Shown here: piece by piece, positions 1 to 64,000 of the stretch
How positions within the stretch are numbered: position 1 is the first letter of the stretch
Layout of the letters: each line of letters starts with the position of its first letter
Virus record (IMG/VR): IMGVR_UViG_3300010049_000009
Location: 1 to 64,000 of that record
From: a virus
Taxonomy: Duplodnaviria > Heunggongvirae > Uroviricota > Caudoviricetes
Length of the DNA stretch: 64,000 bases
Reading direction: 5' to 3' (one strand)
Position numbers and translations under genes: made by a program
The notes under the pieces: model-generated
What the model saw: only the letters and a program-made list of their open reading frames with translations
Databases searched by the model: none
What the model was told of the DNA's origin: nothing

Positions 1-27
1 TAATAATAATAATAATAATAATAATAA
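1..27. repeat. (TAA)9 trinucleotide microsatellite at window start
   Basis: taataataataataataataataataa read directly; an antisense-like (TTA)n run occurs at 28936-28956. Confidence 0.9.
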
Positions 28-30
28 ACA

Positions 31-759
31 ATGAAACAGTATACGGATTTTTATAAAACAATGATTGGAAATACCCAATTTGAAGAAATATTGGCGAACA
101 CAACATTTGGTGGTTCTACTGCAATAGATAATTTGCATAAAATTTGTATGGAGTATGTTCTCGGACAAACACAAAGTCCTAAAGAGGTTGTGTATTGGAA
201 AAAGGGTGGACCTAAAAACATAGAATTTCGCCCCGCTTATTTAAGTGAGGAGTACCGTAAAAAATGGAATGTGTCTAAAAGTTTGAAATATCTTGAAATA
301 TGGATGGATGGTCGTAAAATTGACAACAAGTTATACCGTTTTGGTTGGAATGATGAGTGGAGTGAGGGGTATATCTCTATACTTCAAGCAAGGGAAGCGT
401 ATTACGAATCTCATATTACAAAAAAAATAAAGGAACAACGTCATTTGGCTGAACACAAAACTATATTGAACGATCAAGGTAAAATTGTGTTTGTTAATGA
501 AGAAAACTATCTTCGAGATGAACTATCACAAGTAAAGGGGTTTATTTGGAAACGTGGTAAAACGGTATTTAATATCGAAACCAACTTTATTTACACAAAT
601 TTCGGCGACAAATTTTTTACCAGCGATAGATATGCGTTTATTGAAATTGCGTATGCAGGTAACAAATATAACAACTCGGAAAACGAAGAAAATGGTGTTT
701 TACAAATAGACTGTGTGTCGGGTGGTTCAACGTTGTTTGTTCGGTCGGGGCGTAGATAA
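31..759 (+). CDS. hypothetical protein (242 aa)
   Basis: long ORF with ATG start and TAA stop; no recognisable motif. Confidence 0.5.
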   Translation: MKQYTDFYKTMIGNTQFEEILANTTFGGSTAIDNLHKICMEYVLGQTQSPKEVVYWKKGGPKNIEFRPAYLSEEYRKKWNVSKSLKYLEIWMDGRKIDNKLYRFGWNDEWSEGYISILQAREAYYESHITKKIKEQRHLAEHKTILNDQGKIVFVNEENYLRDELSQVKGFIWKRGKTVFNIETNFIYTNFGDKFFTSDRYAFIEIAYAGNKYNNSENEENGVLQIDCVSGGSTLFVRSGRR

Positions 760-761
760 CA

Positions 762-776
762 ATACTCAAATGAGTA
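762..776. promoter_or_regulatory. palindrome ATACTCA-AA-TGAGTA, copy 1 of 3, followed by TATAAATACCCAATAAA (775-791)
   Basis: perfect 6-bp inverted repeat; the same 15-mer recurs at 3985-3999 and 4854-4868. Confidence 0.4.
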
Positions 777-791
777 TAAATACCCAATAAA

Positions 792-1058
792 ATGGTTGAG
801 AAAGAAATAAAATGGATTGAAGTAAAAGATGGTGAGGGGTTTTTTAATAAACCCCCACACACTTTAGGTGTTTGTAAAAAATGTGGTGAGTCTGCGTGGA
901 TTATAAATGCTTGGGTTGAAGGTGCTGACCCCTGTACAAAATGTGGTGGGGTTATGGAACTTAAAAATGTTTTCGGTGGTAAATGTGATACTGCCATAAA
1001 AATACTTACAAATGGTTGCTTCGGAAGCCCATTTATTATAAACAAAAATAAAATTTAA
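792..1058 (+). CDS. zinc-ribbon protein (CxxC...CxxC)
   Basis: CKKCGES...CTKCGG cysteine pairs. Confidence 0.5.
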   Translation: MVEKEIKWIEVKDGEGFFNKPPHTLGVCKKCGESAWIINAWVEGADPCTKCGGVMELKNVFGGKCDTAIKILTNGCFGSPFIINKNKI

Positions 1059-1381
1059 AATAATATGAAAATAGTAGAATGGATAGACAGTAGTATTACC
1101 TTATTTCCAGGTAATAATTGGATTTTAATAACCCTTGCAGTATGGTTAGTCATTAGAGGAATATTATCCCTGTGGGGATACGCAAAACTCGTTAAAAAAA
1201 TAAGATAAAATGACAACAGAAGAAATTAAAAAATGGTTGCAATCGGAAATTGATTTGATTGAAAAGGATTGGGATCAATTTCCACCACAATATTGTGGGG
1301 CTGTTGAAGCAGCGATTCAAACACGAGAAAAAGATGCTAAAATTGAATTATTGTATAGATTAATAAGTAATTTGGAGTAAA

Positions 1382-1600
1382 ATGACAAAAAAACAAAGAG
1401 AATATAGCGAAGCTCGTGCTATCGGACAATATGGTCTGAATAAAAGAGATTACTTTGCCGCATTAGCAATGCAGGGGATGATAGCAAACCCAACTTATCT
1501 TCACCCCACTATACTTGCAGAAAGAAGTGTTGAATACGCTGATGCTGTGATAAAAAGATTAGTAGAAACCGAACCATTCCCGATATATGATGAAGATTAA
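1382..1600 (+). CDS. hypothetical small protein
   Basis: ORF; tight packing with neighbours. Confidence 0.4.
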   Translation: MTKKQREYSEARAIGQYGLNKRDYFAALAMQGMIANPTYLHPTILAERSVEYADAVIKRLVETEPFPIYDED

Positions 1601-1868
1601 AAAACATTTATACGTAAAATACGGTCTTATAACCTTTAAAGACGTTATGCGCATGTTATTTGGTGTGAAAAAGTATTTCTATTTGGAACCCTTCATATAC
1701 ATTAATGGTTGGGGGAAACCCTGTGAAACTCACGAAATGAGTAGCGTGGTGCGTTGGTTGGATAAGAAAACTGTTTCTGAATACAGCGAAGTACGTGCTA
1801 TGAGGTATTGGAATAATATTTTAACGGAAAAATACAAACTCCAAAATTCAGCAATATATTATTTTTAA
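1587..1868 (+). CDS. hypothetical small protein
   Basis: ORF overlapping the previous stop. Confidence 0.35.
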   Translation: MMKIKKHLYVKYGLITFKDVMRMLFGVKKYFYLEPFIYINGWGKPCETHEMSSVVRWLDKKTVSEYSEVRAMRYWNNILTEKYKLQNSAIYYF

Positions 1869-1992
1869 ATCATAATGTATAATATCCCGAACATTATCCT
1901 AATACAATGTTTAATATTTTGAACATTGTATTGTAGGATCGGATTATGATATTAGAATTATATTTTGGTTTAAACTAAAAAAACAATTAAAA

Positions 1993-2568
1993 ATGAAATC
2001 TGAATATAAGTTATCAAAGGATGCGCGAACGCGTCATGTAAATAGTAAGGAACCTGATTTTTTACCTTATTCGACTTTGTGTGTAAAACCAAGTGAATAT
2101 TGGCATAAAACCGTTCAAATGGAGGGGTTTGCTGAACAAATAGAAAATATGTGGAATAGCGAAAATAGTAGTTATACGGAGTTTATCCTAAAATTACCTA
2201 TGCGTTTTCCGTATCGAATGATGCCCACAATAATAAGGGTACATAAAGTTTTCGGTATTGTTAGGGGGGAAGATATTTTTACTAACCGTAAAGTAAATCA
2301 TTTGGAAGTTGAAATTTTGTTTGACTGCGCTGTTACAAGTGTTGTTCGCTTTTCAATTCACATGTACGATTTAAAGGGAAATTTGAATACACGCGAACTC
2401 CTCGAATTGTATATTACAATGGGGTTTGAACAATTTAACAATATATGGGAAGAAACAAATAAACACTTAAACAACGATTATCAAACCGCTCGTAGAGGTG
2501 GTAATGCTATCACAGACGTAAATTACACTAAAGAGGAATTATTGGTGTTACTCAAAGAGTATTTGTAG
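1993..2568 (+). CDS. hypothetical protein (191 aa)
   Basis: ORF. Confidence 0.5.
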   Translation: MKSEYKLSKDARTRHVNSKEPDFLPYSTLCVKPSEYWHKTVQMEGFAEQIENMWNSENSSYTEFILKLPMRFPYRMMPTIIRVHKVFGIVRGEDIFTNRKVNHLEVEILFDCAVTSVVRFSIHMYDLKGNLNTRELLELYITMGFEQFNNIWEETNKHLNNDYQTARRGGNAITDVNYTKEELLVLLKEYL

Positions 2569-2802
2569 ATTGGATAAAAAAGTTGTTAATTTATTAGACA
2601 GTAAAAATTTTAATTAAAATAAATGCAAATGGATAATATGTTCAAAGTAGTGGCAGTAGAGGATGACGGTAAGGTTAATAACCACTATTATCCCACGTTA
2701 AAAACAGCGATAAATGCTGCTGACGCAATTAGCGAGTTCTTTTCAGATGCTGTCGAGGTATTTGATAAAGAAGGCAAGCGTGTTCATTATTAGTGATGGT
2801 AC

Positions 2803-2836
2803 ATCCACCCGATTAAGTTTGGGTGGGTGTTTTTTC
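2803..2836 (+). terminator. rho-independent terminator (CCACCC...GGGTGG + T6)
   Basis: GC stem followed by a T-run, read directly. Confidence 0.6.
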
Positions 2837-2909
2837 CATTAAATTCCGAATAGCATCGGAATAATATTATAAGATTATATTAGATAACAGTATTAACAAA
2901 AAAATAAGA

Positions 2910-3341
2910 ATGGTTAAGAGAAGCGTAAAAGAAATATTAGATAATTTATTGGCAGAAACTCGATTTGAGTTTGCTGTGCTTCATTATTCTGACGGCTGCG
3001 GTTATGTGCAGTGTGCAAAATTCGGGGCAGTAAATGTGGTGGCAACAAAAGACGGTAACATTGAAGTTGTCGTTGATAAACCATGCTCCAGGATAGGCGA
3101 CAACGATTTATTAATAAATCAGTTGTTCGCTTTTTTTGCGTTGAAATATCCTGAATACAAAGGTCATGTTGGTATGGGTTTTCACTCACAAAAAGGGGTT
3201 ATAACCCTGAAAGTACCTGAAAAAGCAAAAATAAACAACATAGTTAGAATACTCCGAGAGAGTTTTGACGACAAAATAGATGGTTATTGTTGGAAGACCG
3301 AATATTTGGAGTTGGTGGCAAAAAGAATATTAAACAGTTAG
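2910..3341 (+). CDS. hypothetical protein (143 aa)
   Basis: ORF. Confidence 0.5.
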   Translation: MVKRSVKEILDNLLAETRFEFAVLHYSDGCGYVQCAKFGAVNVVATKDGNIEVVVDKPCSRIGDNDLLINQLFAFFALKYPEYKGHVGMGFHSQKGVITLKVPEKAKINNIVRILRESFDDKIDGYCWKTEYLELVAKRILNS

Positions 3342-3343
3342 AT

Positions 3344-3583
3344 ATGCACTATTTTTGTATTAATGATACGTTGTATCGAATGACCGAAAAAAACTTTAAA
3401 CGGTTATGTAAGAAATATCCTATGAAAAAGTATCCGAATGATTATGAAACGGAACAATCATATATTCATAAAATAGGACAAGCCACTAGGTTTGATGAAG
3501 GTTCTACTCATGAGGAATGTTTAGATTGGATTATTGATAATTCAAAATTAGTGAATCAAGTTGTTCATGTTCATAATTATTAA
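3344..3583 (+). CDS. hypothetical protein (start moved to the internal ATG, MHYFCIN...)
   Basis: the track ORF 3287-3583 overlaps the upstream gene; the internal Met follows the upstream stop. Confidence 0.4.
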   Translation: MHYFCINDTLYRMTEKNFKRLCKKYPMKKYPNDYETEQSYIHKIGQATRFDEGSTHEECLDWIIDNSKLVNQVVHVHNY

Positions 3584-3600
3584 TTTAAAACCAAAATAAT

Positions 3601-3819
3601 ATGCCGATAGTTGAACAAGCACCATTAGTAGTGTGTGATATATGTGAAAAAAAGGAAGTGATGACGACTAATTCCTATATGTATCAATTTTGGAAAATAA
3701 GTCTGAAACAAATGTATTGTTCGGGAAAAACCCGACAGTATCATAATGACGAATGGGGTATTCAAAAGGATTATATCCTGTGTACCGATTGTAAAAACAA
3801 ACTAATAAATTTGAAGTAA
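3601..3819 (+). CDS. zinc-ribbon protein
   Basis: CDICEKK...CTDCKNK. Confidence 0.45.
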   Translation: MPIVEQAPLVVCDICEKKEVMTTNSYMYQFWKISLKQMYCSGKTRQYHNDEWGIQKDYILCTDCKNKLINLK

Positions 3820-3984
3820 TGGATACAAAAAATTTGTTTTCATCAACTAGTTTTTTGGTGTGTGGAATTACCAACACAGTGTTTCTACATTTAACACAAC
3901 AATTTTTCTTTGTTGGTGTTGTTGCGTTTTTTCTATTGATGCTTTATCTCCAAGTACATTTTAAGAATAAACCTTGATTGTACT

Positions 3985-3999
3985 ATACTCAAATGAGTA
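3985..3999. promoter_or_regulatory. palindrome ATACTCAAATGAGTA copy 2; its internal ATG (3993) is the likely start codon
   Basis: identical 15-mer; the track start at 3978 is a TTG. Confidence 0.4.
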
Positions 4000-4199
4000 C
4001 ATATATGAAGTTAGAAAACATAGAAACAGAAAAATATAAAGTAAAGAAACTCGGTCGAAACGAAGCATGTATCGGTGGATTACTTGTTAAAGTTGTTGAG
4101 AATAAAATCTCACCAACCAACACTTTTAAAGACGCTGAAATTGGTTCGGTACTTGACCTATGGGGTAAATTGAACGGAGTAAGATTAATTTTAACATAA
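3993..4199 (+). CDS. hypothetical protein (MSTYMK...)
   Basis: ORF; the first ATG is in frame, 15 nt after the TTG used by the track. Confidence 0.4.
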   Translation: MSTYMKLENIETEKYKVKKLGRNEACIGGLLVKVVENKISPTNTFKDAEIGSVLDLWGKLNGVRLILT

Positions 4200-4210
4200 A
4201 AATAAAGAAA

Positions 4211-4432
4211 ATGTTTGTAATTGAAAAAATTGAAAATTTATATACCGATATTCTTGAAAAAGAAATTATTGGTTACGCTGATTCGGAAGCGCAAGCATGT
4301 GTTTCACTTTTACGCCTAAAACGTGAACAAGTAATGGGTGGAAAAACCTATGTGGGTGGAAATGGGGAAGATTATCCTCAATATAATTATTATACAATTC
4401 CCCATATAGATCAGATTCGTATTTATCATTAA
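4211..4432 (+). CDS. hypothetical protein
   Basis: ORF. Confidence 0.4.
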   Translation: MFVIEKIENLYTDILEKEIIGYADSEAQACVSLLRLKREQVMGGKTYVGGNGEDYPQYNYYTIPHIDQIRIYH

Positions 4433-4444
4433 ACAAAAAATAAA

Positions 4445-4819
4445 ATGAAAGTAGAAGTTGAAATAAAAACACAACTCACTGTTGAGTTTGACGAAAACTC
4501 CAAAGAATTTTTGGAATTATACAAAAAATATTGGAGTAAAGATACTGAAAATATTAAAGATAAGGATTATCGGTATTTCGCTGAAAGTATGGCTGAAAAA
4601 CTTATGCTTGGCAATGTAGATAATTTTTATCAATTCATTGAACTTGATGCTGGTGGAAATGAAACCGGTTGTTTAAAAATAAATGGGGAAGCAGTTGGTT
4701 ATAGTGAAGACGAGGAAATACCCAATTCCCCCATTAATTTTATTATCCCACAATTTGATAGGGGGGGTAGTGATGTTTTTCTTCATTGGGATACCGATTC
4801 ATATATCATAGAAGAATAA
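4445..4819 (+). CDS. hypothetical acidic protein
   Basis: ORF. Confidence 0.5.
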   Translation: MKVEVEIKTQLTVEFDENSKEFLELYKKYWSKDTENIKDKDYRYFAESMAEKLMLGNVDNFYQFIELDAGGNETGCLKINGEAVGYSEDEEIPNSPINFIIPQFDRGGSDVFLHWDTDSYIIEE

Positions 4820-4853
4820 TATGATAATAGAATGGTAGAAGGCATTGGTAATA

Positions 4854-4868
4854 ATACTCAAATGAGTA
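4854..4868. promoter_or_regulatory. palindrome ATACTCAAATGAGTA copy 3, between convergent genes
   Basis: identical 15-mer. Confidence 0.35.
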
Positions 4869-4871
4869 CTA

Positions 4872-5165
4872 TTACAATTTGAGTGTTGAACCTAGTGAAC
4901 GTTTTATTGTGGATACTTCTTGATCGTTTAGAGCGATTTCACCCCTAACTTTTTTGGATAGGAGGCTTCGAGCGGTGTCTTCATCCATACCCGACCACAC
5001 GGTTTTAATTAAAGCACGAGCAACTTCTGCTTGATTTATACCAGGTTGTTTAAGTTGGGCAATAAGTTTTGCTCTTTCACCGGTTGCTTCACCTTCGGTT
5101 AGTGCTTGTCTAACCTTACTTTCTATGATTTGTTTTAATTGACTTTCTGTTATTTGAACTTTCAT
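4872..5165 (-). CDS. hypothetical protein (start at MKVQITE...)
   Basis: ATG at 5163-5165 lies 15 nt downstream of the conserved CTATTTATATTAAA motif; the track extends further to 5231. Confidence 0.4.
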   Translation of the reverse strand: MKVQITESQLKQIIESKVRQALTEGEATGERAKLIAQLKQPGINQAEVARALIKTVWSGMDEDTARSLLSKKVRGEIALNDQEVSTIKRSLGSTLKL

Positions 5166-5260
5166 GACGATTAATTGTTTAATATAAATAGAACTATTTG
5201 TGAAATCGAAACTGAAATAGTATCTTTCCATTAAATAAAACTCTTAAAATAATAGGTGTT

Positions 5261-5452
5261 ATGGATGATATTCAAATAGTAGTCAAATTTCAAAGGAACA
5301 AGGGTGTTTACGTTAATTTTGAGAGCGTGAACAAGAAGAAAGTAGATTGGGATAGTATAACTGACGAACAGTATATTAATATGATGGAAGTTGCTATCAC
5401 AACAATTGCTGATTGGCGTGAGAAATATATAGCAATACCGGAAGTAGCATGA
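5261..5452 (+). CDS. hypothetical small protein
   Basis: ORF. Confidence 0.35.
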   Translation: MDDIQIVVKFQRNKGVYVNFESVNKKKVDWDSITDEQYINMMEVAITTIADWREKYIAIPEVA

Positions 5453-5631
5453 CAATGGATGTTGAAACCTTTGAAGGTATGGCGCGTGATAGTTTGGTGG
5501 AGTTTAAAAATCGTTGGTTGAACGCTGTTAAATTTAACGATACTATTTATCCAATAGAATTACCGAGTTTTCCCGATTGGTTAGATATTTTCAAACATTG
5601 GTGCGAAACAGACGAAATATGTCTTACATAG
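5449..5631 (+). CDS. hypothetical small protein
   Basis: ORF ending at TAG 5629-5631, directly before the tRNA. Confidence 0.35.
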   Translation: MTMDVETFEGMARDSLVEFKNRWLNAVKFNDTIYPIELPSFPDWLDIFKHWCETDEICLT

Positions 5632-5706
5632 AGCGGTGTATTTCAATGGTTAGAATGACGGTCTCCAAAACCGTAGATGGGAGTTCGAGTCTCTCCACCG
5701 CTGCCA
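5632..5706 (+). tRNA. trnW: tRNA-Trp (anticodon CCA), with encoded 3' CCA
   Basis: acceptor stem AGCGGTG/CACCGCT, anticodon stem ACGGT/ACCGT, loop CTCCAAA, T-arm GGGAG-TTCGAGT-CTCTC, all folded by eye. Confidence 0.8.
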
Positions 5707-5748
5707 AGTGGGTTTAACACCCCCTGTTATTCATATTTTTTAAGAAAA

Positions 5749-5783
5749 AACCCCACTCAATATGAATGGGGTTTTGTTTTTTC
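5749..5783 (+). terminator. rho-independent terminator after tRNA-Trp
   Basis: CCCCACTCA...TGAATGGGG stem followed by TTTTGTTTTTT. Confidence 0.65.
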
Positions 5784-5836
5784 TCATAATTAACCCAAGG
5801 TGAAAAAAAAATAAATAAGAAGTTTTTTGACAAACT

Positions 5837-6976
5837 TTATTTTTTGGGTTGTAATAGTTGTTTTGTTTTGTTACGTAAATCTTTTTGAATTGACGATTCG
5901 TTTATCGTGCTTCCACCGACCGCTTTTCTTGTGTCATATTCCCACAAATTTTTCATTCTTTCCAAATCTTTTCTTGCTTTTACAACATTCTTGTATTCAA
6001 GAACAAGTGCTTGTTTGTTAATATCACACTCTATTAGATATTCGTTACCGGCGTTGTCAATCATAACAAATTTGTTGCCGGGTGTTTTGTATTGTTCAGC
6101 TATCAACGATTTAGCGTGATTTTCATTAATGAAAGTGAGTTTCTTGAAGATAAGACGTTTGGTTTTATTTTCAGACACTTCCTTTTTATCTTCCTTTTCT
6201 TCGGTAGTAACAGCATCAACCACTTTTTTACCTGCTTCATCTCCTGCCGAAGCAGCAGCAGATGTTGCCATTTGTTTTGCCATAGGTGCAGCGGCTCTTG
6301 CGCCGGCAGCAACTAATGGTGCAACTTCTGTAAGCATTTCAGCACCTTGTCTCACCATTTTATCTTCTTTAACAACTTGTTTGAATTTTGAAACCGCCAA
6401 AGAATATTTTTTACCTGACTCATCTATAAAATTGATACGCGTTTTGTCTTCGTTCAATCCTGTAACTTTTAAGTTCAGATTGTCTTTTACGAAAATATCA
6501 CCAACTTTGACTTTACCTTCGGTTGCAAATTGTGGTTTGGATTTAGGTGGGTGAGCAATCCTATCTTTTATTTGTGTTGCACCCGATATTTCAGCATACT
6601 TTTTATTGTCCGCTGCCATTTTATCGAAAAACTTCTCATTTCCCTTTGCGTCAACGCCAGCCGCTGTAACATCAATATCCGCCTGTTCAGGGGATGCTTT
6701 ACCTTGAACCAATGCTTTTACCCTTTCTTGATATTTTTTATCAATTCGGTCATAGTTCAAATTCAATGCGTTTCTACCTGACGGTGGTTGTTCACCTCTA
6801 TAACCGTCTATCTGTGTAGAACTTTTTGTGGGCGTTGAATCGTCAATGCGTTCTTCGGCATCCTTTTCAACATTTTTACTCTCTTTCTCATTTTCAGAAC
6901 GAATATCAGTAAAAAGTTTTTCTTCCACAGCCTCATTAACCAAGGCTTTCAAATCTGCTAAACTAATTGTAGCCAT
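5837..6976 (-). CDS. Lys/Glu-rich protein with a C-terminal ~50-aa GLNEDKTR domain and an Ala/Gly-rich segment (possible virion internal or scaffold protein)
   Basis: the track start 7039 is a TTG; ATG at 6976 (MATISLADLK); the domain is shared with the 23575-23982 product. Confidence 0.5.
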   Translation of the reverse strand: MATISLADLKALVNEAVEEKLFTDIRSENEKESKNVEKDAEERIDDSTPTKSSTQIDGYRGEQPPSGRNALNLNYDRIDKKYQERVKALVQGKASPEQADIDVTAAGVDAKGNEKFFDKMAADNKKYAEISGATQIKDRIAHPPKSKPQFATEGKVKVGDIFVKDNLNLKVTGLNEDKTRINFIDESGKKYSLAVSKFKQVVKEDKMVRQGAEMLTEVAPLVAAGARAAAPMAKQMATSAAASAGDEAGKKVVDAVTTEEKEDKKEVSENKTKRLIFKKLTFINENHAKSLIAEQYKTPGNKFVMIDNAGNEYLIECDINKQALVLEYKNVVKARKDLERMKNLWEYDTRKAVGGSTINESSIQKDLRNKTKQLLQPKK

Positions 6977-7044
6977 ACTCTTATTTTTTTTTAGTGATAA
7001 TTTATTATAAATAGCAGTGTTTTCAAATAATAACTGCAAACCAA

Positions 7045-7081
7045 TAAAAAAGGACTCACTAATAAGTGAATCCTTTGTTTT
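7045..7081. terminator. bidirectional hairpin terminator (AAAGGACTCAC...GTGAATCCTTT flanked by A-run and T-run)
   Basis: stem-loop with A-run on one side and T-run on the other. Confidence 0.5.
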
Positions 7082-7096
7082 CGCATTGTTCCGGGA

Positions 7097-7384
7097 TTAT
7101 CCTTCGTCTTCTTCCTCTTCTTCGTAATCGAGATATGAGTCGAAAATGATTTCGTCGCTAAGGATTTCAGGCTTACCGCAAGAAATAACCACTACTTCTT
7201 TTTCTGTTGTGCCGCAATGGTTAGTTAAACTAAACGTTACAGGAAATTCACCATATTCAGTAGGATTACCGAATAATTCACCTGTTGCTTCGTCTAATTG
7301 TACGCCAGCTGGTAATACACCACTAACAAGTTTCCACTCACCAGGGGAGCCTCTAAACAATATTTGTTCTCTTTGTTCTTCCAT
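7097..7384 (-). CDS. putative Ig-like domain (He_PIG-type) protein, 95 aa
   Basis: GEWKLVSGVLPAGVQLDEATGELFGNPTEYGEFPVTF matches the 'putative Ig domain' signature; paralogue of the 22263-22952 product. Confidence 0.5.
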   Translation of the reverse strand: MEEQREQILFRGSPGEWKLVSGVLPAGVQLDEATGELFGNPTEYGEFPVTFSLTNHCGTTEKEVVVISCGKPEILSDEIIFDSYLDYEEEEEDEG

Positions 7385-7594
7385 GACTGTAATTTATTAT
7401 AAGATTATTATTATATTATTTTTTACAATAATAAATAGTGGAAAAAAAACAATTAATTATTGGTGGTGGTAAAATTCGGAAAGATTTTTTCTTCATGTTG
7501 TTTGTCATTAAAAAACGTTGTTTGTCAAAATATATCTAAAAAACTATTTTATGTAAATATTTATACTCGGTAATAATAAATAAATTTAAACAAA

Positions 7595-8665
7595 ATGAAA
7601 AGATTTTTTATGTATTTGGTAGCAGTAATGGTATTATTTACTGCGTGTGCGAAGGATGCTTTGCAGGATGAATCAGCTTTGAAAAGTGCGCAAAACATTG
7701 CAAAGGCTGTTGATGTGAAAACAATACTTTCAACTCATGGTGAGTGTATTGCGGATTTTAACGACATTGGTTATGACCAACAATGGTTTAACAAATTCGG
7801 AAAACAATTGAACGGTTCGGGTTTCCACAAAGTGGATAACGGAGTTAATTTTGAAAAGAAGGGTAACGATACGTGGTTACATTTTGATGAAGAAAACGAA
7901 GCGGGTATAGTAACCGTTGCTTATAAGAATGGTAATTATTTTGCGTTCTTCAATTTTGACGCACAGTGTTTAGCGGGTCAATCGGTGTATTTTGACGGTA
8001 AGATTTACAGTGTATTAAAATGGGATTATGATGCGGAAGGAAGTTTTGCGAAAATTGAATGTCCTTATCCTGATACCGATTTCACTGAGTTGTTTGATAA
8101 TATTGTGTTCGTACAAGAAATGGGGTTAGTAAATGGACAAGCGTGTTATACAGAAGATTCGTGGGCAACATTGTGGTTAGCACTTCAAACCGCTGCTGCT
8201 TTAACAACTGAAATATGTGTATCACAAGAAGACGTTGACGCTGCTGCAAAGGATTTAATGGATGCGTTTGACGCTTTAATTTACAAGGTAACTGCTGACG
8301 CTTTCTTCATTAATTTGAATAACCTTACAAATCAGGTTTCCCAATCCATTAAAGAAACGTATGTATATCCATTCTTCCCTGATATGACCGATGATGAAAT
8401 TGAATCGAAATATGGTGGTGGTGCACAAAGAACGTTGGTTGTATTAACCTTATTCAATGATTGTTTATACACACCATTCGGAACAGTAAAATCATGGCTT
8501 GCAGAGGGCACACAAGGCGACAGCGGTACAACGGGTGTGAACACCTTTGCTGATGACAATGTAATTGTAACCGTTAATCATAGCGCACGTTCAGGTGAAC
8601 AAGTATTTTCTTGTACCTACGGTTCTTTTGTTTATAAAGGAAATCCGGTTGTAACTTTGAAGTAA
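7595..8665 (+). CDS. secreted lipoprotein (356 aa), function unknown
   Basis: N-terminal signal with a lipobox LFTAC-AKD. Confidence 0.55.
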   Translation: MKRFFMYLVAVMVLFTACAKDALQDESALKSAQNIAKAVDVKTILSTHGECIADFNDIGYDQQWFNKFGKQLNGSGFHKVDNGVNFEKKGNDTWLHFDEENEAGIVTVAYKNGNYFAFFNFDAQCLAGQSVYFDGKIYSVLKWDYDAEGSFAKIECPYPDTDFTELFDNIVFVQEMGLVNGQACYTEDSWATLWLALQTAAALTTEICVSQEDVDAAAKDLMDAFDALIYKVTADAFFINLNNLTNQVSQSIKETYVYPFFPDMTDDEIESKYGGGAQRTLVVLTLFNDCLYTPFGTVKSWLAEGTQGDSGTTGVNTFADDNVIVTVNHSARSGEQVFSCTYGSFVYKGNPVVTLK

Positions 8666-8685
8666 TTTCTTACATTCATATAAAC

Positions 8686-8721
8686 AAAAAATCCGATATA
8701 TTTCATATCGGATTTTTTTTG
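8686..8721. terminator. bidirectional rho-independent terminator (AAAAAATCCGATAT...ATATCGGATTTTTTTT)
   Basis: perfect 8-bp stem with A-run and T-run flanks. Confidence 0.65.
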
Positions 8722-8737
8722 TTACTCTACATAGTAT

Positions 8738-9118
8738 TTAATATACTATTTCAATGAAATTAAACTTTAATTTAATGATAAAGGCATACTCCTCTCCCGA
8801 TTCTAACATATCGTCATCATCGTGTTCATAAAACCAATTGATTGTTACACCCTTGTTGGTTTCATTAACTTTTTCCAATTTCTTGAAAACATCTAATAAA
8901 CATTTGGAAGTACCTGTATTAAAGTATTCCAATTTTATGTTGACGATTGTTTCCGGTTTTGCTGTTTTAACATAACCGTCTATCCATTCGACCAGGGGTA
9001 TGAAAAAATCAATTGAATTTTCAAGAAGTGACCTTCCTTTAATTTCAAGTAATCCCTGTTCAGCATCAAATACAATAGTCGGGGTTCGTGCCGTTCCTTC
9101 TAATATTAGTGTGTCCAT
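8738..9118 (-). CDS. DUF1987/SiaC-like partner-switching protein (126 aa)
   Basis: LEGTARTPTIVFDAEQGLLEIKGRS...PLVEWIDGYV...IKLEYFNTGTSKCLLDVF...NWFYEHDDDDMLESGEEY recalls the DUF1987 (SiaC) consensus, including a Thr-rich phospho-site region. Confidence 0.4.
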   Translation of the reverse strand: MDTLILEGTARTPTIVFDAEQGLLEIKGRSLLENSIDFFIPLVEWIDGYVKTAKPETIVNIKLEYFNTGTSKCLLDVFKKLEKVNETNKGVTINWFYEHDDDDMLESGEEYAFIIKLKFNFIEIVY

Positions 9119-9168
9119 GTTGTTAAAAATAATTCTGAATTAATTTCTTATAAATAGAATCATTTTAC

Positions 9169-9384
9169 CTACACAAGTCCCAAATTCTTCAAATAGTTAT
9201 ATTCATCGCTTCCCTCTTCAACGGTTTCTATTTGATAGTTTTGAAGGCGTTTGGCAACGTGTTTTAAATATTCTAACTCTTCCTCACCCATTGCACAGTT
9301 GGGGATACAAGTATTAAGGTGCGACAATAACCTTGTGGCAAAGGTTTTATCACCCCAAACTAATCTATCATTCTTTTCTATCAT
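9169..9384 (-). CDS. hypothetical small protein
   Basis: ORF. Confidence 0.35.
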   Translation of the reverse strand: MIEKNDRLVWGDKTFATRLLSHLNTCIPNCAMGEEELEYLKHVAKRLQNYQIETVEEGSDEYNYLKNLGLV

Positions 9385-9396
9385 TTTATTTATGTT

Positions 9397-9852
9397 TTAA
9401 ATTTTCACACCCATTTTTAATAAACAAACTTTTAAATAGTTAAGTTCTTCGTTGATTTCTTCCACTATGTGCGGAATGAACTTATTGCGTAGTCGTTTAA
9501 AAGATAAATTTTGTACAGTGTCGTGTCCAAATTTTGGGGCATCATGCATTGAATACTTATATGTATTTCCCTTTTCAAGAGTACCCCCATTTTCAGGATA
9601 TTTCAACACAAACCCTATAAAACCATTATAGTTCATTTTTGGAGTTCCAAGTAGATTTTCTTTAATTTCGTTGAGAACATCCATCTGCTTCTTAACCTCT
9701 ATCAACATATCAATATCTTCGTATTTCACAGTTGGTATGTTGGCAATTTTCTCACGCAATTCGTTTTTTTCTTGTATGTGTTGATCCTCGTCAAAGTTCG
9801 GTCCGGGATTCATTATTGACCGATATACCCCGCTTTCATCCATATATCCCAT
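9397..9852 (-). CDS. hypothetical protein (151 aa)
   Basis: ORF. Confidence 0.4.
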   Translation of the reverse strand: MGYMDESGVYRSIMNPGPNFDEDQHIQEKNELREKIANIPTVKYEDIDMLIEVKKQMDVLNEIKENLLGTPKMNYNGFIGFVLKYPENGGTLEKGNTYKYSMHDAPKFGHDTVQNLSFKRLRNKFIPHIVEEINEELNYLKVCLLKMGVKI

Positions 9853-9856
9853 ATTC

Positions 9857-10903
9857 TTAAATATTTTTATTATTAATTATCACTTGTCTATATACACCCG
9901 CCATGGTTGCTACATTTACGGTTGATTCTCCCCAATGTATTATTGTATTTTCTTCCACATATTTATTAACCAACCCATTAAAATTTTCTGCTATAATACC
10001 ACTATTTTTTAAATCATCAAAAAACTTGGTTCCATACATATTTTCATATTCAGCGATTGTTCGACCCCTCCAATATGAACCATATAATCCCCCCCATGAA
10101 AACCTTGTTGCCGCTTTTAACCAATCAACCATAACTCCTTTATCACCAATGTTGGGGTTTTCCAAATGACAATCATGACATAAGAGAACAATGTTATCAG
10201 GAGTATTAGTGCCTCCCAATGCTTTGGGAACTATATGACACTCTGTTAATCTTCTTTTTTCACTACAACGCCAACACCGCTCATGCGCATCAGACCAATC
10301 CACATTTAGTTCACCCTCATATATTTGTTGTTCCCAATACCTCACAATTTGTTCACGCCTTGTTGATAAGTCTTTTGTATAATAATGGGTTTCGGGGGAT
10401 ATTTCGTTCTTTGTATAGTTTTGTTCTTCAAACACTTCACCCATTTTATTTTTAGTGGGTTGCAATATTATTTTTAATACATTATTCAAATATCTTTTAC
10501 TTTTGAAAAAATTTTCCGCACGTCTAATTAATCCATTTACAATTTCTTTTGTTTGATATTTGGGTTTTGGTATTATAATAATCATTTTACCGTATTCTTT
10601 ATCATTGAAAAGGTGTGTTTCTTTACCCATTGCTACAAACCCCAAAATTATTCCTTCCGGTGTAGCGTCATCTAAACTTGTTTCTGCTTTCACCACTTCA
10701 ATATCATAGTTATCTATTAGAAATTGATCTTTTCCAAAATATTTATTACCAATTTGAATAATTTCTTTTATATCTGTTTTGGATTTTTTATTTAATGTTT
10801 TTATTTCACATATTAAGGGATATTTTTCACCCTTTTCATGTATATAACCACCAACTTTTAATGCTTTCATTATATTAATTGTTTTAAACTTTCTATATTC
10901 CAA
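9857..10903 (-). CDS. HNH endonuclease with a ~200-aa N-terminal domain of unknown function
   Basis: C-terminal CWRCSEKRRLTECHIVPKALGGTNTPDNIVLLCHDCH is a canonical HNH motif. Confidence 0.65.
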   Translation of the reverse strand: MEYRKFKTINIMKALKVGGYIHEKGEKYPLICEIKTLNKKSKTDIKEIIQIGNKYFGKDQFLIDNYDIEVVKAETSLDDATPEGIILGFVAMGKETHLFNDKEYGKMIIIIPKPKYQTKEIVNGLIRRAENFFKSKRYLNNVLKIILQPTKNKMGEVFEEQNYTKNEISPETHYYTKDLSTRREQIVRYWEQQIYEGELNVDWSDAHERCWRCSEKRRLTECHIVPKALGGTNTPDNIVLLCHDCHLENPNIGDKGVMVDWLKAATRFSWGGLYGSYWRGRTIAEYENMYGTKFFDDLKNSGIIAENFNGLVNKYVEENTIIHWGESTVNVATMAGVYRQVIINNKNI

Positions 10904-11547
10904 GCGTCTTCATACAATTTTTTGATTGCTGCTAACGCTACTTTTTTAAGGTCATCACCAACATAGTCTTTGTTATCAACCCATTCATTGGTGGTTTTAT
11001 CTTTTACTTGATATTTCTGAATAGAGCGTGAACCTATACCCGCAAAATTCGTAAATAATAACGGTGTGTCGTGAAATCGTTGAAACCCTTCCATCTTGTT
11101 TACCCAAACATACCAACTTTCTTGACTAAAATCAAAAACATAAACCAACTTATTTAATGATATTGCGTATTGAACAGCGTAATTTGTTCCACCCCTCACG
11201 CCTTGAAAATCAGGTTTCATTTCAGCAACAGCGTAGATTGCTTGTGCGTGTTTAACCTGATAATAGTTTCGTGCTTTGAGGTCGTCTGCATACGTTCTCT
11301 TAACTGTTTTTAACTTTTTTTTATCAAAACATTGTGCCATGAACTTATAACACTCTTCCATTTGAATATTATCCATAATGGTAGGGTGGATATTAAATTC
11401 TTTCAGTTGTTTAGATACATTGGGGTTTTCTTCCGGTCTGAAATGAAATTGTCTATCAGGAGTAATACCATACTTCAAACCATACACACCAAATGCTGTA
11501 TCTGCGCCGTATGCGCCACCACTATATAATTTGTGATTTGTTAACAT
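10870..11547 (-). CDS. Rossmann-fold protein, possibly SLOG/DprA-like
   Basis: SGGAYGADTAFG ... VRGGTNYAVQYAISLNKLVYVF resembles the DprA/Smf GxARGxDxxAH and SGS..TA..A motifs; weak. Confidence 0.3.
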   Translation of the reverse strand: MLTNHKLYSGGAYGADTAFGVYGLKYGITPDRQFHFRPEENPNVSKQLKEFNIHPTIMDNIQMEECYKFMAQCFDKKKLKTVKRTYADDLKARNYYQVKHAQAIYAVAEMKPDFQGVRGGTNYAVQYAISLNKLVYVFDFSQESWYVWVNKMEGFQRFHDTPLLFTNFAGIGSRSIQKYQVKDKTTNEWVDNKDYVGDDLKKVALAAIKKLYEDAWNIESLKQLI

Positions 11548-11840
11548 GGTATGGGGTTTTTATGATATTTACTTTCATATAACGAAGAAAGATTTTCATC
11601 CAAAGTACCTGTTATACCTGCGGTAAAATCTAATATTTCCCAATCCTTTTCTTCCCACGTTTTTTCTTCAATGCGTTCCAAATATTCTTTAAAACAACTT
11701 ATCCACTCGTGAACCGTAAATTCTGTTGGGTGATTTTCATCCTTTTCTATATCGTCTGCTACACCCAAGATATATTGGTCTAAACCCCTTTGAGCAAATT
11801 TAGCAAACCCCTCTAACGTTAATTGTCTTTCCTGTATCAT
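11541..11840 (-). CDS. hypothetical acidic protein
   Basis: ORF. Confidence 0.4.
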   Translation of the reverse strand: MIQERQLTLEGFAKFAQRGLDQYILGVADDIEKDENHPTEFTVHEWISCFKEYLERIEEKTWEEKDWEILDFTAGITGTLDENLSSLYESKYHKNPIPC

Positions 11841-11880
11841 ATTATTTTAAATGTTTCTATGTCGTAAATTTACATTTAAT

Positions 11881-11897
11881 TCTATTTATATTAAAAT
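11881..11897 (+). promoter_or_regulatory. conserved upstream motif TCTATTTATATTAAAAT (candidate phage promoter), 11 nt before the gp21-like ATG
   Basis: member of a recurring CTATTTATA(T/A)TAAAA family. Confidence 0.4.
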
Positions 11898-11907
11898 TTA
11901 ATGGTGT

Positions 11908-12627
11908 ATGAATAATATTCAACAACAATTACTAAAAGAGGTTAAGCGTGGTCAATCAGGTTACGGATTTCTATTTGAGAATGACGGATTTGTTGATCCT
12001 ACTAACCAAAAACATATGTTAAATGAAGACAGAGATAGAAGTGAATGGTATATACCATTTCCTTATATTATCCACGCCGTCTTTCAAAAAGCGGATACCC
12101 CAAACGCCAACGGTAGAATATACCCAAGACCAATATTAGAAAGAGAACTTATAAAATATCAACTAAAAATCAGTGAAAGAAGGGCTTATGGTGAAAGTGA
12201 CCACCCCGAATCAACCATTATATCCACAAAGGGTATTTCAATGAACATTATTAAATTATGGTGGGAAGGAAAAACTATTGTGGGTGATTTGGAAGTACCA
12301 CTATCACATGGATTTGTGAAGAATGGTATTTGTAGCACTCCGGGAGATATTATTGCGAATAATATTTATTATAATAGGTTGAAACTTGGTGTTTCTTCGA
12401 GAGGTGTGGGTTCCGTGGAAGCAGGAAAAAACAATATTAATGTTGTTGGAGACGATTTTGAACTTTTGTGTTGGGATTGGGTGACTGACCCTTCAACACC
12501 GGGTGCTTGGACAGCAAAAGATATGAGTGATTTGAAACCTTATATTGAAAACACAGAAATCAAAACTTGTGAAAAGAAAATATTCATCATTGAAAAAGTT
12601 GATAAAGTATTACAAATTATAAAATAA
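11908..12627 (+). CDS. T4 gp21-like prohead core protease
   Basis: GRIYPRPILERE, YGESDHPE, LWWEGKTIVGDLEV, LGVSSRGVGSV and AWTAKDMS align with recalled T4 gp21 segments (KRLYPKRILEKA, GELNHPP, MWWKGNDVYGRARV, GVSSRGLGSL, AWVTPKE). Confidence 0.6.
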   Translation: MNNIQQQLLKEVKRGQSGYGFLFENDGFVDPTNQKHMLNEDRDRSEWYIPFPYIIHAVFQKADTPNANGRIYPRPILERELIKYQLKISERRAYGESDHPESTIISTKGISMNIIKLWWEGKTIVGDLEVPLSHGFVKNGICSTPGDIIANNIYYNRLKLGVSSRGVGSVEAGKNNINVVGDDFELLCWDWVTDPSTPGAWTAKDMSDLKPYIENTEIKTCEKKIFIIEKVDKVLQIIK

Positions 12628-12631
12628 AGTT

Positions 12632-13207
12632 ATGTTAGATTTTTTTTCCAATTTTCATTTGTCGTGGCTGTTTTACATGTCATTTACCGTTCTCTTCGGT
12701 TGGGTTGGAGTACTGTTATTTAAAATTAAGGGTATCCCTGTAAGTCTTAGTGAAACAAGATATTTAGTTAATCACCGAAAAGTTGGACACCTTCTATGGT
12801 ATCTTATGTGTACCTTAACCGCAATACCATTAATGATAGTATGGATATACTATTTGAATAAGTATGAAATGGAAGGACAAATACTTGCTTATTTGACCTG
12901 TTTGGCTTTGGTTGGTGTCGGAATTGCGGGTGATTTCAAAGACGCTGGGTGGAAGTTTTTTATTCATTGTTTGTTTGCTTTAATTAGTGCCGGTGCGTGT
13001 GTTGTGTGGATTTGTCTATATTCACCACTTGCTTTTATTATCATACCGATTGCAATATTCTTTACATTGGTAGGATTGTGGACAGGTGGTCGGTCAGCAG
13101 AAAACCGTGTGGGAAAACCAAAGAGAAACGCTATTGTATTTTATCTCGAATTTGTTTGTTTTTTAGCAATTTACCTCTGTATCTACGGTTTGATTATTGG
13201 TATCTGA
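12632..13207 (+). CDS. polytopic membrane protein (191 aa)
   Basis: multiple hydrophobic segments. Confidence 0.5.
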   Translation: MLDFFSNFHLSWLFYMSFTVLFGWVGVLLFKIKGIPVSLSETRYLVNHRKVGHLLWYLMCTLTAIPLMIVWIYYLNKYEMEGQILAYLTCLALVGVGIAGDFKDAGWKFFIHCLFALISAGACVVWICLYSPLAFIIIPIAIFFTLVGLWTGGRSAENRVGKPKRNAIVFYLEFVCFLAIYLCIYGLIIGI

Positions 13208-13423
13208 ATCGGTGATACAATAACTTAACATTTGAAGTCGCTTCTGTTTTGCTGTCTGACATTTTGGACAAAGGTGTTTGAATTTTCTACCTTTTGGGTC
13301 ACTATACCAACCATGTTCCAAAAACCGTTTAAGGAGTTCTTCCCAACTACTACCCCAAACATCACTATTACAACATTTGTCACAATGTGCTTCAAAAATT
13401 ACATTACCTATACTCTTAATCAT
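13163..13423 (-). CDS. zinc-ribbon protein
   Basis: CDKCC...CPKCQ. Confidence 0.4.
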   Translation of the reverse strand: MIKSIGNVIFEAHCDKCCNSDVWGSSWEELLKRFLEHGWYSDPKGRKFKHLCPKCQTAKQKRLQMLSYCITDSDTNNQTVDTEVNC

Positions 13424-13471
13424 ATTATTTACCTATTATTTGATCAGTTACCTATGTTGGGTAACTGTGTT

Positions 13472-13506
13472 AAAAAAAATAACACCCCCAAAGTTATGAG
13501 GGTGTT
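13472..13506 (-). terminator. rho-independent terminator for the minus-strand SPFH operon (AACACCC...GGGTGTT + U8 on the minus strand); a second hairpin at 13445-13467
   Basis: read directly. Confidence 0.55.
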
Positions 13507-13518
13507 AAAAATTATAAT

Positions 13519-13791
13519 TTAATTACTTAAATACCGGTTGAGTTTTGTGTCTTTCATTTTCACTCTTGGGGTGTCGGATACACCGCAGTCAAAAGAGTTG
13601 AACATTAATACAAGTATATACACCGCACCTGCAACTATGTTCACAACCGGTACTAATCCCAAGACAAGAAGTAAGAGTATAAAACCTTTTGGTATTGGTT
13701 TATCTTTCCACAATAAGTGCCTTCTTGAAAACCACGCCGCTATTAAACATATAGTGAATGGTATTAAAATTAATCCCAAATTAAGTCCCAT
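13519..13791 (-). CDS. small membrane protein, partner of the SPFH protein (NfeD/YqiJ-like role inferred)
   Basis: two to three TM segments; immediately downstream of the SPFH gene. Confidence 0.45.
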   Translation of the reverse strand: MGLNLGLILIPFTICLIAAWFSRRHLLWKDKPIPKGFILLLLVLGLVPVVNIVAGAVYILVLMFNSFDCGVSDTPRVKMKDTKLNRYLSN

Positions 13792-13796
13792 AATGC

Positions 13797-14630
13797 TTAC
13801 CTCCCCACTTGTGGTAAATTAATCAAAGGTACACCGGAACCACCACTATACATAGGGAGTTTTCCATCCCACTTTTCGATAGCGTATTGTTGAACGAGTA
13901 ACATATTAAGTGATGCTGCAACAACCCTGTTGTAGTATGCTTCGCCGTCACCCTTAATTTTCAAGGCTTCCGCTTCACCACGCGCTTTAGTTACTTCGAT
14001 TTCCGCTTGTGCTCTTGCACGAGCGACCTCATTTTCCGCCCTCATCGCTTCCTGTACCATTCGGTTTCTTGAATCAATCGCCTCTACCAAACTTGCCGGT
14101 GGTGCAATCGCAGCCGTAAATTCAACAACCTGAAAACCTTGACTACCTAACGATTGTTCGAGCATTTCTCGGACTTGTGCCTCAAACTCACCACGCTTCG
14201 CCATTAATTCATCGGATGTGAAGAGGTTCCCAACAGTTCGATAAGCGTCAAACACACAGGTTAGAATAAATCCTTGTTCGATTTCCTTTATGGGTCTACG
14301 ATATGTTAAAAACACATCAATCGCCTTATCGGGATTCAAACGGTACGCCAAGTTTGGTGTGATACGGAAAATTGCCGCATCCTTCGCATTAACGGTGATT
14401 TCACCATACGAAACTCGTTGTACGTACACCGGATACTGATGTACACTCTGTGTAAAGGGGTTAAACCACACAAAACCACGTACAGTTCCCATTACACCAC
14501 CTTGTTTCTCTTCCGAAACACTCCACTTGTGGAATTTAATACCAACCGAGGTCGAATCGACCGTGGTACAACTTTGGGCGAACATCATAATCGCCACTAA
14601 ACTCAAAATCCAAAAACTTCCTTTCTTCAT
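13797..14630 (-). CDS. SPFH/band-7 (stomatin/HflK/C-like) lipoprotein
   Basis: lipobox MFAQSC; SPFH core with a coiled-coil EAMRAENEVARARAQAEIEVTKARGEAEALKIKGDGEAYYNRV. Confidence 0.7.
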   Translation of the reverse strand: MKKGSFWILSLVAIMMFAQSCTTVDSTSVGIKFHKWSVSEEKQGGVMGTVRGFVWFNPFTQSVHQYPVYVQRVSYGEITVNAKDAAIFRITPNLAYRLNPDKAIDVFLTYRRPIKEIEQGFILTCVFDAYRTVGNLFTSDELMAKRGEFEAQVREMLEQSLGSQGFQVVEFTAAIAPPASLVEAIDSRNRMVQEAMRAENEVARARAQAEIEVTKARGEAEALKIKGDGEAYYNRVVAASLNMLLVQQYAIEKWDGKLPMYSGGSGVPLINLPQVGR

Positions 14631-14694
14631 CTGTTCTAAAAAAATTTAATGTTAAAAACTTATTTTACTTATCAAATATACATAATATATTTCA

Positions 14695-15693
14695 TTACTT
14701 AAAAACGTTACGATTTTCCCTAAAGAATTTCAATAACGTGGTTTCAGACCAACTAACCCTTTCGTCTGAACGAGAGGTTGGGGCAAACTTTTGTTCTATC
14801 GCGTCAATATACATTGTGTGAGAAAAATCATCACCTTGATAATTTTCTTCCCAATATTTCGGCGGAATCTTGTTTTCCATATCCAACTGCTCAATAGAGA
14901 GGTTGTCGAAACTGATAACATTGGTGTAAGATACAATTTTAATAATATTCCGATCCCATTCCACAATATTATTCTTAATATCCTCTGAATAAGATTTATA
15001 GTAATCTAATCCTCTACCAAACTCTTTATAACCAAGCAATAGAAACTTTCGTAATCCGAAGCGGTCTCTTAACTGTGTTATAATTTCCGGTGTGTGTAGA
15101 CCTATAATAAGGTGCGCAACTGTGTGTTCATACTTCAAAAAATACTCTTCGTCTGCTGAACACTTATCAATACCTTCTATTGGAATTGATACACCTAACC
15201 CATAAATCAATTTTTCTTCCATATAACGTTTCAATTCAACCGCATTACTTCCATGTAAGTGGTGAAAATTAACCGTCAAACTAGGGAATATCTTTTTTGT
15301 TTGACAGAATTGAAGAAGTAGTGGGAGGTCGGGATGTGATAATGGATTACCGCCGCCGACTGCCATTTCCTGTCCACCTGGTAACACATCCAAAACTTCT
15401 ATCAACGCATTTATATCAGCGTGTTTTCCGTGAAAATGTGATTTTTCATGACAAAAAGCACAGGGTTTAAAATCACCCATACCATATTTAGATGGTATGC
15501 CCACACATTGGTTTGTGATTTTTATATCCATACTGTTCGGATAGTCAAACACAACAGGTTTGGTTTCGTCAAACTCCATTATTCGTGTACCATCTTCAAA
15601 AAGTTGGACTTTTACATTACCGTTTTGGTAGTTTATTATTTCTTTCATTGTGTTTTTTAAATTAACAATCATTTCCGAATTTTCCAAAAGCAA
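14695..15693 (-). CDS. radical-SAM-like protein with a non-canonical CX14CX2C cluster motif
   Basis: C-VGIPSKYGMGDFKP-C-AF-C (exactly 14 and 2 spacing) followed by a GGGNPL glycine-rich motif. Confidence 0.4.
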   Translation of the reverse strand: MLLENSEMIVNLKNTMKEIINYQNGNVKVQLFEDGTRIMEFDETKPVVFDYPNSMDIKITNQCVGIPSKYGMGDFKPCAFCHEKSHFHGKHADINALIEVLDVLPGGQEMAVGGGNPLSHPDLPLLLQFCQTKKIFPSLTVNFHHLHGSNAVELKRYMEEKLIYGLGVSIPIEGIDKCSADEEYFLKYEHTVAHLIIGLHTPEIITQLRDRFGLRKFLLLGYKEFGRGLDYYKSYSEDIKNNIVEWDRNIIKIVSYTNVISFDNLSIEQLDMENKIPPKYWEENYQGDDFSHTMYIDAIEQKFAPTSRSDERVSWSETTLLKFFRENRNVFK

Positions 15694-16000
15694 CTATTTT
15701 ATCACCGCTCGGGGTGGTGTGATCCATTTCAAAACATTCTAAACACTCATCTTCCAACCACTCCTCATAGGTTTGAATGTTTTCATTTTGATATTCTTCA
15801 AAAGAATCATAATAAGTCCTTTCGTCATTATCTTCAAACTCTTTCTGAAATTGTGTTAGTGTTCCCAACGTTTCTTCATCACGATTGAAAACTAACATAC
15901 CGTCTTTCCACAAATCAAATTCTGATCTCGCCACTATCGTTAGTGTGTGGGTCGAAGAAGAATTGGTTTCAAAAACCCCTAATCTACATACCTGTTTCAT
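15662..16000 (-). CDS. hypothetical protein, paralogue A (N-terminus RLGVFETNSSSTHT)
   Basis: shares the N-terminal motif with the 16382-16933 product. Confidence 0.45.
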   Translation of the reverse strand: MKQVCRLGVFETNSSSTHTLTIVARSEFDLWKDGMLVFNRDEETLGTLTQFQKEFEDNDERTYYDSFEEYQNENIQTYEEWLEDECLECFEMDHTTPSGDKIVAFGKFGNDC

Positions 16001-16021
16001 ATTATTTACATTTAATTTATA

Positions 16022-16381
16022 TTATTTTACTAATTTATCTACCATTTCAATCACATCCCCGTGTAACAACATTTCTGCTTCCGATATTTCCTTAACCACA
16101 ACGGGTTTAGGTTTGGGTTTCTGAAACACATCAAATAGTCTTTTTATCCATCCAACCCCACTATCAACGGGGGTTGATTCAATGTTCACTTCTTGTTCAC
16201 GAATAAATATTCTGTGTCCTACCCGCGCTGCTTCTTCTTGTTGTCGTCTTTGCATTTCTTCAAGACGTTGTTGGAACTTCGACTTTCGTGGTGGTATATC
16301 TGTTACGATAAAACGACCATTACCTTCTTGTAAACGCGCTTGCATTTCTTCAAGGCGTTGTTGAAATTTTGACTTTCTCAT
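16022..16381 (-). CDS. coiled-coil protein with an internal tandem repeat (RKSKFQQRLEEMQ x2)
   Basis: DNA direct repeats at 16250-16293 and 16339-16381. Confidence 0.45.
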   Translation of the reverse strand: MRKSKFQQRLEEMQARLQEGNGRFIVTDIPPRKSKFQQRLEEMQRRQQEEAARVGHRIFIREQEVNIESTPVDSGVGWIKRLFDVFQKPKPKPVVVKEISEAEMLLHGDVIEMVDKLVK

Positions 16382-16933
16382 TTAATTTCTCCCCTGTCTT
16401 ACTAAAATATATTTAGTTTCATCTTTGATAACTTCCAAGAATGGATCAATTATCTTTTCCATAATTTCGTCAAATGAAAAATTCATTGTGTTCGTAAACT
16501 CTTCAATAAAACTAAATGTTACTTCACCCCTATCTTCGTAAATAGAAATAGAGGTATCTTCGAGTACAACGTCATTATATGGTAAGTTCATTTTAATATA
16601 ATGTATTGCTTTATAAACAATATCTTTGTCAAGACACAAATATCTTTGAACTGTACCATCACAATCACGTTTCATTTCATTCATATACAACATTAATAAT
16701 GCCGCCTTTTCGTCAAATGTGTAAGCCACCCATTGTTTTCCATTATAAAGGTCCCCACCACATTGGGTTTCGGTTGGTTCAGTGTATGTGTGATAGAAAA
16801 CACTTGGGTATAAAATGTTTTTCTCAACCAAACCCATTTTCTTCAAAGGAATTTTGGATTTCAGTTGAACTACCATTGTGTGAACTGAACTAGAATTTGT
16901 TTCAAATACACCTCTTCTAATAACTTTCTTCAT
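16382..16933 (-). CDS. hypothetical protein, paralogue B (N-terminus RRGVFETNSSSVHT)
   Basis: paralogue of the 15662-16000 product. Confidence 0.5.
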   Translation of the reverse strand: MKKVIRRGVFETNSSSVHTMVVQLKSKIPLKKMGLVEKNILYPSVFYHTYTEPTETQCGGDLYNGKQWVAYTFDEKAALLMLYMNEMKRDCDGTVQRYLCLDKDIVYKAIHYIKMNLPYNDVVLEDTSISIYEDRGEVTFSFIEEFTNTMNFSFDEIMEKIIDPFLEVIKDETKYILVRQGRN

Positions 16934-17023
16934 TTCAATTATTTTTTACGTTAAAAACTAATTCAAAAATACAATTAGAAATCATAGAAAACAAATGTAT
17001 ATTTGGGGTAACAAAAATTTAAT

Positions 17024-17710
17024 ATGATGGTAAACATAAAAAAATTGTACAAGTATGGTTACTTGGAAATAGAAGGTGATAGTGAAAATATATGGTTCAC
17101 ATCGGACTTACACTTATATCACAAAAACATTATCAAACTTTGTAATAGACCATTTGCTGACGTTGAGGAAATGTCAAATACATTGGTCGAAAATTGGAAT
17201 AGTGTGGTTAAAGAAGATGATTTGGTATTCAATCTTGGGGATTTCTGTTGGTCAGAATGTTCTATCGTTTGGTCAAAACTCATAGATAAACTTAATGGTC
17301 GTCAAATTTTGATAAAAGGAAACCACGATCACCCCAAAACATTACAAAAATTATCCGATAAATATTCTCTTATTGAAGTTTGGAAACCAGGGTCTAATTT
17401 CCCAATTAAGAATTTGAATAAGTTATTTATGATAAGAGAAAGTTTAGAGGTGCGCCACAACGGGGAACGCTTTCTACTTAATCATTACCCACAAGCACAT
17501 TATGTTGGACAATATCATTCCGTTAGACAAATATTTGGGCACACCCATGAAAAATCATGTGCATATTCACCCAATCATTACAACGTTTGTGTTGAGCGAA
17601 ACCTGTATCGCCCTGTATCATTGGAAGAGGTGGGAATGTTGCTGACAATGCAGTGTCGGGATAACGAAACAAATTATTTTTTAGAAGACCTACTATATAA
17701 AGAAACATAA
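17024..17710 (+). CDS. calcineurin-like metallophosphoesterase
   Basis: FTSDLHLYH ... LGDFCW ... KGNHDHP (DxH/GD/GNHD motifs). Confidence 0.6.
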   Translation: MMVNIKKLYKYGYLEIEGDSENIWFTSDLHLYHKNIIKLCNRPFADVEEMSNTLVENWNSVVKEDDLVFNLGDFCWSECSIVWSKLIDKLNGRQILIKGNHDHPKTLQKLSDKYSLIEVWKPGSNFPIKNLNKLFMIRESLEVRHNGERFLLNHYPQAHYVGQYHSVRQIFGHTHEKSCAYSPNHYNVCVERNLYRPVSLEEVGMLLTMQCRDNETNYFLEDLLYKET

Positions 17711-17750
17711 AAACATTTATCTCCTATTTATTTATAAAAAAGGAGATATA

Positions 17751-18239
17751 ATGGAAGCGTTAGATTTTAGATTGACCGATATATTTGCCATTTTATCATC
17801 ATTGGTTGTGGTGGTAACGGCATTAGCAGCACTGTTCAAAAAACTACGAACCAATCTTGTGACCAATATGGCTTCACTGATTGATGTGGATAGTTTGAAT
17901 AGAAATTCTTCTTTGTATAAAACATTGGAGATTAACAACCAAATATTGGATCAAGTGAACAATATTAATATGAAAAACATTGATGCGTTTGATAAAATAA
18001 ACGACCAATTTTCCAATATTAATAAATCGCTGCTGCGGTTGGAAATTTTATCACTTATGGATCACAGGTCGAATGACATGGCAACTATCTATAAGATATA
18101 TGAAGATTACAAAGAAAATGGTGGAAATTCATATATAGATAAGTTGATAAAAGATTGGGAGAAGGGTAACTATCCTTCTGTTGATAAAATAGTCGAAAAA
18201 ATACTCGAAGAAAAAGAGAGAGAAAAGAATATTAAATAA
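17751..18239 (+). CDS. membrane-anchored coiled-coil protein
   Basis: N-terminal TM; preceded by AGGAGAT (a rare SD here) and a hairpin at 17719-17747. Confidence 0.45.
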   Translation: MEALDFRLTDIFAILSSLVVVVTALAALFKKLRTNLVTNMASLIDVDSLNRNSSLYKTLEINNQILDQVNNINMKNIDAFDKINDQFSNINKSLLRLEILSLMDHRSNDMATIYKIYEDYKENGGNSYIDKLIKDWEKGNYPSVDKIVEKILEEKEREKNIK

Positions 18240-18240
18240 T

Positions 18241-18621
18241 ATGGTACATACAATTATAATCGGTGTTTGGATGACATTGTTATTTATAACATTGTCTGTT
18301 GTTTTCGTATATATGTTTAAGAAACCAAAACATAATATAAACGAGGTTTTTGAACAAATATTTAAGAAACAAGTTGATTTGTTAAAAAAAATTGACGAAG
18401 AAAACACAATGCAAGTAGAGGTGTTTGATAAACTTAACCATAATATTGTAGAGAATTATCGCATACTATTGCAAATACAAATAAAAGAATCTATTAAACA
18501 CAACCCCTTTGAAACAGAACATATTCTAAAATTATATAACGATTACATTGGTATTGCCAAATATCCGAACACAGTTTTAGATGATGCGGTTAATGAGTGG
18601 AGAAACCTATACGGTTATTAA
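18241..18621 (+). CDS. small membrane protein
   Basis: N-terminal TM. Confidence 0.45.
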   Translation: MVHTIIIGVWMTLLFITLSVVFVYMFKKPKHNINEVFEQIFKKQVDLLKKIDEENTMQVEVFDKLNHNIVENYRILLQIQIKESIKHNPFETEHILKLYNDYIGIAKYPNTVLDDAVNEWRNLYGY

Positions 18622-19217
18622 CAAATAAATTCCACCATACCACTATCCAAATAGAGATATGCGCCAACAATTTTTATATCACCATTTTTTTCCTTTTCAC
18701 GTAAAAAACGATATTCCCGAATTGTATTTACAGATTGTTGAACATTTGTTCGACACACCAAATCAAAGAAACCAGGATTAGACGATACGGTTTCACCACC
18801 ATAAATAATATCCGCACTTGCTCGTACCGCCGGTAGTATTGGGCGAAGTTTTCCTAACAAACCCCAATCCTTTTCCTCTGTATCAATAACACGTTTGACA
18901 GCAGCACAATTATCATGTCCCAAAACCATTACCAAATTCACGGAAGGAAAACTACAAGCAAATACCAAATCAAATAAAATTTCATTGGTAATAACATTCC
19001 CCGATGTGCGAATTGTAATAACATCACCCGCACCCAATTTAAAAATATCTTCAACCACAATACGAGAATCTATACAAGTTACTATCACCGCTTTCGGTGT
19101 TTGTTCCTTAATACTATGGGGTTTGTCGTTAACATATTCTTTGTTACGACATTTTAAAACTTCAAGTGTCGGGTGAGGCACTTCTTCTTTCTTTTTGAAT
19201 TTAAAAAAATCTTCCAT
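18618..19217 (-). CDS. beta-class carbonic anhydrase
   Basis: CIDSRIV...GDVITIRTSGNVI...VLGHDNCAAV matches the beta-CA CxDSR / HxxC zinc-ligand signatures. Confidence 0.7.
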   Translation of the reverse strand: MEDFFKFKKKEEVPHPTLEVLKCRNKEYVNDKPHSIKEQTPKAVIVTCIDSRIVVEDIFKLGAGDVITIRTSGNVITNEILFDLVFACSFPSVNLVMVLGHDNCAAVKRVIDTEEKDWGLLGKLRPILPAVRASADIIYGGETVSSNPGFFDLVCRTNVQQSVNTIREYRFLREKEKNGDIKIVGAYLYLDSGMVEFIC

Positions 19218-19224
19218 TTTGATA

Positions 19225-20049
19225 TTATTTAAGGTTTTCAGTTTCGAGTTGTAATATTTCTTTCTCCAACGATGCTGTTATTTTCATAAGTGTTTTTAAA
19301 TAAAACGTGTTTATAATCCACTTGTTTAAGTGTCGCCACCTGCGCTTATCCCAATCAGCCAATGGTGTATAAAACCCCAATAGTGTGGAACGATTATAAG
19401 CAGTAGGTGTATTAAGAAATGATTTACGAAAAGATAAAAAACTCCGCAATTCCCTAAACATAGCATGAAACACGGTGGCGCGACAAATTGTTCCACCACA
19501 ATTTTTATCACGATACAATCCCTTGAATTTTATCCAACGTTTTAAGACTTCACCCATATAATTTGCTTTGTATTTAAACTCTGCAACAATACCCCAATTG
19601 AAGAAAAACCATTTTGGTTCAATCCTAAACAAATGGTCTCTTACACCCATTTTGTATATTTCAACATTCGACTGACGGCGAATAGAATTAAACGGTGCCG
19701 GATTTTGACCAATAGCAAGATTACTCCAATCGCCAAAGAACATTTTGTTTTTACGCTCACCCCAATCACCCATAAAATAATAATCTCCGTAAGTGTCATA
19801 TTGATAATCTGCTGAAGGACAATCTGTCATTGGACAACGATACATGTCTTCTATCGAACCATTCCCATTAGGATCAGTTACATGATCTAACGACGTTTCA
19901 ACCCGTGCCTCACCAACATATTCAAGCCGCACACGAGGTCCACAAAACGCACAACGAAAATCTTCTTTCTGACCATCTATTCTATTATCACATACCCCAT
20001 AGGTTGGGGATTCATTCATACTTTCCATTTTCATATTTATTTTAAACAT
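19225..20049 (-). CDS. hypothetical Cys-rich protein (274 aa)
   Basis: ORF. Confidence 0.5.
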   Translation of the reverse strand: MFKINMKMESMNESPTYGVCDNRIDGQKEDFRCAFCGPRVRLEYVGEARVETSLDHVTDPNGNGSIEDMYRCPMTDCPSADYQYDTYGDYYFMGDWGERKNKMFFGDWSNLAIGQNPAPFNSIRRQSNVEIYKMGVRDHLFRIEPKWFFFNWGIVAEFKYKANYMGEVLKRWIKFKGLYRDKNCGGTICRATVFHAMFRELRSFLSFRKSFLNTPTAYNRSTLLGFYTPLADWDKRRWRHLNKWIINTFYLKTLMKITASLEKEILQLETENLK

Positions 20050-20167
20050 TTATATCAAATATAATATCACAAAATTATTCCGATCCTATAAAGATATTAT
20101 TCTGAATGAAATGTTTGTGTAACTAAAAATACACTATTTTCCACTGTTTCCCAATTTATTTTATTTT

Positions 20168-20184
20168 TCTATTTATAAAAAATA
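20168..20184 (+). promoter_or_regulatory. conserved upstream motif TCTATTTATAAAAAATA before the histidine kinase gene
   Basis: recurring motif family. Confidence 0.4.
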
Positions 20185-20193
20185 CAAAAAACC

Positions 20194-20958
20194 ATGAGTA
20201 TTCAAGAAGAAGAAATAAAGAAATTGAAGGAGGAAAATGAGTTGTTGAAAAAGCGTTTGGATAACGCAAACAAACTCAAATCAACCTTTCTTGCTAATAT
20301 GAGCCACGAAATTAGAACACCGTTAAACGCTATTGTGGGGTTTTCTAATTTTTTAACCGAATGTGAAGAATTAACCGAAAGTGAGCGCAACGAATTTATT
20401 AACATTATTCAACAAAATAATGATTACTTATTGAAAATCATTGACGATATTTTAGAACTCTCTAAAATTGAAAGAGATCAAGTCTTTATTAATAATGTTA
20501 AACTGAAACTAAATCAGTTTTTAGGTGGATTGATTAATGAGAATAAGAAAAAAATTAACCCCAATAGGAAAGTCGAATTAATATTAGACGATGTGGATTT
20601 TATTGAAAATTGTCTTATTGAAGTTGATGCCATAAAATTAGAGCAGATACTTAATAATCTTATTGATAATGCTATTAGATTCACATTGAGTGGATATGTG
20701 TTAGTTGGGTATAAACAAATACCGGGTTTCATTGAATTTTATGTTGAAGATAGTGGAGTTGGAATACCCAAAGAAAAATTAGAACACGTTTTTAATAGTT
20801 TTTACCAAATCAATAGTGCTATATGTCCCGATTCGGGAATGGGCGTTGGGTTATTTATTTCAAAAAACTATGTTAAAAGAATGGGTGGTGTTATGGGTGT
20901 AAGTTCAGTCGAAGGTGAAGGTAGTAGATTTCATTTTACCATACCATATCTTGTATAA
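20194..20958 (+). CDS. cytoplasmic sensor histidine kinase (HisKA + HATPase_c), no TM and no sensor domain
   Basis: H-box FLANMSHEIRTPLNAI; N box NNLIDNAIRFT; G1 VEDSGVGIP; F box FNSFYQ; G2 GMGVGLFISK; N-terminal coiled coil. Confidence 0.8.
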   Translation: MSIQEEEIKKLKEENELLKKRLDNANKLKSTFLANMSHEIRTPLNAIVGFSNFLTECEELTESERNEFINIIQQNNDYLLKIIDDILELSKIERDQVFINNVKLKLNQFLGGLINENKKKINPNRKVELILDDVDFIENCLIEVDAIKLEQILNNLIDNAIRFTLSGYVLVGYKQIPGFIEFYVEDSGVGIPKEKLEHVFNSFYQINSAICPDSGMGVGLFISKNYVKRMGGVMGVSSVEGEGSRFHFTIPYLV

Positions 20959-21034
20959 TAATTAAAACACAGATAAAAAATAAATATTTAACTATTTATT
21001 CATAAAGAATAAAAATAAATTATGATATAATGCT

Positions 21035-21526
21035 ATGAGCGATTTATTGATTAAAATGCCGTTGGTTTACGAACCATTAAGACAAAATAGGTTTCTGTTG
21101 AGGTTTCCTTCTGATCTTGGAATACAAGAATGGTGGGTAAAAGACACTGTTAGACCAACTTTGGAACTACCGTCAAAAGAAATTGAATTTATGAATACCT
21201 CAACTTGGATTACAGGAAGATACAAGTGGAAGGCAATGACTGTTAAGTTAAGAGATACTATTGGTCCTTCTACAAGTCAAGCTGTGATGGAGTGGGTACG
21301 TTTACATGCGGAATCTGTGACCGGCCGTATGGGTTACGCCGCTGGTTACAAACGTAATTGTGAATTGGAAATGTTAGACCCAACCGGTGTTGTTGTTCAA
21401 AAATGGATATTGGTGAATTGTATGTTATCAGGTGATATTAATTTCGGAAGTTTAAGTTATACATCGGAAGAAATTGCTGAAATAGATTTTTCTATACAAC
21501 CCGACTATTGTGTATTAGCATACTAA
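21035..21526 (+). CDS. T4 gp19-like tail tube protein (163 aa)
   Basis: same length as T4 gp19; collinear similarity to recalled gp19 segments (RQNRFLLRFPSDLG / RPNLFQVEISYLG; AVMEWVRLH / QKFVDWQ; IQPDYCVLAY / VTLALDYWE). Confidence 0.5.
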   Translation: MSDLLIKMPLVYEPLRQNRFLLRFPSDLGIQEWWVKDTVRPTLELPSKEIEFMNTSTWITGRYKWKAMTVKLRDTIGPSTSQAVMEWVRLHAESVTGRMGYAAGYKRNCELEMLDPTGVVVQKWILVNCMLSGDINFGSLSYTSEEIAEIDFSIQPDYCVLAY

Positions 21527-21559
21527 TACAACACAATATTTACAGAATACAAGCGAATT

Positions 21560-21590
21560 ATGATGGTATTACCATCATATATTCGTTTTG
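21560..21590. terminator. bidirectional terminator (ATGATGGTA-TT-ACCATCAT + T-rich)
   Basis: perfect 9-bp palindrome between convergent genes. Confidence 0.55.
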
Positions 21591-21784
21591 TTATTTGTAT
21601 ATGTATTGAATGTTCAACTCTTTTTCTGAACGCACGTGTTCTCTCCAATTATCAAGACACTCCGCGCTTAATTCTTGTTTATCTGACGTGAACAAGTAAT
21701 TTACGCCACCGTCATCGTCTATGATTTCTAAAAATTGAACGCCGTAGTGCATAACGTCATTTACTTTATCGTAAGCCTGTACTG

Positions 21785-22084
21785 TTAACATTGTTTTAAT
21801 ATGGTATTATTAAGTTTATTACCCATCCATTCACAAAGTCGGATTAGGTGTTCTATTGTTAAATCTGTATCGTCTGTGTATTCTTGTAATTCACATGGGT
21901 CATCACAATACTTACCGAGACAACCTATTAGTTGTTTTCTTGGATACAACTCTTCGTTATTTGTCCAACCCTTTTCAATAAGGTCGAGTTCGTGGGTACA
22001 ACCACCACAAACTTCTTGACATGATTTACAGACAAAGTGTCCTCTTAATTTCCATTCTATATTATTCATATTACAAATATACAA
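21785..22084 (-). CDS. Cys-rich small protein
   Basis: CKSCQEVCGGCTHE...CLGKYCDDPCE. Confidence 0.4.
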   Translation of the reverse strand: MYICNMNNIEWKLRGHFVCKSCQEVCGGCTHELDLIEKGWTNNEELYPRKQLIGCLGKYCDDPCELQEYTDDTDLTIEHLIRLCEWMGNKLNNTILKQC

Positions 22085-22262
22085 TAAATGCTATTTATAT
22101 AAAATTAGAATACGATATGAGTGAAAAGGATATTGAGAAATGGTTTAAGAAACAACTTGAAAGTCGTGATTTTGAAAAGACGATAAAAAAAATAATCTCC
22201 AAGAGTTTTGAAGATTATTTAACTATGATGTATCAGCAACGTCATTTTCTCAAAAACCAACT

Positions 22263-22952
22263 TTAAACACAACTTATAACACGTAAGGTGTGTGTTGAAC
22301 TATTTAACAAAGTACCTTGTGCTGTGTTCATTTCCGTAACGGTTATTCTAAACTGATAAATTTCGCCAACTTGTGCGGTTGCGGGAATAGTAACAGAAAT
22401 AACACTATTATTATTACCATTCAGATTGTAATACGGACCCGCACTTCCGGTTAACCCCCTATCCCAAATTGTTAATAGACTTGGATTATTATAGATTGTT
22501 CCACTCGGATAACTTTCTTGTGCAAATGTTGTAACATTTCCTGTTATATTTGTGTCTTTTATTCCAAAAGCAATTGTTACCACATGTCGTGTACCATTAC
22601 TTCTTCCTCTCCAACTACCACCTAAATAAACTGTGGTTTGTTGTCCAGCACAAACACCTGTGATTTGTGGTGGGTTGGGGTTGTTTGTTCTTGGTGCTGT
22701 CAAATGGTAATTTATATTAGTACCGTTACTTATATCCGGCGTATCCGGTGGTTTTAAGGTAATGATATTAATATCTTTTATTGCTTCGCCGCAGCGATTA
22801 GAAAACTTTATTGTAACGGGAAATACAGCATCTTGTTCGGGAGTGCAGGATATTTCCCCTGTTCGCTCATTTAATTGTGAACCTGGGGGTAACACACCTT
22901 CTGTGATTTCCCAAAATCCTGGTATCCCTTTATGTAAAATTTGTCGTATCAC
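22263..22952 (-). CDS. Ig-like (He_PIG-type) domain protein, 229 aa, possible capsid or tail decoration
   Basis: GFWEITEGVLPPGSQLNERTGEISCTPEQDAVFPVTI; paralogue of the 7097-7384 product. Confidence 0.55.
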   Translation of the reverse strand: MIRQILHKGIPGFWEITEGVLPPGSQLNERTGEISCTPEQDAVFPVTIKFSNRCGEAIKDINIITLKPPDTPDISNGTNINYHLTAPRTNNPNPPQITGVCAGQQTTVYLGGSWRGRSNGTRHVVTIAFGIKDTNITGNVTTFAQESYPSGTIYNNPSLLTIWDRGLTGSAGPYYNLNGNNNSVISVTIPATAQVGEIYQFRITVTEMNTAQGTLLNSSTHTLRVISCV

Positions 22953-23029
22953 AATTCTTGGTTTTTCTTATATGGATAAATATACGAAATTTTGAAATAA
23001 TTCTAAAATTAAGTAAAATAATATTCCCA

Positions 23030-23374
23030 TTAGGATTTTTCTAACATTTCGATTGCAGCACCGATATTGGGTGTGATATTTAATATAGTATCAAGTTGTG
23101 ATATAAAAATCAGGCGTTCCACCGCTTCGTTCAATCCACTGAGGATAAATTTACCACCGGCGTTTTTACACAACCTGTGGGCAACAAGAATTGCACCTAA
23201 GCCGGAAGAGTCACAGTATTTGCACATTTCCAAGTTCAAAATAATGTTCTTCTCACCATTCCCTGATATTAAGACTAATTCGGATTTGAGTGTTGGTGCA
23301 ATATGTGTGTCTAATTTTTGTTGTTGTACACTGATAACGGTGTGTGTAACGTTTTGGTCAATTTTTAAGTTCAT
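23030..23374 (-). CDS. STAS-domain anti-sigma-factor antagonist (SpoIIAA/RsbV-like)
   Basis: DSSGLG phospho-serine motif and overall STAS pattern. Confidence 0.7.
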   Translation of the reverse strand: MNLKIDQNVTHTVISVQQQKLDTHIAPTLKSELVLISGNGEKNIILNLEMCKYCDSSGLGAILVAHRLCKNAGGKFILSGLNEAVERLIFISQLDTILNITPNIGAAIEMLEKS

Positions 23375-23546
23375 TGCAATAAAATTTTTATAATAAATAC
23401 TTATTTCTTTCTATAAATATACATGTTTTTCAAAAATAAACCCCTACAAATTTTATATGTAAGGGTTTAATGGAAAAATATAATGAACTACATTAGGACA
23501 AGAATGTAGGTAAGTCAAATATACTATTTTCGTTTTACATATTAAC

Positions 23547-23565
23547 TCTATTTATATTAAAAATC
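23547..23565 (+). promoter_or_regulatory. conserved upstream motif CTCTATTTATATTAAAAAT
   Basis: recurring motif family. Confidence 0.4.
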
Positions 23566-23574
23566 GTATTTATC

Positions 23575-23982
23575 ATGAAAAAAATTAAAGTTGGAAGCGT
23601 ATTGGTTGAAACAAAACGCAACTTACAATTAACGTATGTTGGTTTGAATGAGGATAAGACACGAGCAAAGTTTGTGGGTGGAAATAATCAACAGTATTCA
23701 ATGTCTAAACAAAATTTATTAAATGGTTTGAAGGAAGGAAGAATAATGGAAACAACTGAACCGATAGAAGAAGATGGTAGTGCAGCGGGTGGTGGGGCCA
23801 TTTCGGGTGCTGGTGGTGGTGCGGGAGCAGGTGCTGCTTTTGGTGGAACGTATGACGCACCCGCTTTTGGTAAAGCACCCAAAAGTGTTATAAAGAAAAA
23901 ACCATATACTATATGCGCCGAAGAAATTAAGAAAAACGTCATTCGCCCTATAGTAGAACAACACCTTAAAAAGTATTTTTAA
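23575..23982 (+). CDS. small protein with an N-terminal GLNEDKTR domain and a Gly/Ala-rich tail
   Basis: VGLNEDKTRAKF...YSMS paralogous to the C-terminal domain of the 5837-6976 product. Confidence 0.5.
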   Translation: MKKIKVGSVLVETKRNLQLTYVGLNEDKTRAKFVGGNNQQYSMSKQNLLNGLKEGRIMETTEPIEEDGSAAGGGAISGAGGGAGAGAAFGGTYDAPAFGKAPKSVIKKKPYTICAEEIKKNVIRPIVEQHLKKYF

Positions 23983-24029
23983 TTTAATCTACTATTTATT
24001 ATTAAAATAAACGAATAATATAATTAATT

Positions 24030-25730
24030 ATGTACAAAAATAATTATGCAACCATAGAAGAGAGTATAGGTAGGATGCAGAAACTTATGGGCAACACCGC
24101 GCCGGTGGTTCGCACGGAACAAGTGCTTGGAAACATTGAAAAGGTGTATAGGGGTCATGATAATAATGCTTATGCTATTGTAAAAGAAAATTCACACTAC
24201 TATTTAAAAGTATCAGGAAAAACATCAGATTTGTCTTTGAACGATTTTGAATATTTGGGTGGAAACAGACAATGTAAAAATCTGTATGAATATAGTTCCT
24301 TTGCCAATGCAGAGAAGTTCCTTAAAGAACATTTAATTACCTTGAACCAACAGGTTAACAACCAAGAATTACTTAAAGAAGAAGCAAAACGTGTTGATAC
24401 CAACCTTGAAAAAACCGCTACTTCAACAGCAATGCGCAGTGAAATAGACCGTATTCGTGAGATTATGGAAAACACCAATAGAATTAATAAAGGTGGTAGT
24501 GCAAGTGTTGTTAAGAAATCTCTAAACGAAAAAGTAAATATCGCTAACGAAGAGAGTGGTATGATTACCGATAGTGTGAACGAAGAACCCGTAAACGAAA
24601 TTATTAGCAATGCTATTAAAAATGTTGCTAGTGGAATTGGTAATATGGGTGCCGGTGTTATTCACGGTCAAACAACAGAAGGAAGCGAAGAACCTGTGAA
24701 TGAATTTGTCAGTAACGCCATAAAAAACGTTGCTAGTGGAATTGGTAATATGGGTGCCGGTGTTATTCACGGTCAAACAACAGAAGGAAGCGAAGACGAC
24801 GAACTTGAACTCGAATTAGACGGTGATGACGAATTTGATTTAGACGACGAATTTGACAGCGAAGAAGAAAATGAATTTGAAGAAGATTTGGAAGACGAAT
24901 TTGACGGTGAAGAAGACGAAGAAATGTCAATGCTAAATGCTTTAATGGATAAGTTGAATAGTATTGAAGAAAAATTAGACGGTGCTGACAGCGAAGAAGG
25001 TGAATTTGAAATAGATTTAGACGACGATAGCGAAGGTGAATTTGATTTAGACGAATGTGGTGTAGTTGGTGAAGGTGACGATATTGAAGAAGCGTTTCTA
25101 TCTGACAAACTCAACGCAAAATATGGTACATTACCAAAACAAGCCGATGAAGCAAAAGCAAATTTTGAAAGAGTTATCACATCTTGGTTGGAAAGAGACC
25201 GACCTGGTATGAGTCCAACAGAATTAGCAAACGCACTTAAAGCAAAAATAGACGAAATAGTTGCCGAAGAAGAATCAGACGATATTGATAACCCACTGTT
25301 TGATGACCCCGATGACAGAATGACGGGTACTATGGGTGAAGCCAATATGAAAAGAATGGTTCAAAAAATTATTAAAGAAACTATTAGTACAATCGCTTCT
25401 GATGTAACAAAAGATAATTTTGGATATACTAACGCCGAACCGGATAGTAAAGGTAGAACGAGTTTTGATAACCCAAAAGCCGAAAAAGAAATTGGTTTAG
25501 GTAATCACCACGAAGATACACTTGATCAAATTAAATCAACAACAGGAAATCATTCTAAACCTTCAACAGGTAGTACACCAGCAGGTAAAGTTGCTAACGT
25601 TATTGACGATATAGAAGTTGAAATCGTTGATTGTTGTGAGTCAAAAAACAAAAAACCTCTCTACATTGTAGAACAAGACGGAACAGTTATTGGTAAAATT
25701 GCACGTGAAACGTTGAAGAAGCGTAAATAA
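24030..25730 (+). CDS. acidic protein (566 aa) with a 35-aa tandem duplication, possible scaffold or internal virion protein
   Basis: EPVNE(II/FV)SNAIKNVASGIGNMGAGVIHGQTTEGSE x2, then a D/E-rich block. Confidence 0.55.
   Translation: MYKNNYATIEESIGRMQKLMGNTAPVVRTEQVLGNIEKVYRGHDNNAYAIVKENSHYYLKVSGKTSDLSLNDFEYLGGNRQCKNLYEYSSFANAEKFLKEHLITLNQQVNNQELLKEEAKRVDTNLEKTATSTAMRSEIDRIREIMENTNRINKGGSASVVKKSLNEKVNIANEESGMITDSVNEEPVNEIISNAIKNVASGIGNMGAGVIHGQTTEGSEEPVNEFVSNAIKNVASGIGNMGAGVIHGQTTEGSEDDELELELDGDDEFDLDDEFDSEEENEFEEDLEDEFDGEEDEEMSMLNALMDKLNSIEEKLDGADSEEGEFEIDLDDDSEGEFDLDECGVVGEGDDIEEAFLSDKLNAKYGTLPKQADEAKANFERVITSWLERDRPGMSPTELANALKAKIDEIVAEEESDDIDNPLFDDPDDRMTGTMGEANMKRMVQKIIKETISTIASDVTKDNFGYTNAEPDSKGRTSFDNPKAEKEIGLGNHHEDTLDQIKSTTGNHSKPSTGSTPAGKVANVIDDIEVEIVDCCESKNKKPLYIVEQDGTVIGKIARETLKKRK
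24582..24791 (+). repeat. 2 x 105-bp in-frame tandem duplication inside the CDS
   Basis: near-identical DNA copies starting at 24582 and 24687. Confidence 0.8.
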
Positions 25731-25752
25731 TATCAATAATACATAAGGCGAT

Positions 25753-26178
25753 ATGGATAGAAATATATATGAAGCATTTCTTGAAATTAAACAAGAAATG
25801 AAAGAAGAAATATTAGAGGTGTTGGTTCCAACGATCCAACAGGTCGCCGATTCGGTTCACAACAGTAATGTTAAAACTTTGGAGGCAATAACTGCTGAAA
25901 ATAAAACATTAAAACAAGAACTTGATGGTTTACGCCGTGTTGTAATAACTAAAAATCACTTAGGAATAATATACACAATATTATTTATGTTATTATTCAC
26001 TGTTGGATTTTTATTTATTTCAAACAGACAATTGGAACAACGTGAATTAACGTTGGAAAAGGAGTTTAGAGAATTAATGGTTAAATTGATAGATTATCGA
26101 ATATTAGTTAATGACAGAGGTATTTATATCCCCGAACACAGTCCCAACTCAACTCCCGACCCAAATCCAAGAAGATAA
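25753..26178 (+). CDS. membrane coiled-coil protein
   Basis: central TM segment. Confidence 0.45.
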   Translation: MDRNIYEAFLEIKQEMKEEILEVLVPTIQQVADSVHNSNVKTLEAITAENKTLKQELDGLRRVVITKNHLGIIYTILFMLLFTVGFLFISNRQLEQRELTLEKEFRELMVKLIDYRILVNDRGIYIPEHSPNSTPDPNPRR

Positions 26179-26389
26179 AATAGGAATGGAAGAAGAGGTT
26201 TTGTGTAAGATTAATCAACTTATTATGGAGAAAACCGGTAAAAGCATTGAGGATTTAGAATATGCGCCATTACCGGAAGAGGATCATAGATACAACACAC
26301 AGCGTTTTGGTAGAGCGGAAGATATTCTAACACCAAGACAAGCAAATGAAAAAATACAAAAATTTCTATCATTAAAATTTTAAAAAGAA

Positions 26390-26421
26390 AAATCCCATTC
26401 AAACTCGAATGGGATTTTTTA
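26390..26421. terminator. bidirectional rho-independent terminator (AAATCCCATTC...GAATGGGATTTTTTATTT)
   Basis: between convergent genes. Confidence 0.65.
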
Positions 26422-26525
26422 TTTGGGGTGGGGTTTTTCTCAGGAAATGAATTTTACGTTGTGCACTACGTACCCCACAAAGCTTCACTTGACACTACTA
26501 CTGTCTCTTCGTAACTCTTCCCAAT

Positions 26526-28442
26526 TTAATTAACTTCTTCCGCTTCCTGTGGTCCACCGGCGGTTGCTTTACTGAAATCAAAATCACCAAATGGGTTGTC
26601 CGCACCCATATTAGCAAACGGATTGCTTGGGTTTCCACCACCAGGGTTATTTGCCGCATACAATCTTGTTGAAATCGGTATCCACACCTCATCCATTTTC
26701 TTTGCTAACTCATCCACCTTTTCGTGGTTTTCGGTTTTAATAACTTCCTTCAATTCGTCAATCACCGTTTGGATTTTTATTTTTTCCTCATCGGTAATTT
26801 TATCACCCATTTCGTCAATTTGTTTTTCGGTTGAGAAAATTATGGAGTCCGCCTTATTCATAGCTAAAACCTTTTCCATTTTTTTCTTATCCGCTTCGGC
26901 GTTATCTTCTGCTTCACGTTTCATTCTTTCAACCTCTTCTGACGATAATCCTGATGAAGATTGAATGGTGATATGTTGTTCTTTGTTTGTCCCTTTATCA
27001 GTTGCTTTAACAGACATAATACCGTTGGCATCAATACTAAATGTTACCTCTATTTGTGGTGTACCGCGCCTTGCCGGTGGAATACCATCTAAATCAAATT
27101 GACCTAATAGTTTATTATCATTGAAAGAGGGGCGTTCACCTTGGGCTACGCGAATGGTTACTGCCGGTTGGTTATCAACTGCTGTGCTGAAAATTTGTGA
27201 TTTTGAAACAGGGATTGTTGTGTTCGCATCAATAAGTTTTGTGAACACACTACCCATAGTTTCGATACCTAATGAAAGTGGTGTGACATCTAAAAGTAGA
27301 ACGTCTTGTGTTTCACCACTTAACACAGACCCTTGAACTGCTGCTCCAAGGGCAACAACTTGGTCGGGATGTACACTTTTGTTTGGTTTTCTCCCAAAAA
27401 ACTTCTCAACAGCCTCTTGTACAGCGGGAATACGAGTACTACCACCAACAAGAATTACTTCGTCAATATCACTTGTGGTTATACCTGCGCTTTTCAATGC
27501 TGATTTACAAGGTTCGATTGTGCGTTTAACGATAGTTTCTATCATTTGTTCAAATTTCGCACGTGTAATCGTTTGCACGAGGTGTTTTGGTACACCGTCA
27601 ACCGGCATAATGTATGGAAGATTTATTTCTGTTTGAACTGAACTTGACAACTCAATTTTCGCCTTCTCAGCGGCTTCTTTCAGGCGTTGTAATGCCATTG
27701 GGTCTTTTTTCAAATCAATGGCGTATTCCTTATTAAATTCGTCAGCAAGATAATTTATAATGACATGGTCAATATCATCACCCCCCAACCTTGTATCGCC
27801 GTCAGTGGATTTGACTTCAAACACACCACCACCGAGTTCAAGTATTGATATATCGAATGTACCCCCACCGAAGTCAAATACAGCAATTTTCATATCGTCT
27901 TTCTTATCTAAACCAAAAGCCAATGCTGCTGCCGTAGGTTCATTAATTATACGAGCGACTTCTAATCCGGCTATTTCACCCGCTTCTTTGGTTGCTTGAC
28001 GCTGTGAATCGGAAAAATAAGCCGGTACAGTGATAACTGCTTTAACCACCTCTGTTCCAAGAAAATCTTCCGCTGTTTTCCGCATTTTTTGCAGGATTAT
28101 TGCTGAAATTTCTTGTGGGGAATATTCTTTATTTTCAATTTTAACACGAATAGTGTCATTAGTACCACTTACAAGTTCGTATGCAACTTTATCCTTTTCG
28201 TTGTTGATTGAACTATATTTTTCACCCATAAAACGCTTTATGGAATAAACCGTTTTTGTTGGATTAGTTACCGATTGGCGTTTCGCGGAATCTCCCACAA
28301 CACGCTCACCGTCTTTTATAAAACCAACAATTGAGGGGGTGGTGTCCTTCCCCTCACCGTTTGGAATAACCATTGGCTTACCACCTTCTACTACTGAAAC
28401 ACAAGAGTTACTTGTGCCTAAATCTATACCTATTATTTTCAT
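26526..28442 (-). CDS. dnaK: Hsp70 chaperone DnaK
   Basis: [19 protein letters not shown]..., DLGGGTFD, full-length 638 aa with an acidic C-terminus. Confidence 0.9.
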
Positions 28443-28459
28443 ATTAAATATTTATTTTT

Positions 28460-28927
28460 TCAATTTATATCAATTTTTCTAATTGTGGGTTGTTCGGTAG
28501 AACTCCACATTTTATCTATAACAATCTCCAAAATACCATCCACAATATGTGAAGTAGTAGTATCTAAATCACAATCTTTTGGAATGGTAAATGTTTCTTT
28601 ACCGGGTTTTGTGTTGAAATGAAAACCATTATCACGTGGTTTATACTCCACAGTTAGAGTATAATCTTGTAATGTGATTTCAATATCATTTTTTGATAAT
28701 CCTGGAACCAACAATTCAATCGAATGAGTGTGTGCATCACTCTCGATATGACAGTTTGATCTACCTATACCGTATGATACAGTATAACTTGGTGGCGCAA
28801 TTATGTCTTGCGCACGTGGGAGAATACCCCACCATGGGCTTGTATCCTCACTTGGTAAAAAATCACCCACATGAAATCTATATGGATAATTACCTGTACC
28901 TGTTCTTATGTTACAACAACTTTTCAT
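28460..28927 (-). CDS. small heat-shock protein (Hsp20/alpha-crystallin-like)
   Basis: alpha-crystallin-like core IELLVPGLSKNDIEITLQDYTLTVEYKPRD...FTIPKDCDLD...DGILEIVIDK. Confidence 0.5.
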   Translation of the reverse strand: MKSCCNIRTGTGNYPYRFHVGDFLPSEDTSPWWGILPRAQDIIAPPSYTVSYGIGRSNCHIESDAHTHSIELLVPGLSKNDIEITLQDYTLTVEYKPRDNGFHFNTKPGKETFTIPKDCDLDTTTSHIVDGILEIVIDKMWSSTEQPTIRKIDIN

Positions 28928-28993
28928 ATTATATAATTATTATTATTATTTATTTTTACATTTACCACTATTCAAAGAGTGTGCCAAAGGATT

Positions 28994-29044
28994 TTTGTCA
29001 CAAAAAAAGATGTTTTTTGTGACAAAATATGACAGATTGTCATA
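28994..29044. promoter_or_regulatory. two adjacent palindromes, TTTGTCACAAAAAA-N5-TTTTTTGTGACAAA (14-bp arms) and TATGACA-GAT-TGTCATA, upstream of the sHsp-DnaK operon and overlapping the infA stop
   Basis: perfect inverted repeats sharing a TGTCA half-site. Confidence 0.45.
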
Positions 29045-29291
29045 CTTGTCCTTCATCTACTGACACCTTTGCAGTATTGAACCGGCGTGAAATACGACCT
29101 CTTGTCAGATCGTATGGCGACATTTCTATTTCGACTTTATCACCAACTAAAATTTTAACGTAGTTTTTGCGTATTTTACCTGATATTACACACAGCACCA
29201 TGTGTTCGTTTTCCAACTCAACGCGAAAGGTGGCGTTACCCAACGCTTCTGTAACTATACCTGTTTGGATTATAAGATTCTTTTTACCCAT
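29040..29291 (-). CDS. infA: translation initiation factor IF-1 homologue
   Basis: [57 protein letters not shown] is roughly 60% identical to the recalled E. coli IF-1 ([57 protein letters not shown]). Confidence 0.85.
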
Positions 29292-29652
29292 TTTCTTTTT
29301 TTATAAATTGTTTTAAATATTTCATTTCGATATGTTTCTTAATAATATCCCCATGACATGACTTCGGCGCACAAAAACAACCAAGACATATGTTTTCACC
29401 ACGTATATACATATCATATATTTCGTCTATTTTCTCTCTAAATGTGGGGTTATTTTCATAGTTTTCAAGAAAATATTCTTGGTATTTTGCAATTGCGGTT
29501 TCTCTATCTGATACCGTGTATTGCGCTAACGTTCCTGTTTTGGTACTATATGGATTACCCAATATGTTATTTTCTCTGTTTCTACCTATGTAGAAATACA
29601 CACCATCGTTTGGGGTGTGTTTATTAATGTTTATTACTTCTATACTTCCCAC
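29284..29652 (-). CDS. hypothetical protein ([14 protein letters not shown] motif)
   Basis: ORF. Confidence 0.45.
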
Positions 29653-29881
29653 TATCTTATTACCATTACTGATTTTTCACCGATACCATTTTCTTCTTTG
29701 TGGTCTATATAATGACACACAACTTCTTCTGTAATAGATTCAATGTGGTCAAAACCCGTACCACTACAATTAACAATAAGAACTTCCATTGTTTTAGGAA
29801 GACCTTCCAACGCATTTTCTATATCAAGTACTGTTAACATATCAATTATTTTGTTTCAAATATACAAAAAATAACAAAAAT

Positions 29882-30889
29882 TTACAAGTATGTTGCTGTT
29901 TGAAGTAGTTTAATTACACCATCAATACCTCTTTCTCTATACAGGTCGGAAACGTCTTTACATTTCTCCGGCAGCGTTAATTTAGACCAATCTACTATGC
30001 GTATCCGCCCACACAATCTACCTACGTTCAACGTTTCATAAATCTTTATCCAATCCTCATACGCTTTTTCTTCATAGTCGGGTATTAACAAAACACTGTT
30101 TGCTCTTTCCAACAATACGTTGAATAATCGGAAGTCGGAGTTTAATTTCTTTCCTAATATTGGAATAGCATTTGAAGGTAATGGAATAGCGTCTAAAACA
30201 CCTTCGACTAATCTAACTTCACCGTCAAATTGTGTTTTATTGTATCCCCATATTATTTCACGTTTATCGTGATCTGATGGTAGAACAAATTTTGTTTGAT
30301 ATTTGTTTTCCTTATACAGACGACCAACAAAATAATCTATGCTACCGAATGACCAATTAGTAAAGATTATTCGATTACGAATACTTTTTGTGTATTTACA
30401 ACCGGTTGTGCATTTGTTACAAACATTTGTTGTGCAATGTATGTTATTTTTTTCGATTTCATAATCAACCAAACCACGATCAATCAAATAATTGTATGCG
30501 TCTTTATGTTCGGGTCGAAGTTTGTTTAATGGAACACAGCACTTGGGTAGTTTAAAGATGGGTTTTTCAAAACACTCTTCGTCAAAATGTAATAGGTACA
30601 AACGACTTTCCCTGATATTCTTAATCTCATCGAAATATTCTTTGTATATTCGTTCATTGCCGAATTGTTTGATTAAATAGGATAATCTACCTGATTGTTC
30701 GGGGCAACACCAAGAGTTGTATATACCTTTGGGAAAATTTACTTCCAAATTACCTTTACCCACACCCCCACAGTAGGGACAATCGTACTGCGACTGTCCA
30801 TTTTCACTAACACCACGTTTAGTGCTACCTAAAAAGGATTCAAATATTCTTTCTAATTTGTTGTACATCAATCCATTTTTTGTGAACAC
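29882..30889 (-). CDS. T4 gp61-like DNA primase (zinc ribbon + TOPRIM)
   Basis: YDCPYCGG zinc ribbon; VRLVEGVLDAIP (TOPRIM EGxxD); LLIPDYEE; IVDWSKLTLPEKCKDVSDLYRERG collinear with recalled T4 gp61 (VYVLEGPIDSLF; FWDKSPWKSKDVNDMIRKEG). Confidence 0.6.
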   Translation of the reverse strand: MFTKNGLMYNKLERIFESFLGSTKRGVSENGQSQYDCPYCGGVGKGNLEVNFPKGIYNSWCCPEQSGRLSYLIKQFGNERIYKEYFDEIKNIRESRLYLLHFDEECFEKPIFKLPKCCVPLNKLRPEHKDAYNYLIDRGLVDYEIEKNNIHCTTNVCNKCTTGCKYTKSIRNRIIFTNWSFGSIDYFVGRLYKENKYQTKFVLPSDHDKREIIWGYNKTQFDGEVRLVEGVLDAIPLPSNAIPILGKKLNSDFRLFNVLLERANSVLLIPDYEEKAYEDWIKIYETLNVGRLCGRIRIVDWSKLTLPEKCKDVSDLYRERGIDGVIKLLQTATYL

Positions 30890-31167
30890 CTTTTACAATG
30901 CCCATATTCTTTTGCACAATCAATACACAAATCATCGGTGTAGGTGCTTTCAAAATATAATTTTTTACCACAACAATCACAAGGTTTTGTTGTCATCGAA
31001 GCACCACCTATTTTAGAGGATACATATTTACAATACTTACATAGACAATGTTCTCTACGTTCTTTTTTTTCTGTATCGTTGGTGTAATCTTCGATTGTTT
31101 TTTTATAACCGTCTATAACACGTTTATTTCGTGCTTTACTATCCAACGCTCTTGTTTTACTAACCAT
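30868..31167 (-). CDS. Cys-rich zinc-finger protein
   Basis: multiple CxxC pairs. Confidence 0.4.
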   Translation of the reverse strand: MVSKTRALDSKARNKRVIDGYKKTIEDYTNDTEKKERREHCLCKYCKYVSSKIGGASMTTKPCDCCGKKLYFESTYTDDLCIDCAKEYGHCKRCSQKMD

Positions 31168-31171
31168 ATAA

Positions 31172-31936
31172 TTACACTATATTTTGAATATTCCACTTCC
31201 TCGCTGACTTACAAAACTTTTTATATTCAGGATATTCGTTATAAGAATGTTTCCAATACCATTCTCTGAACATATGTGGTGGGTGGTTGTTTGATAAGTC
31301 ATAATAAATATCACACATACTAACGGTTACTTTACCTATTTTACAATCACCACCAATTCGGTTTTTAACCCATTTAACATCATCATGAAAAAGGTCGTGT
31401 TTATCACAAAAACACCTTACCATATTATCGCACCACTCCTCATATTGTTCAACGGTGTTTCTAATTCTAGTATTCAACCACGTTTTTCTGTCCTCTACTT
31501 CGTCATCGTAATCTTCGAGAGAGGAAATCATTTCCCTTTTTTCCTCATTGTAGAAATCCACATCAAACCTCAATTCATCTTCGGTATATATTAGGTCTTC
31601 CTCATATCTAGTGTCATTTGTTCTCAGGATAACATATTTATTCTTAACAGCACCGTTGATTTCATACAGTGAAGTTGTGAAATTTGTTTCAGAATATATG
31701 TTCTCATATTCATAGATATAAGGGGCGTTGTTGTTTATTGGTGAGGATTTATCAACCAATTTCGCCTTATATAAATACATAGGGCAACCAACACCATCAC
31801 ACATTGCATATCTGTTTAATAATGTTAATGTACCGTCATCGTTACCATAAATTTTACTTACACCCACCCTAGTTGTGGTAATTGCTATCAATTTTATTCC
31901 ATTCATATTATTATATTTTTTTAATAAACCAATCAT
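31172..31936 (-). CDS. hypothetical protein (254 aa)
   Basis: ORF. Confidence 0.5.
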   Translation of the reverse strand: MIGLLKKYNNMNGIKLIAITTTRVGVSKIYGNDDGTLTLLNRYAMCDGVGCPMYLYKAKLVDKSSPINNNAPYIYEYENIYSETNFTTSLYEINGAVKNKYVILRTNDTRYEEDLIYTEDELRFDVDFYNEEKREMISSLEDYDDEVEDRKTWLNTRIRNTVEQYEEWCDNMVRCFCDKHDLFHDDVKWVKNRIGGDCKIGKVTVSMCDIYYDLSNNHPPHMFREWYWKHSYNEYPEYKKFCKSARKWNIQNIV

Positions 31937-31947
31937 ATCATTTTTTA

Positions 31948-32778
31948 CTAATTTAACCTTTCTTCTCTAAATTCACAAATATCCAACAAACAAAAGTCTA
32001 TGTTATTTACCCTCGTTGTTTGTGTTGCATGAAAATGCCCATAATACCATTTTGATAATATTTTCTGATTATCTTTAATTTTATAGAAATTATTATCCAT
32101 TGTTTTACGCTCTGTATCCACATCATATTTCAATTGCATATCCACCATTATCCAACTTTGGATACCGCTCTTTGTATATGGATAAACAAATGACGGTGCA
32201 GTATGTGATGCAATAATATCAATGTTATTCGGGAATTTTTTATTGATTTCATCTATCTTTGATTCATTATATATGGGCATTTCACCTTCCCAATAATATT
32301 TTCTACCGGGTTTTTCACGTTCCCACCTCCAACGTTCAGTTCTATCAACACTCAATCCACCACCAATACATAATATATTTTTAGAAATGGTAAAGATTGG
32401 GGGTGCAAAATATAAAGAGTTGTCATCTTGTGGAAGTTCTCTTGTGTAAAATATTTCAATAACAGTGTAATCAGATACTAAATGAATGTTGGAATATGAT
32501 TTGGAATATACGCCGTCAAAATATTTTGGGTCATCGTGATTTCCTCGAACTACAACAAGGTGATTCTTTTTCTTTTTTAGTTTGCTGTTGAGTTTCTTCA
32601 ACTCCACTTTATTGTGTTCTTCGGAATGAAAACCAATACCAAAATCACCAAGTTGAATGATTACATAGTTTTCCAATTGGTATTGTACACTTGCTTTGTG
32701 TGCAAGGGTACTCCATTGTCCGTGAACATCGCCAACAAAGGTTAATCCATTGGCATCATTAAATTTTATTGTATTCAT
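31948..32778 (-). CDS. PPP-family-like Ser/Thr phosphatase / calcineurin-like metallophosphoesterase
   Basis: FVGDVHGQ ... LGDFGIG ... RGNHDD (GDxHG / GDxxxxG / GNH[DE]). Confidence 0.55.
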   Translation of the reverse strand: MNTIKFNDANGLTFVGDVHGQWSTLAHKASVQYQLENYVIIQLGDFGIGFHSEEHNKVELKKLNSKLKKKKNHLVVVRGNHDDPKYFDGVYSKSYSNIHLVSDYTVIEIFYTRELPQDDNSLYFAPPIFTISKNILCIGGGLSVDRTERWRWEREKPGRKYYWEGEMPIYNESKIDEINKKFPNNIDIIASHTAPSFVYPYTKSGIQSWIMVDMQLKYDVDTERKTMDNNFYKIKDNQKILSKWYYGHFHATQTTRVNNIDFCLLDICEFREERLN

Positions 32779-32779
32779 T

Positions 32780-33106
32780 TTATCCGTTACTTAATGTTCT
32801 AACTCTTTTATTACCACCCATTTCAACAACTTTAATACCACTTGGATCAACAAATGGTTGTTGTTCAACCATCGGTTCAACAACAGGTGGAACAACTTCT
32901 TTTTCTAAAACTACATCATTTTTCGGAACTTCCAAAACGGAGGGTGTTACCTCTTTTGGTTTTACAAACGCCGGTTCTTCACCATACACATAGGATACGT
33001 GCACCTTTTCTATTAGTTCGTTAATATATTCATTAACGTCTAAATCATTCGCAGCACAATATTCTTCAATAGATTTAATCAATCTTTTCTTAAAAACAAA
33101 TTTCAT
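32780..33106 (-). CDS. hypothetical protein
   Basis: ORF. Confidence 0.4.
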   Translation of the reverse strand: MKFVFKKRLIKSIEEYCAANDLDVNEYINELIEKVHVSYVYGEEPAFVKPKEVTPSVLEVPKNDVVLEKEVVPPVVEPMVEQQPFVDPSGIKVVEMGGNKRVRTLSNG

Positions 33107-33168
33107 ATAAGTTCAATTTTATTAAAAATACTATTTATAATAAAATAAAACTAATTATATTAAAAGTC

Positions 33169-33639
33169 ATGGCGTTAATTAATGGTCAAAGTTGTCTTGA
33201 AAACATAGGTCTGGGTCACAGACCGGTTTTGTTGATGAAGAACGAATATCAAAAAGAAGAAGCATACGATGTCAATCACCCCAACGCTCTTGCTACCGGT
33301 GATGGGCGTGGTCGTGGTACGGCACATGGTGGTCATACACACTCAATACCTGATTGTACAAAAGCAGAATATATTGGTGAACATTTTCAATCACCTATTG
33401 AAGCACAAATAGATAGTAATATTGATTCAGGTCCGAACCAAACAGGTGCGGGAGATTGTGTTGACGTGAATGGTCGTCTTGGTTTAGCACACAGTGGGCG
33501 TAATGCTCTAATTGGAATAAATATTTATGATCATATAAATACTTATGGTGCGCACTCTGTAAATACTGAATTGAACGTTAATGACGGTCAGTTCGTTGTT
33601 GGATATAACGAAAGAACACCGATTCTTTGTGCAACATAA
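33169..33639 (+). CDS. hypothetical His/Gly-rich protein
   Basis: ORF; preceded by the conserved motif ACTATTTATAATAAAATAAAA (33130-33150). Confidence 0.45.
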   Translation: MALINGQSCLENIGLGHRPVLLMKNEYQKEEAYDVNHPNALATGDGRGRGTAHGGHTHSIPDCTKAEYIGEHFQSPIEAQIDSNIDSGPNQTGAGDCVDVNGRLGLAHSGRNALIGINIYDHINTYGAHSVNTELNVNDGQFVVGYNERTPILCAT

Positions 33640-34123
33640 CATATTATGATTTGGTTTCTTATAATACCGATTATTGTAATTTTCATTTTATTTTGTTTTC
33701 CACAAAAAAGCAGAAGTGGAAGAGGTGCTGGTTGGTATAGCGATAGAAAAACTTCCGGTGGTCTCGCTTTTAACACTGAAACAGGTGAATTAGAAGCAGG
33801 TGCCGGCAAATTGATTTTACCGTTTTAATATTAAAAATGAAAAATAATGAAGTACGCAGGAGGAATAATCTTATTGGCAGCAGCCTTTTGTTGTGTGTAC
33901 ATCTTTTGTGTATGTCTAATCTTCTTTGTAAGGACAATACAAAGTATGTTCGCACGAACAAGGTCTGTACACGACCGTATATTGAAGAACAAACGAATTA
34001 AACGTTTATTTAGAAGTAAACAAACATGAATGTAGGTGGATTAATGTGTGTTATTTTTGCGTATTATATTGCAATATGTGTGTGGGCAGTATTTGCGTTT
34101 AGAGGTGCGGATGACGAAACCAA

Positions 34124-34444
34124 TCACCATAATCTCTGATTCCAACGTTTCTTAATCCAATTTCCCGATTTATTCGGCCAAGCAATTTGATTGTTTGCAC
34201 TTGCTTCGGCAAAACTAATTATTAATAGAAGTAGTACCCAAGCAATATTAATTACCGGTATCCAACCAAATAAAATACCCAAAATAAGATGTTTGGTTTT
34301 GAAACCATATTTTTGTGGTATTTCATTACCATTATCATCAAAGATTTTATCCTCTTTGGAAACCCATATATTTATTACACGTGCCCTGATAGCATAACCA
34401 CACAACACCGCTAATATCCCTGCTATTCCATATATTATTGTCAT
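34124..34444 (-). CDS. small membrane protein
   Basis: two TM segments. Confidence 0.45.
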   Translation of the reverse strand: MTIIYGIAGILAVLCGYAIRARVINIWVSKEDKIFDDNGNEIPQKYGFKTKHLILGILFGWIPVINIAWVLLLLIISFAEASANNQIAWPNKSGNWIKKRWNQRLW

Positions 34445-34456
34445 ATCATTTGTATA

Positions 34457-34933
34457 TTATTCTTCCTCAAAATCACTTTCATCACCAACACGATGGTTAA
34501 TTAAAACAGAATCTAATGGTATAGAAAGCGTACACTCATATCTAATAGGGTCATCATTTACAAGATTAAACCCTGTAATATAATATGGTTGTCCGTCAAT
34601 CATTATTTCCATTTGTCCTTTAAAATCAATGGTAGTACCCTCTTTGTGAAGGCGACACCACTCCATAAGTGCTTCGGATACGCTGGGTTCGGTGTCTTTT
34701 TCGGTAAATGTCATTTCAATATTACTCCAATGTAATTCTTTATGATTATTCGCAATCTTATCCACAAGTTGTTCTTCCAAAGATATTTCACTTTCAAGTC
34801 GTTTTTTACATTCTTGAAGAACTTCTTGGATAATATTATCTTCCGGCGTTACATATTCATATTTAGTAAACATTGGACTATCTACTTCCCCAATATTGAG
34901 AGGGGGTGTCATTTCATTACTTTCATTATTCAT
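34457..34933 (-). CDS. tail-tube-family paralogue (gp19/gp48/gp54-like)
   Basis: ALMEWCRLHKEG mirrors AVMEWVRLHAES of the 21035 product; the track ORF runs on into the tRNAs (spurious N-terminus), so the ATG at 34933 (MNNESNEM) is used. Confidence 0.35.
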   Translation of the reverse strand: MNNESNEMTPPLNIGEVDSPMFTKYEYVTPEDNIIQEVLQECKKRLESEISLEEQLVDKIANNHKELHWSNIEMTFTEKDTEPSVSEALMEWCRLHKEGTTIDFKGQMEIMIDGQPYYITGFNLVNDDPIRYECTLSIPLDSVLINHRVGDESDFEEE

Positions 34934-34986
34934 ATCATTTTTTCTATAAATATACAGTATTTTAAAATAACATTGAATTATATGTG

Positions 34987-35067
34987 AGCGGATAGTGGGA
35001 CTCGAACCCACACGCCTTTCGGCACTAGTTCCTAAGACTAGCGCGTATACCATTCCGCCATATCCGC
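34987..35067 (-). tRNA. tRNA-Leu (anticodon TAG), type II with long variable arm
   Basis: acceptor GCGGATA/TATCCGC; anticodon stem CTAGT/ACTAG, loop CTTAGGA; folded by eye. Confidence 0.7.
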
Positions 35068-35133
35068 ATATTATCACAAATATTTGCACTGTTATCATAG
35101 GTATTGATAATAGTGCAATTTTATTTGATAATG

Positions 35134-35206
35134 TATGAGTGGAGGGATTCGAACCCCCGATTTCGTGGTCCCAAACCACGCGCCATACCAACTTGACCAC
35201 ACCCAT
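35134..35206 (-). tRNA. tRNA-Pro (anticodon TGG), with an A1-U72 pair
   Basis: anticodon stem CGTGG/CCACG, loop TTTGGGA; T-arm GGGGG-TTCGAAT-CCCTC. Confidence 0.65.
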
Positions 35207-35213
35207 GTTGTTG

Positions 35214-35285
35214 ATGTTCCACCAGGACTTGAACCTGGACAAACAGATTCAAAATCTGTTGTGCTAACCATTACACAATGGAACA
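35214..35285 (-). tRNA. tRNA-Gln (anticodon TTG)
   Basis: acceptor TGTTCCA/TGGAACA (U1-A72 typical of Gln); anticodon stem ACAGA/TCTGT, loop TTTTGAA. Confidence 0.7.
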
Positions 35286-35291
35286 ATGTAG

Positions 35292-35364
35292 CTGGGATAG
35301 TAGGTCACGATCCTACGACCTGCGGATTAACAGTCCGATGCTCTACCAACTGAGCTATATCCCA
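35292..35364 (-). tRNA. tRNA-Asn (anticodon GTT)
   Basis: acceptor TGGGATA/TATCCCA; D-arm GCTC-AGTTGGTA-GAGC; anticodon loop CTGTTAA. Confidence 0.7.
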
Positions 35365-35370
35365 ATTTTG

Positions 35371-35443
35371 CGGTCGATGTGGGATTCGAACCCCTCCTCT
35401 ACCGTGACAGGGTAACGTGCTAACCATTACACTACACCGACCA
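35371..35443 (-). tRNA. tRNA-Asp (anticodon GTC); the T-stem pairs poorly
   Basis: anticodon stem TTACC/GGTAG, loop CTGTCAC (classic Asp loop); acceptor GGTCGGT/ATCGACC; only a 3-bp T-stem found by eye. Confidence 0.55.
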
Positions 35444-35448
35444 TTTTG

Positions 35449-35524
35449 GGTGAGAGAGGAGAATCGAACCCCCGACCTTCTGATCCACAATCAGACGCTC
35501 TAACCTACCTGAGCTACCCTCACC
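35449..35524 (-). tRNA. tRNA-His (anticodon GTG) with encoded G-1 opposite C73 (bacterial type)
   Basis: 5' G-GTGAGGG; anticodon stem TCTGA/TCAGA, loop TTGTGGA. Confidence 0.7.
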
Positions 35525-35532
35525 ATATATTG

Positions 35533-35605
35533 TAGTCGGTACGGGACTCGAACCCGTTTCTCCACCTTGAAAGGGTGGTGTCCTGACCAATTAGACGAAC
35601 CGACC
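35533..35605 (-). tRNA. tRNA-Glu (anticodon TTC)
   Basis: near-identical to the recalled E. coli tRNA-Glu core (TTCGTCTA..GGACACCACCCTTTCAAGGTGG); T-arm ACGGG-TTCGAGT-CCCGT. Confidence 0.7.
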
Positions 35606-35614
35606 ATATTTTTG

Positions 35615-35699
35615 TGGAAAGGGTAGGATTCGAACCTACGAAAGTCCGAAGACAGCGGAGTTACAGTCCGCCCCAATTGACCAACTATGGGACCTTTCC
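35615..35699 (-). tRNA. tRNA-Tyr (anticodon GTA), type II (bacterial style)
   Basis: acceptor GGAAAGG/CCTTTCC; anticodon stem GCGGA/TCCGC, loop CTGTAAC; long variable arm. Confidence 0.7.
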
Positions 35700-35745
35700 A
35701 AACATTTTATCCAAAATAATATTCACATATTATTCCGATCTTATG

Positions 35746-35818
<73 letters not shown>

Positions 35819-36101
35819 ATTATTTTTTCGTTTATACGTTGCTATTTTGTGGTATTTTTACCCACTTTTAGCAACCTATTTTATGTCAAAGAACTTCAAA
35901 AAAAAACTCCCATTCATTCGGATAGAATTTATGGGAGTGTGAAAATATATGAGTTTTACAGAAATTACATAGAAATTCCTCCCAATGGTTTATTATCCTC
36001 TGGTTGATCATTATGATACGTTTCGGGTAGTCCCGCACTGTATGTAATATACTTTTTCATTTCTTTAAAAATAAATTCTATTATAAATAGACAGTTTTTT
36101 T

Positions 36102-38081
36102 TTAATTAACCAAAATTTTTTCACTATTTTCTAAATATTCATCAATTCGTACTATTAAACGTTCAAATTCTTCATTTATTACAGGAGAACCTGTTAAAGT
36201 TGGTTTATTTTGTACTACAATATTTTCTGTGATAATTTTTTCTTTGTTATGTTTTTTATTTTCCATTGGTGCTGCTTCTGCTGCCCCAGCCTCTGCGCCA
36301 CCCACATCGGGTGCACCACCTTCGGCAGGTGCTTCGCCACCACCTTCTTCTGCGCCGCCGCCCATATCATCCATACCCATATCGCCACCTGGTGCACCTC
36401 CACCGCCGCCACCGGCAGCCGCTTCTGCTTGTCCTATTTCAGTAGCACCATAATTATATTCTGCATTTGCTTCACCATATAATGTATCAACTCTATCAAA
36501 AAGACCTGTTTTCTTAATAATTTGTTGTGTTAATACTAATTCGGTTGCCAATGCTTTTTCAAGTCGAAGGTCTTCCAATATCTGATTAATTTCGCTTTCA
36601 GGGAATTTCATAATTTCCCTTAACGCTTTTCTCCACGAATATACTGCTAATCCACCACCCGGATCTGAAAGAGCATCTTTACAAACAAGAATCTTCTTCT
36701 GCATTTCTTCAATACGTTGAATTTCTGCTTGTGTTGAAGGATTGTTCATTGTTATTGTAAAGTTATTCAGTTCGTCTGTAAAACCTAACAAATAAAGATG
36801 TATGATAGCAATTTTATTTAGTTCAAGAATAACACATTGTTGAATACGTGTAATTATTTTGGCAAATCTTACGTCAGTCATTGATAGTGTTCTACCTTCG
36901 GCTGGTGATGCTTCAAAATTTAAAAATACCTTTGGAATACCCAAGGCGGTGAGCATTTGCAAATGAAGATATTCTAAAATATCTTTAAATTTTTCAAATG
37001 CTGAACTACCACTTAACGCCTCGATTTTACTTGCGTCATTGTTACCTCTAACCGGGATAAAATAATCGTCTAAGGGTGACATTACGTTTTTAGATAAGTC
37101 AATATGACCTGTTTGTGGGTCAATTCGGGAAGTTCTTTTAAATCTGTTTGCTATTTCTTGTACGTATGGTTCAATGTCAGCATCGTCAATTAATCCAACG
37201 TCTATTTTGTATATTAATCTATCGTATGCTCTCTCCATCATATGTATTAACATATGATCTTCCGCCATCATTAATCTTCGCCATTGTTGTCTTGCACCAT
37301 TAATATATGAACAACCATAGGGGGCGGCAATCATATCATTCATTAGTCTGAAATGTCCCACTTGCCAACTATGAAATGTTTGTGGTGCACCTGCGCCAAT
37401 ATATTGAAAATGTGGTTGAAGTTGTGATACGTCATTGTTGGATACACTACCAGCGTTTTGTGGCATAACACCGTAGGGGTGTAAACTTTGAAATCTTCTC
37501 ATTTCGACCACAGGTACGGAGTGCCACGCCAATATACCGTTTTTAGATTGAATGTTTAACAGTTTATATTCGTTACCATATTTTACCATAGTACGGACTA
37601 GGGGTAATAGTTCCAAATGTATTTGAAGTCTATTAACGAAAAGGTCTTCTAAAATAAACTTAATTCTATCTGATTTTGAGGTGATATTAATTAGTGAACC
37701 GTCAGGTCCTAAAGTACATGTTTCTGATGCTACCAAATTTAAAGCCTGATATATTTCAGGTCTTTGGCACATATTTTCAATATCACGATACATTAAGTCA
37801 ACATAACCCATTGACTGTAAATCACGCATATTAGTACGTGCTTGGGTATGTATCCACGTTGAACTTAACCATTTGTCTTGTTTACCTTGAAGTAGTGCCG
37901 CATCATATTCCGCTTTATTCTTTGTTTTAAGAATAATATCGTTATTGTAATCATAGGTGCTCGGGTGAGATGACTGAACAGTGGTGTTGTACTGCCCTTT
38001 ATCCCACCCTGTTAAAGTTTTTATCAGTGCGCTATATATACTTATAGGTTTTTCTTGTTTCTTATCCATTATCGAATACAT
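36102..38081 (-). CDS. candidate portal (T4 gp20-like) or other large head protein, with a Gly/acidic C-terminal tail
   Basis: 659 aa, no NTP-binding motif, located beside putative head/scaffold genes; the family could not be verified by eye. Confidence 0.3.
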   Translation of the reverse strand: MYSIMDKKQEKPISIYSALIKTLTGWDKGQYNTTVQSSHPSTYDYNNDIILKTKNKAEYDAALLQGKQDKWLSSTWIHTQARTNMRDLQSMGYVDLMYRDIENMCQRPEIYQALNLVASETCTLGPDGSLINITSKSDRIKFILEDLFVNRLQIHLELLPLVRTMVKYGNEYKLLNIQSKNGILAWHSVPVVEMRRFQSLHPYGVMPQNAGSVSNNDVSQLQPHFQYIGAGAPQTFHSWQVGHFRLMNDMIAAPYGCSYINGARQQWRRLMMAEDHMLIHMMERAYDRLIYKIDVGLIDDADIEPYVQEIANRFKRTSRIDPQTGHIDLSKNVMSPLDDYFIPVRGNNDASKIEALSGSSAFEKFKDILEYLHLQMLTALGIPKVFLNFEASPAEGRTLSMTDVRFAKIITRIQQCVILELNKIAIIHLYLLGFTDELNNFTITMNNPSTQAEIQRIEEMQKKILVCKDALSDPGGGLAVYSWRKALREIMKFPESEINQILEDLRLEKALATELVLTQQIIKKTGLFDRVDTLYGEANAEYNYGATEIGQAEAAAGGGGGGAPGGDMGMDDMGGGAEEGGGEAPAEGGAPDVGGAEAGAAEAAPMENKKHNKEKIITENIVVQNKPTLTGSPVINEEFERLIVRIDEYLENSEKILVN

Positions 38082-38090
38082 TTAATATTT

Positions 38091-38104
38091 AATATAAATA
38101 GATG
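38091..38104 (-). promoter_or_regulatory. conserved motif (sense strand CATCTATTTATATT) 10-23 nt upstream of the 36102-38081 start
   Basis: recurring motif family. Confidence 0.4.
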
Positions 38105-38178
38105 TGGTAGTATTTCAAGATTTAACTATTGAAATTTTATATTGCAAGGTTATATTATCAATGTATTTAAAATTTATT

Positions 38179-38194
38179 CTATTTATATAAAAAA
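38179..38194 (+). promoter_or_regulatory. conserved motif CTATTTATATAAAAAA, 14 nt upstream of the 38208 ATG
   Basis: recurring motif family. Confidence 0.4.
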
Positions 38195-38207
38195 CTGATT
38201 ATTTAAT

Positions 38208-39038
38208 ATGAAACAGATAAGATCATTTAATAAAATGCATGCTTTTTTTACCTCAAAAATCACTGATTTGTATGAAACAGTGGAAGGTAAGAAAATAATC
38301 GGCAATTATATAAAACTGTTGAAGGAAAACGCTATATTGCGAAGACAATTTGATTTATATACACAACTTGAAGAGGGTGTAACCAAATATATTAAGGAAA
38401 GTGGTAAAGAGGAATATGTCAATGAGATTTTAAAATCTTTTGACGGTATGACAAAAAAACAACTTACCGAGGCTAACAACAAACTCTTTTGGTTCTTGAT
38501 TGAGAATGAGGTTATCACCGAAACTGAAAATCCATGGGGAAAACGAAAAGGTGGTGTAATTTTAAAAGAAGGCAAAGAAACATTTGATTGGATATTTACC
38601 AAAACCCCTGTGGTTTTCAGGAGTGCCGACTATTTGTTGTATGAAGGAAAAAAGGATTTATCCCTGTTTATTGAAAATAAGAAAAGACTTGGGGATAACC
38701 TAATTTTGAAAGAAAAAACAGTTAACGAAGAAGTTACTCCCGAACAACGAATAAAAAATTTCAACCAAAAATATCGTGGTAAATTGACTAACGAAGAAAT
38801 GAATCTCGTTAGAGAATTGGTTAAAACAACCAAACCACAAGGTGTAATAGTTGAATATCAAAAGTCTGTAACCAATTCTATTAACGACTTAATCAAAGAA
38901 ACAGAAGATTTTGAATTGAAAAACAAATTTCTTCAACTGAAAGAACAAGTTTTATTTGAAGATTATTCTAATCTTGATAAAGCAATGAAACTGTTTGAGA
39001 TTAGACAGGTAATAGATGAAATTAAAACAAATAAATAA
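38208..39038 (+). CDS. hypothetical Lys/Glu-rich protein (276 aa), possibly scaffold-like
   Basis: ORF; coiled-coil-prone composition. Confidence 0.45.
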   Translation: MKQIRSFNKMHAFFTSKITDLYETVEGKKIIGNYIKLLKENAILRRQFDLYTQLEEGVTKYIKESGKEEYVNEILKSFDGMTKKQLTEANNKLFWFLIENEVITETENPWGKRKGGVILKEGKETFDWIFTKTPVVFRSADYLLYEGKKDLSLFIENKKRLGDNLILKEKTVNEEVTPEQRIKNFNQKYRGKLTNEEMNLVRELVKTTKPQGVIVEYQKSVTNSINDLIKETEDFELKNKFLQLKEQVLFEDYSNLDKAMKLFEIRQVIDEIKTNK

Positions 39039-39470
39039 TTAATAATATGTTACAAAGATTTAATAGAAAGCACATACATCACATGCCAAAATTGGTTTAT
39101 CCTGCTCGAACAGTGTCTAATAAAACACCAAAAGTAGAAGTTGAAGAAGTTGTTGTACCACAACCAACAGGAAGACCAACTCAAACTGTTACAAGAACCG
39201 TTCAACCGGTTGTTGTACCTGTTGCCCCCGTAGTTACACCTGTACAAGAGGATGAAGAAATAACTATGGAAGTAGAATAACGGAATAAAAAACAGAAATG
39301 ATGACAATACAAGAACAAAAGAATAAAATTGGTTCGCTGTTGGGTGAACCTGTTGTTAATAGGGTACAACCAATCAAAAAAAATGACGGTCTATTTGAAA
39401 AAAAGGCGACAACTTGTTCTAAAATTTTGATTACAGAAGATAATAAATTATTATTAACCGACTAATAATC

Positions 39471-40409
39471 ATGGCAAAATATAATAGAAAAATATATTCA
39501 TACAAAGGATATAAAATAAAGGAAAACTTGGAAACAGGTGGTTTCGATATTTTTAAACCTTCGTGGGACCCGAACTATCCGGTTTTTGAAGAATTACCGG
39601 ATTTGGAACACGCAAAGGTGTGGATCGAATCTGATAAAAAATCAGACGATGAGGAAAGAATTATGAAGGAAAACGCTGTCAGGAATTATGCACAAAGATT
39701 CAAAATAATATGCGAATATAATTTTAATACCCGACTTGAAGAGGAAGGTGAAGGAGACCCCAACGCCGACCCTAACGCCGCACCACCCGCCGATCCCAAT
39801 GCAGCACCACCAGCTGACGCTGGTGTGGAAGGTGATCCAAATGCAGCACCACCGGCAGACCCCAACGCTGCACCACCAACAGACGCTGGTGTGGAAGGTG
39901 ATCCAAATGCTATGCCAATGGAAGGGGAAGGTGATTTTGAGGATGTTGAAATGGATGAAGGTGGACTACAACCTGACGACAACGTAATAGACGTGTCTGA
40001 AATTACCGGTAATCAAGAACAGACCAATAGTGAAATGGAAGAGTTGAAAAGTAAATTTGAACAATTGGTTCAACTCAATGATAGAGTTACACAAACATTG
40101 GAAAAATTGGCACAGTCGGCAGAAAGTAGTCAGAGTGCCATTCAATCTGTAAAAGATGATTTAGCACAACGTGTTCCAACTGAAATTGAAAAGTTACAAG
40201 CAAGACCAACACAAAGCGGTCCCTTTGAACACACAGTAGAAGATTATTGGAAAAACAGACCGGGTGGTGATAAATATGATATTTACCCCGATACCGAAGA
40301 AGATGGTGAACCTGAATATGTGTTGCGCAAATCTGACATTGAAAATATCAACCCACAATCGGTTTATAACTCATTCAACCAAAAATTAAGAGATATTATC
40401 AATTTTTAA
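39471..40409 (+). CDS. protein with tandem GDPNAAPPADPNAAPP(A/T)DAGVE repeats plus a coiled-coil C-terminus
   Basis: 63-bp DNA repeats around 39757-39900. Confidence 0.5.
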   Translation: MAKYNRKIYSYKGYKIKENLETGGFDIFKPSWDPNYPVFEELPDLEHAKVWIESDKKSDDEERIMKENAVRNYAQRFKIICEYNFNTRLEEEGEGDPNADPNAAPPADPNAAPPADAGVEGDPNAAPPADPNAAPPTDAGVEGDPNAMPMEGEGDFEDVEMDEGGLQPDDNVIDVSEITGNQEQTNSEMEELKSKFEQLVQLNDRVTQTLEKLAQSAESSQSAIQSVKDDLAQRVPTEIEKLQARPTQSGPFEHTVEDYWKNRPGGDKYDIYPDTEEDGEPEYVLRKSDIENINPQSVYNSFNQKLRDIINF

Positions 40410-40481
40410 TTGTTAAAATTCCTTAACATTTGTTAAATACAAAAATTTTATGTTATTTTATTGAAATAACATAATTTAAGT

Positions 40482-41057
40482 ATGATATCCCGCAAAGGTA
40501 AAACGGTCTCATTGGATATAAACAATAATTGGAAAATCAGTTATGGTACATTTGACGTTAAACATCCAATAACATTATATATTAAATTACAAACGTATGT
40601 AATACCATTAGAGGATAAAATAGATACGAACACTATTTTAAATTCTATTGGTGGTTATCAGATTCCATACAGCAGTATATTTTGTTCTCGATTTATTCAT
40701 AAAACCACATTTGCCACAGCAAAGGTGAAAAAGAATAAACCGAGTTGTTTAGTGATAACACTAACCGTAAAACAAGAATACAAGGGTATGACACCGTTTG
40801 ATTCCATACAAAAACATGTGGTTAATCTTGTAATTGATTTTATGGCAAAAATAACAACCCAATGGAATTTCAAATATAATTTATCAGTTGGTCGTCATCA
40901 GGTGGAAATATCACCTACCGACATTGAACTTGGTAGAGAATATAAGAAATTACTACATTTGGGTTGGGAACCGGAAGAGGTCGCTCAAAAAAACCACAAA
41001 ACCGTGGAGTTTATAATGAATTGTATTACAAAATCAAATCAGACTTTGTTGGGGTAA
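40482..41057 (+). CDS. hypothetical protein (191 aa)
   Basis: ORF. Confidence 0.5.
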   Translation: MISRKGKTVSLDINNNWKISYGTFDVKHPITLYIKLQTYVIPLEDKIDTNTILNSIGGYQIPYSSIFCSRFIHKTTFATAKVKKNKPSCLVITLTVKQEYKGMTPFDSIQKHVVNLVIDFMAKITTQWNFKYNLSVGRHQVEISPTDIELGREYKKLLHLGWEPEEVAQKNHKTVEFIMNCITKSNQTLLG

Positions 41058-41434
41058 AAATTACCGGGACCTGTTTTTCGGGGAAATTTAAGTTCACGTG
41101 CAGGTTTCATACTACCACTCGTTCCTGTAAATTTAAGTGGTTTTTGTTTTGGTTCACAACCAACTGAACTTACACACGCTTCCAATCCGTCTTCCAAAGC
41201 AAAAATACGTGCTTCTAATGCGTCTTTTTCTTCTTCCAACATATCTACCCTTTGAACCAATTTGGTAATAGCATTGATTATTACCGTTTCTTGATTTGGT
41301 TGTTCGTCATCCATTTCGTTAGGTAGTCCCTCTTCATTGGGGTTTTCCTGTAATTCTTCTTGATTTCCTTCTAATAATGTTTTCATTTGTTCTTCGTTTT
41401 TTTTAAGTATTTCTATTTCTCTTTTTGATGGCAT
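41039..41434 (-). CDS. coiled-coil protein (131 aa)
   Basis: ORF downstream of the sigma-like gene. Confidence 0.4.
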   Translation of the reverse strand: MPSKREIEILKKNEEQMKTLLEGNQEELQENPNEEGLPNEMDDEQPNQETVIINAITKLVQRVDMLEEEKDALEARIFALEDGLEACVSSVGCEPKQKPLKFTGTSGSMKPARELKFPRKTGPGNFYPNKV

Positions 41435-41454
41435 TGCTTTATTTTTTATTAAAG

Positions 41455-42267
41455 TTATTCGTAATTTGCTAACAAATTTTGTTTTGATTTCTTATAAATC
41501 TCTTTATATTTTTTCAATGAAGATTTTATTGTTTTTGAATTTAACAATGTCATTTCCGATATTCGACACAATATAAGTGATTTATTAAATTTATTTGTTG
41601 TCTTTTCGTGGTCGAAAAGTTCATCATAGTTGGTTAGTATTACAATTACAGCATTACCAACCAAACAATCGTTTTCATTCAAATCCGATTGTTCCATATT
41701 ATCAATTGACCACTGTATATCGCTTATTGTTGTTTTTATAATTGCGGCGATTAATTCATTGTGTTCAGCAGTATCTGTATCAACACTTGAATTTGCTAAA
41801 TGTGGAACTTCGTCTAAATTATACATTCTTTGTACAACATCACCACTGTCGCCACCCTTATTTTCTAATTTGAAATTGGATTTGAAATACCCTCGAAACA
41901 CACTTTCAAAATAATGTTTGACAACGGTTTGAATGTATGAATAACATTTTGTCCCCCTACTACTATCAAACCTGTGTAGTATTCCAACAATAAACGACAT
42001 TGTTTCAACAATAAGTTCGTCATCGGTCATATCAATCGGGAAACCCCGACTACGATAATATCTTCGTAATATAGTCTGCACCATTAGTTGGAGGGGTTTA
42101 TACATTTTCTCTCTAAAAAGTTTATCCCTCTCGAACTGATTTTCCAATGAATTGTATAAGATTATTGAATCTTCAAATTCACGGAAATAATCTCCGGTGG
42201 CACGTGTTACTTCGTGTTTTCGGGGGCGACCTCTCCCTCTCTTTGGTGTTTCTTTATTATCTATCAT
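41455..42267 (-). CDS. sigma-70-family-like (T4 gp55-like) transcription factor with an N-terminal AT-hook
   Basis: [22 protein letters not shown] resembles sigma region 2.2-2.3 ([20 protein letters not shown]) and the recalled gp55 segment [31 protein letters not shown] AT-hook. Confidence 0.45.
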   Translation of the reverse strand: [270 protein letters not shown]

Positions 42268-43037
42268 TTCTTATATTCTAATTCCCTTTGATGTTTGAAG
42301 AAATATTCTTGTTGGGCAGCCTCATAGTAGAATCTGTATTCTTCTCGTGGGATACCCTCAATATTTTTCATTGGTATAGTATAGAGTGATTTAGGTAAAA
42401 CTATAATATCTTTTTTGTTGTAACACATTCTAAGGGCAAATTCGTACCAAAGGAAATGAGGTATATTATTTTTAAGTCCGCCAACCTCATTAAATCCTTC
42501 TCGTTCTATTATGCCACCAGTAATGTTCATTTCATAAAGATTTTTTAAACCTTCTTCGGAAACCACACCAAGCCCTTCTTCTGTAAACCCATATGCAAAC
42601 CACTGTTCATTCAAATAATGATGAAACTGTGAATTGGTATCTATTACTTTTACTAATGGTAAATAGATAGAATAATCATATCCTTTCGACATATATCGTT
42701 CAACTGTTTCAAACCACGTTTTACCTGTCAAACCCTCATTTGGTTCCATTACCATGAAATATTTAGTATCTATTGTAGTAACAGCATAATTAATTAAATC
42801 TGCTGTTGAGGGATTATCATCTATTTTATACACCGCCTTGGTAACTTCAATTTTACCCTCTTCCATAACCTCTTTCATACTCAAACTATAATTCTCTGCT
42901 TCATCAACACTCTTTGACATTGCAAGAACAATACTTGAAGGTAAAAGTGTTTGCTCTTTAATAGTTCTTGTTGCTTTCAATAAATCAGTTCTATCATAGT
43001 TTTCCAAAAGAGGAATAATAACTGTTAAATTCTTCAT
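42264..43037 (-). CDS. possible GT-A fold glycosyltransferase
   Basis: the N-terminal LTVIIPLLENYDRTDLLKATRTIKEQ resembles a GT2 start; weak. Confidence 0.3.
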   Translation of the reverse strand: MKNLTVIIPLLENYDRTDLLKATRTIKEQTLLPSSIVLAMSKSVDEAENYSLSMKEVMEEGKIEVTKAVYKIDDNPSTADLINYAVTTIDTKYFMVMEPNEGLTGKTWFETVERYMSKGYDYSIYLPLVKVIDTNSQFHHYLNEQWFAYGFTEEGLGVVSEEGLKNLYEMNITGGIIEREGFNEVGGLKNNIPHFLWYEFALRMCYNKKDIIVLPKSLYTIPMKNIEGIPREEYRFYYEAAQQEYFFKHQRELEYKK

Positions 43038-43052
43038 ACTATTATTTTTATT

Positions 43053-43697
43053 TTATTCATTTAATTTTCTAATCGCATCCATATCACCGTCTTCTTCAAC
43101 ACCAACACTTAATACGATTTGATTATCTTTAAAACCCACTCCAATACCATTAATATTAAATGCAAATAATTTTGCAACATATTCAACAAATAGTTCGTCT
43201 TTACTGAATTTAACAAAACCATCTGTATTATTGTTTTCAAGGAATGTGTCTATTGTTTCAGCATAATTCACAAAGAAATAAACCAACTCCGTATCTTCAT
43301 ATTGTTTATTAACTTCGTTATAAACAGTAAGTTGATTTGTTTCGGGATTGAAATTGAGTTTGATATAATCCAATTCATCTGTTAACATTTCTATTAAGTT
43401 CTGATTTGGTTCTTCTTCCGCCTTTTCTTTGATTAATTTTAGTGTCAGTGTATTAACTTCTTCTGTAATGTTTTTTATAAAAACCTCTTTTTTACGACTA
43501 ACCATTGTCCCTTCTTCAACCTCGGACCAAAAACTCATATTTGATCTCAATAATTTGGAAATTATTTCGGATTGGTGTTTTTCAAACTTATATTTTTTTA
43601 GTACCGCAGGGACTTTTTTAATATAGTTAATAAATTCACTAACTGATTGGTTTTTTTCTTCAAACCACTTTTGTTCAAAAATATTTTCGTCTATCAT
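43053..43697 (-). CDS. hypothetical protein (214 aa)
   Basis: ORF. Confidence 0.5.
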   Translation of the reverse strand: MIDENIFEQKWFEEKNQSVSEFINYIKKVPAVLKKYKFEKHQSEIISKLLRSNMSFWSEVEEGTMVSRKKEVFIKNITEEVNTLTLKLIKEKAEEEPNQNLIEMLTDELDYIKLNFNPETNQLTVYNEVNKQYEDTELVYFFVNYAETIDTFLENNNTDGFVKFSKDELFVEYVAKLFAFNINGIGVGFKDNQIVLSVGVEEDGDMDAIRKLNE

Positions 43698-43792
43698 ATT
43701 ACTTTATGTTTATTATCTAAAATAAAATAATATTGTGCTTTTTCAATATTTAAAGAAAAAAGTGTAATACTTTTTTTGTTGTTATTTTGCAA

Positions 43793-46700
43793 TTAATTTA
43801 TGTTTGGAACATTTCGGACTCTTGCAACCCTATTAATTGCTGTTTTATCACCAGGTTCTTCATCACATTGGTCGCCTGTACCGGCAGATATTTGCATAAC
43901 ACCAATACCACACATTATCGGTTTTCCGAAATCTATATCAATAATAGTGTTAGTTGGAATTAGGTTTTCCAAATACGGCATAATGTTATTTATGAAAAAA
44001 TATTCTTCTGAACCGTCAATGGAATCATATCTGAATGTTATATTTTTACAATTTACAATTCTATAAAAATCTATTGCGCTTGCCAACCTATCATCAATAT
44101 GTCGGGTGTTTGCTGTTCTATCCTCTCGAAGAATGGGTTTACATTCCCTGAATCTAACATCATCTATGTATGTTCTGTAAATAGAATATTCTTTATTTAT
44201 CATTAATTTATCTTCCCAATGTTTTGTTGAAACATTGTCTATAACAACCATATCAACCGCCGTTTCATATACATTTTTTGTGGGTACAAACCCCGTATCT
44301 ATTTTTCTTCCATACCCCTCATTTCTATAAACCGGCCAACAACCTTTATTGTCTATATTACCTACTAATCTAAAACCAACATTTTCCAATTGGTAATATT
44401 GGGGGTTGTTCCATATACATTCAGGGGAGTTGCTTAAAGTGTAATTAAACAAACCGTTTAAATTTCTAACATCACCCTTCTTGTTACCTTCATTAAGTTG
44501 TGGTGTAATAGAATCACCGTTTACATCATTAATTCTATATCCAATATGTTGTAAATAACTGTTTCCGTAATCATATCCCAATGTACCGCCTGTATGGGGA
44601 TTGTTACCTTCATTTGTTGTGGTTATTTGAAAATATGCTTGAACATTGATTGTAACCGACACGCCCGATGTTTCTCCTGTTATTGTGTATAACCCCTCTG
44701 TGTCGGCGTGGGTTAAGTTTGCCCACCCTTCTTTATTCATTGCGTTGTGTGCATCTACCAATACCCAATAATTGGAAAAATTAGATTTATTCGCCGTTGG
44801 TTTCCACTCGTCATCATTTCTTACAAATACAAGTGTACCTTCTTCATTACCTAATCTTATGATTAAGTTTTTTAAATCTTCTATTGTTTCAACCAATCTT
44901 AATTCTGCTTGGGTGTCTTGATACCAACCACCAAATTGTTGATAATACAAACGCTCTGTGTTACCATGAAAGAATGGTACAGCGTCATACCGCCTAACAT
45001 ATCCTATTCCATTACATTGAAAACAAACCGCTCTATCAGTAACAATATATCCTTTACCATCACATTTTTTACAAATAACACTCATATCACCTTTGAAATA
45101 TTTTGTCATTGGTAATATGTGTTGTTCTTCTTGATCCCCCTGTTCTTTATCACTTATGTTATAATCTTCACCATTTTCAGTGTATGGGGTTTTTATGTTT
45201 AATGATATAATATTTTTAACAGGATAGAAATATACTTGGGCAGCTCCACGTGGAACGTAAGTGTTATTATTCACCCCACTAACCCCAACAAATTCTTGAC
45301 CACTTTGGTAATTAACACCATTATATTCTACATAATCAGCGTTTGTTGCATTGCGGGCATACACATCGTATATGTAACCAGGTCTTATACTACCTGTTGG
45401 TGCAAGCACTTCATCGGGTATCATATTATCACTTTCCGGTCCACTTGTACCATAACGACTTCCTGTTGCAACATATACGACCTCATTTAATCCCCACTTT
45501 TTTCGATCTACACCAAACAGGTTCATTAACATTTCAACACCGTGTTTTGTTCCCTTCCAAGAAGCAATGTGTGATGAATTGAGTAATAATCTTCGATAAA
45601 ATTCATTCTCAATATCAGTCGCATTATATTTCTGCTGCCATCCACCATATAATTGGTCGGTTTGTATGTCTATGTTATCAAAATTAACAACCGATATGGG
45701 TTTCCACCCGGCAATATCAACCTCATTTTTCAGAAGAGCATCGGGGTAATTATCTAATTGATTATATGTTAAATTATTGATAACTTCAATACCATGAATA
45801 TATTTTTTCAGTTCGTCATAACTTCTACCATATAATCTTAATATCTTATTAAGATATGTTCCACCTACAATATGTGCTTGTGCCAACGCTTCGTCTTCAA
45901 TTCTATTCAAAGACCAATCAAGATTTTTAATACTATCGTGTGTAAGCATACGATAAATGTTATCACATTTCATAGTATCCATATATTCGGCAGACTCTAA
46001 TAATGTGTTTATCATTCTTTGATAACTCACGGATTTCAAATCAATGTTCCACCCATCCTCTGTATCTAATGTAAAACTTTCATTGGCGTACATTCCGGTA
46101 TATGTTCCGTCATTATCTTTGGAAGGTGTGTAAAAAGTTGAAGTGTATTTTGGAACAGTGTTTCGATTTAATATTACTGTCTGAAAATCCGATAGATTAT
46201 TAAAAAATTCAGTAACATATTTTTCTTTTGGTTTAATGTGAAACCCTAATATACCCTCAGCGTTATTTTGTATCCCTGTTATATCAGCAACATAATTGAT
46301 TAGTTCGCAAGGATTGTGTTCGTCATCGTAGTTGAATGATATTGTTATTGTGAAAAAATCAGCATTAGTTCTCAAACGACAAGTGTTTGGAACAACAGGT
46401 GTGTTTAGTGTGGATAAAACTCTAATTGTAATTGTATCCAATAATCGCATTGGTGGGTGATAATCTTTTTTGAATATTTCTTCCAATTCCTCTGAATCAA
46501 AATCCTCATCCGTTGTTACAATTAGACTGTTATTATCAAGTGTGAATATTCCATTCGATGGTTCATATTCTTCGTGAAGAAAACCATCATCAAAAACATT
46601 TGTCCGACCAACATATCCAACAAATCCTGTTCTTTTTATATAAACGTATCTGTAATCCGTATCTACTCGCTGTATATCCCTCTTACATTCAGTTAAACGA

Positions 46701-47605
46701 ATACCACCACTTTGTTCAACACAATTAACAATTGTTTGTGGTTGTGATATTGTTTCAATAACCTCATATTTGTTGTGGTTTTGTTGAAATACCCTAATAT
46801 CGTCTATATGTGGGTCTTCCTTTGATGTAAAAATATTGATATTAAATGGGTTATTTACTTCATAATAATATTCAGTAATATTATTTACAACATAACTCTT
46901 TTTTTCTAAAAATAATGAAGCAGGAAAGGTATTAACAATCCCAATAAAATTTGCTTTTATTAGTTCAACAAGATTACCATATAACGCAAAACTCGTGAGG
47001 TTTTTAGTATCTAATTTTAATTTCCAATCTTGTTCAACAATATTCGGTATTTCTTCTATATCACCTATACTACCGTCAGCATTGAAAGCAACCAATTCTT
47101 GGTGTGTCCAATACAAGTCATTCAACTCGATTAAATTAGTTGTTGAAATCCCATAACCTTTACCCGCATTAATTATTTTTAATCCATTGTTTGTGACAAC
47201 ACCATTATTAACACCTATGACTTCCACCAAACCATTGACCGCACCTAATACAATAATACTAAATCTATCACCTTCTTTATAACCCACACCACCTTCGTTA
47301 ATTCTATAACCTGTTATACCACCCGTTGGATTAACACTTGTTATTGTTATGAAACAACCATATCCTGATTTGGGGGGTATCCAATTTCCGTTTGAGTGAA
47401 CTAAGGCGTTATTGTTTTGACCATCGTTGAATTGTACTTTAAAATTTCCAAGGTTAACACCATCAATGTAATTTGAAAAGAGTGGTGAATTTTGTATTGT
47501 ACTCCACGAAGTGTCATAAATAGCACCAAACCCCTCACCTGATAATGGTTGATGATATTGGCGGTTTGTGTATAACGTTTTTTGTATTACTTTATTAGAT
47601 GCCAT
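43793..47605 (-). CDS. large virion structural protein (1270 aa, fibre/baseplate-like) with a DnaJ-type CxxCxGxG x2 zinc finger
   Basis: CKKCDGKGY...CFQCNGIGY; repeated GxGY beta-modules shared with neighbouring large proteins. Confidence 0.6.
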   Translation of the reverse strand: MASNKVIQKTLYTNRQYHQPLSGEGFGAIYDTSWSTIQNSPLFSNYIDGVNLGNFKVQFNDGQNNNALVHSNGNWIPPKSGYGCFITITSVNPTGGITGYRINEGGVGYKEGDRFSIIVLGAVNGLVEVIGVNNGVVTNNGLKIINAGKGYGISTTNLIELNDLYWTHQELVAFNADGSIGDIEEIPNIVEQDWKLKLDTKNLTSFALYGNLVELIKANFIGIVNTFPASLFLEKKSYVVNNITEYYYEVNNPFNINIFTSKEDPHIDDIRVFQQNHNKYEVIETISQPQTIVNCVEQSGGIRLTECKRDIQRVDTDYRYVYIKRTGFVGYVGRTNVFDDGFLHEEYEPSNGIFTLDNNSLIVTTDEDFDSEELEEIFKKDYHPPMRLLDTITIRVLSTLNTPVVPNTCRLRTNADFFTITISFNYDDEHNPCELINYVADITGIQNNAEGILGFHIKPKEKYVTEFFNNLSDFQTVILNRNTVPKYTSTFYTPSKDNDGTYTGMYANESFTLDTEDGWNIDLKSVSYQRMINTLLESAEYMDTMKCDNIYRMLTHDSIKNLDWSLNRIEDEALAQAHIVGGTYLNKILRLYGRSYDELKKYIHGIEVINNLTYNQLDNYPDALLKNEVDIAGWKPISVVNFDNIDIQTDQLYGGWQQKYNATDIENEFYRRLLLNSSHIASWKGTKHGVEMLMNLFGVDRKKWGLNEVVYVATGSRYGTSGPESDNMIPDEVLAPTGSIRPGYIYDVYARNATNADYVEYNGVNYQSGQEFVGVSGVNNNTYVPRGAAQVYFYPVKNIISLNIKTPYTENGEDYNISDKEQGDQEEQHILPMTKYFKGDMSVICKKCDGKGYIVTDRAVCFQCNGIGYVRRYDAVPFFHGNTERLYYQQFGGWYQDTQAELRLVETIEDLKNLIIRLGNEEGTLVFVRNDDEWKPTANKSNFSNYWVLVDAHNAMNKEGWANLTHADTEGLYTITGETSGVSVTINVQAYFQITTTNEGNNPHTGGTLGYDYGNSYLQHIGYRINDVNGDSITPQLNEGNKKGDVRNLNGLFNYTLSNSPECIWNNPQYYQLENVGFRLVGNIDNKGCWPVYRNEGYGRKIDTGFVPTKNVYETAVDMVVIDNVSTKHWEDKLMINKEYSIYRTYIDDVRFRECKPILREDRTANTRHIDDRLASAIDFYRIVNCKNITFRYDSIDGSEEYFFINNIMPYLENLIPTNTIIDIDFGKPIMCGIGVMQISAGTGDQCDEEPGDKTAINRVARVRNVPNIN

Positions 47606-47610
47606 AATTT

Positions 47611-48531
47611 TTAATGAACCATTGTATTATTCCACGTTTCAGATTTATCTATTATATCCTCCCTATTTTTACGAAGCGTGTATGTTGGTTTGTTCGTATA
47701 AGCGTCTTTAACTTGTACTATTTCGGTTTGAGATAAAATAGTGTGGTCAGGATTATATGTTGTCATTAATCCCTTATCAAGATTTAATGCTTGATCCCCA
47801 CCTAACATTGTTGCCAACATAGATAAGTCGGTATCCACCATTTCAATTTCTATTAATTGAGAGTTGAATTTAGTATTAACTAGTGCAATTTGTTCACCGG
47901 TTGAACCGATGTATGGTAAAACACTTGCTTTTACCTGTGAAGCGGAACTTGGTGATAAAGTACAGAAAATAAGATTTCCATTATCCGTTAATCTATATGA
48001 TAACGATTTCATTGTTGTTGTGGATAAGTTATCCATTACTGCTTCACAACGATTGTTAGAGGTTATTGTTTTAAAATAATCTTGTTGTTGCCCACTGTTG
48101 TTATAATATTCTACACGCCAACCGCTCAACGCCATATTAACCCTCTGTGCAGCAGATAAACCACCCATTTCTGAACCCTTGAGTACAATTCCTCTTACAT
48201 CGGGTAATGCTGATAAAACAGCGGGTGCATCCTCAATAATACAATAATACCGTTTCGGGGTAAGTAAAACCGTATACACACCCTTTTTATTAAAAATCTT
48301 CATTGGTAGATTAAGAGTGTATACACCACTCAACTCATTATTGACCGGTTCATCACCTATTTCGTATGTACTTTTATTAAACCACTCACTCGGAGTACCA
48401 ACCTTTTTAAAGTCATCCCCGAAAGTCGCGTCAGTTCCGTTTCTACCAGGTCTATAATGATAAAATATATCAATATCCGTGTAAATATCAATATTTGCTA
48501 ATCTATTCGTACCTGTAATTCCTACTGCCAT
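47611..48531 (-). CDS. structural protein (306 aa)
   Basis: ORF in the structural operon. Confidence 0.55.
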   Translation of the reverse strand: MAVGITGTNRLANIDIYTDIDIFYHYRPGRNGTDATFGDDFKKVGTPSEWFNKSTYEIGDEPVNNELSGVYTLNLPMKIFNKKGVYTVLLTPKRYYCIIEDAPAVLSALPDVRGIVLKGSEMGGLSAAQRVNMALSGWRVEYYNNSGQQQDYFKTITSNNRCEAVMDNLSTTTMKSLSYRLTDNGNLIFCTLSPSSASQVKASVLPYIGSTGEQIALVNTKFNSQLIEIEMVDTDLSMLATMLGGDQALNLDKGLMTTYNPDHTILSQTEIVQVKDAYTNKPTYTLRKNREDIIDKSETWNNTMVH

Positions 48532-48578
48532 TTTAATTTAATTCTTTATTATAAATAATTGTTTTTCTATTTTTAGTA

Positions 48579-50606
48579 TCAACGCCCCTCTTCTTCTTCT
48601 TTGTATGCGCGCATTAATTCATCATTTACTTCAACACCCAATAACGCACCTTCGTCAATAAACGGTTCTTCATCAACCGGTTTGGTGTTGTCAAACACAC
48701 GCCAAAACGCACCATTATTATATGTTAACATTTGACTGAATGTTTTTATTTCACCCATTGCCATGTGCCTATCCTGTGAATAAACTATTCCCCTTTCAAC
48801 ACTAATATTGTTTTCAATTCTCGGTTTTTCGGTTACACCAAATAAATATTCTTCTTTAATCAAAGGGGTGTTTACCCACATTTCGTTATTAGAGTGTGGT
48901 GGGGGTGTTCCTGTTGGTGTAACAAAAACATTACTATCTCTCGCAACACTATCTTCATATCTGAATGAAAATGGTGTGTGTTCAGCAACCGTTGTTATTA
49001 CATAATCACCCCACTCCAAATCAACACCACTTATTACTTCCGAAGTAATTGTGTCAGTATATAAAATCCCTGTACCTACTTGTGGTTGTGTACCCACAAA
49101 TATAGTGTTTATTCTATATGTGTATATTATTTCCCTTTTAACTATTTCACCACTGATTGTGAGTTCATCAACCATATCTGATAAATTCAAACCAAGAGTA
49201 GGTGTTGGAATACTTACAATGTTATTATTTGCATTATAATATCTTGGTCCAACTCGATCTATAATGCGACTTGCATAATATTGTAATCCTTCAATTTGTG
49301 ATATGTTGCGATTGGTACTTAATTTATATTTTCCCTCAACATCAAAAAAGTTAATATCCCCAATATTGCTCACCAACCCTTTCAGTGTGTATAATAAACT
49401 ACCCGTGTTATTGGATACCGCTCTTCTTGGTGATATACATCTGTTGTCTACGGTTAATTTCCAATGAACAAATTCATTATTAACAATTCTAAATCTCTCA
49501 AAATAACCTGTTGTTGTATTTTTAACAGTATCGTCAAAATAAATAATATTCTCAATATGGTTAAAATCACCTGCGTAATAACCTTCGTTATTAACTACTT
49601 TTAAGATATATAATTGGTCATCATATATAACCACATCATTCAAATAATATCTTTGACCCGGAACCCATTCTTTTGCTGTGGAAGTGAACACACCCATATC
49701 ATCAATATCACCGTTTAATAAAATTGGTAATTTTATTATTGGTGGTTCAGGATCATATTCATAAATTGGATAATCTTTCGCTTCTTTTCTAACTTTATTA
49801 ACACAAGGTGAATTTAATTCGTAAAATGTCATTGCCCTTGCAAACACATAATCATGACACTGACTTTTAATATCACTGTGAATATCATATTCCGTAATTC
49901 TTAACACCGAATTTAAAAAGGTGGCGGGTGCTTCGTTTAAGATAAATTCATAAATTAAATCAATGATTTGTCCTAATTTATCTTCTGTTACAATGTAATT
50001 TTTAATAAAATTATTAACATATCTACCAAACGCACCGCTTGTACTAAATATGTTTAATATGGTTGAATTGTTAAATATACGTATGGGAAACCCCGTTCTT
50101 ATTTGTGTAATAAAATAATCTAAAAAACAGTCGGGCATTGGGGTATATGTTAATGCTTCAAAAACATATACTGTATTATTATTTATATCCTTTTCTTCTC
50201 TGAAATCGTCAGTAAGTAAAAAATGAAGGTATGGGTATATCCTATCACCCTCTTTGTAATACCAATTTTCACCAATATCAATGAACTGCGATAAATTATC
50301 TTGCCCAACACTACTACTATTATCAACGCAAAGACTACAAATATATTGACTTAATGTTTGAAATTCATGTAAATCTTTGAACAACCTTTTACAATCACCG
50401 AATGATAAGTATGTAAATTTGTAATATGGGTTATCAGGTAATTCAAATATCATTTTAATATTAGCAGCAATAGTATAATCACCTCTTTTATCAGTATTAT
50501 TTAGACGCGGTCGAGGCGGAATAGGTACATCCCAAACCCACAATTTGGGGTTCAGACTATAGTTCTTAAACTCATTTAAACTAATATTTTTAATTATCTT
50601 ATTCAT
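48579..50606 (-). CDS. large structural protein (675 aa)
   Basis: ORF; stop/start overlap with the next gene. Confidence 0.6.
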   Translation of the reverse strand: MNKIIKNISLNEFKNYSLNPKLWVWDVPIPPRPRLNNTDKRGDYTIAANIKMIFELPDNPYYKFTYLSFGDCKRLFKDLHEFQTLSQYICSLCVDNSSSVGQDNLSQFIDIGENWYYKEGDRIYPYLHFLLTDDFREEKDINNNTVYVFEALTYTPMPDCFLDYFITQIRTGFPIRIFNNSTILNIFSTSGAFGRYVNNFIKNYIVTEDKLGQIIDLIYEFILNEAPATFLNSVLRITEYDIHSDIKSQCHDYVFARAMTFYELNSPCVNKVRKEAKDYPIYEYDPEPPIIKLPILLNGDIDDMGVFTSTAKEWVPGQRYYLNDVVIYDDQLYILKVVNNEGYYAGDFNHIENIIYFDDTVKNTTTGYFERFRIVNNEFVHWKLTVDNRCISPRRAVSNNTGSLLYTLKGLVSNIGDINFFDVEGKYKLSTNRNISQIEGLQYYASRIIDRVGPRYYNANNNIVSIPTPTLGLNLSDMVDELTISGEIVKREIIYTYRINTIFVGTQPQVGTGILYTDTITSEVISGVDLEWGDYVITTVAEHTPFSFRYEDSVARDSNVFVTPTGTPPPHSNNEMWVNTPLIKEEYLFGVTEKPRIENNISVERGIVYSQDRHMAMGEIKTFSQMLTYNNGAFWRVFDNTKPVDEEPFIDEGALLGVEVNDELMRAYKEEEEGR

Positions 50607-52960
50607 TACGCTATGTTTGCTTCATAAAATTTTATTATAAGTTTTGAGGAGTCCCACTCAATATTTGGTGGATATGATCCGGGACTTGCGGGATCAATCG
50701 TTGTTTCACCATTAGTTATATTTATTCTTGGTATAGTGAATATAGTAGGATACCAAAAATATCTAACTTCAAAGGGTTCGTTTCTTTCTAATTGTGCTTC
50801 GGTTAGTTCATCATAAACTTTAAAAGTATTATTCCACCTAACTTTTGCACCACGAACAGTTATATCAGTGTACATGTGTTGCCTACTTCTTATTCCACCA
50901 ACATTTTGTTCAAAAAACACATTATTCAGACTAACATTGTTGTTTGGTCTATTGAAAAACAGTGTTCGTTTTCCGTCTAATGCGTTATTAAACTCCATTT
51001 TCATATATAGGTCTTGTGGTGTTAATTGTTTGTATTCTTCACCGAACAAATACAAGTAATAACCCTCACTTGACGAACTCTGTATGTATTCAACCATTGT
51101 AGTTACACCACCTTTAACATAATTATTAGTGATTTTTTCTAATAGTGGGTTAAATACATTAAATTCTGTTGCCATATTATCAGCTAACATTGCAATACCA
51201 TTTATATCGTTTCCGCTGACGTTAGAGATATTTAATATGTAATTGGTATATAACATATCAATATTAACAAAAACACTGTTAAAACACTCTAATTTGTATT
51301 GTGTAGGATTGAAATTATTATAGAAAGTTTGGCGACAAAATGTTCGTGCTAAACGTTTCTTTTTATATAAAACATCATTGTCTGTATAACCCAACTCCAT
51401 TAATTTAGTTATCTTATGTTCATCAGTGGGATTAAGGGGTTTATTAACATTAAAATAGAATTGATAATTAATTTTGTTAATGGGAACATATCTAAATACA
51501 CTATTAACACCCATTCCCGTTACCACTCTAAAAACCGGTTCAAATCTAATACGTTCATTATCTAATATAGGGTTTATAGCTCTTTCTGTTTCAATTTCCA
51601 CAAATTTTTGGTTAAATTCAGTGCGCATTAAATCGGAGGTATAATCCTGACTTAAATTTATGTTAATTGAATAATTTGCTATTGTTTTATAAAAAGTTAA
51701 ATATTCTTTATTATATATTAAGAACATATCACTGATATTAATAAACTCATCTCTTAACATAACGGCGGTTGCCATAGCACCCGTTCCATTACAGGGTGTG
51801 GATAAATTAACATTGGGTTTTGTTGTGTAACCACCACCATTTGTCAAAACAATGTCTGTTACCACACCATCTTGTGTAACAAAATACCCTTCCGCACCAG
51901 GTTGGGAAAAACCCAAAAAATGAATACCATTACTATAATTTTCACCAGCACAGTTTAATTCTATTCTTTGTATTGTGGGATTATCATGTTTTAAAATGAA
52001 TTTATATTCAATTTGATTTTCAAAACAAGGTGGGTCTTCAAGTTCAATGGACAAATCACAATATCTATGTGTATCTCTTTCTGTTTTTATTATTTCGTTA
52101 TGATAAGCAAATAAATCATTGTTTGCAATAATAGGAAAATTTGATTGTGGTATATAAAAAGAGGGTGAATAATTAACATTCATACACAATTTATATTCGG
52201 GAGTAGTTCCTATATTATTATTTAGTTTAGAAAGTGGAATACCATCTTCTGATTTTTCAATCCAATCACCCTTTCCATAATCATAACCATAATCTGTTGT
52301 AATTATAAAGTTTTGGTTTTCGGTATCCCAAGTACTTTTAATTATATTAACTTCTCTTTTTAATTCTATATAGGGTATTCTAAAATATGTGTCGTCAATA
52401 ACACAGGTATATGAAATGGAAACACCGGACAAAGTACCACAACTAATTGTAATTGGGTTTGAAGTAAATTCTTGCCACGTATTTGAGTGTTCTTCTTTTA
52501 CCCTGTTTCCACTTATTTCTACTTTAAATGTACGGAAAGATTCCCGCCACGCTGTTTCGTCATCAATTATTTTACTATTATCAAGTGTATTTTCAATAGT
52601 ATCAAGATAACCCTCTAACATTCTATTATTATCCATACGATACCACATTGTTGGGTCAGTTTCGTATGCCCAAAAATATCTTGGTGATTGAGGTGGAATT
52701 GTGGTTGTATTACCCAACACTAAACCAATCATAACCTTTGGTCTTAATGATATTGGAATATTATTTGCAAGATTAATTGTAGTAAAGTTAACACTAATAT
52801 TTTCACCATTTACAAAATTATGTGGGTTATTCAAATAAAACTCTAAATACCCATTACCCACATCAGCAGAATTAAGCATATAAGGGGGTCTGCTGCTAAA
52901 CAAGGTGTATTCTTGAATCCTTGTTTGTAAATTCTTATTGGTAATACTATATTTTTGCAT
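50606..52960 (-). CDS. large structural protein (784 aa) with the GxGY module
   Basis: GAEGYFVTQDGVVTDIVLTNGGGYTTKPNV. Confidence 0.6.
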   Translation of the reverse strand: MQKYSITNKNLQTRIQEYTLFSSRPPYMLNSADVGNGYLEFYLNNPHNFVNGENISVNFTTINLANNIPISLRPKVMIGLVLGNTTTIPPQSPRYFWAYETDPTMWYRMDNNRMLEGYLDTIENTLDNSKIIDDETAWRESFRTFKVEISGNRVKEEHSNTWQEFTSNPITISCGTLSGVSISYTCVIDDTYFRIPYIELKREVNIIKSTWDTENQNFIITTDYGYDYGKGDWIEKSEDGIPLSKLNNNIGTTPEYKLCMNVNYSPSFYIPQSNFPIIANNDLFAYHNEIIKTERDTHRYCDLSIELEDPPCFENQIEYKFILKHDNPTIQRIELNCAGENYSNGIHFLGFSQPGAEGYFVTQDGVVTDIVLTNGGGYTTKPNVNLSTPCNGTGAMATAVMLRDEFINISDMFLIYNKEYLTFYKTIANYSININLSQDYTSDLMRTEFNQKFVEIETERAINPILDNERIRFEPVFRVVTGMGVNSVFRYVPINKINYQFYFNVNKPLNPTDEHKITKLMELGYTDNDVLYKKKRLARTFCRQTFYNNFNPTQYKLECFNSVFVNIDMLYTNYILNISNVSGNDINGIAMLADNMATEFNVFNPLLEKITNNYVKGGVTTMVEYIQSSSSEGYYLYLFGEEYKQLTPQDLYMKMEFNNALDGKRTLFFNRPNNNVSLNNVFFEQNVGGIRSRQHMYTDITVRGAKVRWNNTFKVYDELTEAQLERNEPFEVRYFWYPTIFTIPRINITNGETTIDPASPGSYPPNIEWDSSKLIIKFYEANIA

Positions 52961-52966
52961 TTCTAA

Positions 52967-55858
52967 TTAACATATTTCGTTTATATCTTCATACAATTCA
53001 GTCATATTTGCTTCCCTAGAAATTGAAGTATCAGCAGGAAACCTATTGAACAACATATCAGGACAACCAATAGATTGTCTTCTTAAAAAGAAATTTATTT
53101 GTTTATGAACATAAATATTACCATTCGTAAACGGATATTCTTCAAGCGAATTAACCGCAGCATCATCTCCTGACATTATATTTCGCCACACAAACCGACC
53201 CTGACCAATATGTCTTGCCCACAACGGAGTATCATAATCATATACATATACTTCAAGGCTATTAATATTTGTTACCGGACTAATGTTAATATAATCATAT
53301 AATTCTTGATCAAATGGTATTAATATTTTACGTTCATCTTCTCTTGTGGTGGTTATTACAAATGCTTTTTCACGCTCTATTGAATCATGTAACCAAATAA
53401 CTTTAAGTATTGTGTGTTGAAGTAAATTGTGTTTTGTTCGCGTGAAAAACGGAATAAATTCTAAATTTTTACCACTTTCTGTATCAACACAACGTTCAGT
53501 GGCAACCCTATTGGGGTTTGAGAGTATGTATTCTGTAATATTAACAGGTGGATTAAATGTGGTAGTAAAATAAACCCTATAAAAAGATTTATAGTGTAAT
53601 TCACTCTCATACCATTTCAACGATATTGGATAATGAGATTGATGATAATACCCTTCGGGTCTGGGTCCCGCTTGAATGACACCACGATATATCATTCTAT
53701 TATTACTATCCTTAACACTTGTACAGTCGTCTGGAAGTGTTGTGTTTCCAAAAAATGCTGTGGTATTGGGTGATGGTTGGAAAGTGTTTTCCCCGGTGTC
53801 CGGTTTATATTGATTACTAACAGCAGGTGCATTTACTGTATCTAAACTTGATATACCATCACTATTAAACAATGCTATACCATGTGTGATAATAGCGGTG
53901 TCATGAAATAAATCACTTTCCCTATTTACAGTATTAAATCTATATTGAGATTTAGATAATACGGTTTCAGTAAAGTTTGATTTATCAAATTCACAAATAT
54001 CACCATAATAATATAATTTGTCGGGGTCTTCAATATTGGTTTTTACATCAATTGGTTTAACACTCTCAATGCTATTTGGGGAATATGGCCAAATAAATGG
54101 AAGTCTTTCATCCGCCGACAAACTATTTCTATAATTTACATTATATGAAATCGTTATTTTATGTTCATGGTTGGGGTTAGAAGTGTGACTAAGATTATGA
54201 AAACAATAAATATTTGGATATCTATTCCTATAATTTAACCCTAAACGAATATCATCTCTAATAATATTTTTATTTGAATATGCCAATTCATATCCCACAG
54301 AATTTTGACTCCAATAACGCTGAAAATCTGTTTTATAAGACTCATCAATAAGACGTGCTTGAAAAACCTCATTTTTAGGTCGGTTAGCATCATTACATCT
54401 ACGTGTTAAATAACTTCCCCAATCTACTTCGTGTTCATTATTTTTATATATTGTTAAATATATTTTTGTTAATGGTCGCCCTAAATTATCTTTCAGTAGG
54501 TTTATATCCACACTGTCGGTGAATGTTATTTGTACCATTTTATCACTAAATATATTATTTGAATATGCTAAATTATATTTTGTGTTGTTAAACAATATTT
54601 TATTAGTTTGTAACTTTTCTTCTATGTTTCCGGATGTTATTTTTTCACTTTCAAATTTCCAATTAGGTATTTTTTTAAATTTTTTAATATAATAATCACA
54701 AGGAATACCATTAACAACCTTTTTTACCCGACACTCAAAACTTATCACTGATGTAGATTTTTCAAATGGTAACAAATTACTTGCATTTGACAATATATAA
54801 AATTTTCTATCATCTTTAATTCTTTGAATTGTGTAATCTGCTTCTTGTTGATTTCCATAATAAAGACGAATTTTATTGAATACTTTGAATTTGTTTGAGT
54901 ATGCTGTTTCAAGTATTAAAGTTGGTTTATTAAATGGGGATTTTTCCGCATCAATTATTTCAATATTTATTATTGGGATTCCGTGTGAAGAATTGTTAAC
55001 AGAGGGGATTGTGCTTGTGTTTGGTGTGTGTGTTAACCAATGGTCATAAATATTTTCACATGGGTATGATAAAAAATATGACCAATTTTCTTCATTTATT
55101 AATCTATTTGCACTATTATATTTGAATAGTGTGTTGAACAATAACATTTCTCTATTAGGAAATAAATCGGTTTTTTCACAATTTCCACCTTTAACAAACG
55201 CAATTTTTGATGTGTTTTTCAAAGAATGGGTTGTTTCCCCACTTTTTACTTCCCATATCATTATTCTAGAAGGATTAATACATTGTATCCACCCATCACT
55301 TTCAACCATATTTTCTCTGATTGCCTGATCATATCCATTAATATTATCCCGCATATATGCGTATTCTACTCTTGTAACATTCTGACCCATCACAGTTTCA
55401 ACAGTATCATCCATATATCTACCACGCCTTATACTATTTGTTCTAAAATAAACGTTATCAAATATATCATAACCCATATAATAATCAACATTATTGTTTC
55501 CAATAGCACCCACAGGGTTGTATATAAATTTTGTCATTTCACTTTTTGGTAAACCGAAACCATCCTCTACTACTCTATTAGTAATTAAAATATCGTTGGT
55601 AGTACCACGTTGTATAATAGTACTTGTTGGGTTACATAAAACATTTGTACAAATAGGATTAATAGTTATTGTCAGTCTATATTTAGTGCAGTTTTCCCGC
55701 TCTTTTATATACTGCTCATTCAAATCAAGCATTGTTTGAATATCGGTTTCTTCTATAAGAGAGTTATCTCCCTTTAGTTCGATATTCAAAAAATTATCTT
55801 CTACAACCGACTCTTTTGATTGTGCTGAACCTAATAATATTTGATAATTGTTTTCCAA
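52967..55858 (-). CDS. large structural protein (963 aa); TTG start
   Basis: first start-type codon after the upstream stop is TTG; the CTATAAATACC motif lies 21-31 nt upstream. Confidence 0.6.
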   Translation of the reverse strand: MENNYQILLGSAQSKESVVEDNFLNIELKGDNSLIEETDIQTMLDLNEQYIKERENCTKYRLTITINPICTNVLCNPTSTIIQRGTTNDILITNRVVEDGFGLPKSEMTKFIYNPVGAIGNNNVDYYMGYDIFDNVYFRTNSIRRGRYMDDTVETVMGQNVTRVEYAYMRDNINGYDQAIRENMVESDGWIQCINPSRIMIWEVKSGETTHSLKNTSKIAFVKGGNCEKTDLFPNREMLLFNTLFKYNSANRLINEENWSYFLSYPCENIYDHWLTHTPNTSTIPSVNNSSHGIPIINIEIIDAEKSPFNKPTLILETAYSNKFKVFNKIRLYYGNQQEADYTIQRIKDDRKFYILSNASNLLPFEKSTSVISFECRVKKVVNGIPCDYYIKKFKKIPNWKFESEKITSGNIEEKLQTNKILFNNTKYNLAYSNNIFSDKMVQITFTDSVDINLLKDNLGRPLTKIYLTIYKNNEHEVDWGSYLTRRCNDANRPKNEVFQARLIDESYKTDFQRYWSQNSVGYELAYSNKNIIRDDIRLGLNYRNRYPNIYCFHNLSHTSNPNHEHKITISYNVNYRNSLSADERLPFIWPYSPNSIESVKPIDVKTNIEDPDKLYYYGDICEFDKSNFTETVLSKSQYRFNTVNRESDLFHDTAIITHGIALFNSDGISSLDTVNAPAVSNQYKPDTGENTFQPSPNTTAFFGNTTLPDDCTSVKDSNNRMIYRGVIQAGPRPEGYYHQSHYPISLKWYESELHYKSFYRVYFTTTFNPPVNITEYILSNPNRVATERCVDTESGKNLEFIPFFTRTKHNLLQHTILKVIWLHDSIEREKAFVITTTREDERKILIPFDQELYDYINISPVTNINSLEVYVYDYDTPLWARHIGQGRFVWRNIMSGDDAAVNSLEEYPFTNGNIYVHKQINFFLRRQSIGCPDMLFNRFPADTSISREANMTELYEDINEIC

Positions 55859-55901
55859 GTTTGTTCAAATTTTTACAACTATAAATACCAAATAAATCAA
55901 A

Positions 55902-58412
55902 TTAAGGAACAGTATTTTCTCTCACATCATTAAAACTCGCTGCTACACTGATATTTCCTCTTTCACAACGTCTTATGAAAACGGTGGGGGTGTTGTTTAC
56001 TCCTAAATGATTATCTATTACTATTTCACACCTAAATCCTGTGCCATCACTAGATAATTCAATTTCGTCATTGGGAGTGAATCCACCAATGGTGTTGCCA
56101 TTGATACTTGTTATACTCTCTATTCTACCTCTACCAACCCAATCACATGTATCTTCTTCACTACCCTCATATATGGTTATAACCGTTGTACCATCATATC
56201 CAAGACCACCGTTAGTTACCGTTATTTCATATTCGTATGTGAAAACATCATCATCAACTTCTGTTATAATAGCAACTGCGGTTGCGGTAGCCCCAATTCC
56301 TGTACCTACTATACGTACTTGTGGATTTTCTATTTGTAAATCCCCTTCGTATGTTATACTCTCTATTCTACCAATAACTTCTAAATTAAACCCAACTTGA
56401 TCCCCATTTGAATTTGTTATTGTTCCTGTGGTATTCAATTCGTAGTTGTTGCCACCCACATATAGTTTAATATTTGTTACTCTTCCGGGACCAGGTATAT
56501 AAAATATTTCCTCTTCTTGTAATATGTTTTGTTCTTGATACACAGTATCCACATATCCTAACCTCAATAATCCGTTGGTAATCGTTGTTTCAGGTAGAAT
56601 GTTACCCGATATTGTCCAAGTCGCTACGTCTGTAATATCTTGGTTTGTGTAATTTATTTCAGCAAATTCGGTTGTATCGTCAATTCTTAATCGCGCAAAA
56701 AATTGAATGGTTTCTCCATAACAACTTGGACCACCAAGACATTGTGGTTTATTTTTTTCGTAACAATGTGGTATTAAATCACAACGAACATTGTTTGCTG
56801 TGTCATATCCTGCTCTATCTGTGGTTATGGTAATATATTTTCTGTAAATATCAAGTTCAATTGGTAGAAGTGGTGGTTCAAACGGATCGGGGTCTCTATA
56901 ACTCACATTAAGTGTTATATAATCCGCACGTTCATTGTTTCCAACACGTAAAATACTTGTTCCAATATTAAAATTCGTGTTTGGATCGGTAGTGGTTGAA
57001 GCAATAGTTACTACCAAATCTTGTCTAATTCCACCACCAAATACCCAAGTATTTATTCTTATATCTTTACCGGCGGTATAACCTCTTTCAAGTGGTGTTT
57101 CGGGATCAGACCAATCTGTCATTATTTGTGGGACAAACCACACAACCGCAGAACCCGCTACCGCACCATCACTAATCATTTTTCCCACAACACTTCCACT
57201 TAAATCTCTTACTGTTTTATGTGGTCTAAACACACCAATATCAGCAAGTGTCACACCATTTACAGGTAGTTGGGGTGTTGGTATCATTAATCCAAAATGT
57301 GATTCCCATATTATTTCTTGGGTTGGGTTATCACCACCAAAAATGTACGCATTGAAAGATTTTGAGTTTGGTTTTAAATATAAACTTGGTGCTAATATAG
57401 CATCTCTTTTTTCTATTTCAGGTTCGGGTTCACCGGTTTCTTCTTCTTCTTCTTCTTCTTCTTCGGTTTCCCCCTCTTCGTCAGGTTCAGGTTCGTCAGG
57501 TCCTGGGTCCGTAATAGTGATAGTAGGGGGTGTTCTATATCCATTCCCACTATCAACAATTATAATTTCTATAATTCTACCTTCTTCGTCAATCACGGCA
57601 CTAACAATGGCAGTTCTATTGGTTTCTAATGGTTCGTCATTTTCATCTACGGCGTCCGGTTCACTAATTGTTATTAACATATTTTCCGAATACCCACTAC
57701 CACCATCAATTATTACTATTGATTTAAGACTTTTTTCATTTGATTCATAGTAACTCATTCTTTCTAATGAAGGTATAACATCAACACGTAGTGGGGTTGC
57801 TATACAGAGGGGTAAATCTTCCAATCTTTTACCTGCGCCCAACTGTCCTTCTTCACCATTACCATCCCCCACTATTTTTACATAATTTTCACCCATTATA
57901 TAATCATCTTCGTATGGTACTGCCCCACCAATATTTGGATATGGTGGAAGTTTGGGGTTATTGGGGTTTGTGGGTGGTGGAATTACTTCATATTTTTCAT
58001 TGGTATATTGTAATTTAACCGTATTTGCTTGTTTTAATATAGAACCACCACATACACCCCTTAATACAGCACCATTACCACTACCGCCAGTTACGGTTAT
58101 TGTTATGGGGTTGGTATTAGTTCCGCTACCAGGGTTTGTTACTATAACATCTACTATTCGACCATCTTCAATTTTTAAAGTTGCTGTTGCACCGACTACC
58201 CCACCACTAATATTTACGCTTGGCGGAATCAGTTCATTATATCCACTACCCGGATTAACTATTTCAACCCTTTCTAAAAACCTATTAGTACACACACCAC
58301 CAAAACATAATGTTGTGTCTGTATCATAAAATTGAACCGCTGTACCACACTTGTTCTCCGCCTTTACGAAAGCAATGCTATATTTACTAGTTTCTCTTAA
58401 TGCCGCATCCAT
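55902..58412 (-). CDS. large structural protein (836 aa) with repeated V-x-V-x-N-P-G-S-G-Y modules and a poly-Glu tract
   Basis: EIVNPGSGY, VIIDGGSGY, IIVDSGNGY; (TTC)n at 57439-57461. Confidence 0.65.
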   Translation of the reverse strand: MDAALRETSKYSIAFVKAENKCGTAVQFYDTDTTLCFGGVCTNRFLERVEIVNPGSGYNELIPPSVNISGGVVGATATLKIEDGRIVDVIVTNPGSGTNTNPITITVTGGSGNGAVLRGVCGGSILKQANTVKLQYTNEKYEVIPPPTNPNNPKLPPYPNIGGAVPYEDDYIMGENYVKIVGDGNGEEGQLGAGKRLEDLPLCIATPLRVDVIPSLERMSYYESNEKSLKSIVIIDGGSGYSENMLITISEPDAVDENDEPLETNRTAIVSAVIDEEGRIIEIIIVDSGNGYRTPPTITITDPGPDEPEPDEEGETEEEEEEEEETGEPEPEIEKRDAILAPSLYLKPNSKSFNAYIFGGDNPTQEIIWESHFGLMIPTPQLPVNGVTLADIGVFRPHKTVRDLSGSVVGKMISDGAVAGSAVVWFVPQIMTDWSDPETPLERGYTAGKDIRINTWVFGGGIRQDLVVTIASTTTDPNTNFNIGTSILRVGNNERADYITLNVSYRDPDPFEPPLLPIELDIYRKYITITTDRAGYDTANNVRCDLIPHCYEKNKPQCLGGPSCYGETIQFFARLRIDDTTEFAEINYTNQDITDVATWTISGNILPETTITNGLLRLGYVDTVYQEQNILQEEEIFYIPGPGRVTNIKLYVGGNNYELNTTGTITNSNGDQVGFNLEVIGRIESITYEGDLQIENPQVRIVGTGIGATATAVAIITEVDDDVFTYEYEITVTNGGLGYDGTTVITIYEGSEEDTCDWVGRGRIESITSINGNTIGGFTPNDEIELSSDGTGFRCEIVIDNHLGVNNTPTVFIRRCERGNISVAASFNDVRENTVP

Positions 58413-58476
58413 CTATTCTTCATTTATTTTATATAATATAAATAATAGAGATATTTTTCGTATATTTAAGTGTTAG

Positions 58477-58492
58477 ACTATTTATAAGAAAA
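58477..58492 (+). promoter_or_regulatory. conserved motif GACTATTTATAAGAAAA, 7 nt before the ATG of the giant ORF; a TATAAATA also at 58437-58444
   Basis: recurring motif family. Confidence 0.4.
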
Positions 58493-58498
58493 TTCATA

Positions 58499-61400
58499 AT
58501 GATAGATTTTGATTGGAATAAAGATTTCACTAATATTATAGAAACCACCGTAAAAGACCTTCTTAAAAAAGCGGAAAAAGAAACCAATGCCGACCCAACA
58601 CCGGAACAAGCAAAGGCGGGTAATTACAAGAAGGGAAGGGTAACTATTCAAGGGTTGGAAATTGCAATAGAAAATCCGAAGGGTAGTTATCGTAAGGGTG
58701 TAGACGCAAATGGTAAGGAATGGAAAAACAAAATGAATAACACATACGGTTATTTTGTTCAAACCAAAGCAATAGACGGTGACGCTGTTGATGTTTTTAT
58801 TGGTAGTTCCATAATGTCGGATAAAGTTTTTTGTATTGACCAATATAATGGAAATGAATTTGACGAAACCAAAGTAATGTTGGGATTCACAACAGCAGAA
58901 TACGCAAAAAAAGCATATCTATCAAATTACGAACCCGGTTGGAAAGGTTGTAAATATATAACGGAATTGGATATTGATACATTCAAAATGTGGTTAAATA
59001 ACCGCAAAGAAAAAAAACAAAGAAAACCTGTTCATTTTTATAAATCACTGATAAAAGAAGAAAACTTACTCAAAGAAAGTCTTGGTGTACGTGATGGGTT
59101 AACACCCATTGCGAAGGAAATTACTAACCGAATATTGGAAAATTGGAAAATGGGTATAACTGTTATATCAGGTATGAAAATTGAAGATGTTATGAGGACT
59201 CCCTATGAAGAACTTGAAATATTTTTACCTTATAAGGGTGAAATAGAAATAAGGGATGTTGGATTTATTGGAAAAATGTCTGTTGGTTTTAAACTTGTGG
59301 GTAAGGGTGATCGTTTAACTAATTCGTTTGTGGATGATGACCCCGATTTGGGTATTATAAAATCAACGATTGAAAATAATAAAATGATTATGCCACCCAC
59401 TAGAACTAAACCAAGTACTAAACCAAAAGCACCCCCTAAAATCACACGAAATATGTTTATATCTTCGTTTCAAGATAAAAATGAATTAATGACATTGGTT
59501 CTACATGAATTAAAACATGTGTGGGATTATTATATTTACATTAAAAAGAACACCAATTTTAATTTAGAAAAAACCAAAGTTTATCAAGTACAAGATAAAA
59601 TTGCAACATATATAATAGATAAGGTTAGGCAAATTGAAAAAGAATATCCCCATAAAAAAATATCCGATGAAGAATTAATTGAATGGTATGAGGATGAAGA
59701 AAACGTCTTTACCATACCTATTGATAAAGAAGAAGAAGATATTTTGGATAATAAAATAAGAAACGATTTGTTTGTTGTGGGTTCTAAACCACTAAAATTT
59801 GTTCCAAAAGATGATACTGTTCAAAAACTATTTTATTACACAGGAGAAACAAAAGAACTTGAAGCATTTACACAAGAGTCGTGGGAACAAATGTTATCCA
59901 ATGGAGGAAAATATAGAGAAACAAGTCTATGGGAAAAATATATGTGGTTGGTTGAAAAGGATAAAGAATTAAACCCTCTAAAAGGAGAAGAGTATATAAA
60001 CAAAATAAATTTTTATCATAGGTTTTACCCATCAAGTTGGTCAAGAGATAAAGTAGAAAAGGATATCAGGTGGCGTTTAAAAAAAGGTATCCGGGATTAT
60101 GTTTATAATATCGGTAGATTACGTGCAAGGTATGATAACCCCCCCGAAACACCGGAGACACCGGAACCCCCTATTACCGAAAATAAACAAATTATTAGTT
60201 CGGTAATAAGTCCGTATCACGGTGTAATAGGTAGTGCCGCACCCGGTAGCGAAGAATATGAAATAGGAGTGGAAATATCAGAGGGATTGAATATTAATAA
60301 CATTGTTAAGGATATTCTGTTTGAAGGTAAAGAGAGTAAAAATTTATCCAAAGCTCGAAACTATTTAAAAAACATACATAGTTTAACACAAGAAAAAGCA
60401 CAACTTGTTTTAGATAACATAAGACACCTCATTCACAATTCACGAATTGAGAATTGTAAATATATGACAGGTCTTGCAAGAATGGCAATTACTAATCAAT
60501 TGAGTGATCAAATTACACAAAGTAATATGAACAAAACATTGAAACTTTTAGAGGGTCACACTGATTACAATGAAGATTTGAATGGTTTGTCGGCAACAGA
60601 ATTAATTAATCGTTTTCAAACCGCCGTTCAAGAAGATTTGGAAAAAGATAAAGAAACCCAAAAACAATATAGTAACACTAACACCGATGGTAATTACAAT
60701 GGATATAAAATAGTTCCCATAAACGATTTTGATGACGCAAAACAATATAGTTTTGGCGTTAATTGGTGTATAACAGAAAGTGAAAGTTCTTTTGAAACAT
60801 ATACTAAAAATGGGTTAGCACGTTTTTATTTTCTTTTGAAAAATAGATATGAATTTATGAGTTATGAACTTCATGATAAAGAAGGAAGTGACCCATTAGA
60901 CGAATACGGATTAAGTAAGATTGCTATTAGTGTTAATGAAGATGGTTCATTAAATAGTTCCACATTAAGACGAAATCACAATTTTGGTGCTAATGATAAT
61001 ATGTTAACTACCGGACAGATAAGTAAACTAATCAACGCAAACTTCTACGAAGTGTTCAAACCCTATTCAAAAGAAGAATTAATTGAAAGAAAAGAAAAAT
61101 TGAAATTTTTTAGACCCGATAATCTGAATGAGTTAATTAGAAGGGATAAAATGGAGTTGGATGATTTGGAACAAGTAGGGGAAAGAATAGTTAGTAGAAT
61201 TATTTACAAAAATCGTTGTAATTATATAACACCTGACGAAGCGGGAGAAATTGTTGATAATAACGGAAAACGTTATTCTGTTGTATTTTCTAAATATGAA
61301 AGTGGTTTTACAGGATGGATGCCCTTTAACAAAGTAAATAAATGTTTAATATTGGTGATTGATAAAACCTACAACATAGGTAGGGTAGATGGTACAATGA

Positions 61401-64000
61401 TATTTAATAATTGGACACCTTGTGAGTATAAGAATATACCAAAAATGGATAATAATGGTTATACCGTATTTCCTGAAAATATAATGAAACCCAACGAAGA
61501 ATTTATATTTAAACACATAAAACCATATCATATCAAAACACCTAATACTCTTCAACCAAATGGTATTTATAGTACTAACCCACGATATACGTGTTATTTT
61601 GTAAATTACAAACATAATTCAAATTATGAATATTCACAAAAAGAAATGGAATTAGTTTTTGATTCAGGTGATAATAAATTTCTAACCACAGAACTTGATA
61701 GATCAATGGATATAGAAACCGGTCTCGAATATCTCAGTGAATGGTATAATAATCCTGATGGTTTTGGAATTGCTGAAAACACTATTAAGAATATGACGCA
61801 CGATTATTTGAATGAAATAATCGCATTATCCCCTGTTAAACAACAAGCAAAAGACGACGCTGATAGGGGAAAAACACTGCGCACCATTTCTTTTGAAGAA
61901 GACGATGATAACGTTGATCCCGAAGATAGAATAGAAGAAATTGACGAACATAAACTTGATTTACTTATTGATATTATTAACAATAAAATTAGTAATGATG
62001 CCGAAGCATTTTTGGTATTCAAATATGTTCTTGTGGGTGGTGTTAATATAAACTTCCTCGAACCCGCATATATAGCAAAAGTTAATGATGCTATGAATAT
62101 GATAAAAAATAAATTGGTAACACAAAAAAGTAAAGTTAATGCTTATAATTTCTTATTCAATCAAGTAGATCAAACCAATATGACGGGGGCGCAAAAACAG
62201 GAATTACGTGATATAATGTCAAGTTTATCTAATGTCCCTGATACACGTGCTGAATTGACGAAAAACGTTATGGAAAGTTTTGCACCAATTCTATTTAAAG
62301 ATGGTGAAAAACAAAAATTAGATTTTGAAGAACATTTAAAATCATTGTCTGATGATATTGGAATAAAAGATATTGTAGAAGAATTATTTGAAGATAATCA
62401 AAGATTAAAGGGAAAGGTGTTCCAAATACCCGATAAATTGTATTTGGAATTAAAAAACAAATATAATCAAGTTAAAGATAATCCTGAATATACCACTTAT
62501 AAAAACTATAAGCGACTTCAAAACATTGTTGAAAGAGGGGGTGAAATAACGTACAAGTGGATGTATACCCTTGTTGATTGGCGGGATAATTACACAGGTG
62601 TTTTAGGTGGTGAAAAACAAGATAAGGATGCGTGGTTAATATCCGCCGAGAAACTAATGAAATGGGTGGATGAAGAATTAGAACAAGCAACTAAATCTGT
62701 AAAACAAGCGGAAAAAACCGCTTCAAAGGTTGGTGCTATTGCTCACACACAAACGAAATTCAGAACAGTAGAATCAATGGTTCGAGATATAATAAGTGAA
62801 GATTACCAACATTTATTTGAAATGGCGGCGACAGATATTCACCAAACTTACTATCCGAACTTACCCGAAGATATATTTACACAAATTGCTTCTGCTGACG
62901 AAATTACAACAAATTTAACAAATAATAAGTTGGGTAAGTATGCCAAGTGGCTGTTGTGGTTATACACTGATAAAAAGAAAGTGAAAAACCAACTCAAATT
63001 AGAGGATTTATATAAAGCCAAAGAATATATCCCAATGTTTGATAGGTTGTCAAAATCTAAAAAATTGAAAAATAACGACCTCAACTCATATTTATCATTA
63101 AGTGATATGTATATTGCTATTAAACCATTTTTAGACGGCGAAGAATCTGTATCAAAGGGTGAGGAAATAAGACAAGTCAAACATGAGGGTGCTGAAAAAT
63201 TATATGAGGATGATAAATTCACGGTAATTCACCCAAAAACAAAGGAAGCAGCAATTTACTATGGAAAAAACACCCAATGGTGTACCTCTGCCACAGAAAA
63301 TAATATGTTTGACCACTACAACAGTGATGGACCACTTTATATAATAATAGATAAAAGAGAAAACACAAAATATCAATTTCATTTTGAAGTAAATCAATTT
63401 ATGGATGCAAACGATGTTCCAATAGAAAGACCCATTATGGAAACTATTTGGGCGACAGGTGGATTATATCAATTTTTTGAAGGGTTGGTTGGTGTTCACA
63501 AAATGTTAAAATTGGAATATGAAAATGTGGATGAACTTGATGACGGAACGTTCCTTGTTGACCGAGATGAAAGAAAATTCCTTTTAGACGCTAATGGTGA
63601 AGCACTTTTTTATGAAGAATATGACGAAATAGAAGCGTTGGGTAATGGTAGATATTTGGTATTTAAAACAGATAATGGTTATGGGGTTGTTGACCAAGAG
63701 GAAACAGAACTTATACCGTGTGGATACGATTATTTAGCCCAAGCAGGTGAAAATTTTATAGTGGAAAGTGATTCGAGATACGGTGTTATTGATATTAATA
63801 ATAATGAACTTATCCCCCTTATATATATGCAAATGGAATGTATAAACGATGAGGGTACAAGGTTTAGAATAAAGGGGCGCACGGACAAATGGGGAATTAT
63901 AGATTTAGAAACAGACACTAAAATACCGCCGGAATATGATGCTATTCAACTCGATGCGGGTGGTATGAGTCGCGCACAAAAAAACGGTAAAGTTGGTGTA
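58499..64000 (+). CDS. giant multidomain ('polyvalent'-type) protein, more than 1,833 aa and truncated by the window end: N-terminal inorganic-pyrophosphatase-like domain, HExxH motif, duplicated Cys/His domain, C-terminal WG repeats
   Basis: hand translation from the ATG at 58499 (preceded by an in-frame TAA at 58439) to 64000 found no in-frame stop; IENPKGSYRKGVD...YGYF...DGDAVDVF resembles the PPase EIPxGSxxKYExD...NYGYI...DGDPxDV motifs; LHELKH; DNGYGVVD / DSRYGVID / TDKWGIID WG repeats. Confidence 0.7.
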   Translation, partial: MIDFDWNKDFTNIIETTVKDLLKKAEKETNADPTPEQAKAGNYKKGRVTIQGLEIAIENPKGSYRKGVDANGKEWKNKMNNTYGYFVQTKAIDGDAVDVFIGSSIMSDKVFCIDQYNGNEFDETKVMLGFTTAEYAKKAYLSNYEPGWKGCKYITELDIDTFKMWLNNRKEKKQRKPVHFYKSLIKEENLLKESLGVRDGLTPIAKEITNRILENWKMGITVISGMKIEDVMRTPYEELEIFLPYKGEIEIRDVGFIGKMSVGFKLVGKGDRLTNSFVDDDPDLGIIKSTIENNKMIMPPTRTKPSTKPKAPPKITRNMFISSFQDKNELMTLVLHELKHVWDYYIYIKKNTNFNLEKTKVYQVQDKIATYIIDKVRQIEKEYPHKKISDEELIEWYEDEENVFTIPIDKEEEDILDNKIRNDLFVVGSKPLKFVPKDDTVQKLFYYTGETKELEAFTQESWEQMLSNGGKYRETSLWEKYMWLVEKDKELNPLKGEEYINKINFYHRFYPSSWSRDKVEKDIRWRLKKGIRDYVYNIGRLRARYDNPPETPETPEPPITENKQIISSVISPYHGVIGSAAPGSEEYEIGVEISEGLNINNIVKDILFEGKESKNLSKARNYLKNIHSLTQEKAQLVLDNIRHLIHNSRIENCKYMTGLARMAITNQLSDQITQSNMNKTLKLLEGHTDYNEDLNGLSATELINRFQTAVQEDLEKDKETQKQYSNTNTDGNYNGYKIVPINDFDDAKQYSFGVNWCITESESSFETYTKNGLARFYFLLKNRYEFMSYELHDKEGSDPLDEYGLSKIAISVNEDGSLNSSTLRRNHNFGANDNMLTTGQISKLINANFYEVFKPYSKEELIERKEKLKFFRPDNLNELIRRDKMELDDLEQVGERIVSRIIYKNRCNYITPDEAGEIVDNNGKRYSVVFSKYESGFTGWMPFNKVNKCLILVIDKTYNIGRVDGTMIFNNWTPCEYKNIPKMDNNGYTVFPENIMKPNEEFIFKHIKPYHIKTPNTLQPNGIYSTNPRYTCYFVNYKHNSNYEYSQKEMELVFDSGDNKFLTTELDRSMDIETGLEYLSEWYNNPDGFGIAENTIKNMTHDYLNEIIALSPVKQQAKDDADRGKTLRTISFEEDDDNVDPEDRIEEIDEHKLDLLIDIINNKISNDAEAFLVFKYVLVGGVNINFLEPAYIAKVNDAMNMIKNKLVTQKSKVNAYNFLFNQVDQTNMTGAQKQELRDIMSSLSNVPDTRAELTKNVMESFAPILFKDGEKQKLDFEEHLKSLSDDIGIKDIVEELFEDNQRLKGKVFQIPDKLYLELKNKYNQVKDNPEYTTYKNYKRLQNIVERGGEITYKWMYTLVDWRDNYTGVLGGEKQDKDAWLISAEKLMKWVDEELEQATKSVKQAEKTASKVGAIAHTQTKFRTVESMVRDIISEDYQHLFEMAATDIHQTYYPNLPEDIFTQIASADEITTNLTNNKLGKYAKWLLWLYTDKKKVKNQLKLEDLYKAKEYIPMFDRLSKSKKLKNNDLNSYLSLSDMYIAIKPFLDGEESVSKGEEIRQVKHEGAEKLYEDDKFTVIHPKTKEAAIYYGKNTQWCTSATENNMFDHYNSDGPLYIIIDKRENTKYQFHFEVNQFMDANDVPIERPIMETIWATGGLYQFFEGLVGVHKMLKLEYENVDELDDGTFLVDRDERKFLLDANGEALFYEEYDEIEALGNGRYLVFKTDNGYGVVDQEETELIPCGYDYLAQAGENFIVESDSRYGVIDINNNELIPLIYMQMECINDEGTRFRIKGRTDKWGIIDLETDTKIPPEYDAIQLDAGGMSRAQKNGKVGV

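Follow-up and report, generated by a model that had tools for sequence, protein, structure and literature searches.

Experimental knowledge of SiaC-type switches comes from a single source, the SiaABCD biofilm network of Pseudomonas, and the rest of the SiaC family, which an exhaustive search resolved into 4,708 clusters at 50% identity, is essentially unstudied. In the Pseudomonas system siaA encodes a PP2C enzyme, siaB a kinase and siaD a GGDEF protein, and residue T68 of SiaC is phosphorylated by SiaB and dephosphorylated by SiaA (PMC7278518, PMC8457831, PMC7647112). When it carries no phosphate, SiaC binds to the stalk of its target SiaD via N67, T68, S69 and neighbouring residues and activates it; phosphorylation of T68 blocks this (PMC8457831, PMC7278518, PMC7647112). 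With SiaC unphosphorylated, c-di-GMP synthesis and aggregation are on. The SiaD-contacting positions of SiaC are 10, 29, 31, 65, 67–69, 71, 75, 103, 107 and 110, and S69 is part of a SiaD-binding triad (PMC8457831). A structural kinship of SiaC with the STAS-domain anti-sigma-factor antagonists of classical partner-switching systems has been described (PMC7647112, PMC8457831); in those systems an anti-sigma-type kinase adds the phosphate and a PP2C enzyme removes it.

The DNA analysed here is a 64-kb stretch (hereafter the window) of the IMG/VR record IMGVR_UViG_3300010049_000009. On its minus strand, at 8738–9118, lies a gene with an ATG start and a TAA stop that encodes a protein of 126 aa (MDTLILEGTARTPTIVFDAEQGLLEIKGRSLLENSIDFFIPLVEWIDGYVKTAKPETIVNIKLEYFNTGTSKCLLDVFKKLEKVNETNKGVTINWFYEHDDDDMLESGEEYAFIIKLKFNFIEIVY) and has no cognate kinase gene nearby. 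A preliminary description made from the sequence had assigned this protein to the DUF1987 family, typified by SiaC, by means of sequence motifs, and those it quoted are present in the translation (LEGTARTPTIVFDAEQGLLEIKGRS..EN, KLEYFNTGTSKCLLDVF and NWFYEHDDDDMLESGEEY). The profile search that it proposed bears out the assignment, and the outcome it named as refuting, the lack of a significant DUF1987 match, did not occur. A Pfam scan matched the protein to PF09345 (SiaC) at 136.5 bits (E 4.5e-40; gathering threshold 24.5), and the alignment spans phage residues 7–123 and profile positions 2–119 of 120; judged by the profile, the score is far above chance. Among PDB sequences the sole real phmmer match is P. 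aeruginosa SiaC (6kko, 6kkp, 7e6g, 6k4f; E 1.5e-14). The start codon is supported by cellular homologues, which begin MDTL or MExL at the same position; these relatives are 125–128 aa long and colinear with the phage protein from M1 to the C-terminus. The NCBIfam model NF038265 ('biofilm regulation phosphoprotein SiaC') gives 84.7 bits (E 4.7e-24), which is below its equivalog cutoff of 150, and the phage protein is thus a family member but no equivalog of Pseudomonas SiaC.

The AlphaFold2 model of the phage protein, built with 40 homologues (pLDDT 89.9, pTM 0.84), orders its secondary structure as E-E-E-H-E-H-E-H-E and displays the SiaC fold of a mixed β-sheet and three helices. Comparison with SiaC structures, also proposed at the outset, placed SiaC first: the top eight PDB matches to the model are all SiaC chains, with TM scores of 0.84–0.88, rmsd of ~2 Å and E of ~1e-10, and the best superposition is to 6kko_D (TM 0.88). 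The protein therefore resembles Pseudomonas SiaC (PA0170; 6K4F, 6KKO, 6KKP, 7E6G) in its PF09345 domain, its length and its α/β fold, although the two share only 25–27% identity in structural alignment and S69 is replaced by glycine in the phage. That the ORF is a genuine and intact member of the SiaC (DUF1987) family residing in a phage is close to certain, on the grounds of both its identity and its context. The STAS antagonists SpoIIAA, RsbV and HsbA, like SiaC, are small α/β proteins whose phosphorylated Ser or Thr stands at the N-terminal end of helix α2. Unlike them, the phage protein has no match to STAS (PF01740) in the Pfam scan at E up to 0.1, and its best STAS-like structure, 1vc1, superposes with a TM of 0.48–0.53 (E 0.017); it is non-STAS by sequence and weakly STAS-like by structure.

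The predicted phospho-acceptor of the phage protein is Thr68, encoded by an ACA codon at 8915–8917 (minus strand) within the motif N67-T68-G69-T70-S71-K72. Residues N67-T68 align with N67-T68 of P. aeruginosa SiaC, at the N-terminus of helix α2, and in the AlphaFold2 model T68 is the first residue of the predicted helix 68–87; the threonine phosphorylation ascribed to SiaC in the preliminary description thus has its site in the phage protein. The two proteins also share an acidic α3 region. Conservation across the family was gauged from 104 diverse single-domain representatives drawn from the exhaustive search (mean pairwise identity 36%), 100 of which carry T or S at position 68. All 17 positions that are at least 80% conserved among these representatives are retained in the phage: P13, G22, G28, S30, E33, F38, P41, W45 and Y49 in the first part of the protein, and T57, Y65, N67, T68, W95, D101, G108 and F119 in the second. 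From its sequence, the phage SiaC is apparently a normal, functional family member.

A narrower comparison gives a different picture. The 196 cellular homologues nearest to it share 72 columns of at least 90% conservation; the phage protein deviates at 18 of these, while the homologues' own deviations average 0.9 and reach at most 10. The changes include K11R, I31L, P32L, Y39F, S69G, S70T, A107S, D110E and P118K, and in a neighbour-joining tree the phage protein sits on a long basal branch, with a terminal length of 0.205, where cellular sequences average 0.034. Taken as a remodelled interface, these changes would suit a SiaC fold repurposed to act independently of phosphorylation, for example as a stoichiometric inhibitor or a sequestering protein that uses the conserved binding face, but not the switch, against a host enzyme or defence component: S69G, S70T, P32L, A107S and D110E all map to the surface by which Pseudomonas SiaC touches SiaD, and small protein inhibitors are common among phage-encoded products. 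The count of 18 was nevertheless rejected as proof of remodelling, as each variant is found among the 104 representatives (G69 in 12, T70 in 18, L32 in 6 and F39 in 28) and the core is intact. Repurposing is further opposed by the retention of T68, N67 and every other family-wide conserved residue, by a search of PADLOC-DB, in which the phage SiaC, a cellular SiaB and a cellular SiaC paralogue matched no family (E up to 0.01), and by the surroundings of the cellular genes, which in the loci examined are not those of a defence island, and it is considered improbable. The deviations are treated here as divergence from the nearest clade, at positions that probably set partner specificity. Changes such as S69G, S70T and P32L mean that a host SiaB may no longer recognise the phage protein; the same residues are present elsewhere in the family, and recognition is therefore argued neither way.

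The phage setting is well supported. The window (33.7% GC) encodes a T4-type portal (PF07230, E 2e-55), an S77 prohead protease (PF03420, E 2e-18; phrog_207, E 7e-33), proteins matching virion structural PHROGs, baseplate-like proteins and a weakly matching gp19-like tail tube, together with 10 tRNAs, nine of them in one array, all in keeping with the viral origin stated in the preliminary description. Further genes encode DnaK, Hsp20, carbonic anhydrase, a Band_7 protein and, at 20194–20958, a soluble two-component-type histidine kinase (HisKA+HATPase_c), the only kinase found in the scans. For both SiaC and DnaK, an identical protein is listed on a contig of 367,985 bp, and relatives of the DnaK are carried on contigs of 360–365 kb; the carrier is a ~368-kb jumbo phage with T4-type modules. 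All of these sequences are metagenomic assemblies, which leaves room for an assembly chimera, or a bacterial segment that is not phage-borne at all. Yet phage genes stand on both sides of SiaC (the prohead protease 2.8 kb away, the portal, structural proteins and the tRNA array), the GC content of the gene is that of the phage, and three independent assemblies, one from ENA and two from Logan (different runs), contain the gene with its junctions at 99.99% identity, a recurrence that argues against chimerism and makes such an artefact scarcely credible. As for the host, the best named relatives of the DnaK (66–69% identity) belong to Bacteroidota, as do all of the best 80 genomic relatives of the SiaC, mostly Bacteroidales MAGs. 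On the taxonomy of these homologues, the phage probably infects a member of the Bacteroidota.

Within this genome, SiaC closes a block of minus-strand genes, all read in one direction, that runs from 11840 to 8738. The block opens with a 99-aa gene taken from the ORF list (11541–11840), divergent from the plus-strand prohead protease gene (11908–12627), and continues with a gene for a 225-aa DprA-like protein of Rossmann type (10870–11547), an HNH endonuclease gene (9857–10903), a 151-aa ORFan (9397–9852) and a gene for a 71-aa protein directly upstream of SiaC (9169–9384), all on the minus strand. Both neighbours named in the preliminary description were recovered: the endonuclease matches PF14279 and PF01844 (E ~4e-7) as well as phrog_7370 (E 5e-9), and the Rossmann protein matches phrog_768 (E 8.6e-17), with no match in the Pfam and NCBIfam scans. 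The 151-aa ORFan has itself as its sole database match and none in Pfam, NCBIfam, PHROG or PADLOC at the thresholds used. The 71-aa protein matches phrog_24038, and its homologue makes up the C-terminal portion of a protein of 189 aa encoded by a related phage that lacks SiaC (L089); being conserved there, it is no dedicated SiaC partner. Between the SiaC stop codon and a convergent plus-strand gene of 356 aa (7595–8665) lies a bidirectional hairpin resembling an intrinsic terminator (8686–8718), common to both genes, with a stem of 14–15 bp and T-runs on both strands, which marks SiaC as the end of its block. With this strong bidirectional terminator and its place at the end of the block, the SiaC gene looks expressible. 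Weak sigma-70-like matches at 11868–11836 are no commoner than in shuffled sequence, and so no promoter is claimed.

What the block lacks is a kinase. The partner search covered 64 kb (~75 kb with flanks) of the ~368-kb genome. An unfiltered SiaB HMM run against six-frame ORFs of the window and of the loci L001 and L008 returned best E values of 0.18–0.3 (0.3 for the window), amounting to no match, and Pfam scans of the larger ORFs of the window, together with precomputed hits over 1–19 kb, found no PP2C/SpoIIE, GGDEF, STAS or Ser/Thr kinase domain. Nor is a cryptic SiaB apparent next door: the upstream 151-aa and 225-aa ORFs gave no HMM match and hhalign probabilities of 0.2–0.3% against the SiaB profile (0.3% for the 151-aa ORFan, which is without homologues and whose single-sequence AlphaFold2 model, at pLDDT 53, is too poor to compare with SiaB). 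Two metallophosphoesterases (17024–17710 and 31948–32778) were considered as possible SiaC phosphatases and set aside, their matches being to generic phosphoesterase PHROGs only. In the PDB one of them matches a single hypothetical protein and the other a spurious antibody chain, and neither resembles a lambda-phosphatase-type enzyme. The phage SiaC is an orphan, the switch half of a kinase/substrate pair without a kinase gene within 64 kb, and differs in this from Pseudomonas SiaABCD, whose siaA, siaB and siaD are all missing from the window. The term 'partner-switch protein' used in the preliminary description needs qualification, as the partner kinase and phosphatase are absent from the window and the protein is no equivalog of Pseudomonas SiaC; a switch function in the phage would follow from family membership by inference.

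The orphan state stands out against the cellular relatives of the gene. The nearest database proteins are ~62% identical to the phage SiaC, genomic loci encode proteins of 55–64% identity, and all are annotated as 'DUF1987 domain-containing' proteins of Bacteroidales or other Bacteroidota; no relative between 64% and 100% identity was found. In the first contexts examined the gene before the cellular SiaC encodes a DUF6272 protein (Pfam PF19788), which the NCBIfam model NF038262 identifies as a SiaB-family protein kinase (139–149 bits, cutoff 85). When loci from 80 GTDB species were searched with the SiaB HMM, the kinase gene was found directly upstream and on the same strand in 78 of the 79 that could be evaluated; of the two exceptions, one runs into a contig end and the other (L013) has no SiaB. 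Fusion proteins of SiaB and SiaC also occur in other parts of the family and strengthen the case for a functional coupling of the two. Genes for a SiaA-type PP2C or a SiaD-type GGDEF protein are not adjacent in the Bacteroidales loci examined, and the Bacteroidales system is accordingly a two-gene cassette of kinase and substrate. By sequence, such siaB-siaC cassettes are the likely source lineage of the phage gene, whose own copy has come without SiaB. Recurring neighbours of the cassettes (an ABC ATPase/permease of ~1,020 aa, RlmL, an S41 protease and GMP synthase) were considered as a clue to output and rejected as a functional link, because their recurrence looks like a conserved order of housekeeping genes in genomes that are related.

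In a phage that carries SiaC but no SiaB, what could the protein be switching? One answer is a circuit internal to the phage, with a phage target and with a kinase or phosphatase encoded elsewhere in the genome, or with host SiaB activity serving only to report on host physiology and so to time phage development. The window takes in 64 kb of the 367,985-bp contig and ~300 kb lie outside it; other signalling and stress genes are present (the histidine kinase, DnaK and Hsp20); and the altered surface positions, conserved within the nearest cellular clade, are compatible with a new partner. DUF1987 proteins have, moreover, been suggested to modulate 'adjacent proteins' (PMC8457831). Adjacency itself speaks against such a circuit: the cellular kinase is immediate neighbour to SiaC in 78/79 loci, whereas the 64 kb around the phage gene hold no SiaB, PP2C or GGDEF gene, the co-transcribed genes upstream show no similarity to SiaB, and a relative without SiaC keeps a homologue of the 71-aa neighbour. 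A second viral copy (L008, see below) is also an orphan. A phage-internal switch is therefore regarded as unlikely.

The alternative is a switch that belongs to the host, and here the preferred reading is of a host-derived, lineage-specific accessory SiaC, carried by a phage of ~368 kb, that enters the SiaB/SiaC partner switch of the infected cell. This reading is held tentatively, as being nearly as probable as not. If expressed during infection, the phage protein would join the host switch, and the addition of SiaC without extra kinase would raise the ratio of substrate to kinase and enlarge the pool of unphosphorylated SiaC-like protein. As a decoy, it could compete for the SiaB kinase and spare the host SiaC from phosphorylation; as a mimic, unphosphorylated phage SiaC could engage the target of host SiaC directly. 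With either route, the host would no longer govern the output of its own switch. A dominant-negative variant, in which the phage protein blocks the host target, is also conceivable. That the mechanism is indeed one of hijacking, by decoy or by mimicry, is possible but on balance doubtful. Phosphorylation by the host SiaB, a host rather than a phage target, and the kind of output and the way it would turn are all inferred. As no SiaA or SiaD gene adjoins the Bacteroidales cassettes examined, a 'hijack' has no defined phenotype; by analogy with Pseudomonas, the behaviour affected could be aggregation or some aspect of surface or envelope physiology. A dedicated hijacker that, as a pseudo-substrate or mimic, titrates the host kinase or occupies the SiaC target and so locks a host behaviour in a state favouring phage replication is rather unlikely, though to be taken seriously.

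Should that last proposal be true, viruses would for the first time be seen to encode a component of a SiaABC-type Ser/Thr partner switch, one that large phages acquired independently at least twice, and the protein would offer a handle on the output of the Bacteroidales switch. A phage with the switch half alone is a natural experiment and hints at a benefit from manipulating this host pathway in the course of infection, and its SiaC is a small, expressible probe for the host kinase and the downstream target. Ser/Thr partner switching would thus be added to the layers of host regulation that jumbo phages appear to tap. The finding is a modest lead on phage manipulation of a bacterial phospho-switch that is widespread and little studied. 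What is new is a known family in a viral context for which no earlier record was found, as an orphan, and not a new kind of system.

How the gene came to the phage can be read in part from its composition and surroundings. Its GC content is 32.5% (GC3 29.9%), close to that of the window, while the nearest cellular loci have 39–46%; because the composition matches the phage and differs from that of the cellular loci, the acquisition is not recent. Phages related through the prohead protease were found in IMG/VR and JGI metagenomes, namely a 135-kb contig (L089/L092, 76% identity) and L091 (79%). These share the protease and a flanking 379-aa gene with the present phage, but the genes between differ and include those for thymidylate synthase and a 634-aa lipoprotein-like protein; neither SiaC nor SiaB is present at the shared interval. 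With other genes in its place in these relatives, SiaC lies in a variable, lineage-specific accessory island. It is a gene of bacterial origin, held as a lineage-specific accessory and adapted in composition to the phage. Large phages carry host-derived auxiliary regulatory genes, and SiaC resembles them in its variable island and in the company of DnaK, Hsp20, the histidine kinase and carbonic anhydrase; it is unlike them in that no earlier viral record of the family was found.

Such an island, hypervariable and with an HNH endonuclease close by, is also where a captured host gene might rest without any role in the phage, awaiting decay, and the absence of SiaC from related phages, its status as a singleton without close phage relatives included, fits a passenger of this kind. 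Were this so, the result would be the correct annotation of an unusual accessory gene and no more. The frame, however, is intact and full-length, the core residues have been preserved despite ~40% divergence from any cellular relative, the matched base composition implies long residence, and the gene has a dedicated terminator. A second independent acquisition on another viral contig suggests repeated usefulness, and a neutral passenger is thought quite improbable.

SiaC is almost absent from viral collections. No PHROG matches the phage protein at E up to 0.1, tblastn against 50,697 GenBank phage records found no SiaC, Foldseek against BFVD (E up to 1e-3) returned no SiaC structure, a single-protein scan of IMG/VR gave no close phage relative with SiaC, and none of the papers searched names both DUF1987 and phage. 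A scan of IMG/VR with exact patterns derived from the profile yielded one further locus, the L008 mentioned above (IMGVR_UViG_3300022890_000011), a contig of 166.6 kb and 24.7% GC that encodes a 123-aa SiaC (PF09345, E 5.6e-40). Here too a lone SiaC gene stands on a contig assigned to viruses, and the 20 kb that were read contain no SiaB; as they contain no phage hallmark gene either, the viral assignment is that of IMG/VR. The two viral proteins are 55% identical, each is nearer to cellular sequences than to the other, and they are not sisters in the tree, which points to independent acquisitions, both of them orphan. They also differ in how far they have diverged, as the L008 protein keeps the canonical NTSSSKC and RSIPENS motifs and shows 5 deviations against the 18 of the phage SiaC. 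The composition of the L008 gene matches its own contig, and it adjoins genes for a TnpB-like transposase and ClpP.

Among the 80 cellular loci that carry the nearest relatives of the phage SiaC (L009-L088), 79 of which could be evaluated, only one, L013, lacks a SiaB gene upstream of SiaC. Within a 900-bp stretch of this locus (5088-6001), no open reading frame reaches 80 aa and no remnant of SiaB is detectable, and the same MAG encodes a normal SiaB-SiaC pair on another contig (L012). The flanks of siaBC in these Bacteroidales loci are also recurrent: 61 of the 80 have, convergent to siaC, a gene for a ~1,020-aa ABC ATPase/permease fusion, and RlmL, an S41 protease and GMP synthase are further repeated neighbors. 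Together these flanking genes probably represent conserved housekeeping synteny; the ABC protein is nevertheless a possible candidate for the output of siaBC.

In some Bacteroidales genomes, the SiaB-SiaC cassette occurs twice within a few kb (L006, 1934-2882 and 7416-8381; L088, 243-1167 and 5400-6378). The second pair is far more divergent, its SiaC sharing 29% identity with the phage protein and having serine in place of T68, the predicted phospho-acceptor (motif NSASSK). The wider family (P0121-P0270) includes many tandem SiaC-SiaC proteins of about 250-270 aa, a triple-SiaC protein of 654 aa (P0129) and SiaB-SiaC fusions (P0126, P0135, P0145, P0211, and P0260), and these architectures are apparently undescribed in the literature searched.

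SiaC is accompanied in the window by a second host-type signaling gene, encoding a soluble histidine kinase of 254 aa (20194-20958, + strand; HisKA, E 2e-19; HATPase_c, E 6e-24). The kinase lacks both a sensor and a transmembrane region, and the scanned window ORFs yielded no receiver-domain protein. A homolog with 39% identity is present in the related phage L089/L092. Two calcineurin-like metallophosphoesterases are also encoded (17024-17710, + strand, phrog_547, E 2e-44; 31948-32778, - strand, PF00149, E 3.5e-12); when assessed as potential protein phosphatases, both showed similarity to generic phosphoesterases only.

How might a phage acquire such a gene? On L008, the second viral contig with an orphan SiaC, a TnpB/IS200-605-type transposase-like gene (10499-11722, + strand; phrog_506, E 5e-59) lies directly downstream of SiaC, and nearby genes encode ClpP, a rhomboid protease and a Dam-type methyltransferase. 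This arrangement hints at a way in which the gene could have been captured.

Other genes of the window have a host-like character. The - strand at 26526-28927 encodes a full-length DnaK/Hsp70 of 638 aa (PF00012, E 3e-245) and, after it, an Hsp20. Relatives of this DnaK with 67-80% identity are encoded by other contigs, 135, 360, and 365 kb long, an indication of a clade of chaperone-encoding jumbo phages. Host-like accessory genes on the - strand encode a beta-class carbonic anhydrase (Pro_CA; 18618-19217), a Band_7/SPFH protein (13797-14630) and a radical-SAM/Fe-S oxidoreductase-like protein (14695-15672; phrog_16999, E 2e-43). Ten tRNA genes, all concordant between ARAGORN and Rfam, comprise a nine-gene array (Leu, Pro, Gln, Asn, Asp, His, Glu, Tyr, Thr; 34986-35818, - strand) and a separate tRNA-Trp (5632-5706, + strand).

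The prohead protease gene of the related phages encodes 603 aa in L089 (8624-10435), and likewise in L092 and L090, vs. 239 aa in the window. The longer proteins contain a ~360-aa insertion between two homologous halves, resembling an intein or a homing-endonuclease element; the window protein is uninterrupted. Finally, the seeming gene desert at 58.4-64 kb is accounted for by an open reading frame (58442-64000, + strand) spanning 1,853 codons or more, which was missing from the ORF tool's list because it runs past the window end.

Follow-up and report, generated by a model that had tools for sequence, protein, structure and literature searches.

A divergent beta-class carbonic anhydrase gene in a replaceable cassette of a huge phage

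Gene arrangement at the locus

The window, by which we mean the whole stretch of 64,000 nucleotides that was analysed, contains a gene for a beta-class carbonic anhydrase (CA), which is accompanied by the genes of a zinc-ribbon protein (ORF274) and of a histidine kinase and lies with them between two conserved flanking genes (Table 1). For the histidine kinase, the NCBIfam matches cover the kinase core only. Judging from the gene layout, ORF274 and the CA gene are probably co-transcribed, with the CA gene as the second of the two. A scan for sigma-70 promoters and terminators around the CA gene gave counts that were not above those of shuffled sequence, and the Bacteroidota -7 motif TAnnTTTG, of which two copies immediately precede ORF274, shows no enrichment across the window (91 observed, 105 expected).

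Table 1. Features of the carbonic anhydrase locus (positions within the window).
Feature	Position	Strand	Remarks
Conserved flank, 126-aa ORF (ORF126)	18241..18621	+	Convergent with the CA gene, stop codons overlap by 4 nt; homologue in the related phage L084
CA gene, beta class	18618..19217	-	ORF with ATG start, 199 aa, without signal peptide
Variable accessory cassette (histidine kinase, ORF274, CA)	18622..21034		Between the two conserved flanking genes
GHDNCAAV (residues 100-107), zinc ligands His101 and Cys104	18897..18920	-	Alignments, pattern match
GDVITIRTSGN (residues 64-74), strand and loop lining the substrate pocket	18996..19028	-	Arg70 and Asn74 conserved
CIDSR (residues 48-52), zinc ligand Cys48 and Asp50-Arg52 dyad	19062..19076	-	Invariant columns C48, D50, S51, R52; pattern match
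Codon of Gln39, conserved active-site glutamine	19101..19103	-	Invariant in alignments A1 and A2; at least 95% of 119 homologues
ORF274, zinc-ribbon protein (CxxC...Cx4C) of an uncharacterised family, 274 aa	19225..20049	-	Upstream of the CA gene, with a gap of 7 nt to its start
Divergent intergenic region between the ORF274-CA unit and the histidine kinase gene	20050..20193		Gene layout; presumed promoter region
Sensor-less histidine kinase (HisKA and HATPase_c), 254 aa	20194..20958	+	Pfam E 2e-19 and 6e-24
Conserved flank, tail-tube-like protein	21035..21526	+	phrog_4542, E 7.7e-21; at least 582 metagenome relatives

In the related phage L084, the homologues of the flanking genes (78.5% identity for the tail-tube-like protein, 65% for ORF126) enclose two unrelated ORFs of 217 and 43 aa, and the histidine kinase is absent there. 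The histidine kinase, ORF274 and CA genes form a replaceable cassette, an example of how accessory genes are exchanged in huge phages while the structural genes around them are conserved.

ORF274 was considered as a clue to the function of its neighbour. An exhaustive phmmer search found 114 relatives, while a k-mer-indexed search returned the query only, and the conserved motifs of the family are CPxC, Cx4C and APFGSxxRKxNVEIYK. The protein received no Pfam, PHROG or PDB assignment, and its single-sequence AF2 model (pLDDT 35) was unusable. The one viral locus with a member of the ORF274 family contained no CA, and the species genome collection held no relatives with the pattern used. With neither an assignment nor a conserved ORF274-CA pairing found, ORF274 was dropped as a functional clue. 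A link to SulP/STAS bicarbonate transporters was likewise rejected, as this pairing occurs in only 8 of 80 cellular loci and no SulP is present in the window. One close cellular CA homologue adjoins a SulP+STAS gene; the stand-alone STAS protein encoded in the window is of the anti-sigma-antagonist type.

Phage genome context

The first-pass annotation had placed the gene in a phage genome, and the remainder of the window bears this out. A T4-type portal gene (PF07230, E 1.8e-55) lies 17 kb from the CA gene on the side of the tail-tube-like gene, which is itself 1.8 kb away, a prohead protease gene (S77 / phrog_207) lies 6 kb away on the opposite side, and the window contains 10 tRNAs. Viral genes therefore flank the CA gene on both sides, and the layout is the same in three contigs from different samples. 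The identical CA protein was found on contigs of up to 367,985 bp in several independent assemblies, and its carrier is a huge phage of approximately 368 kb with a T4-like head. Most neighbours of the CA gene have no family assignment, as is typical of huge phages, and the 10 kb to the left of the window hold only small unassigned ORFs and one GmrSD_N match. The composition of the CA gene (GC 35.5%, GC3 24%) and its synonymous-codon likelihood, which ranks 26th among 56 window genes, are phage-like, and because of this codon usage and the same neighbourhood in three contigs from different samples we regard it as a resident phage gene and not as a chimera. Since it is a cell-type metabolic gene embedded among viral genes, it corresponds to what is termed an auxiliary metabolic gene.

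Family assignment, fold and active site

The earlier reading of the 199-aa product as a beta-CA was confirmed by a strong and full-length match to the Pfam profile PF00484 (Pro_CA), which covers profile positions 1-156 of 156 with 98.7 bits (gathering cut-off 25.7; E 5.3e-28). The motifs CIDSR, GDVITIRTSGN and GHDNCAAV, on which that reading was based, are all present as written, and the Cys/His/Cys zinc ligands that it had named align, as does the Asp-Arg dyad, with those of 119 cellular homologues and of E. coli Can. C48, H101, C104, D50 and R52 are invariant columns in alignment A1 (18 sequences), in a 120-sequence alignment and in alignment A2, which includes E. coli Can. Searched as a DNA pattern, C-x-D-S-R / R / N / G-H-x-x-C with the same spacing matched once in the window and never in 100 shuffles. 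The AF2 monomer model (pLDDT 88, pTM 0.85) has the beta-CA alpha/beta fold, with Foldseek TM scores of 0.74-0.76 to 2A5V/1YM3, and all 50 PDB matches listed are enzymes of the beta-CA fold, one of them a carbonyl sulfide hydrolase (best TM 0.76). The best PDB match by sequence is Rv3588c of M. tuberculosis (E 7e-16, 61 bits, residues 37-194 aligned). Taken together, the product of this ORF is almost certainly a genuine beta-CA.

The N-terminal hydrophobicity of the phage CA is 0.04, as opposed to at least 1.8 in 88 of the 120 family sequences scanned. Lacking the N-terminal hydrophobic segment of these sequences, the enzyme has no export signal and is probably cytoplasmic.

The phage CA is highly divergent. 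It forms the longest terminal branch in the family tree (0.39 compared with a median of 0.056), and its best identity to any cellular homologue among 5.8 billion proteins searched is about 43% at most. Nevertheless, 45 of the 63 columns (71%) that are at least 95% conserved among the 119 cellular homologues are kept at an overall identity of about 38%, including C48, D50, R52, H101, C104 and Q39. Gln39 is taken to correspond to pea Gln151, based on its motif position and on the pea structure. The conserved beta-CA pocket set, Gln151, Phe179, Val184, Tyr205 and Gly224 in pea numbering, was mapped in the same way by motif position; Q39 and F86 of the phage CA fit this set, while I67, S72 and A105 deviate. 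These pocket-lining deviations (F67I, A72S and G105A) fall on columns that are at least 95% conserved in the 119 homologues, and Y188L and P54V also depart from the family residues. Judged by its residues, the phage CA is likely to be catalytically active, and since F67I, A72S and G105A, together with Y188L and P54V, deviate from the family, its activity could be reduced or changed.

Cellular homologues, host and habitat

Approximately 65 of the 80 nearest cellular CAs come from Bacteroidota, among them those of Dysgonomonas termitidis and Candidatus Azobacteroides. All named top matches of the phage DnaK are likewise from Bacteroidota, and one such DnaK is encoded in a chromosome with GldB/GldC genes. 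These homologues make the Bacteroidota the most likely source of the host. The tail-tube-like gene has many relatives in gut and rumen metagenome contigs, and its closest homologue was found in metagenome Ga0099364, which is linked to the MAG Th196P3bin126. MAG names of this type presumably denote termite guts. Together with the CAs of Dysgonomonas termitidis and Candidatus Azobacteroides, these matches suggest gut-type habitats for the lineage, possibly the termite gut.

Distribution in phages and other viruses

According to the first-pass annotation, CAs are rare in viruses. This agrees with the GenBank phage records and with the BFVD viral structure library, but it has to be qualified by 15 contigs from IMG/VR and by preprint reports of viral CAs, which are compared below. 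A tblastn search with the phage CA and E. coli Can against 50,697 GenBank phage records matched eight records, one of which was checked directly and is bacterial, while the other seven look cellular by name, size and annotation; no genuine phage beta-CA was found among the GenBank phage records checked. In BFVD, giant eukaryotic viruses are the sole source of beta-CA folds. A motif scan of IMG/VR yielded the 15 contigs with related beta-CAs, three of which (L171, L173 and L181) represent a real phage lineage; scans of IMG/VR with 8-residue words of the CA and of ORF274 found nothing. The other window genes have no match at the 15 IMG/VR CA loci except for one weak kinase-domain match in L175, and because no other genes are shared, the CAs of the window phage and of the L171/L173/L181 lineage are independent acquisitions. 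CA is rare in phages but not unique.

Among the relatives of the window phage, no CA lies near the tail-tube-like gene in any of 80 further loci, and none was found in the portal and DnaK loci. No sampled relative carries the gene, which the lineage can therefore do without. No characterised phage CA was found within the literature searched.

Proposed role and alternative explanations

With moderate confidence, we explain the gene as a whole as encoding an active cytoplasmic zinc beta-CA, a lineage-specific auxiliary metabolic gene of a huge phage that supplies bicarbonate. The selected role in particular, bicarbonate supply for biosynthesis, is proposed tentatively. The enzyme would speed up the interconversion of CO2 and bicarbonate inside the infected cell and could thereby ensure that steps which use up bicarbonate do not become bottlenecks during the repeated replication of a very large genome. 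Candidate sinks would be carbamoyl-phosphate synthesis for pyrimidines, N5-CAIR synthesis for purines, and the carboxylation of acetyl-CoA and of pyruvate/PEP. It is above all this metabolic sink that we infer, as we do the enzymatic activity, the co-transcription and the host. It speaks against the explanation that neither the 64-kb window nor the adjoining 10 kb on the left contains a gene for an enzyme that consumes bicarbonate. A theme of nucleotide synthesis in the lineage is seen in the related phage L084, which encodes both a dihydroorotate dehydrogenase and a phosphoribosyltransferase. The signal-less beta-CA of the unrelated L171/L173/L181 lineage is a case of convergence and was counted in favour of the explanation. 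E. coli without Can cannot grow in air, the uncatalysed hydration of CO2 being too slow for the bicarbonate demand, as Merlin et al. (2003, J Bacteriol) reportedly found.

CA catalysis is reversible, and an active enzyme might therefore have been selected for the CO2 or pH side of the reaction and not for biosynthetic bicarbonate. It could deliver CO2 to PEP carboxykinase in the fumarate/succinate pathway of anaerobic Bacteroidota, or buffer the pH of the cytoplasm where the habitat is alkaline or rich in carbonate. The gut and rumen relatives of the tail-tube-like gene, its homologue in Ga0099364 and the termite-type nearest cellular CAs are in line with such a role. However, neither PEP carboxykinase nor pH homeostasis genes are indicated in the window, and the need for a CA is lower in gut habitats rich in CO2, so that we consider this role rather unlikely.

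The divergence of the protein bears on the question of whether the gene is of use to the phage at all. A captured host gene that hardly benefits the phage, if at all, and is carried in a hypervariable cassette would agree with the different cassette genes of L084 and with the lack of a CA in the 80 tail-tube-like loci and in the portal and DnaK loci of the relatives. Such a passenger is nevertheless improbable, because one would not expect both the ligands and the reading frame to survive in a useless gene that has diverged this far, to the longest branch and an identity of about 43% at most, yet every catalytic residue and 71% of the conserved columns are kept and the codon usage is fully phage-like. 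As read from its sequence, the gene has long been resident in the phage.

The same divergence, together with F67I, A72S, G105A and Y188L, could also indicate that the beta-CA fold has acquired a new function, either with another small substrate such as COS or CS2 or as a non-catalytic or regulatory protein. A COS hydrolase of the beta-CA fold exists (3VQJ, among the matches), and the cassette contains a sensor-less histidine kinase, for which a retuned CA that shares the presumed divergent promoter region might generate a CO2/bicarbonate signal. Membership in the COS/CS2 hydrolase clade was rejected on sequence similarity, since the bona fide CA Rv3588c is much closer than 3VQJ (E 9.4e-5, 25 bits). 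Furthermore, the catalytic set for CO2 hydration is intact and the substitutions are conservative in size and polarity, so that a retuned fold, whether for another substrate or for signalling to the kinase, is very doubtful.

That the gene belongs to host DNA misassembled onto a phage, or to a bacterial region, is hardly credible: 'phage' records with CA matches are often mislabelled cellular DNA, but here phage genes are found within 3 kb on either side, three contigs from different samples show the identical arrangement, the gene resembles the rest of the window in composition and codon usage, and the unassigned neighbours are typical of huge phages.

A cytoplasmic beta-CA is maintained in at least two phage lineages that are unrelated to each other. 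This makes it a testable hypothesis that the equilibration of inorganic carbon can limit phage production, in parallel to the limitation of CA-deficient bacteria by inorganic carbon in air.

Comparison with known carbonic anhydrases

The closest sequence family is NCBIfam NF011765 (PRK15219-like; Bacteroidota / Verrucomicrobiota / Planctomycetota; E 1.6e-37), whose members are 36-43% identical to the phage CA and have all catalytic residues and most invariant columns in common with it. The phage CA scores 129.2 bits, with a match to model positions 72-244 only, and is not a member of this family by the curated threshold, because the score lies below the cut-off of 221 bits. In addition, most proteins of the family carry a signal peptide or lipobox, which the phage CA does not, and the phage CA has a deletion of about 11 residues in the N-terminal arm.

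Rv3588c (CanB; PDB 1YM3 / 2A5V) has the same CxDxR-HxxC spacing and similar C-terminal strands. However, it is only 26-28% identical to the phage CA in the structural alignment and has Phe, Gly and Tyr where the phage CA has Ile67, Ala105 and Leu188. The type II, bicarbonate-regulated enzymes E. coli Can and H. influenzae HICA share the ligands, the dyad and the fold, with an identity of 23% in the case of Can. Their non-catalytic bicarbonate pocket, formed by Trp39, Arg64 and Tyr181 in Can, aligns in A2 with Ile45, Arg70 and Leu188 of the phage CA, so that two of the three residues differ. The score against the Can equivalog NF007756 is 21.9 bits (cut-off 251). Membership in the type II group was rejected on the basis of the two unmatched triad residues and of this score far below the cut-off.

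Among viral enzymes, the beta-CAs of Harvfovirus and Pandoravirus in BFVD have the same fold, but they show an identity of 16-19% and belong to eukaryotic viruses unrelated to tailed phages. The CAs of L171, L173 and L181 (UViG_3300023184_000352, 3300032266_001681 and 3300028569_000415), which stem from low-GC phage contigs, are signal-less proteins of about 215 aa with all catalytic motifs and are encoded a few kb from a T4-type large terminase. They are about 24% identical to the window CA, and their pocket is canonical (Phe, Ala, Gly). CAs are also reported from nine vOTUs of a Metania sponge virome and from the temperate Nitrosospira phage roc1, where they are considered likely to modulate the carbon metabolism or pH of the host (bioRxiv 10.64898/2026.01.21.700432; bioRxiv 10.64898/2026.05.02.722434). 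By their descriptions in these preprints, on which the comparison is based, the enzymes belong to the alpha, beta and gamma classes, and some come from proviral or temperate contexts; neither of the two passages on them describes an enzyme assay. The beta-CA family, phage auxiliary metabolic genes and virome listings of CAs are already known; the window CA is a new and very divergent case, whose huge-phage context is unambiguous and which has clearly been retained over a long period.

Identity and genomic setting

The first-pass annotation had read a 199-aa product as a beta-class carbonic anhydrase (CA) encoded by a phage, and the three motifs on which this reading was based were found exactly as quoted, with CIDSR at residues 48-52, GDVITIRTSGN at 64-74 and GHDNCAAV at 100-107. 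The HMM search proposed there gave a strong match over the entire PF00484 (Pro_CA) profile (98.7 bits, E 5.3e-28, profile positions 1-156 of 156; gathering score 25.7), and on alignment the Cys/His/Cys zinc ligands were all kept. The best sequence match among solved structures is Rv3588c of M. tuberculosis (1YM3/2A5V; E 7e-16, residues 37-194 aligned), followed by 26 further PDB sequences of the beta-CA family, one of which is a carbonyl sulfide hydrolase. At the DNA level, the motif pattern C-x-D-S-R, 17 residues, R, 3 residues, N, 25 residues, G-H-x-x-C matched once in the window, as opposed to none of 100 shuffles. The claimed phage setting was likewise borne out by a portal gene, a prohead protease gene, a match to a tail-tube PHROG and tRNA genes; the ORF is a genuine beta-class carbonic anhydrase inside a genuine huge phage. 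The features are listed in the table.

Features of the window and carbonic anhydrase genes of a second phage lineage
Feature	Position	Strand	Details
tRNA-Trp	5632-5706	+	separate, tenth tRNA gene
Prohead protease	11908-12627		Peptidase_S77 on record; phrog_207, E 7e-33
CA	18618-19217	-	ATG start, 199 aa
ORF274 (zinc ribbon)	19225-20049	-	first gene of pair; ends 7 nt ahead of CA start
Histidine kinase	20194-20958	+	HisKA + HATPase_c, 254 aa; coiled coil, DHp and catalytic domains, without sensor or transmembrane domain
Tail-tube-like gene	21035-21526		tail-tube PHROG, E 7.7e-21
Stand-alone STAS protein	23030-23374	-	anti-sigma-factor-antagonist type; 2 kb from histidine kinase
DnaK/Hsp70, Hsp20, DUF4326	26526-29652	-	chaperone cluster; DnaK full-length, 638 aa
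Nine-tRNA array	34986-35818	-	Leu, Pro, Gln, Asn, Asp, His, Glu, Tyr, Thr; adjoins portal gene
T4-type portal	36102-38081		PF07230, E 1.8e-55; phrog_213
Six large consecutive ORFs	43793-58412	-	1270, 306, 675, 784, 963, 836 aa; no Pfam match
Last of the six	55902-58412		virion-structural, Hc2 and baseplate PHROG matches; other five without
Giant ORF	58499 to beyond 64000	+	>1,833 aa, runs past right end; N-terminal InPase domain PF18823, E 6e-50; WG repeat near cut
Second-lineage CA, L171	4530-5171 of L171		signal-less, ~215 aa
Second-lineage CA, L173	11356-12009 of L173		signal-less, ~215 aa
Second-lineage CA, L181	9461-10123 of L181		signal-less, ~215 aa

The majority of the window ORFs obtained no family assignment, and Rfam returned nothing besides the ten tRNA genes. 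The six large consecutive ORFs are presumably very divergent tail or fibre proteins, and the giant ORF at the right end looks, from its domains, like a polyvalent phage protein. Just past the chaperone cluster the record has an IF1-like (eIF-1a) gene, and further accessory genes at 13797-15693 (-), 17024-17710 (+) and 31948-32778 (-) comprise a Band-7/HflK-like protein, a match to phrog_16999 ('Fe-S oxidoreductase') and two calcineurin-like metallophosphoesterases.

Active site, fold and cellular location

Three alignments of the CA were made, with 17 homologues, with 119 cellular homologues and with E. coli Can, and none of them shows any variation in the zinc ligands (C48, H101, C104), the D50-R52 dyad or Q39. 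Of the 63 columns conserved to 95% or more across the 119 cellular homologues, the phage protein retains 45 (71%), whereas its overall identity is about 38%, a pattern that fits ongoing constraint on a working active site. In the same alignment it deviates at conserved columns by P54V, F67I, V68T, A72S, G105A, Y188L and a few surface positions. Rv3588c, described in the literature as active, has an Ala aligned with V54. Judged by their place in the motifs, I67, S72 and A105 presumably correspond to Phe179, Val184 and Gly224 of the pea enzyme, in the numbering attributed to Kimber and Pai (2000); since these positions are taken to line the substrate pocket, the latter appears somewhat remodelled. 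Trp39 and Tyr181 of the type II enzyme Can, which we assume to be triad members of the non-catalytic bicarbonate pocket of such enzymes, align with Ile45 and Leu188, and the phage CA thus appears unlike a bicarbonate-gated type II enzyme.

A confident AlphaFold2 model built from an 18-sequence alignment (pLDDT 88, pTM 0.85) matched Rv3588c in Foldseek with a TM of 0.74-0.76, and all 50 PDB matches listed for it have the beta-CA fold. No hydrophobic segment was found in the N-terminus (MEDFFKFKKKEEV...), whereas 88 of the 120 family sequences scanned have one, often with a lipobox cysteine. A longer alternative N-terminus is ruled out by a stop codon 7 nt ahead of the ATG. Judged from its sequence, the phage CA has lost the N-terminal export region carried by most of the family and should be a cytoplasmic protein.

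Gene neighbourhood and related phages

On the minus strand the CA follows ORF274 as the second of two paired genes, and its stop overlaps that of the convergent 126-aa ORF126 by 4 nt. A 144-bp region separates ORF274 from the divergently oriented histidine kinase. ORF274 looked like an ORFan in a word-indexed search, which missed the 114 relatives that exhaustive phmmer recovered. These share a CPxC...Cx4C zinc ribbon and a conserved APFGSxxRKxNVEIYK motif, and with no Pfam, PHROG or PDB assignment obtained they appear to form an uncharacterised zinc-ribbon family. Among loci with ORF274 relatives there was no evidence of regular pairing with a CA. To go with the kinase and the STAS protein, neither a response regulator nor an anti-sigma kinase turned up in the window.

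The closer relative L084 (JGI 3300010162 Ga0131853_10000083, 135 kb) shares 75% identity in DnaK, 78.5% in the tail-tube-like protein and 65% in the ORF126 homologue. Both flanking genes are kept there, and two unrelated ORFs (217 and 43 aa) replace the kinase, ORF274 and the CA. A homologue of any of these three was absent from 80 metagenome loci containing a tail-tube-like homologue (6-kb flanks). The CA is therefore lineage-specific cargo in a variable region within the head/tail gene block. At its positions 1-206 and 1676-2722, L084 also has two genes of pyrimidine-synthesis type, for a dihydroorotate dehydrogenase (PF01180) and for a phosphoribosyltransferase, neither of which was seen in the window. 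In a more distant 360-kb relative (IMG/VR UViG_3300009784_000001; portal 54% by tblastn, protease 53%, DnaK 67%), about 5 kb separates the protease from the portal (L005, 10001-17450) and DnaK is about 190 kb from the portal, as opposed to a protease-portal distance of 23.5 kb in the window, with the CA region between. The head module of the window has been split by an accessory block of CA, histidine kinase, STAS protein, DnaK, Hsp20 and tRNAs.

Origin and host

In a collection of 5.8 billion proteins the sole close match of the CA was itself, the next best being 36-43% identical, and its terminal branch is the longest (0.39; median 0.056) in a neighbour-joining tree built from 120 sequences. 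Against the nearest subfamily, NCBIfam NF011765 (PRK15219), it scores 129 bits where the cut-off is 221, and it aligns only from model position 72 onwards. The acquisition is accordingly old, or the gene fast-evolving. The three nearest placeable homologues have ordinary cellular neighbourhoods; in L080, one of them, the CA gene is preceded by a BatA-BatD operon and followed by genes for SulP and Phe-tRNA synthetase.

With cellular DnaKs the phage DnaK shares 66-69% identity; every named one of these is from Bacteroidota, and one lies in a chromosome with the gliding-motility genes GldB and GldC. Closer copies (75-80%) lie on metagenome contigs, L084 among them. In a collection with one genome per species, about 65 of the 80 cellular CAs nearest to the phage protein belong to Bacteroidota and the remainder mainly to Planctomycetota and Verrucomicrobiota. 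From these DnaK and CA relatives we infer that the host is probably a member of the Bacteroidota, which the absence of a Shine-Dalgarno-like sequence ahead of the CA start fits.

Carbonic anhydrases in other viral records

When the phage CA was searched by tblastn in 50,697 phage records of GenBank, six matched: one Salmonella chromosome contig, four large 'Acinetobacter phage MD-2021a' contigs annotated cynT or ychM, and one unverified 'Bacteriophage sp.' contig (MT835693.1). The last encodes citrate lyase, a CitMHS citrate transporter, CobW and two-component systems, and was therefore rejected as bacterial. With E. coli Can as query only two Salmonella sequences were found (89% identity), among them a 1.6-kb record filed as 'Salmonella phage', which has this identity to E. 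coli can. The phage-filed GenBank records with CA matches look like cellular DNA. PHROGs hold no annotated CA family, the sole match being weak and to phrog_26042 (function not annotated), and the three beta-CA folds in BFVD all belong to giant eukaryotic viruses.

Among 2.9 million IMG/VR contigs the motif pattern matched 15, all of which encode real beta-CAs (genomic context read for a minority). Four of the 15 have IMG/VR identifiers of a form that presumably denotes sequenced genomes as opposed to metagenomes, and in one of these four the CA lies at the very end of the contig. Three of the 15 (L171, L173, L181), from different metagenomes, make up a second, unrelated phage lineage with one gene order and a GC of 0.30-0.33; in L173, the contig scanned, the CA lies in a same-strand array with a T4-type large terminase, an ERCC4 nuclease and a DUF5856 protein. 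Their CAs are only about 24% identical to that of the window, and its other genes gave one weak kinase-domain match (L175) and nothing else across the 15 loci; the acquisitions were therefore independent. A low-GC 'viral' contig (IMG/VR UViG_3300025413_001414, 78.7 kb; L174, 1044-1679) carries a beta-CA with a clear signal peptide beside an HNH_3 endonuclease. Of two preprints, one describes nine viral OTUs of a freshwater sponge that encode a CA and the other a CA in a temperate Nitrosospira phage (bioRxiv 10.64898/2026.01.21.700432; 10.64898/2026.05.02.722434); a literature search for a link between CA and jumbo phages found no paper. The rarity of viral CAs claimed in the first-pass annotation thus holds for GenBank, PHROGs and BFVD, but the 15 IMG/VR contigs and the two preprints show that the gene is not unique. 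As far as these searches reach, phage beta-CAs are rare, recurrent and uncharacterised.

Possible role

In sequence and fold the phage CA has all the hallmarks of a zinc beta-CA, and it has long resided in a huge phage. Such enzymes catalyse CO2 + H2O <-> HCO3- + H+, and bicarbonate is used by carbamoyl-phosphate synthetase, N5-CAIR synthetase and biotin carboxylases. Intracellular CO2 is lost by diffusion more quickly than it hydrates unaided, so bacteria without CA reportedly starve for bicarbonate in air (Merlin et al. 2003). The most likely, though tentative, role for which the phage CA was selected is bicarbonate supply for biosynthesis. The enzyme would interconvert CO2 and bicarbonate in the cytoplasm of the infected cell and, with many copies of a 368-kb genome needed, could keep this step secured as host gene expression falls, in parallel with the phage's own DnaK, Hsp20 and tRNAs. 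This is consistent with the signal-less CA in a second, unrelated phage lineage and with the dihydroorotate dehydrogenase and phosphoribosyltransferase of L084. Against it count that no carboxylase was seen in the 74 kb of the phage that were read and that the CA is dispensable for relatives.

A CO2-side or pH role tied to a gut-type habitat is rather unlikely. The best tail-tube-like homologue lies in L088 (Ga0099364_10063587), the title of record L210 joins Ga0099364 with the MAG Th196P3bin126, and the metagenomes or MAGs of this homologue and of several nearest cellular CAs (L187, L189, L218, L232) are named Th196P3, Cu122P1, Emb289P1, Dysgonomonas termitidis and Azobacteroides, names that to us suggest termite guts, for the relatives rather than for the window's own samples. 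That the CA is passenger cargo, as its replacement in L084 might suggest, is quite improbable beside the retained conserved columns. Retuning to another activity, as the pocket substitutions might suggest, or a signalling role with the neighbouring kinase, is likewise improbable for a protein with an intact set of zinc ligands. An assembly artefact is hardly credible, with strong evidence against it: contigs of up to 367,985 bp carry the identical protein, one ENA and two Logan assemblies recover the neighbourhood alike, the gene's GC of 35.5% (GC3 24%) compares with 34.4 +/- 3.2 for window genes, and its synonymous-codon likelihood ranks 26 of 56 among them; the CA is a resident phage gene with no chimeric join.

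The case is clean and experimentally tractable, and the second, independent acquisition lends it some generality; comparable CA genes are on record from viromes, and the proposed physiological role is so far conjecture. The phage CA is an unusually divergent addition of a known enzyme family to the known phage auxiliary metabolic genes and not a new type of system.

Follow-up and report, generated by a model that had tools for sequence, protein, structure and literature searches.

Introduction

Phages tap the communication of their hosts by means of receptors, peptides, and sigma factors. Histidine kinases encoded by phages are already known. The AgrC homologue of phage phiCDHM1 is a histidine kinase that is encoded without AgrA and has been proposed to act in host signaling (PMC3901668). 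Like the kinase described in this work, near which no receiver was found, it is a phage-encoded histidine kinase without a response regulator (PMC3901668), but it is a membrane-embedded peptide receptor of another kinase subfamily, and is carried, together with agrB and agrD, by a temperate phage. HTVC023P-type pelagiphages also have kinase genes, which in their case lie within a curli-secretion cluster (PMC9599517). A broad survey of jumbo phages does not name histidine kinases as a phage feature (PMC7824862). In huge phages, such as LR756501 (735 kb), which encodes a 757-aa hybrid kinase-receiver, and in IMG/VR contigs of 276–676 kb, the kinases are likewise phage-borne, but almost all of those examined are extended at the N-terminus and/or fused to a receiver.

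Two bacterial systems offer further points of comparison. The cytoplasmic portion of Thermotoga maritima HK853 (PDB 2C2A, 3DGE, 6RH0) has the same DHp + CA architecture as the phage kinase, and is of nearly equal length. It was, however, truncated in the laboratory from a membrane sensor whose partner, RR468, is known, while the phage protein occurs naturally as a core on its own. The RetS–GacS pair of Pseudomonas aeruginosa provides a model of a kinase core that acts on another kinase via DHp contacts; RetS itself is a large membrane hybrid sensor.

By sequence, the nearest relatives are PAS-containing and hybrid kinases of Bacteroidales (for example, P0005, P0013, P0108, and P0078 of B. thetaiotaomicron). 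These proteins belong to the same HisKA subfamily, are 42–47% identical to the phage kinase over the whole core, have an almost identical H-box/DHp helix 1, share with it all of the ATP-binding boxes, and also have no separate adjacent regulator. They are longer, at 333–1127 aa, they have TM, PAS, or GAF regions for input, and a receiver is often fused to them; the phage copy is a bare core of phage-like composition.

The kinase gene analyzed here lies in a 64,000-nucleotide stretch of viral DNA, which we refer to as the window. In contrast to the AgrC homologue of phiCDHM1, its product is soluble, sensor-less, and of the HisKA type, it belongs to a jumbo phage, and it is preceded by a motif of the kind found before structural genes. 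A bare kinase core under a virion-gene motif is a new architecture among the phage-borne histidine kinases already known.

Results

The Window Is Part of a Jumbo Phage Genome

The window is 33% GC, contains ten tRNA genes, and codes for a prohead protease (Peptidase_S77, positions 11908–12627), a T4-type portal protein (36102–38081), and a virion structural protein (55902–58412), as well as Hsp70, Hsp20, IF-1, a beta-carbonic anhydrase, and a Band_7 protein. The longest of the contigs on which the kinase protein is recorded in identical form measures 367,985 bp. Across several independent samples, contigs agree with the window at 99.98–100%, and the kinase sequence is the same in all of them. 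Since near-identical contigs were recovered from independent samples, the sequence represents a real jumbo phage genome, and a chimera is excluded. The window is thus part of a T4-core-like jumbo phage of about 368 kb, whose host is taken to be of the Bacteroidales type. A megablast comparison of the region with GenBank phages returned zero matches; the nearest cultured relatives, judged by the portal protein, are a Microcystis phage and a Flavobacterium phage, at ~33% identity. The sole repeated 14-mer found, TACTCAAATGAGTA, is present in three copies and is too short to be specific.

The Phage Kinase Is a Complete, Soluble Core

The kinase gene (positions 20194–20958, plus strand) codes for a 254-aa protein. 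Both domains expected of a histidine kinase core were recognized by Pfam above their cut-offs: a HisKA/DHp domain (PF00512) at aa 29–93 (positions 20278–20472, plus strand; 69.7 bits against a cut-off of 26.9, E 2.1e-19), and a HATPase_c CA domain (PF02518) with N, G1, F, and G2 boxes at aa 145–252 (positions 20626–20949, plus strand; 85 bits against a cut-off of 26.4, E 6.1e-24). The initial annotation, made from the sequence, had listed a full set of signature boxes for both domains, and the Pfam search and alignment bear this out. The boxes are SHEIRTPLN (aa 37–45), NLIDNAIRFT (aa 155–164), DSGVGIP (aa 186–192), FNSFYQ (aa 200–205), and GMGVGLFIS (aa 215–223). In an alignment of the phage kinase with 33 homologues, every residue of the H-box S37-H38-E39-I40-R41-T42-P43 is invariant (the His38 codon occupies positions 20305–20307), as are the ATP-binding columns N155, N159, D186, G188, G190, F200, F203, G215, G217, and G219. 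No degeneration of the conserved histidine or of the G1 and G2 boxes is therefore apparent. Three near-invariant residues of the family, and no others, are altered in the phage protein (K162R, R202S, and T216M); each of these changes has precedents in active kinases.

The protein ends two residues past HATPase_c, and its HisKA domain is preceded by 28 residues only. This helical stub (aa 1–28, positions 20194–20277, plus strand), half of whose residues are charged, is a signaling-helix remnant continuous with DHp helix 1, and stands where the bacterial relatives have a PAS or other sensor region. The gene cannot be extended upstream: an in-frame stop lies five codons 5' of the ATG, with zero alternative starts between them, which makes a longer N-terminus impossible. 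The upstream neighbor is on the opposite strand, and a split sensor gene is thereby ruled out. No TM segment was detected in the protein (the highest Kyte–Doolittle 19-residue mean is 1.07), and neither was an input (sensor) domain, features that are typical but not defining for class I HisKA kinases.

An AlphaFold2 model built from the 34-sequence alignment has a mean pLDDT of 86.3 and a pTM of 0.78. Residues 2–56 form a single helix that runs into DHp helix 1 and, with a second helix at residues 62–93, makes a hairpin, which is followed by an alpha/beta CA domain. The pLDDT drops below 50 at residues 207–211 and nowhere else, as expected, because these residues belong to the ATP lid (approximately aa 205–215). 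The best Foldseek match of the model is the HK853 cytoplasmic portion (E 1e-22, TM 0.76–0.82, ~30% identity); WalK/YycG, CusS, and related cores were matched as well, and so was the kinase region of RetS. The earlier statements that TM and sensor domains are missing, and that a helical N-terminal segment is all that precedes the two domains, hold in light of the hydropathy profile, the upstream stop codon, and the continuous helix of the model.

The top NCBIfam match, TorS, scored 191.9 bits against a cut-off of 676.5; the hybrid kinases TorS, BarA, and ArcB were matched at the core alone, far under their equivalog cut-offs, and no receiver is fused C-terminal to the phage kinase core, as it is in hybrid kinases of this type. 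The protein is also distinct from the SpoIIAB/RsbW/SiaB type, since it has a HisKA domain with an invariant His38, and it is dissimilar to Bacteroidales DUF6272 proteins. A PADLOC search with the kinase, the SiaC-family and STAS proteins described below, and two neighboring ORFs returned no families at E ≤ 0.001. The kinase is a complete, soluble class I (HisKA) DHp + CA core, with the 28-residue helical stub as its sole extra. As read from its sequence, the protein appears to contain everything required for ATP binding, histidine autophosphorylation and, through its E-x-x-T motif, phosphatase activity, and no part with which to sense a signal.

Bacterial Relatives and Origin of the Kinase

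The best matches of the kinase, other than itself, among 5.8 billion clusters are bacterial, at 39–47% identity, and those that are named come from Bacteroides or Bacteroidales. A scan of species-representative genomes by phage-specific peptide words yielded 21 loci, with Labilibacter and Marinilabiliaceae/Bacteroidales MAGs at 38–43% identity to the kinase, a result that places the nearest taxa, not the donor or the host. One candidate phage orthologue, P0002, which scored well above other homologues, proved to be a bacterial kinase that had been duplicated in assembly and that lies in a GroES/GroEL context. Most of the "phage" matches to the kinase in tblastn searches were host contamination or unannotated fragments.

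In the alignment, the bacterial relatives extend N-terminally into PAS regions at the point where the phage kinase begins. TM, PAS, or GAF regions are found N-terminal to the core in these relatives, and many of them have a fused receiver. The phage gene has a GC content of 0.304 and a GC3 of 0.264, matching the rest of the phage. Its codon usage (RSCU) correlates with that of the window at 0.74, the mean for other ORFs of the window being 0.76; for bacterial homologues the correlation is 0.06–0.52. Because GC, GC3, and codon usage are all phage-like, the data indicate that the gene has long been resident in the phage and was not recently captured. At 38–47% identity to any bacterial kinase, its specificity may have drifted.

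DHp helix 1 of the kinase (MSHEIRTPLNAIVGF) is nearly identical to that of the Bacteroidales family, and much of helix 2 is nearly so. This similarity could mean that the protein inhibits or modulates other kinases, forming DHp heterodimers with host kinases and blocking or misdirecting their signaling, as RetS does with GacS. The presence of the RetS kinase region among the structural matches is in line with such a role and, in a protein that has neither sensor nor receiver, the dimerization surface is the main interaction module. A pure titrator, however, would not require an intact ATP site, whereas in the phage kinase His38 and the N, G1, F, and G2 boxes have all been retained through long divergence. 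We therefore consider heterodimer formation with host kinases a decidedly unlikely explanation of the function of the kinase.

The Kinase Gene Is Preceded by a Motif Shared with Structural Genes

A promoter-like motif, TATTTATA, occupies positions 20170–20177 (plus strand), 16 nt ahead of the start codon of the kinase gene. The window contains 26 copies of this 8-mer, compared to 13.9 expected, and for 13 of the 86 ORFs a copy in sense orientation is found 11–37 nt before the start codon, compared to 0.7 expected (binomial P = 4e-14). The kinase, portal, prohead protease, virion structural protein, SiaC-family, and STAS genes are all preceded by it. An upstream motif common to the kinase and structural genes had been noted earlier, and these counts substantiate it. 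We infer a "late" class for the genes under TATTTATA from the kinds of genes that follow the motif.

The gene downstream of the kinase codes for a tail tube protein (positions 21035–21526, plus strand; phrog_4542, E 7.7e-21), and starts after a 76-nt gap from the kinase stop codon. No terminator-like site was found in this gap, and no exact TATTTATA precedes the tail tube gene. A terminator-like hairpin with a T-rich tail (positions 21559–21579, plus strand), consisting of a 9-pair stem, TATGATGGTATTACCATCATA, followed by TATTCGTTTT, is located 3' of the tail tube gene. Since there is no terminator between the two genes, the tail tube gene has no motif of its own, and a hairpin follows it, the kinase and tail tube genes probably form one transcription unit, which would be expressed with the structural genes and closed by the hairpin at 21559–21579.

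Relatives of the tail tube gene were inspected at 80 IMG/VR loci, the closest being 55–68% identical and lying on contigs of 232–380 kb. At none of these 80 loci was the kinase, or any of its neighbors, found within 8 kb of the tail tube gene. Synteny is for this reason uninformative with regard to conservation; since the kinase is not encoded within 8 kb of the tail tube protein in related jumbo phages, the gene is lineage-specific, and the phage family can do without it. In IMG/VR, a pattern scan revealed 173 stretches with relatives of the kinase subfamily, several of them on contigs of 276–676 kb. Nearly all of the 80 IMG/VR kinase loci examined code for an N-terminal extension of at least 100 aa and/or a fused receiver, and a bare core complete in its locus was found at none of the 80.

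The results presented so far bear on whether the gene may be a nonfunctional remnant of a host gene fragment acquired by the phage. The protein is shorter than all of its bacterial relatives in the alignment, related jumbo phages do not carry the gene close to their tail tube gene, and a single sequence variant of the kinase is available, which makes selection unmeasurable. On the other hand, the gene has an intact reading frame, and its product retains all of the catalytic residues although it has diverged by more than 50%. Its codon usage has been ameliorated completely, and the protein is truncated precisely at a domain boundary, which leaves a core that is confidently folded in the AlphaFold2 model. 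With its motifs intact, its codon usage adapted, and a promoter-like motif of its own, the gene is most improbable as a remnant.

The Kinase Has No Receiver in Its Neighborhood

A Pfam search of the 86 non-overlapping ORFs of at least 60 aa in the window detected no Response_reg, Hpt, PP2C, or second GHKL domain. When a receiver HMM built from eleven receiver domains was run, unfiltered, on all six frames of the window, the best E value was 0.82; the fused receivers of hybrid homologues, used as positive controls, gave 1e-36 to 1e-46. No receiver domain was found in an additional 10 kb of left flank or in a short right extension. The claim of the initial annotation that no response regulator is encoded in the window is supported by both searches, and an adjacent cognate response regulator, which would have made the kinase part of an ordinary pair, was found neither in the window nor in the 10 kb of added flank. 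Because the search covered ~75 kb of the ~368-kb genome, the orphan status of the kinase is valid for its neighborhood.

We also looked for receivers alongside the kinase in 14 bacterial loci of the donor family. In these loci the receiver was either fused or absent, and a separate neighboring regulator was present in 0 of 14. Since the bacterial relatives never have a separate adjacent regulator, the lack of one is a trait inherited from the donor family and is not peculiar to the phage copy. What is specific to the phage kinase is that all sensor and receiver domains are gone. The designation as an orphan is accurate over the ~75 kb searched but, being common to the donor family, it makes a weaker argument for a host-directed role than first appears.

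The same data must be weighed with regard to a phage-internal pathway, in which the kinase would be one half of a two-component system that regulates phage genes, the receiver (or an Hpt and a receiver) being encoded elsewhere in the genome. Some room for such a partner is left by the ~75 kb examined out of 367,985 bp, and receivers are common in viral contigs, being fused to the kinase in most of the 80 IMG/VR kinase loci and in LR756501. Cognate two-component pairs are, however, normally adjacent, and there is no receiver within 20 kb to the left or 43 kb to the right of the kinase gene. A donor family that never has a separate adjacent regulator also argues against it and, moreover, a sensor-less kinase would leave the circuit nothing to sense. 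On balance, we regard a phage-internal pathway as unlikely.

Two Further Partnerless Signaling Proteins Share the Motif

Two more genes under TATTTATA, overlooked in the initial annotation, code for single components of host phospho-signaling pairs. The first (positions 8738–9118, minus strand; upstream motif at 9149–9156) encodes a SiaC-family (formerly DUF1987) partner-switch phosphoprotein (PF09345, E 4.5e-40) that is ~62% identical to Bacteroidales proteins. When it is aligned to P. aeruginosa SiaC (6KKO), the Asn-Thr phospho-site region is seen to be conserved, and the Thr of the NT pair is kept. Bacterial SiaC homologues are encoded directly 3' of a gene for a DUF6272 protein, in which a GGGGLGL box is present; a DUF6272/SiaB-like kinase is absent from the window. 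A 151-aa ORF upstream of the phage SiaC gene was considered as a divergent SiaB/DUF6272 kinase and rejected, as it has no similarity to such proteins.

The second gene (positions 23030–23374, minus strand; upstream motif at 23412–23419) encodes a STAS/anti-sigma-antagonist-like protein (PF01740, E 2.6e-15), 67–74% identical to Bacteroidales STAS proteins. Its alignment to SpoIIAA shows that the Ser of DSSGLG is kept. In the bacterial contigs examined, the STAS gene is flanked by S1-domain and metallo-beta-lactamase-fold genes, and a SiaC-family gene is located 2.6 kb off.

With these two genes in view, one may ask whether the kinase phosphorylates the phage STAS and/or SiaC-like protein on Ser/Thr, the three forming a phage-encoded partner-switch module. 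The kinase is the sole GHKL ATPase detected in the window, the phospho-acceptor Ser and Thr are kept in the STAS and SiaC proteins, and TATTTATA is common to all three genes. The kinases known to act on STAS and SiaC proteins, SpoIIAB, RsbW, and SiaB/DUF6272, nevertheless consist of a single GHKL domain and have no HisKA domain or H-box, while the phage kinase has a canonical H-box with an invariant His38. In addition, SiaC homologues of Bacteroidales partner with DUF6272 proteins and not with HisKA kinases, and the three phage genes are 2–11 kb apart and on different strands. Chiefly because the known kinases of STAS and SiaC proteins have no HisKA domain, we view a phage partner-switch module of this kind as very improbable.

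It is possible that the SiaC-like and STAS proteins are companions of the kinase in interference with host signaling. In the broadest form of this idea, a sensor-less kinase, a SiaC protein without a SiaB-like kinase, and a STAS protein without an anti-sigma kinase would make up a three-part kit directed at two-component and partner-switch signaling. Such partnerless halves, placed under one virion-gene promoter class, might rewire host signaling late in infection or, alternatively, be packaged and act in the next cell before phage gene expression begins. We put this forward tentatively, and think it rather improbable as a whole.

Discussion

Since its core is intact, it has no sensor, and no partner is encoded nearby, the kinase probably serves the phage to interfere with host signaling independently of any signal. 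The action on a host response regulator that was proposed in the initial annotation is reasonable, judging from the sequence. We favor, at about even chances, a more specific version of this proposal, in which the kinase would function as a signal-independent kinase/phosphatase on a host receiver domain. Receivers that belong to the related host hybrid-kinase family, with which the phage protein shares DHp helix 1 almost exactly, would be the likeliest ones.

The following course of events can be envisioned. An ancestor of the phage would have captured a host kinase core and shed all of its input domains, leaving a putative homodimer whose activity is free of any signal. The gene would be transcribed with the structural genes, probably on one transcript with the tail tube gene. 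The kinase would then autophosphorylate on His38 and pass the phosphate to a host receiver domain. Alternatively, phosphate could be removed from the host receiver via the intact E-x-x-T motif, which in HisKA kinases is responsible for phosphatase activity. The likeliest targets would be the receivers of the related hybrid kinases of the host, or a host response regulator that is itself an orphan; as a result, the output of one host two-component system could be locked on or off during infection. The kinase may work alongside the SiaC-like and STAS proteins, themselves partnerless, whose role would be to intercept the partner-switch signaling of the host in a similar manner.

That a phage kinase may directly take over two-component phosphorelays has been proposed for the phiCDHM1 AgrC homologue but, to our knowledge, has never been demonstrated biochemically. 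In the phage kinase described here, nature provides a counterpart of the truncated constructs with which kinases are studied biochemically; being small, soluble, and sensor-free, it offers an unusually tractable test case. Its target would show which Bacteroidales pathway a gut- or sediment-type jumbo phage must control. The orphan SiaC-like and STAS proteins encoded under TATTTATA suggest a wider strategy of the phage, that of encoding one half of a host signaling pair without the other.

An Upstream Motif Shared by the Kinase and Other Phage Genes

Thirteen ORFs of the window, including those for the sensor-less histidine kinase, the portal, and the prohead protease, carry a copy of the promoter-like 8-mer TATTTATA 11-37 nt upstream (P = 4e-14). 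The copies are found at positions 7558, 11883, 17729, 20170, 23549, 33132, and 38180 on the (+) strand, and at 9149, 23412, 38093, 48550, 55880, and 58437 on the (-) strand. The motif is often preceded by C or T and followed by an A/T-rich stretch; its style, though not its sequence, is similar to that of the T4 late promoter (TATAAATA). For a 49-aa ORF and for the giant ORF at the right end of the window, the upstream copies are probably those at 22092 and 58479, respectively. The giant ORF (~58440..64000, +) codes for at least 1853 aa within the window and runs past its right end; in the flanking stretch L172 it lies at positions 602-6577, and the complete 1991-aa product matches InPase and, faintly, WG_beta_rep in Pfam.

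Two of the genes preceded by TATTTATA code for regulatory proteins with Bacteroidales counterparts. A SiaC-family (formerly DUF1987) regulatory phosphoprotein is encoded at 8738..9118 (-), with the motif at 9149-9156. Its conserved Asn-Thr region can be aligned with P. aeruginosa SiaC, and Bacteroidales proteins are ~62% identical to it. The Bacteroidales counterparts are always preceded by a DUF6272 (GHKL-like) gene; no such partner was found within the window. A STAS/anti-sigma-antagonist-like protein (23030..23374, -; motif at 23412-23419) is 67-74% identical to Bacteroidales STAS proteins and retains the SpoIIAA phospho-serine motif DSSGLG. The searches of the window turned up neither an anti-sigma kinase nor a PP2C phosphatase or a sigma factor.

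Other Repeated Elements and Genes of the Window

A second upstream motif, GGATCGGA(A/T)TA(A/T)T followed ~15 nt on by ATTATATT, occurs at 1936, 2854, and 20079 (and at 14949). It precedes ORFs 1993..2568 and 2910..3341, as well as the divergently transcribed neighbour of the kinase (19225..20049, -), and possibly identifies promoters of another temporal class. The N-terminal region of this neighbour's 274-aa product is rich in Cys (CDN...CAFCGP...CPMTDCP); Pfam, PHROGs, and PADLOC gave no hit for the protein. Next to it, at 18618..19217 (-) and with the kinase two genes downstream, lies a beta-class carbonic anhydrase gene (Pro_CA, E 5e-28), which is an unusual auxiliary gene for a phage.

Three copies of a perfect palindrome, TACTCAAATGAGTA, are located at gene ends in a region of small ORFs (763-776, 3986-3999, and 4855-4868); the element may act as a terminator or as an operator. 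Secondary BLAST alignments revealed an internal tandem duplication of ~105-115 bp (24578-24796, 89.6% identity) in ORF 24030..25730 (+), whose 566-aa product was not assigned a function. Genes for an Hsp70/DnaK-like protein (638 aa, E 3e-245), an Hsp20, and an IF-1/eIF-1a-like protein are clustered at 26526..29291 (-). The window also contains an array of nine tRNAs (Leu, Pro, Gln, Asn, Asp, His, Glu, Tyr, and Thr; 34986-35818, -), and, apart from the array, a tRNA-Trp (5632-5706, +).

Hybrid Kinases in Other Huge Phages

In the unannotated 735-kb genome of an "uncultured phage", LR756501.1, one ORF (3834-6104 of L194, the stretch covering LR756501.1 32174-42782) specifies a hybrid histidine kinase of 757 aa to which a receiver is fused. 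Similar genes are present on IMG/VR contigs of 276-676 kb (loci L103, L113, L134, L150, L154, L160, and L166).

Follow-up and report, generated by a model that had tools for sequence, protein, structure and literature searches.

A phage STAS-domain protein related to SpoIIAA and RsbV is a diverged copy of a conserved Bacteroidia gene and may act on host partner switching

A stand-alone STAS gene in a jumbo phage genome

The window, by which we mean the whole 64,000-nt stretch of phage DNA that was analysed, contains a STAS gene of the anti-sigma-factor-antagonist type together with a SiaC-family gene, a histidine kinase gene, two phosphoesterase genes and several phage hallmark genes (Table 1). 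No Shine-Dalgarno sequence precedes the STAS start codon. The motif TAnnTTTG, the -7 element of Bacteroidota promoters, matches the minus strand of the STAS upstream region at 23431-23438 and 23516-23523. These matches are only suggestive: with 91 occurrences versus 105 expected, the window shows no enrichment of the motif, and matches to sigma70-type promoters are at chance level. No terminator-like site was found on the minus strand between the STAS gene and the downstream gene, whose 229-aa product yielded no relatives. Phage genes for IF-1-like, HSP70 and HSP20 proteins are situated 3-6 kb from the STAS gene.

Table 1. Positions of the genes and features of the window that are considered here
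Feature	Position	Strand	Description
SiaC-family (DUF1987) gene	8738..9118	minus	126 aa, PF09345 E 4.5e-40
Prohead protease S77	11908..12627		phage hallmark
Phosphoesterase (Metallophos_2)	17024..17710		228 aa; 24.3 bits, under the 27-bit cut-off; matches aq_1665
Histidine kinase	20194..20958	opposite to STAS	intact HisKA (69.7 bits), HATPase_c
Tail-tube protein	21035..21526		PHROG E 8e-21
STAS gene	23030..23374	minus	ATG start, 114 aa, single-domain, anti-sigma-factor-antagonist type
Intergenic region	23375..23574		200 bp, AT-rich, presumed promoter region of the STAS gene
135-aa gene	23575..23982	divergent from STAS	across the 200-bp intergenic region
Phosphoesterase (Metallophos)	31948..32778		276 aa; weak YfcE/PdeM matches, no solved relative
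T4-type portal	36102..38081		Pfam E 1.8e-55; PHROG portal E 4e-42
1,991-aa protein	right window edge		inorganic-pyrophosphatase-like N-terminus

Besides the portal, protease and tail-tube genes, the window encodes a further virion structural protein and an array of nine tRNAs plus one additional tRNA, while most of its other genes are ORFans. The same DNA was found on a contig of 367,985 bp, and since a 57.8-kb contig from another sample bridges both ends of this contig, the data suggest that the phage genome is circular or terminally redundant. The source is a T4-like jumbo phage of Bacteroidales bacteria with a genome of roughly 368 kb. More than 600 IMG/VR relatives of its tail-tube gene were retrieved, some of them on contigs of 230-380 kb; none of the genes around STAS is conserved beside these relatives, and the STAS neighbourhood consists of lineage-specific ORFans. 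A single phage lineage with the STAS gene was sampled, all copies of which are at least 99.9% identical in DNA.

The phage protein has the fold and the phosphorylation motif of SpoIIAA and RsbV

The phage ORF matched the Pfam STAS family PF01740 with 56.5 bits (cut-off 22.6; E 2.6e-15), residues 6-107 aligning to positions 5-106 of the 106-position profile, and scored 63 bits against the NCBIfam model TIGR00377 'anti-sigma factor antagonist' (cut-off 53.45). The best solved relatives by sequence included SpoIIAA (1auz, E 1.2e-12; 1th8, E 4.5e-12), RsbV (6m36, E 3.6e-8) and Thermotoga TM1442. Residues 55-60 of the phage protein read D-S-S-G-L-G and align residue for residue with the DSSGLG of SpoIIAA, the first serine of which is phosphorylated by SpoIIAB. 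Ser56 of the phage protein falls into the column of this SpoIIAA phosphosite, which is numbered Ser58 (PMC13373217). A serine or threonine occupies this column in 64 of 77 distant representatives of the family.

An AlphaFold2 model built from an alignment of 89 sequences (mean pLDDT 94.1, pTM 0.87) shows the element order b-b-a-b-a-b-a-b-a, with helix 2 beginning at residue 56. In Foldseek comparisons SpoIIAA, RsbV, TM1442, RsbS and SLC26 STAS domains were matched with probability 1.00 and TM scores of 0.76-0.91. The model superposed on the SpoIIAA chains in the SpoIIAB complexes 1tid, 1thn and 1th8 (TM 0.88-0.91, rmsd 1.2-2.2 A) and also on RsbV, an agreement well above that expected by chance. 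The first-pass annotation had described a 114-aa STAS-like protein with a canonical DSSGLG motif and had named a profile search for the STAS fold beforehand as a refuting check. This description is borne out by both profile models and by the structural comparison, and the search matched STAS end to end. The product of the ORF is thus a true SpoIIAA/RsbV-type protein that consists of a single STAS domain. Its activity as an 'anti-sigma antagonist' is predicted from homology only.

More specific identities were examined and set aside. The score of the phage protein against the SpoIIAA equivalog model TIGR02886 was 47 bits versus a cut-off of 114.75, and against the MlaB equivalog model NF033618 it was 14.9 bits versus a cut-off of 90; an MlaF-like ABC gene is missing from the window. 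A repressor of the CapS type is incompatible with a protein of only 114 aa that is filled by the STAS domain at residues 6-107, has no wHTH domain and has no CapK gene next to it. A STAS domain of an SLC26/SulP transporter was likewise rejected, the phage ORF standing alone with 114 aa between its own start and stop codons.

Divergence of the phage gene from a strongly conserved Bacteroidia family

Among 5.8 billion proteins, 2,973 relatives of the phage STAS were retrieved, and the best of these other than the protein itself were STAS proteins of 114-118 aa from metagenome-assembled genomes of Bacteroidales or Bacteroidota with 67-74% identity. In species-representative genomes at least 569 matches were obtained, the best 80 of which all came from uncultured Bacteroidales or Bacteroidota. 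The host family is strongly conserved, with a mean column identity of 84% in an alignment of 20 sequences and a median identity between host members of 81.9%. To each of 119 host members the phage copy is 66.7-72.8% identical over its full length. It retains 68 of the 79 host columns that are conserved at 90% or more, and the family-invariant residues K30, D55, G58, L59, R67 and G74 are all kept. Blocks common to phage and host proteins are KLDTHIAP, SGNGEKN, YCDSSGL, RLCKNA and ISQLD. The remaining 11 near-invariant columns carry the changes F3L, L13V, E19Q, D47N, R52K, S60G, N66H, V77I, T79S, T90F and V97I, most of which are conservative.

In a neighbour-joining tree the phage protein branched at the base of the Bacteroidales clade on a terminal branch of 0.19, versus a host median of 0.012, and its basal position may be a long-branch effect. 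At 37%, the GC content of the phage gene is near that of the rest of the phage (34%) and lower than the median of the host genes (41%). Despite a protein divergence of about 30% the ORF is intact, with no frameshift, premature stop or loss of the start codon. The phage gene is a divergent version of a gene that is strongly conserved in the Bacteroidia. From these comparisons it was probably captured from a Bacteroidales-type host and then evolved faster while its fold and key residues were kept. The 11 changes at near-invariant positions could reflect altered specificity or relaxed constraint instead of faithful mimicry.

Host STAS genes are linked to rpsA and have no adjacent kinase either

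In the host the STAS gene is located directly 3' of rpsA, which encodes a protein with six S1 domains, and 5' of an RNase Z-like metallo-beta-lactamase gene, all three on one strand. Of 80 Bacteroidales loci inspected, 76 have rpsA upstream of STAS and 79 have the RNase Z-like gene downstream of it. Since the gap between the rpsA stop codon and the STAS ATG spans only 11-109 nt (median 29 nt; 79 loci), host STAS appears to be co-transcribed with rpsA. The same rpsA-STAS-rnz trio was found in a clade named Prolixibacteraceae/Mariniphaga in the source records, a representative of which is 45% identical to the phage protein. Neither rpsA nor rnz has a homolog in the phage window.

Within 8 kb to either side of the host STAS genes viewed, including those of the clade with 45% identity, no gene for a GHKL serine kinase, a PP2C phosphatase or a sigma factor adjoined STAS. 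The first-pass annotation had singled out the absence of a cognate kinase. This absence is not peculiar to the phage, as host orthologs are orphans too, in the 76-79 of 80 Bacteroidales loci with conserved neighbours as well as in the distant clade. Because the host orthologs are likewise without an adjacent kinase, the orphan state of the phage gene is ancestral and not a phage invention, and a distant partner is normal for the Bacteroidia STAS family. The first-pass annotation had further placed the protein in Bacteroidota networks that control sigma factors and gliding or T9SS. We found no evidence for this claim; literature searches on STAS proteins or partner switching in Bacteroidota, or on the rpsA-linked family, returned nothing relevant.

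The window encodes two phospho-acceptor proteins and neither of their kinases

To cover possible partners, the 82 proteins called in the window were scanned against Pfam in one pass down to E 0.002. At this threshold no member of the HATPase_c_2, SpoIIE/PP2C or Sigma70 families was detected among them, and the sole HATPase_c protein was the HisKA-type histidine kinase. In the 10 kb that adjoin the window on its left, no kinase and no HATPase_c_2, SpoIIE/PP2C or Sigma70 domain was detected. With the related searches, the negative results for kinases, phosphatases and sigma factors cover about 78 kb of the roughly 368-kb phage genome. They agree with the initial observation that no RsbW/SpoIIAB-type kinase is adjacent to the STAS gene.

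Two other elements of the proposed phage network fared less well. Neither a sensor nor a transmembrane domain is present in the histidine kinase, which is similar to the transmitter cores of TorS, BarA and ArcB. Because its HisKA domain is intact and its core is of this kind, the protein is, by its sequence, a canonical HisKA/HATPase_c transmitter and not an RsbW-type serine kinase. The kinase noted earlier is thus present, but its proposed link to partner switching is unsupported. The two phosphoesterase genes are also present, but their products resemble no known protein Ser/Thr phosphatases and their connection to STAS is conjecture. As phosphatases of STAS they were rejected, their matches being limited to weak ones to YfcE/PdeM or to the uncharacterised protein aq_1665.

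A stronger parallel is offered by the SiaC-like protein, the presence of which was corroborated by its PF09345 match and by alignment to SiaC of Pseudomonas aeruginosa (6kko_C, E 1.5e-14) with the acceptor threonine kept (FNT in the phage protein, LNT68 in SiaC). In Pseudomonas, SiaB phosphorylates T68 of SiaC, the PP2C phosphatase SiaA removes the phosphate, and the SiaC fold is anti-sigma-antagonist-like (PMC7647112). About 45 of the 80 Bacteroidales loci have a DUF6272-SiaC gene pair 5.5-7.7 kb downstream of host STAS. To the SiaC proteins of these pairs the phage SiaC is 57-64% identical, and host DUF6272 matches SiaB (6kko_A, E 1e-8). The phage window contains no DUF6272/SiaB-like gene: an HMM of SiaB-like kinases built from 43 host sequences gave no match among the ORFs of all six frames (best E 0.12). 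Two ORFs of 151 and 71 aa upstream of the phage SiaC gene were considered as a hidden kinase and discarded, hhalign against SiaB/DUF6272 giving a probability of less than 1% and Pfam no family.

Of two host partner-switch-type pairs the phage thus has the phospho-acceptor subunits, and neither kinase was found in the roughly 78 kb covered. By analogy with the known switches, STAS and SiaC without their kinases would fit a phage that supplies switch subunits only and leaves the rest to host enzymes.

STAS proteins of this kind are likely rare among phages

A tblastn search of the 50,697 phage records of INPHARED found no relative of the phage STAS at E 1e-3; at E 10 only matches of 22-35% identity appeared, almost all of them in records without annotation, and no annotated STAS gene was among them. 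Scans of IMG/VR with the single protein and with an alignment, which rely on exact peptide words, gave no STAS relative. PHROGs v4 includes neither a STAS nor a SiaC family, and BFVD returned matches in giant eukaryotic viruses only and no phage STAS. No match to a STAS HMM was obtained in loci of related jumbo phages (10 kb to either side of each, 961 kb in total). Surveys of jumbo and huge phages mention anti-sigma factors of the AsiA type and not STAS proteins (PMC7824862, PMC7162821), and the literature yielded no phage described as having the STAS antagonist layer of a partner switch. Within the limited sensitivity of these searches, the phage STAS is likely rare.

Discussion

Our leading, though tentative, explanation is that the phage STAS would be a host-derived mimic or competitor which overrides a host switch in trans. 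Such a role is plausible, and the data suggest that the phage may tamper with host signalling. Once made in the infected cell, the phage protein would constitute an extra copy of the host rpsA-linked STAS that competes with it in trans. In its unphosphorylated form it would bind the partner of host STAS, which by analogy with SpoIIAA/RsbV would be a GHKL serine kinase or an anti-sigma-type protein whose gene lies elsewhere in the host genome, and it would be a rival of host STAS for the kinase and phosphatase of the host as well. Phage gene expression, and not host signals, would then determine what the switch puts out. A phage kinase would not be needed, because the host would supply it. The phage SiaC would act likewise on a second host partner switch, the SiaB-like/SiaC pair, and it is this SiaC parallel that lends the idea of hijacking its strongest, though indirect, support. 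For the phage STAS, the partner, the phosphorylation, the direction of the effect and the benefit to the phage are all proposed by analogy. A more far-reaching version, which we regard as doubtful, is that the kinase-less STAS and SiaC together are trans-acting sponges or surrogate subunits that would seize a conserved Bacteroidia circuit tied to the S1 operon.

The position of the host gene brings up a different possibility, namely that the phage STAS works in whatever process the neighbours of the host gene serve, such as translation, ribosome-associated functions or RNA processing, and not on a sigma factor. Nucleotide or protein binding may be an example of the route, and the phage copy may redirect that function. 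The conserved same-strand order rpsA-STAS-rnz in 76-79 of 80 loci with its median gap of 29 nt, the recurrence of the trio in the Prolixibacteraceae-like clade with its representative at 45% identity, the extreme conservation of the family (84% mean column identity), and the lack of an adjoining kinase, PP2C or sigma gene in the host all argue for it, as do the phage IF-1-like, HSP70 and HSP20 genes 3-6 kb away. However, gene order reflects co-expression and not function, the conserved phospho-serine and the match to SpoIIAA/RsbV indicate a kinase-controlled switch, and neither rpsA nor rnz was taken along by the phage. We consider this explanation unlikely. It overlaps with the mimic explanation, as a mimic could act in the rpsA/RNase Z pathway. 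Lower again in probability is a complete phage-encoded partner switch that would regulate phage transcription with partners located elsewhere in the 368-kb genome. The share of the genome examined (about 78 kb of roughly 368 kb) leaves room for such partners, jumbo phages often scatter linked genes, and sigma and anti-sigma (AsiA) genes occur in huge phages (PMC7162821). Yet no HATPase_c_2, SpoIIE/PP2C or Sigma70 domain was detected among the 82 window proteins and in the 10 kb to the left, the phage SiaC is likewise without a kinase, and a phage partner is not required because the host family works with non-adjacent partners.

It is improbable, though not as far-fetched as a pairing with the histidine kinase, that the gene is a passenger, captured from a host and persisting by chance in one lineage with no role in infection. 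Its restriction to a single sampled lineage, its neighbourhood of lineage-specific ORFans that is not conserved in related jumbo phages, and the changes at 11 near-invariant positions would all be expected of such cargo. A neutral passenger is harder to reconcile with a protein that has diverged by about 30% without a frameshift, a stop or loss of the start codon, that keeps 68 of 79 conserved positions together with the acceptor serine and the family invariants, and that is modelled with a pLDDT of 94; moreover, SiaC, of the same functional class, was also kept intact. Very improbable, finally, is that the phage histidine kinase has STAS as its substrate or partner in a novel kinase-STAS pair. 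The two genes are about 2 kb apart, the kinase is the only HATPase_c protein of the window, and it has no sensor or transmembrane domain. Nevertheless, GHKL serine kinases that phosphorylate STAS proteins are devoid of HisKA, whereas in the phage kinase HisKA is intact (69.7 bits) and the core is TorS/BarA/ArcB-like, which indicates His-to-Asp chemistry, and the genes are on opposite strands with the tail-tube gene and others between them.

If the phage STAS is indeed a mimic of the host protein, it would provide a simple and testable case of a virus that overrides a phosphorylation-controlled host switch by means of the substrate only. If STAS and SiaC both act as sponges, this would amount to a viral takeover at the antagonist level of partner switching and would reveal the function of the host rpsA-linked STAS. 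As a passenger only, the gene would be routine host-derived cargo of the sort that is common in jumbo phages. In any case it directs attention to an extremely conserved rpsA-linked STAS of the Bacteroidia, a group that includes major gut bacteria, whose role appears to be unstudied.

Comparison with known systems

Like SpoIIAA and RsbV of Bacillus, the phage protein consists of one STAS domain of some 115 aa; the beta-alpha topology is shared (TM 0.79-0.91), and the DSSGLG loop at the N-terminus of helix 2 is identical. It differs from them in that it is virus-encoded and only 26-33% identical and in that its gene does not form an operon with genes for a GHKL kinase/anti-sigma factor and for a sigma factor. 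SiaC of the P. aeruginosa SiaABCD system (6kko, 6k4f), which is switched by the GHKL kinase SiaB and the PP2C phosphatase SiaA (PMC7647112), belongs to family PF09345 and not to PF01740, and its known output, a diguanylate cyclase, is no sigma factor. SiaC matters here as a companion of the STAS gene in the phage and not for the identity of the STAS ORF.

It is known that phages seize host transcription with sigma factors of their own or with anti-sigma proteins such as AsiA. Like AsiA of T4, the phage STAS is a small protein that would reprogramme host transcription through protein-protein contact. AsiA, however, is phage-specific and helical and binds sigma70 directly, whereas the phage STAS is host-derived and would act one or two steps further upstream. 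AsiA-like genes occur in jumbo and huge phages (PMC7824862, PMC7162821). CapS resembles the phage STAS in its STAS domain with an acceptor serine; in CapS this serine is phosphorylated, and the partner is the GHKL kinase CapK (PMC13373217). As a CapK-phosphorylated STAS-wHTH repressor it controls anti-phage operons (PMC13373217), which shows that STAS switches can govern defence against phages. It differs in its C-terminal winged-helix DNA-binding domain and its adjacent kinase, in contrast to the bare 114-aa domain of the phage protein.

The closest counterpart is the rpsA-linked STAS family of the Bacteroidia, which has the same size, shares almost all of the invariant residues and is likewise without an adjacent kinase. 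The phage STAS is the most divergent member of this family and, unlike the host genes, sits among phage ORFans near structural genes. It is a virus-borne addition to a known family and does not represent a novel type of system.

Phage gene neighbourhood of the STAS gene

The phage gene for the anti-sigma-factor-antagonist type STAS protein is directly followed downstream by a gene for a 229-aa protein, and since no terminator-like site separates the two, they are possibly co-transcribed. The 229-aa protein had no relatives in IMG/VR and matched no significant Pfam family; a likeness of its N-terminal part to a putative Ig (He_PIG) motif was noted by eye, unsupported by any scan. Several PHROG families were matched by the nearby 254-aa histidine kinase (best E 7e-55), which is devoid of sensor, transmembrane and receiver domains, and no response regulator was found within the 64-kb window. 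In IMG/VR, relatives of the tail-tube gene number more than 600, the nearest with 55-68% identity, on contigs of up to 380 kb. When 32 neighbouring window genes were tested within ±10 kb of these relatives (loci L092-L171), none was found except for one prohead protease match, and gene order there is therefore not conserved.

Features of the phage window and of the host loci
Feature	Coordinates	Strand	Remarks
tRNA-Trp	5632-5706	+	apart from the array
Band 7/SPFH protein	13797-14630
Radical-SAM/Fe-S oxidoreductase-like protein	14695-15693		PHROG 16999, E 2e-43
Metallophos_2-like protein	17024-17710		PDB 1xm7, E 9e-13
Beta-carbonic anhydrase	18618-19217		E 5e-28
Histidine kinase	20194-20958	+	254 aa; coiled-coil, HisKA, HATPase_c only
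Tail-tube gene	21035-21526	+
229-aa gene	22263-22952	-
Hsp70/DnaK	within 26526-29652	-	638 aa, E 3e-245
Hsp20	within 26526-29652	-	155 aa
IF-1/eIF-1a-like protein	within 26526-29652	-	83 aa, E 3e-23
DUF4326 protein	within 26526-29652	-
Nine-tRNA array	34986-35818	-	Leu-TAG, Pro, Gln, Asn, Asp, His, Glu, Tyr, Thr
Giant ORF	58499-64000	+	extends past window end
Host STAS gene	about 8001-8350		most host loci
DUF6272 + SiaC pair, example	L004:15119-16075

Genome ends and cargo of the phage

The 367,985-bp contig k141_2927976 stops close to position 32,469 of the window, and a 57.8-kb contig from a different sample (k141_2971414) is continuous across this junction. Because the latter spans the end point of the former, a phage genome of ~368 kb that is circular or terminally redundant is suggested. 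The right end of the window appears gene-poor in the ORF listing because a giant ORF runs off it. Its product, found on a JGI contig to comprise 1,991 aa, carries an inorganic-pyrophosphatase-like (InPase) domain at the N-terminus and WG_beta_rep at the C-terminus, and may represent a candidate phage 'polyvalent' protein. Host-like proteostasis and translation genes form a cluster, and further host-like cargo lies across 13797-19217. No suppressor tRNA was present among the window tRNA genes.

Genomic context of the host STAS ortholog

In the bacterial contig stretches around the host STAS ortholog (L004-L007, L012-L091, L172, L173), rpsA, STAS and an RNase Z-like gene follow one another in the same orientation, a deeply conserved arrangement in which STAS starts a median of 29 nt after the rpsA stop. 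This trio is distributed among Bacteroidales MAGs and a Prolixibacteraceae-like clade; a literature search returned nothing on the rpsA-linked host STAS family. A DUF6272 and SiaC gene pair is located 5.5-7.7 kb from the host STAS gene in Bacteroidales. Given the match between DUF6272 and SiaB, a P. aeruginosa kinase (PDB 6kko_A, E 1e-8), the host DUF6272 protein is probably a SiaB-type serine/threonine kinase.
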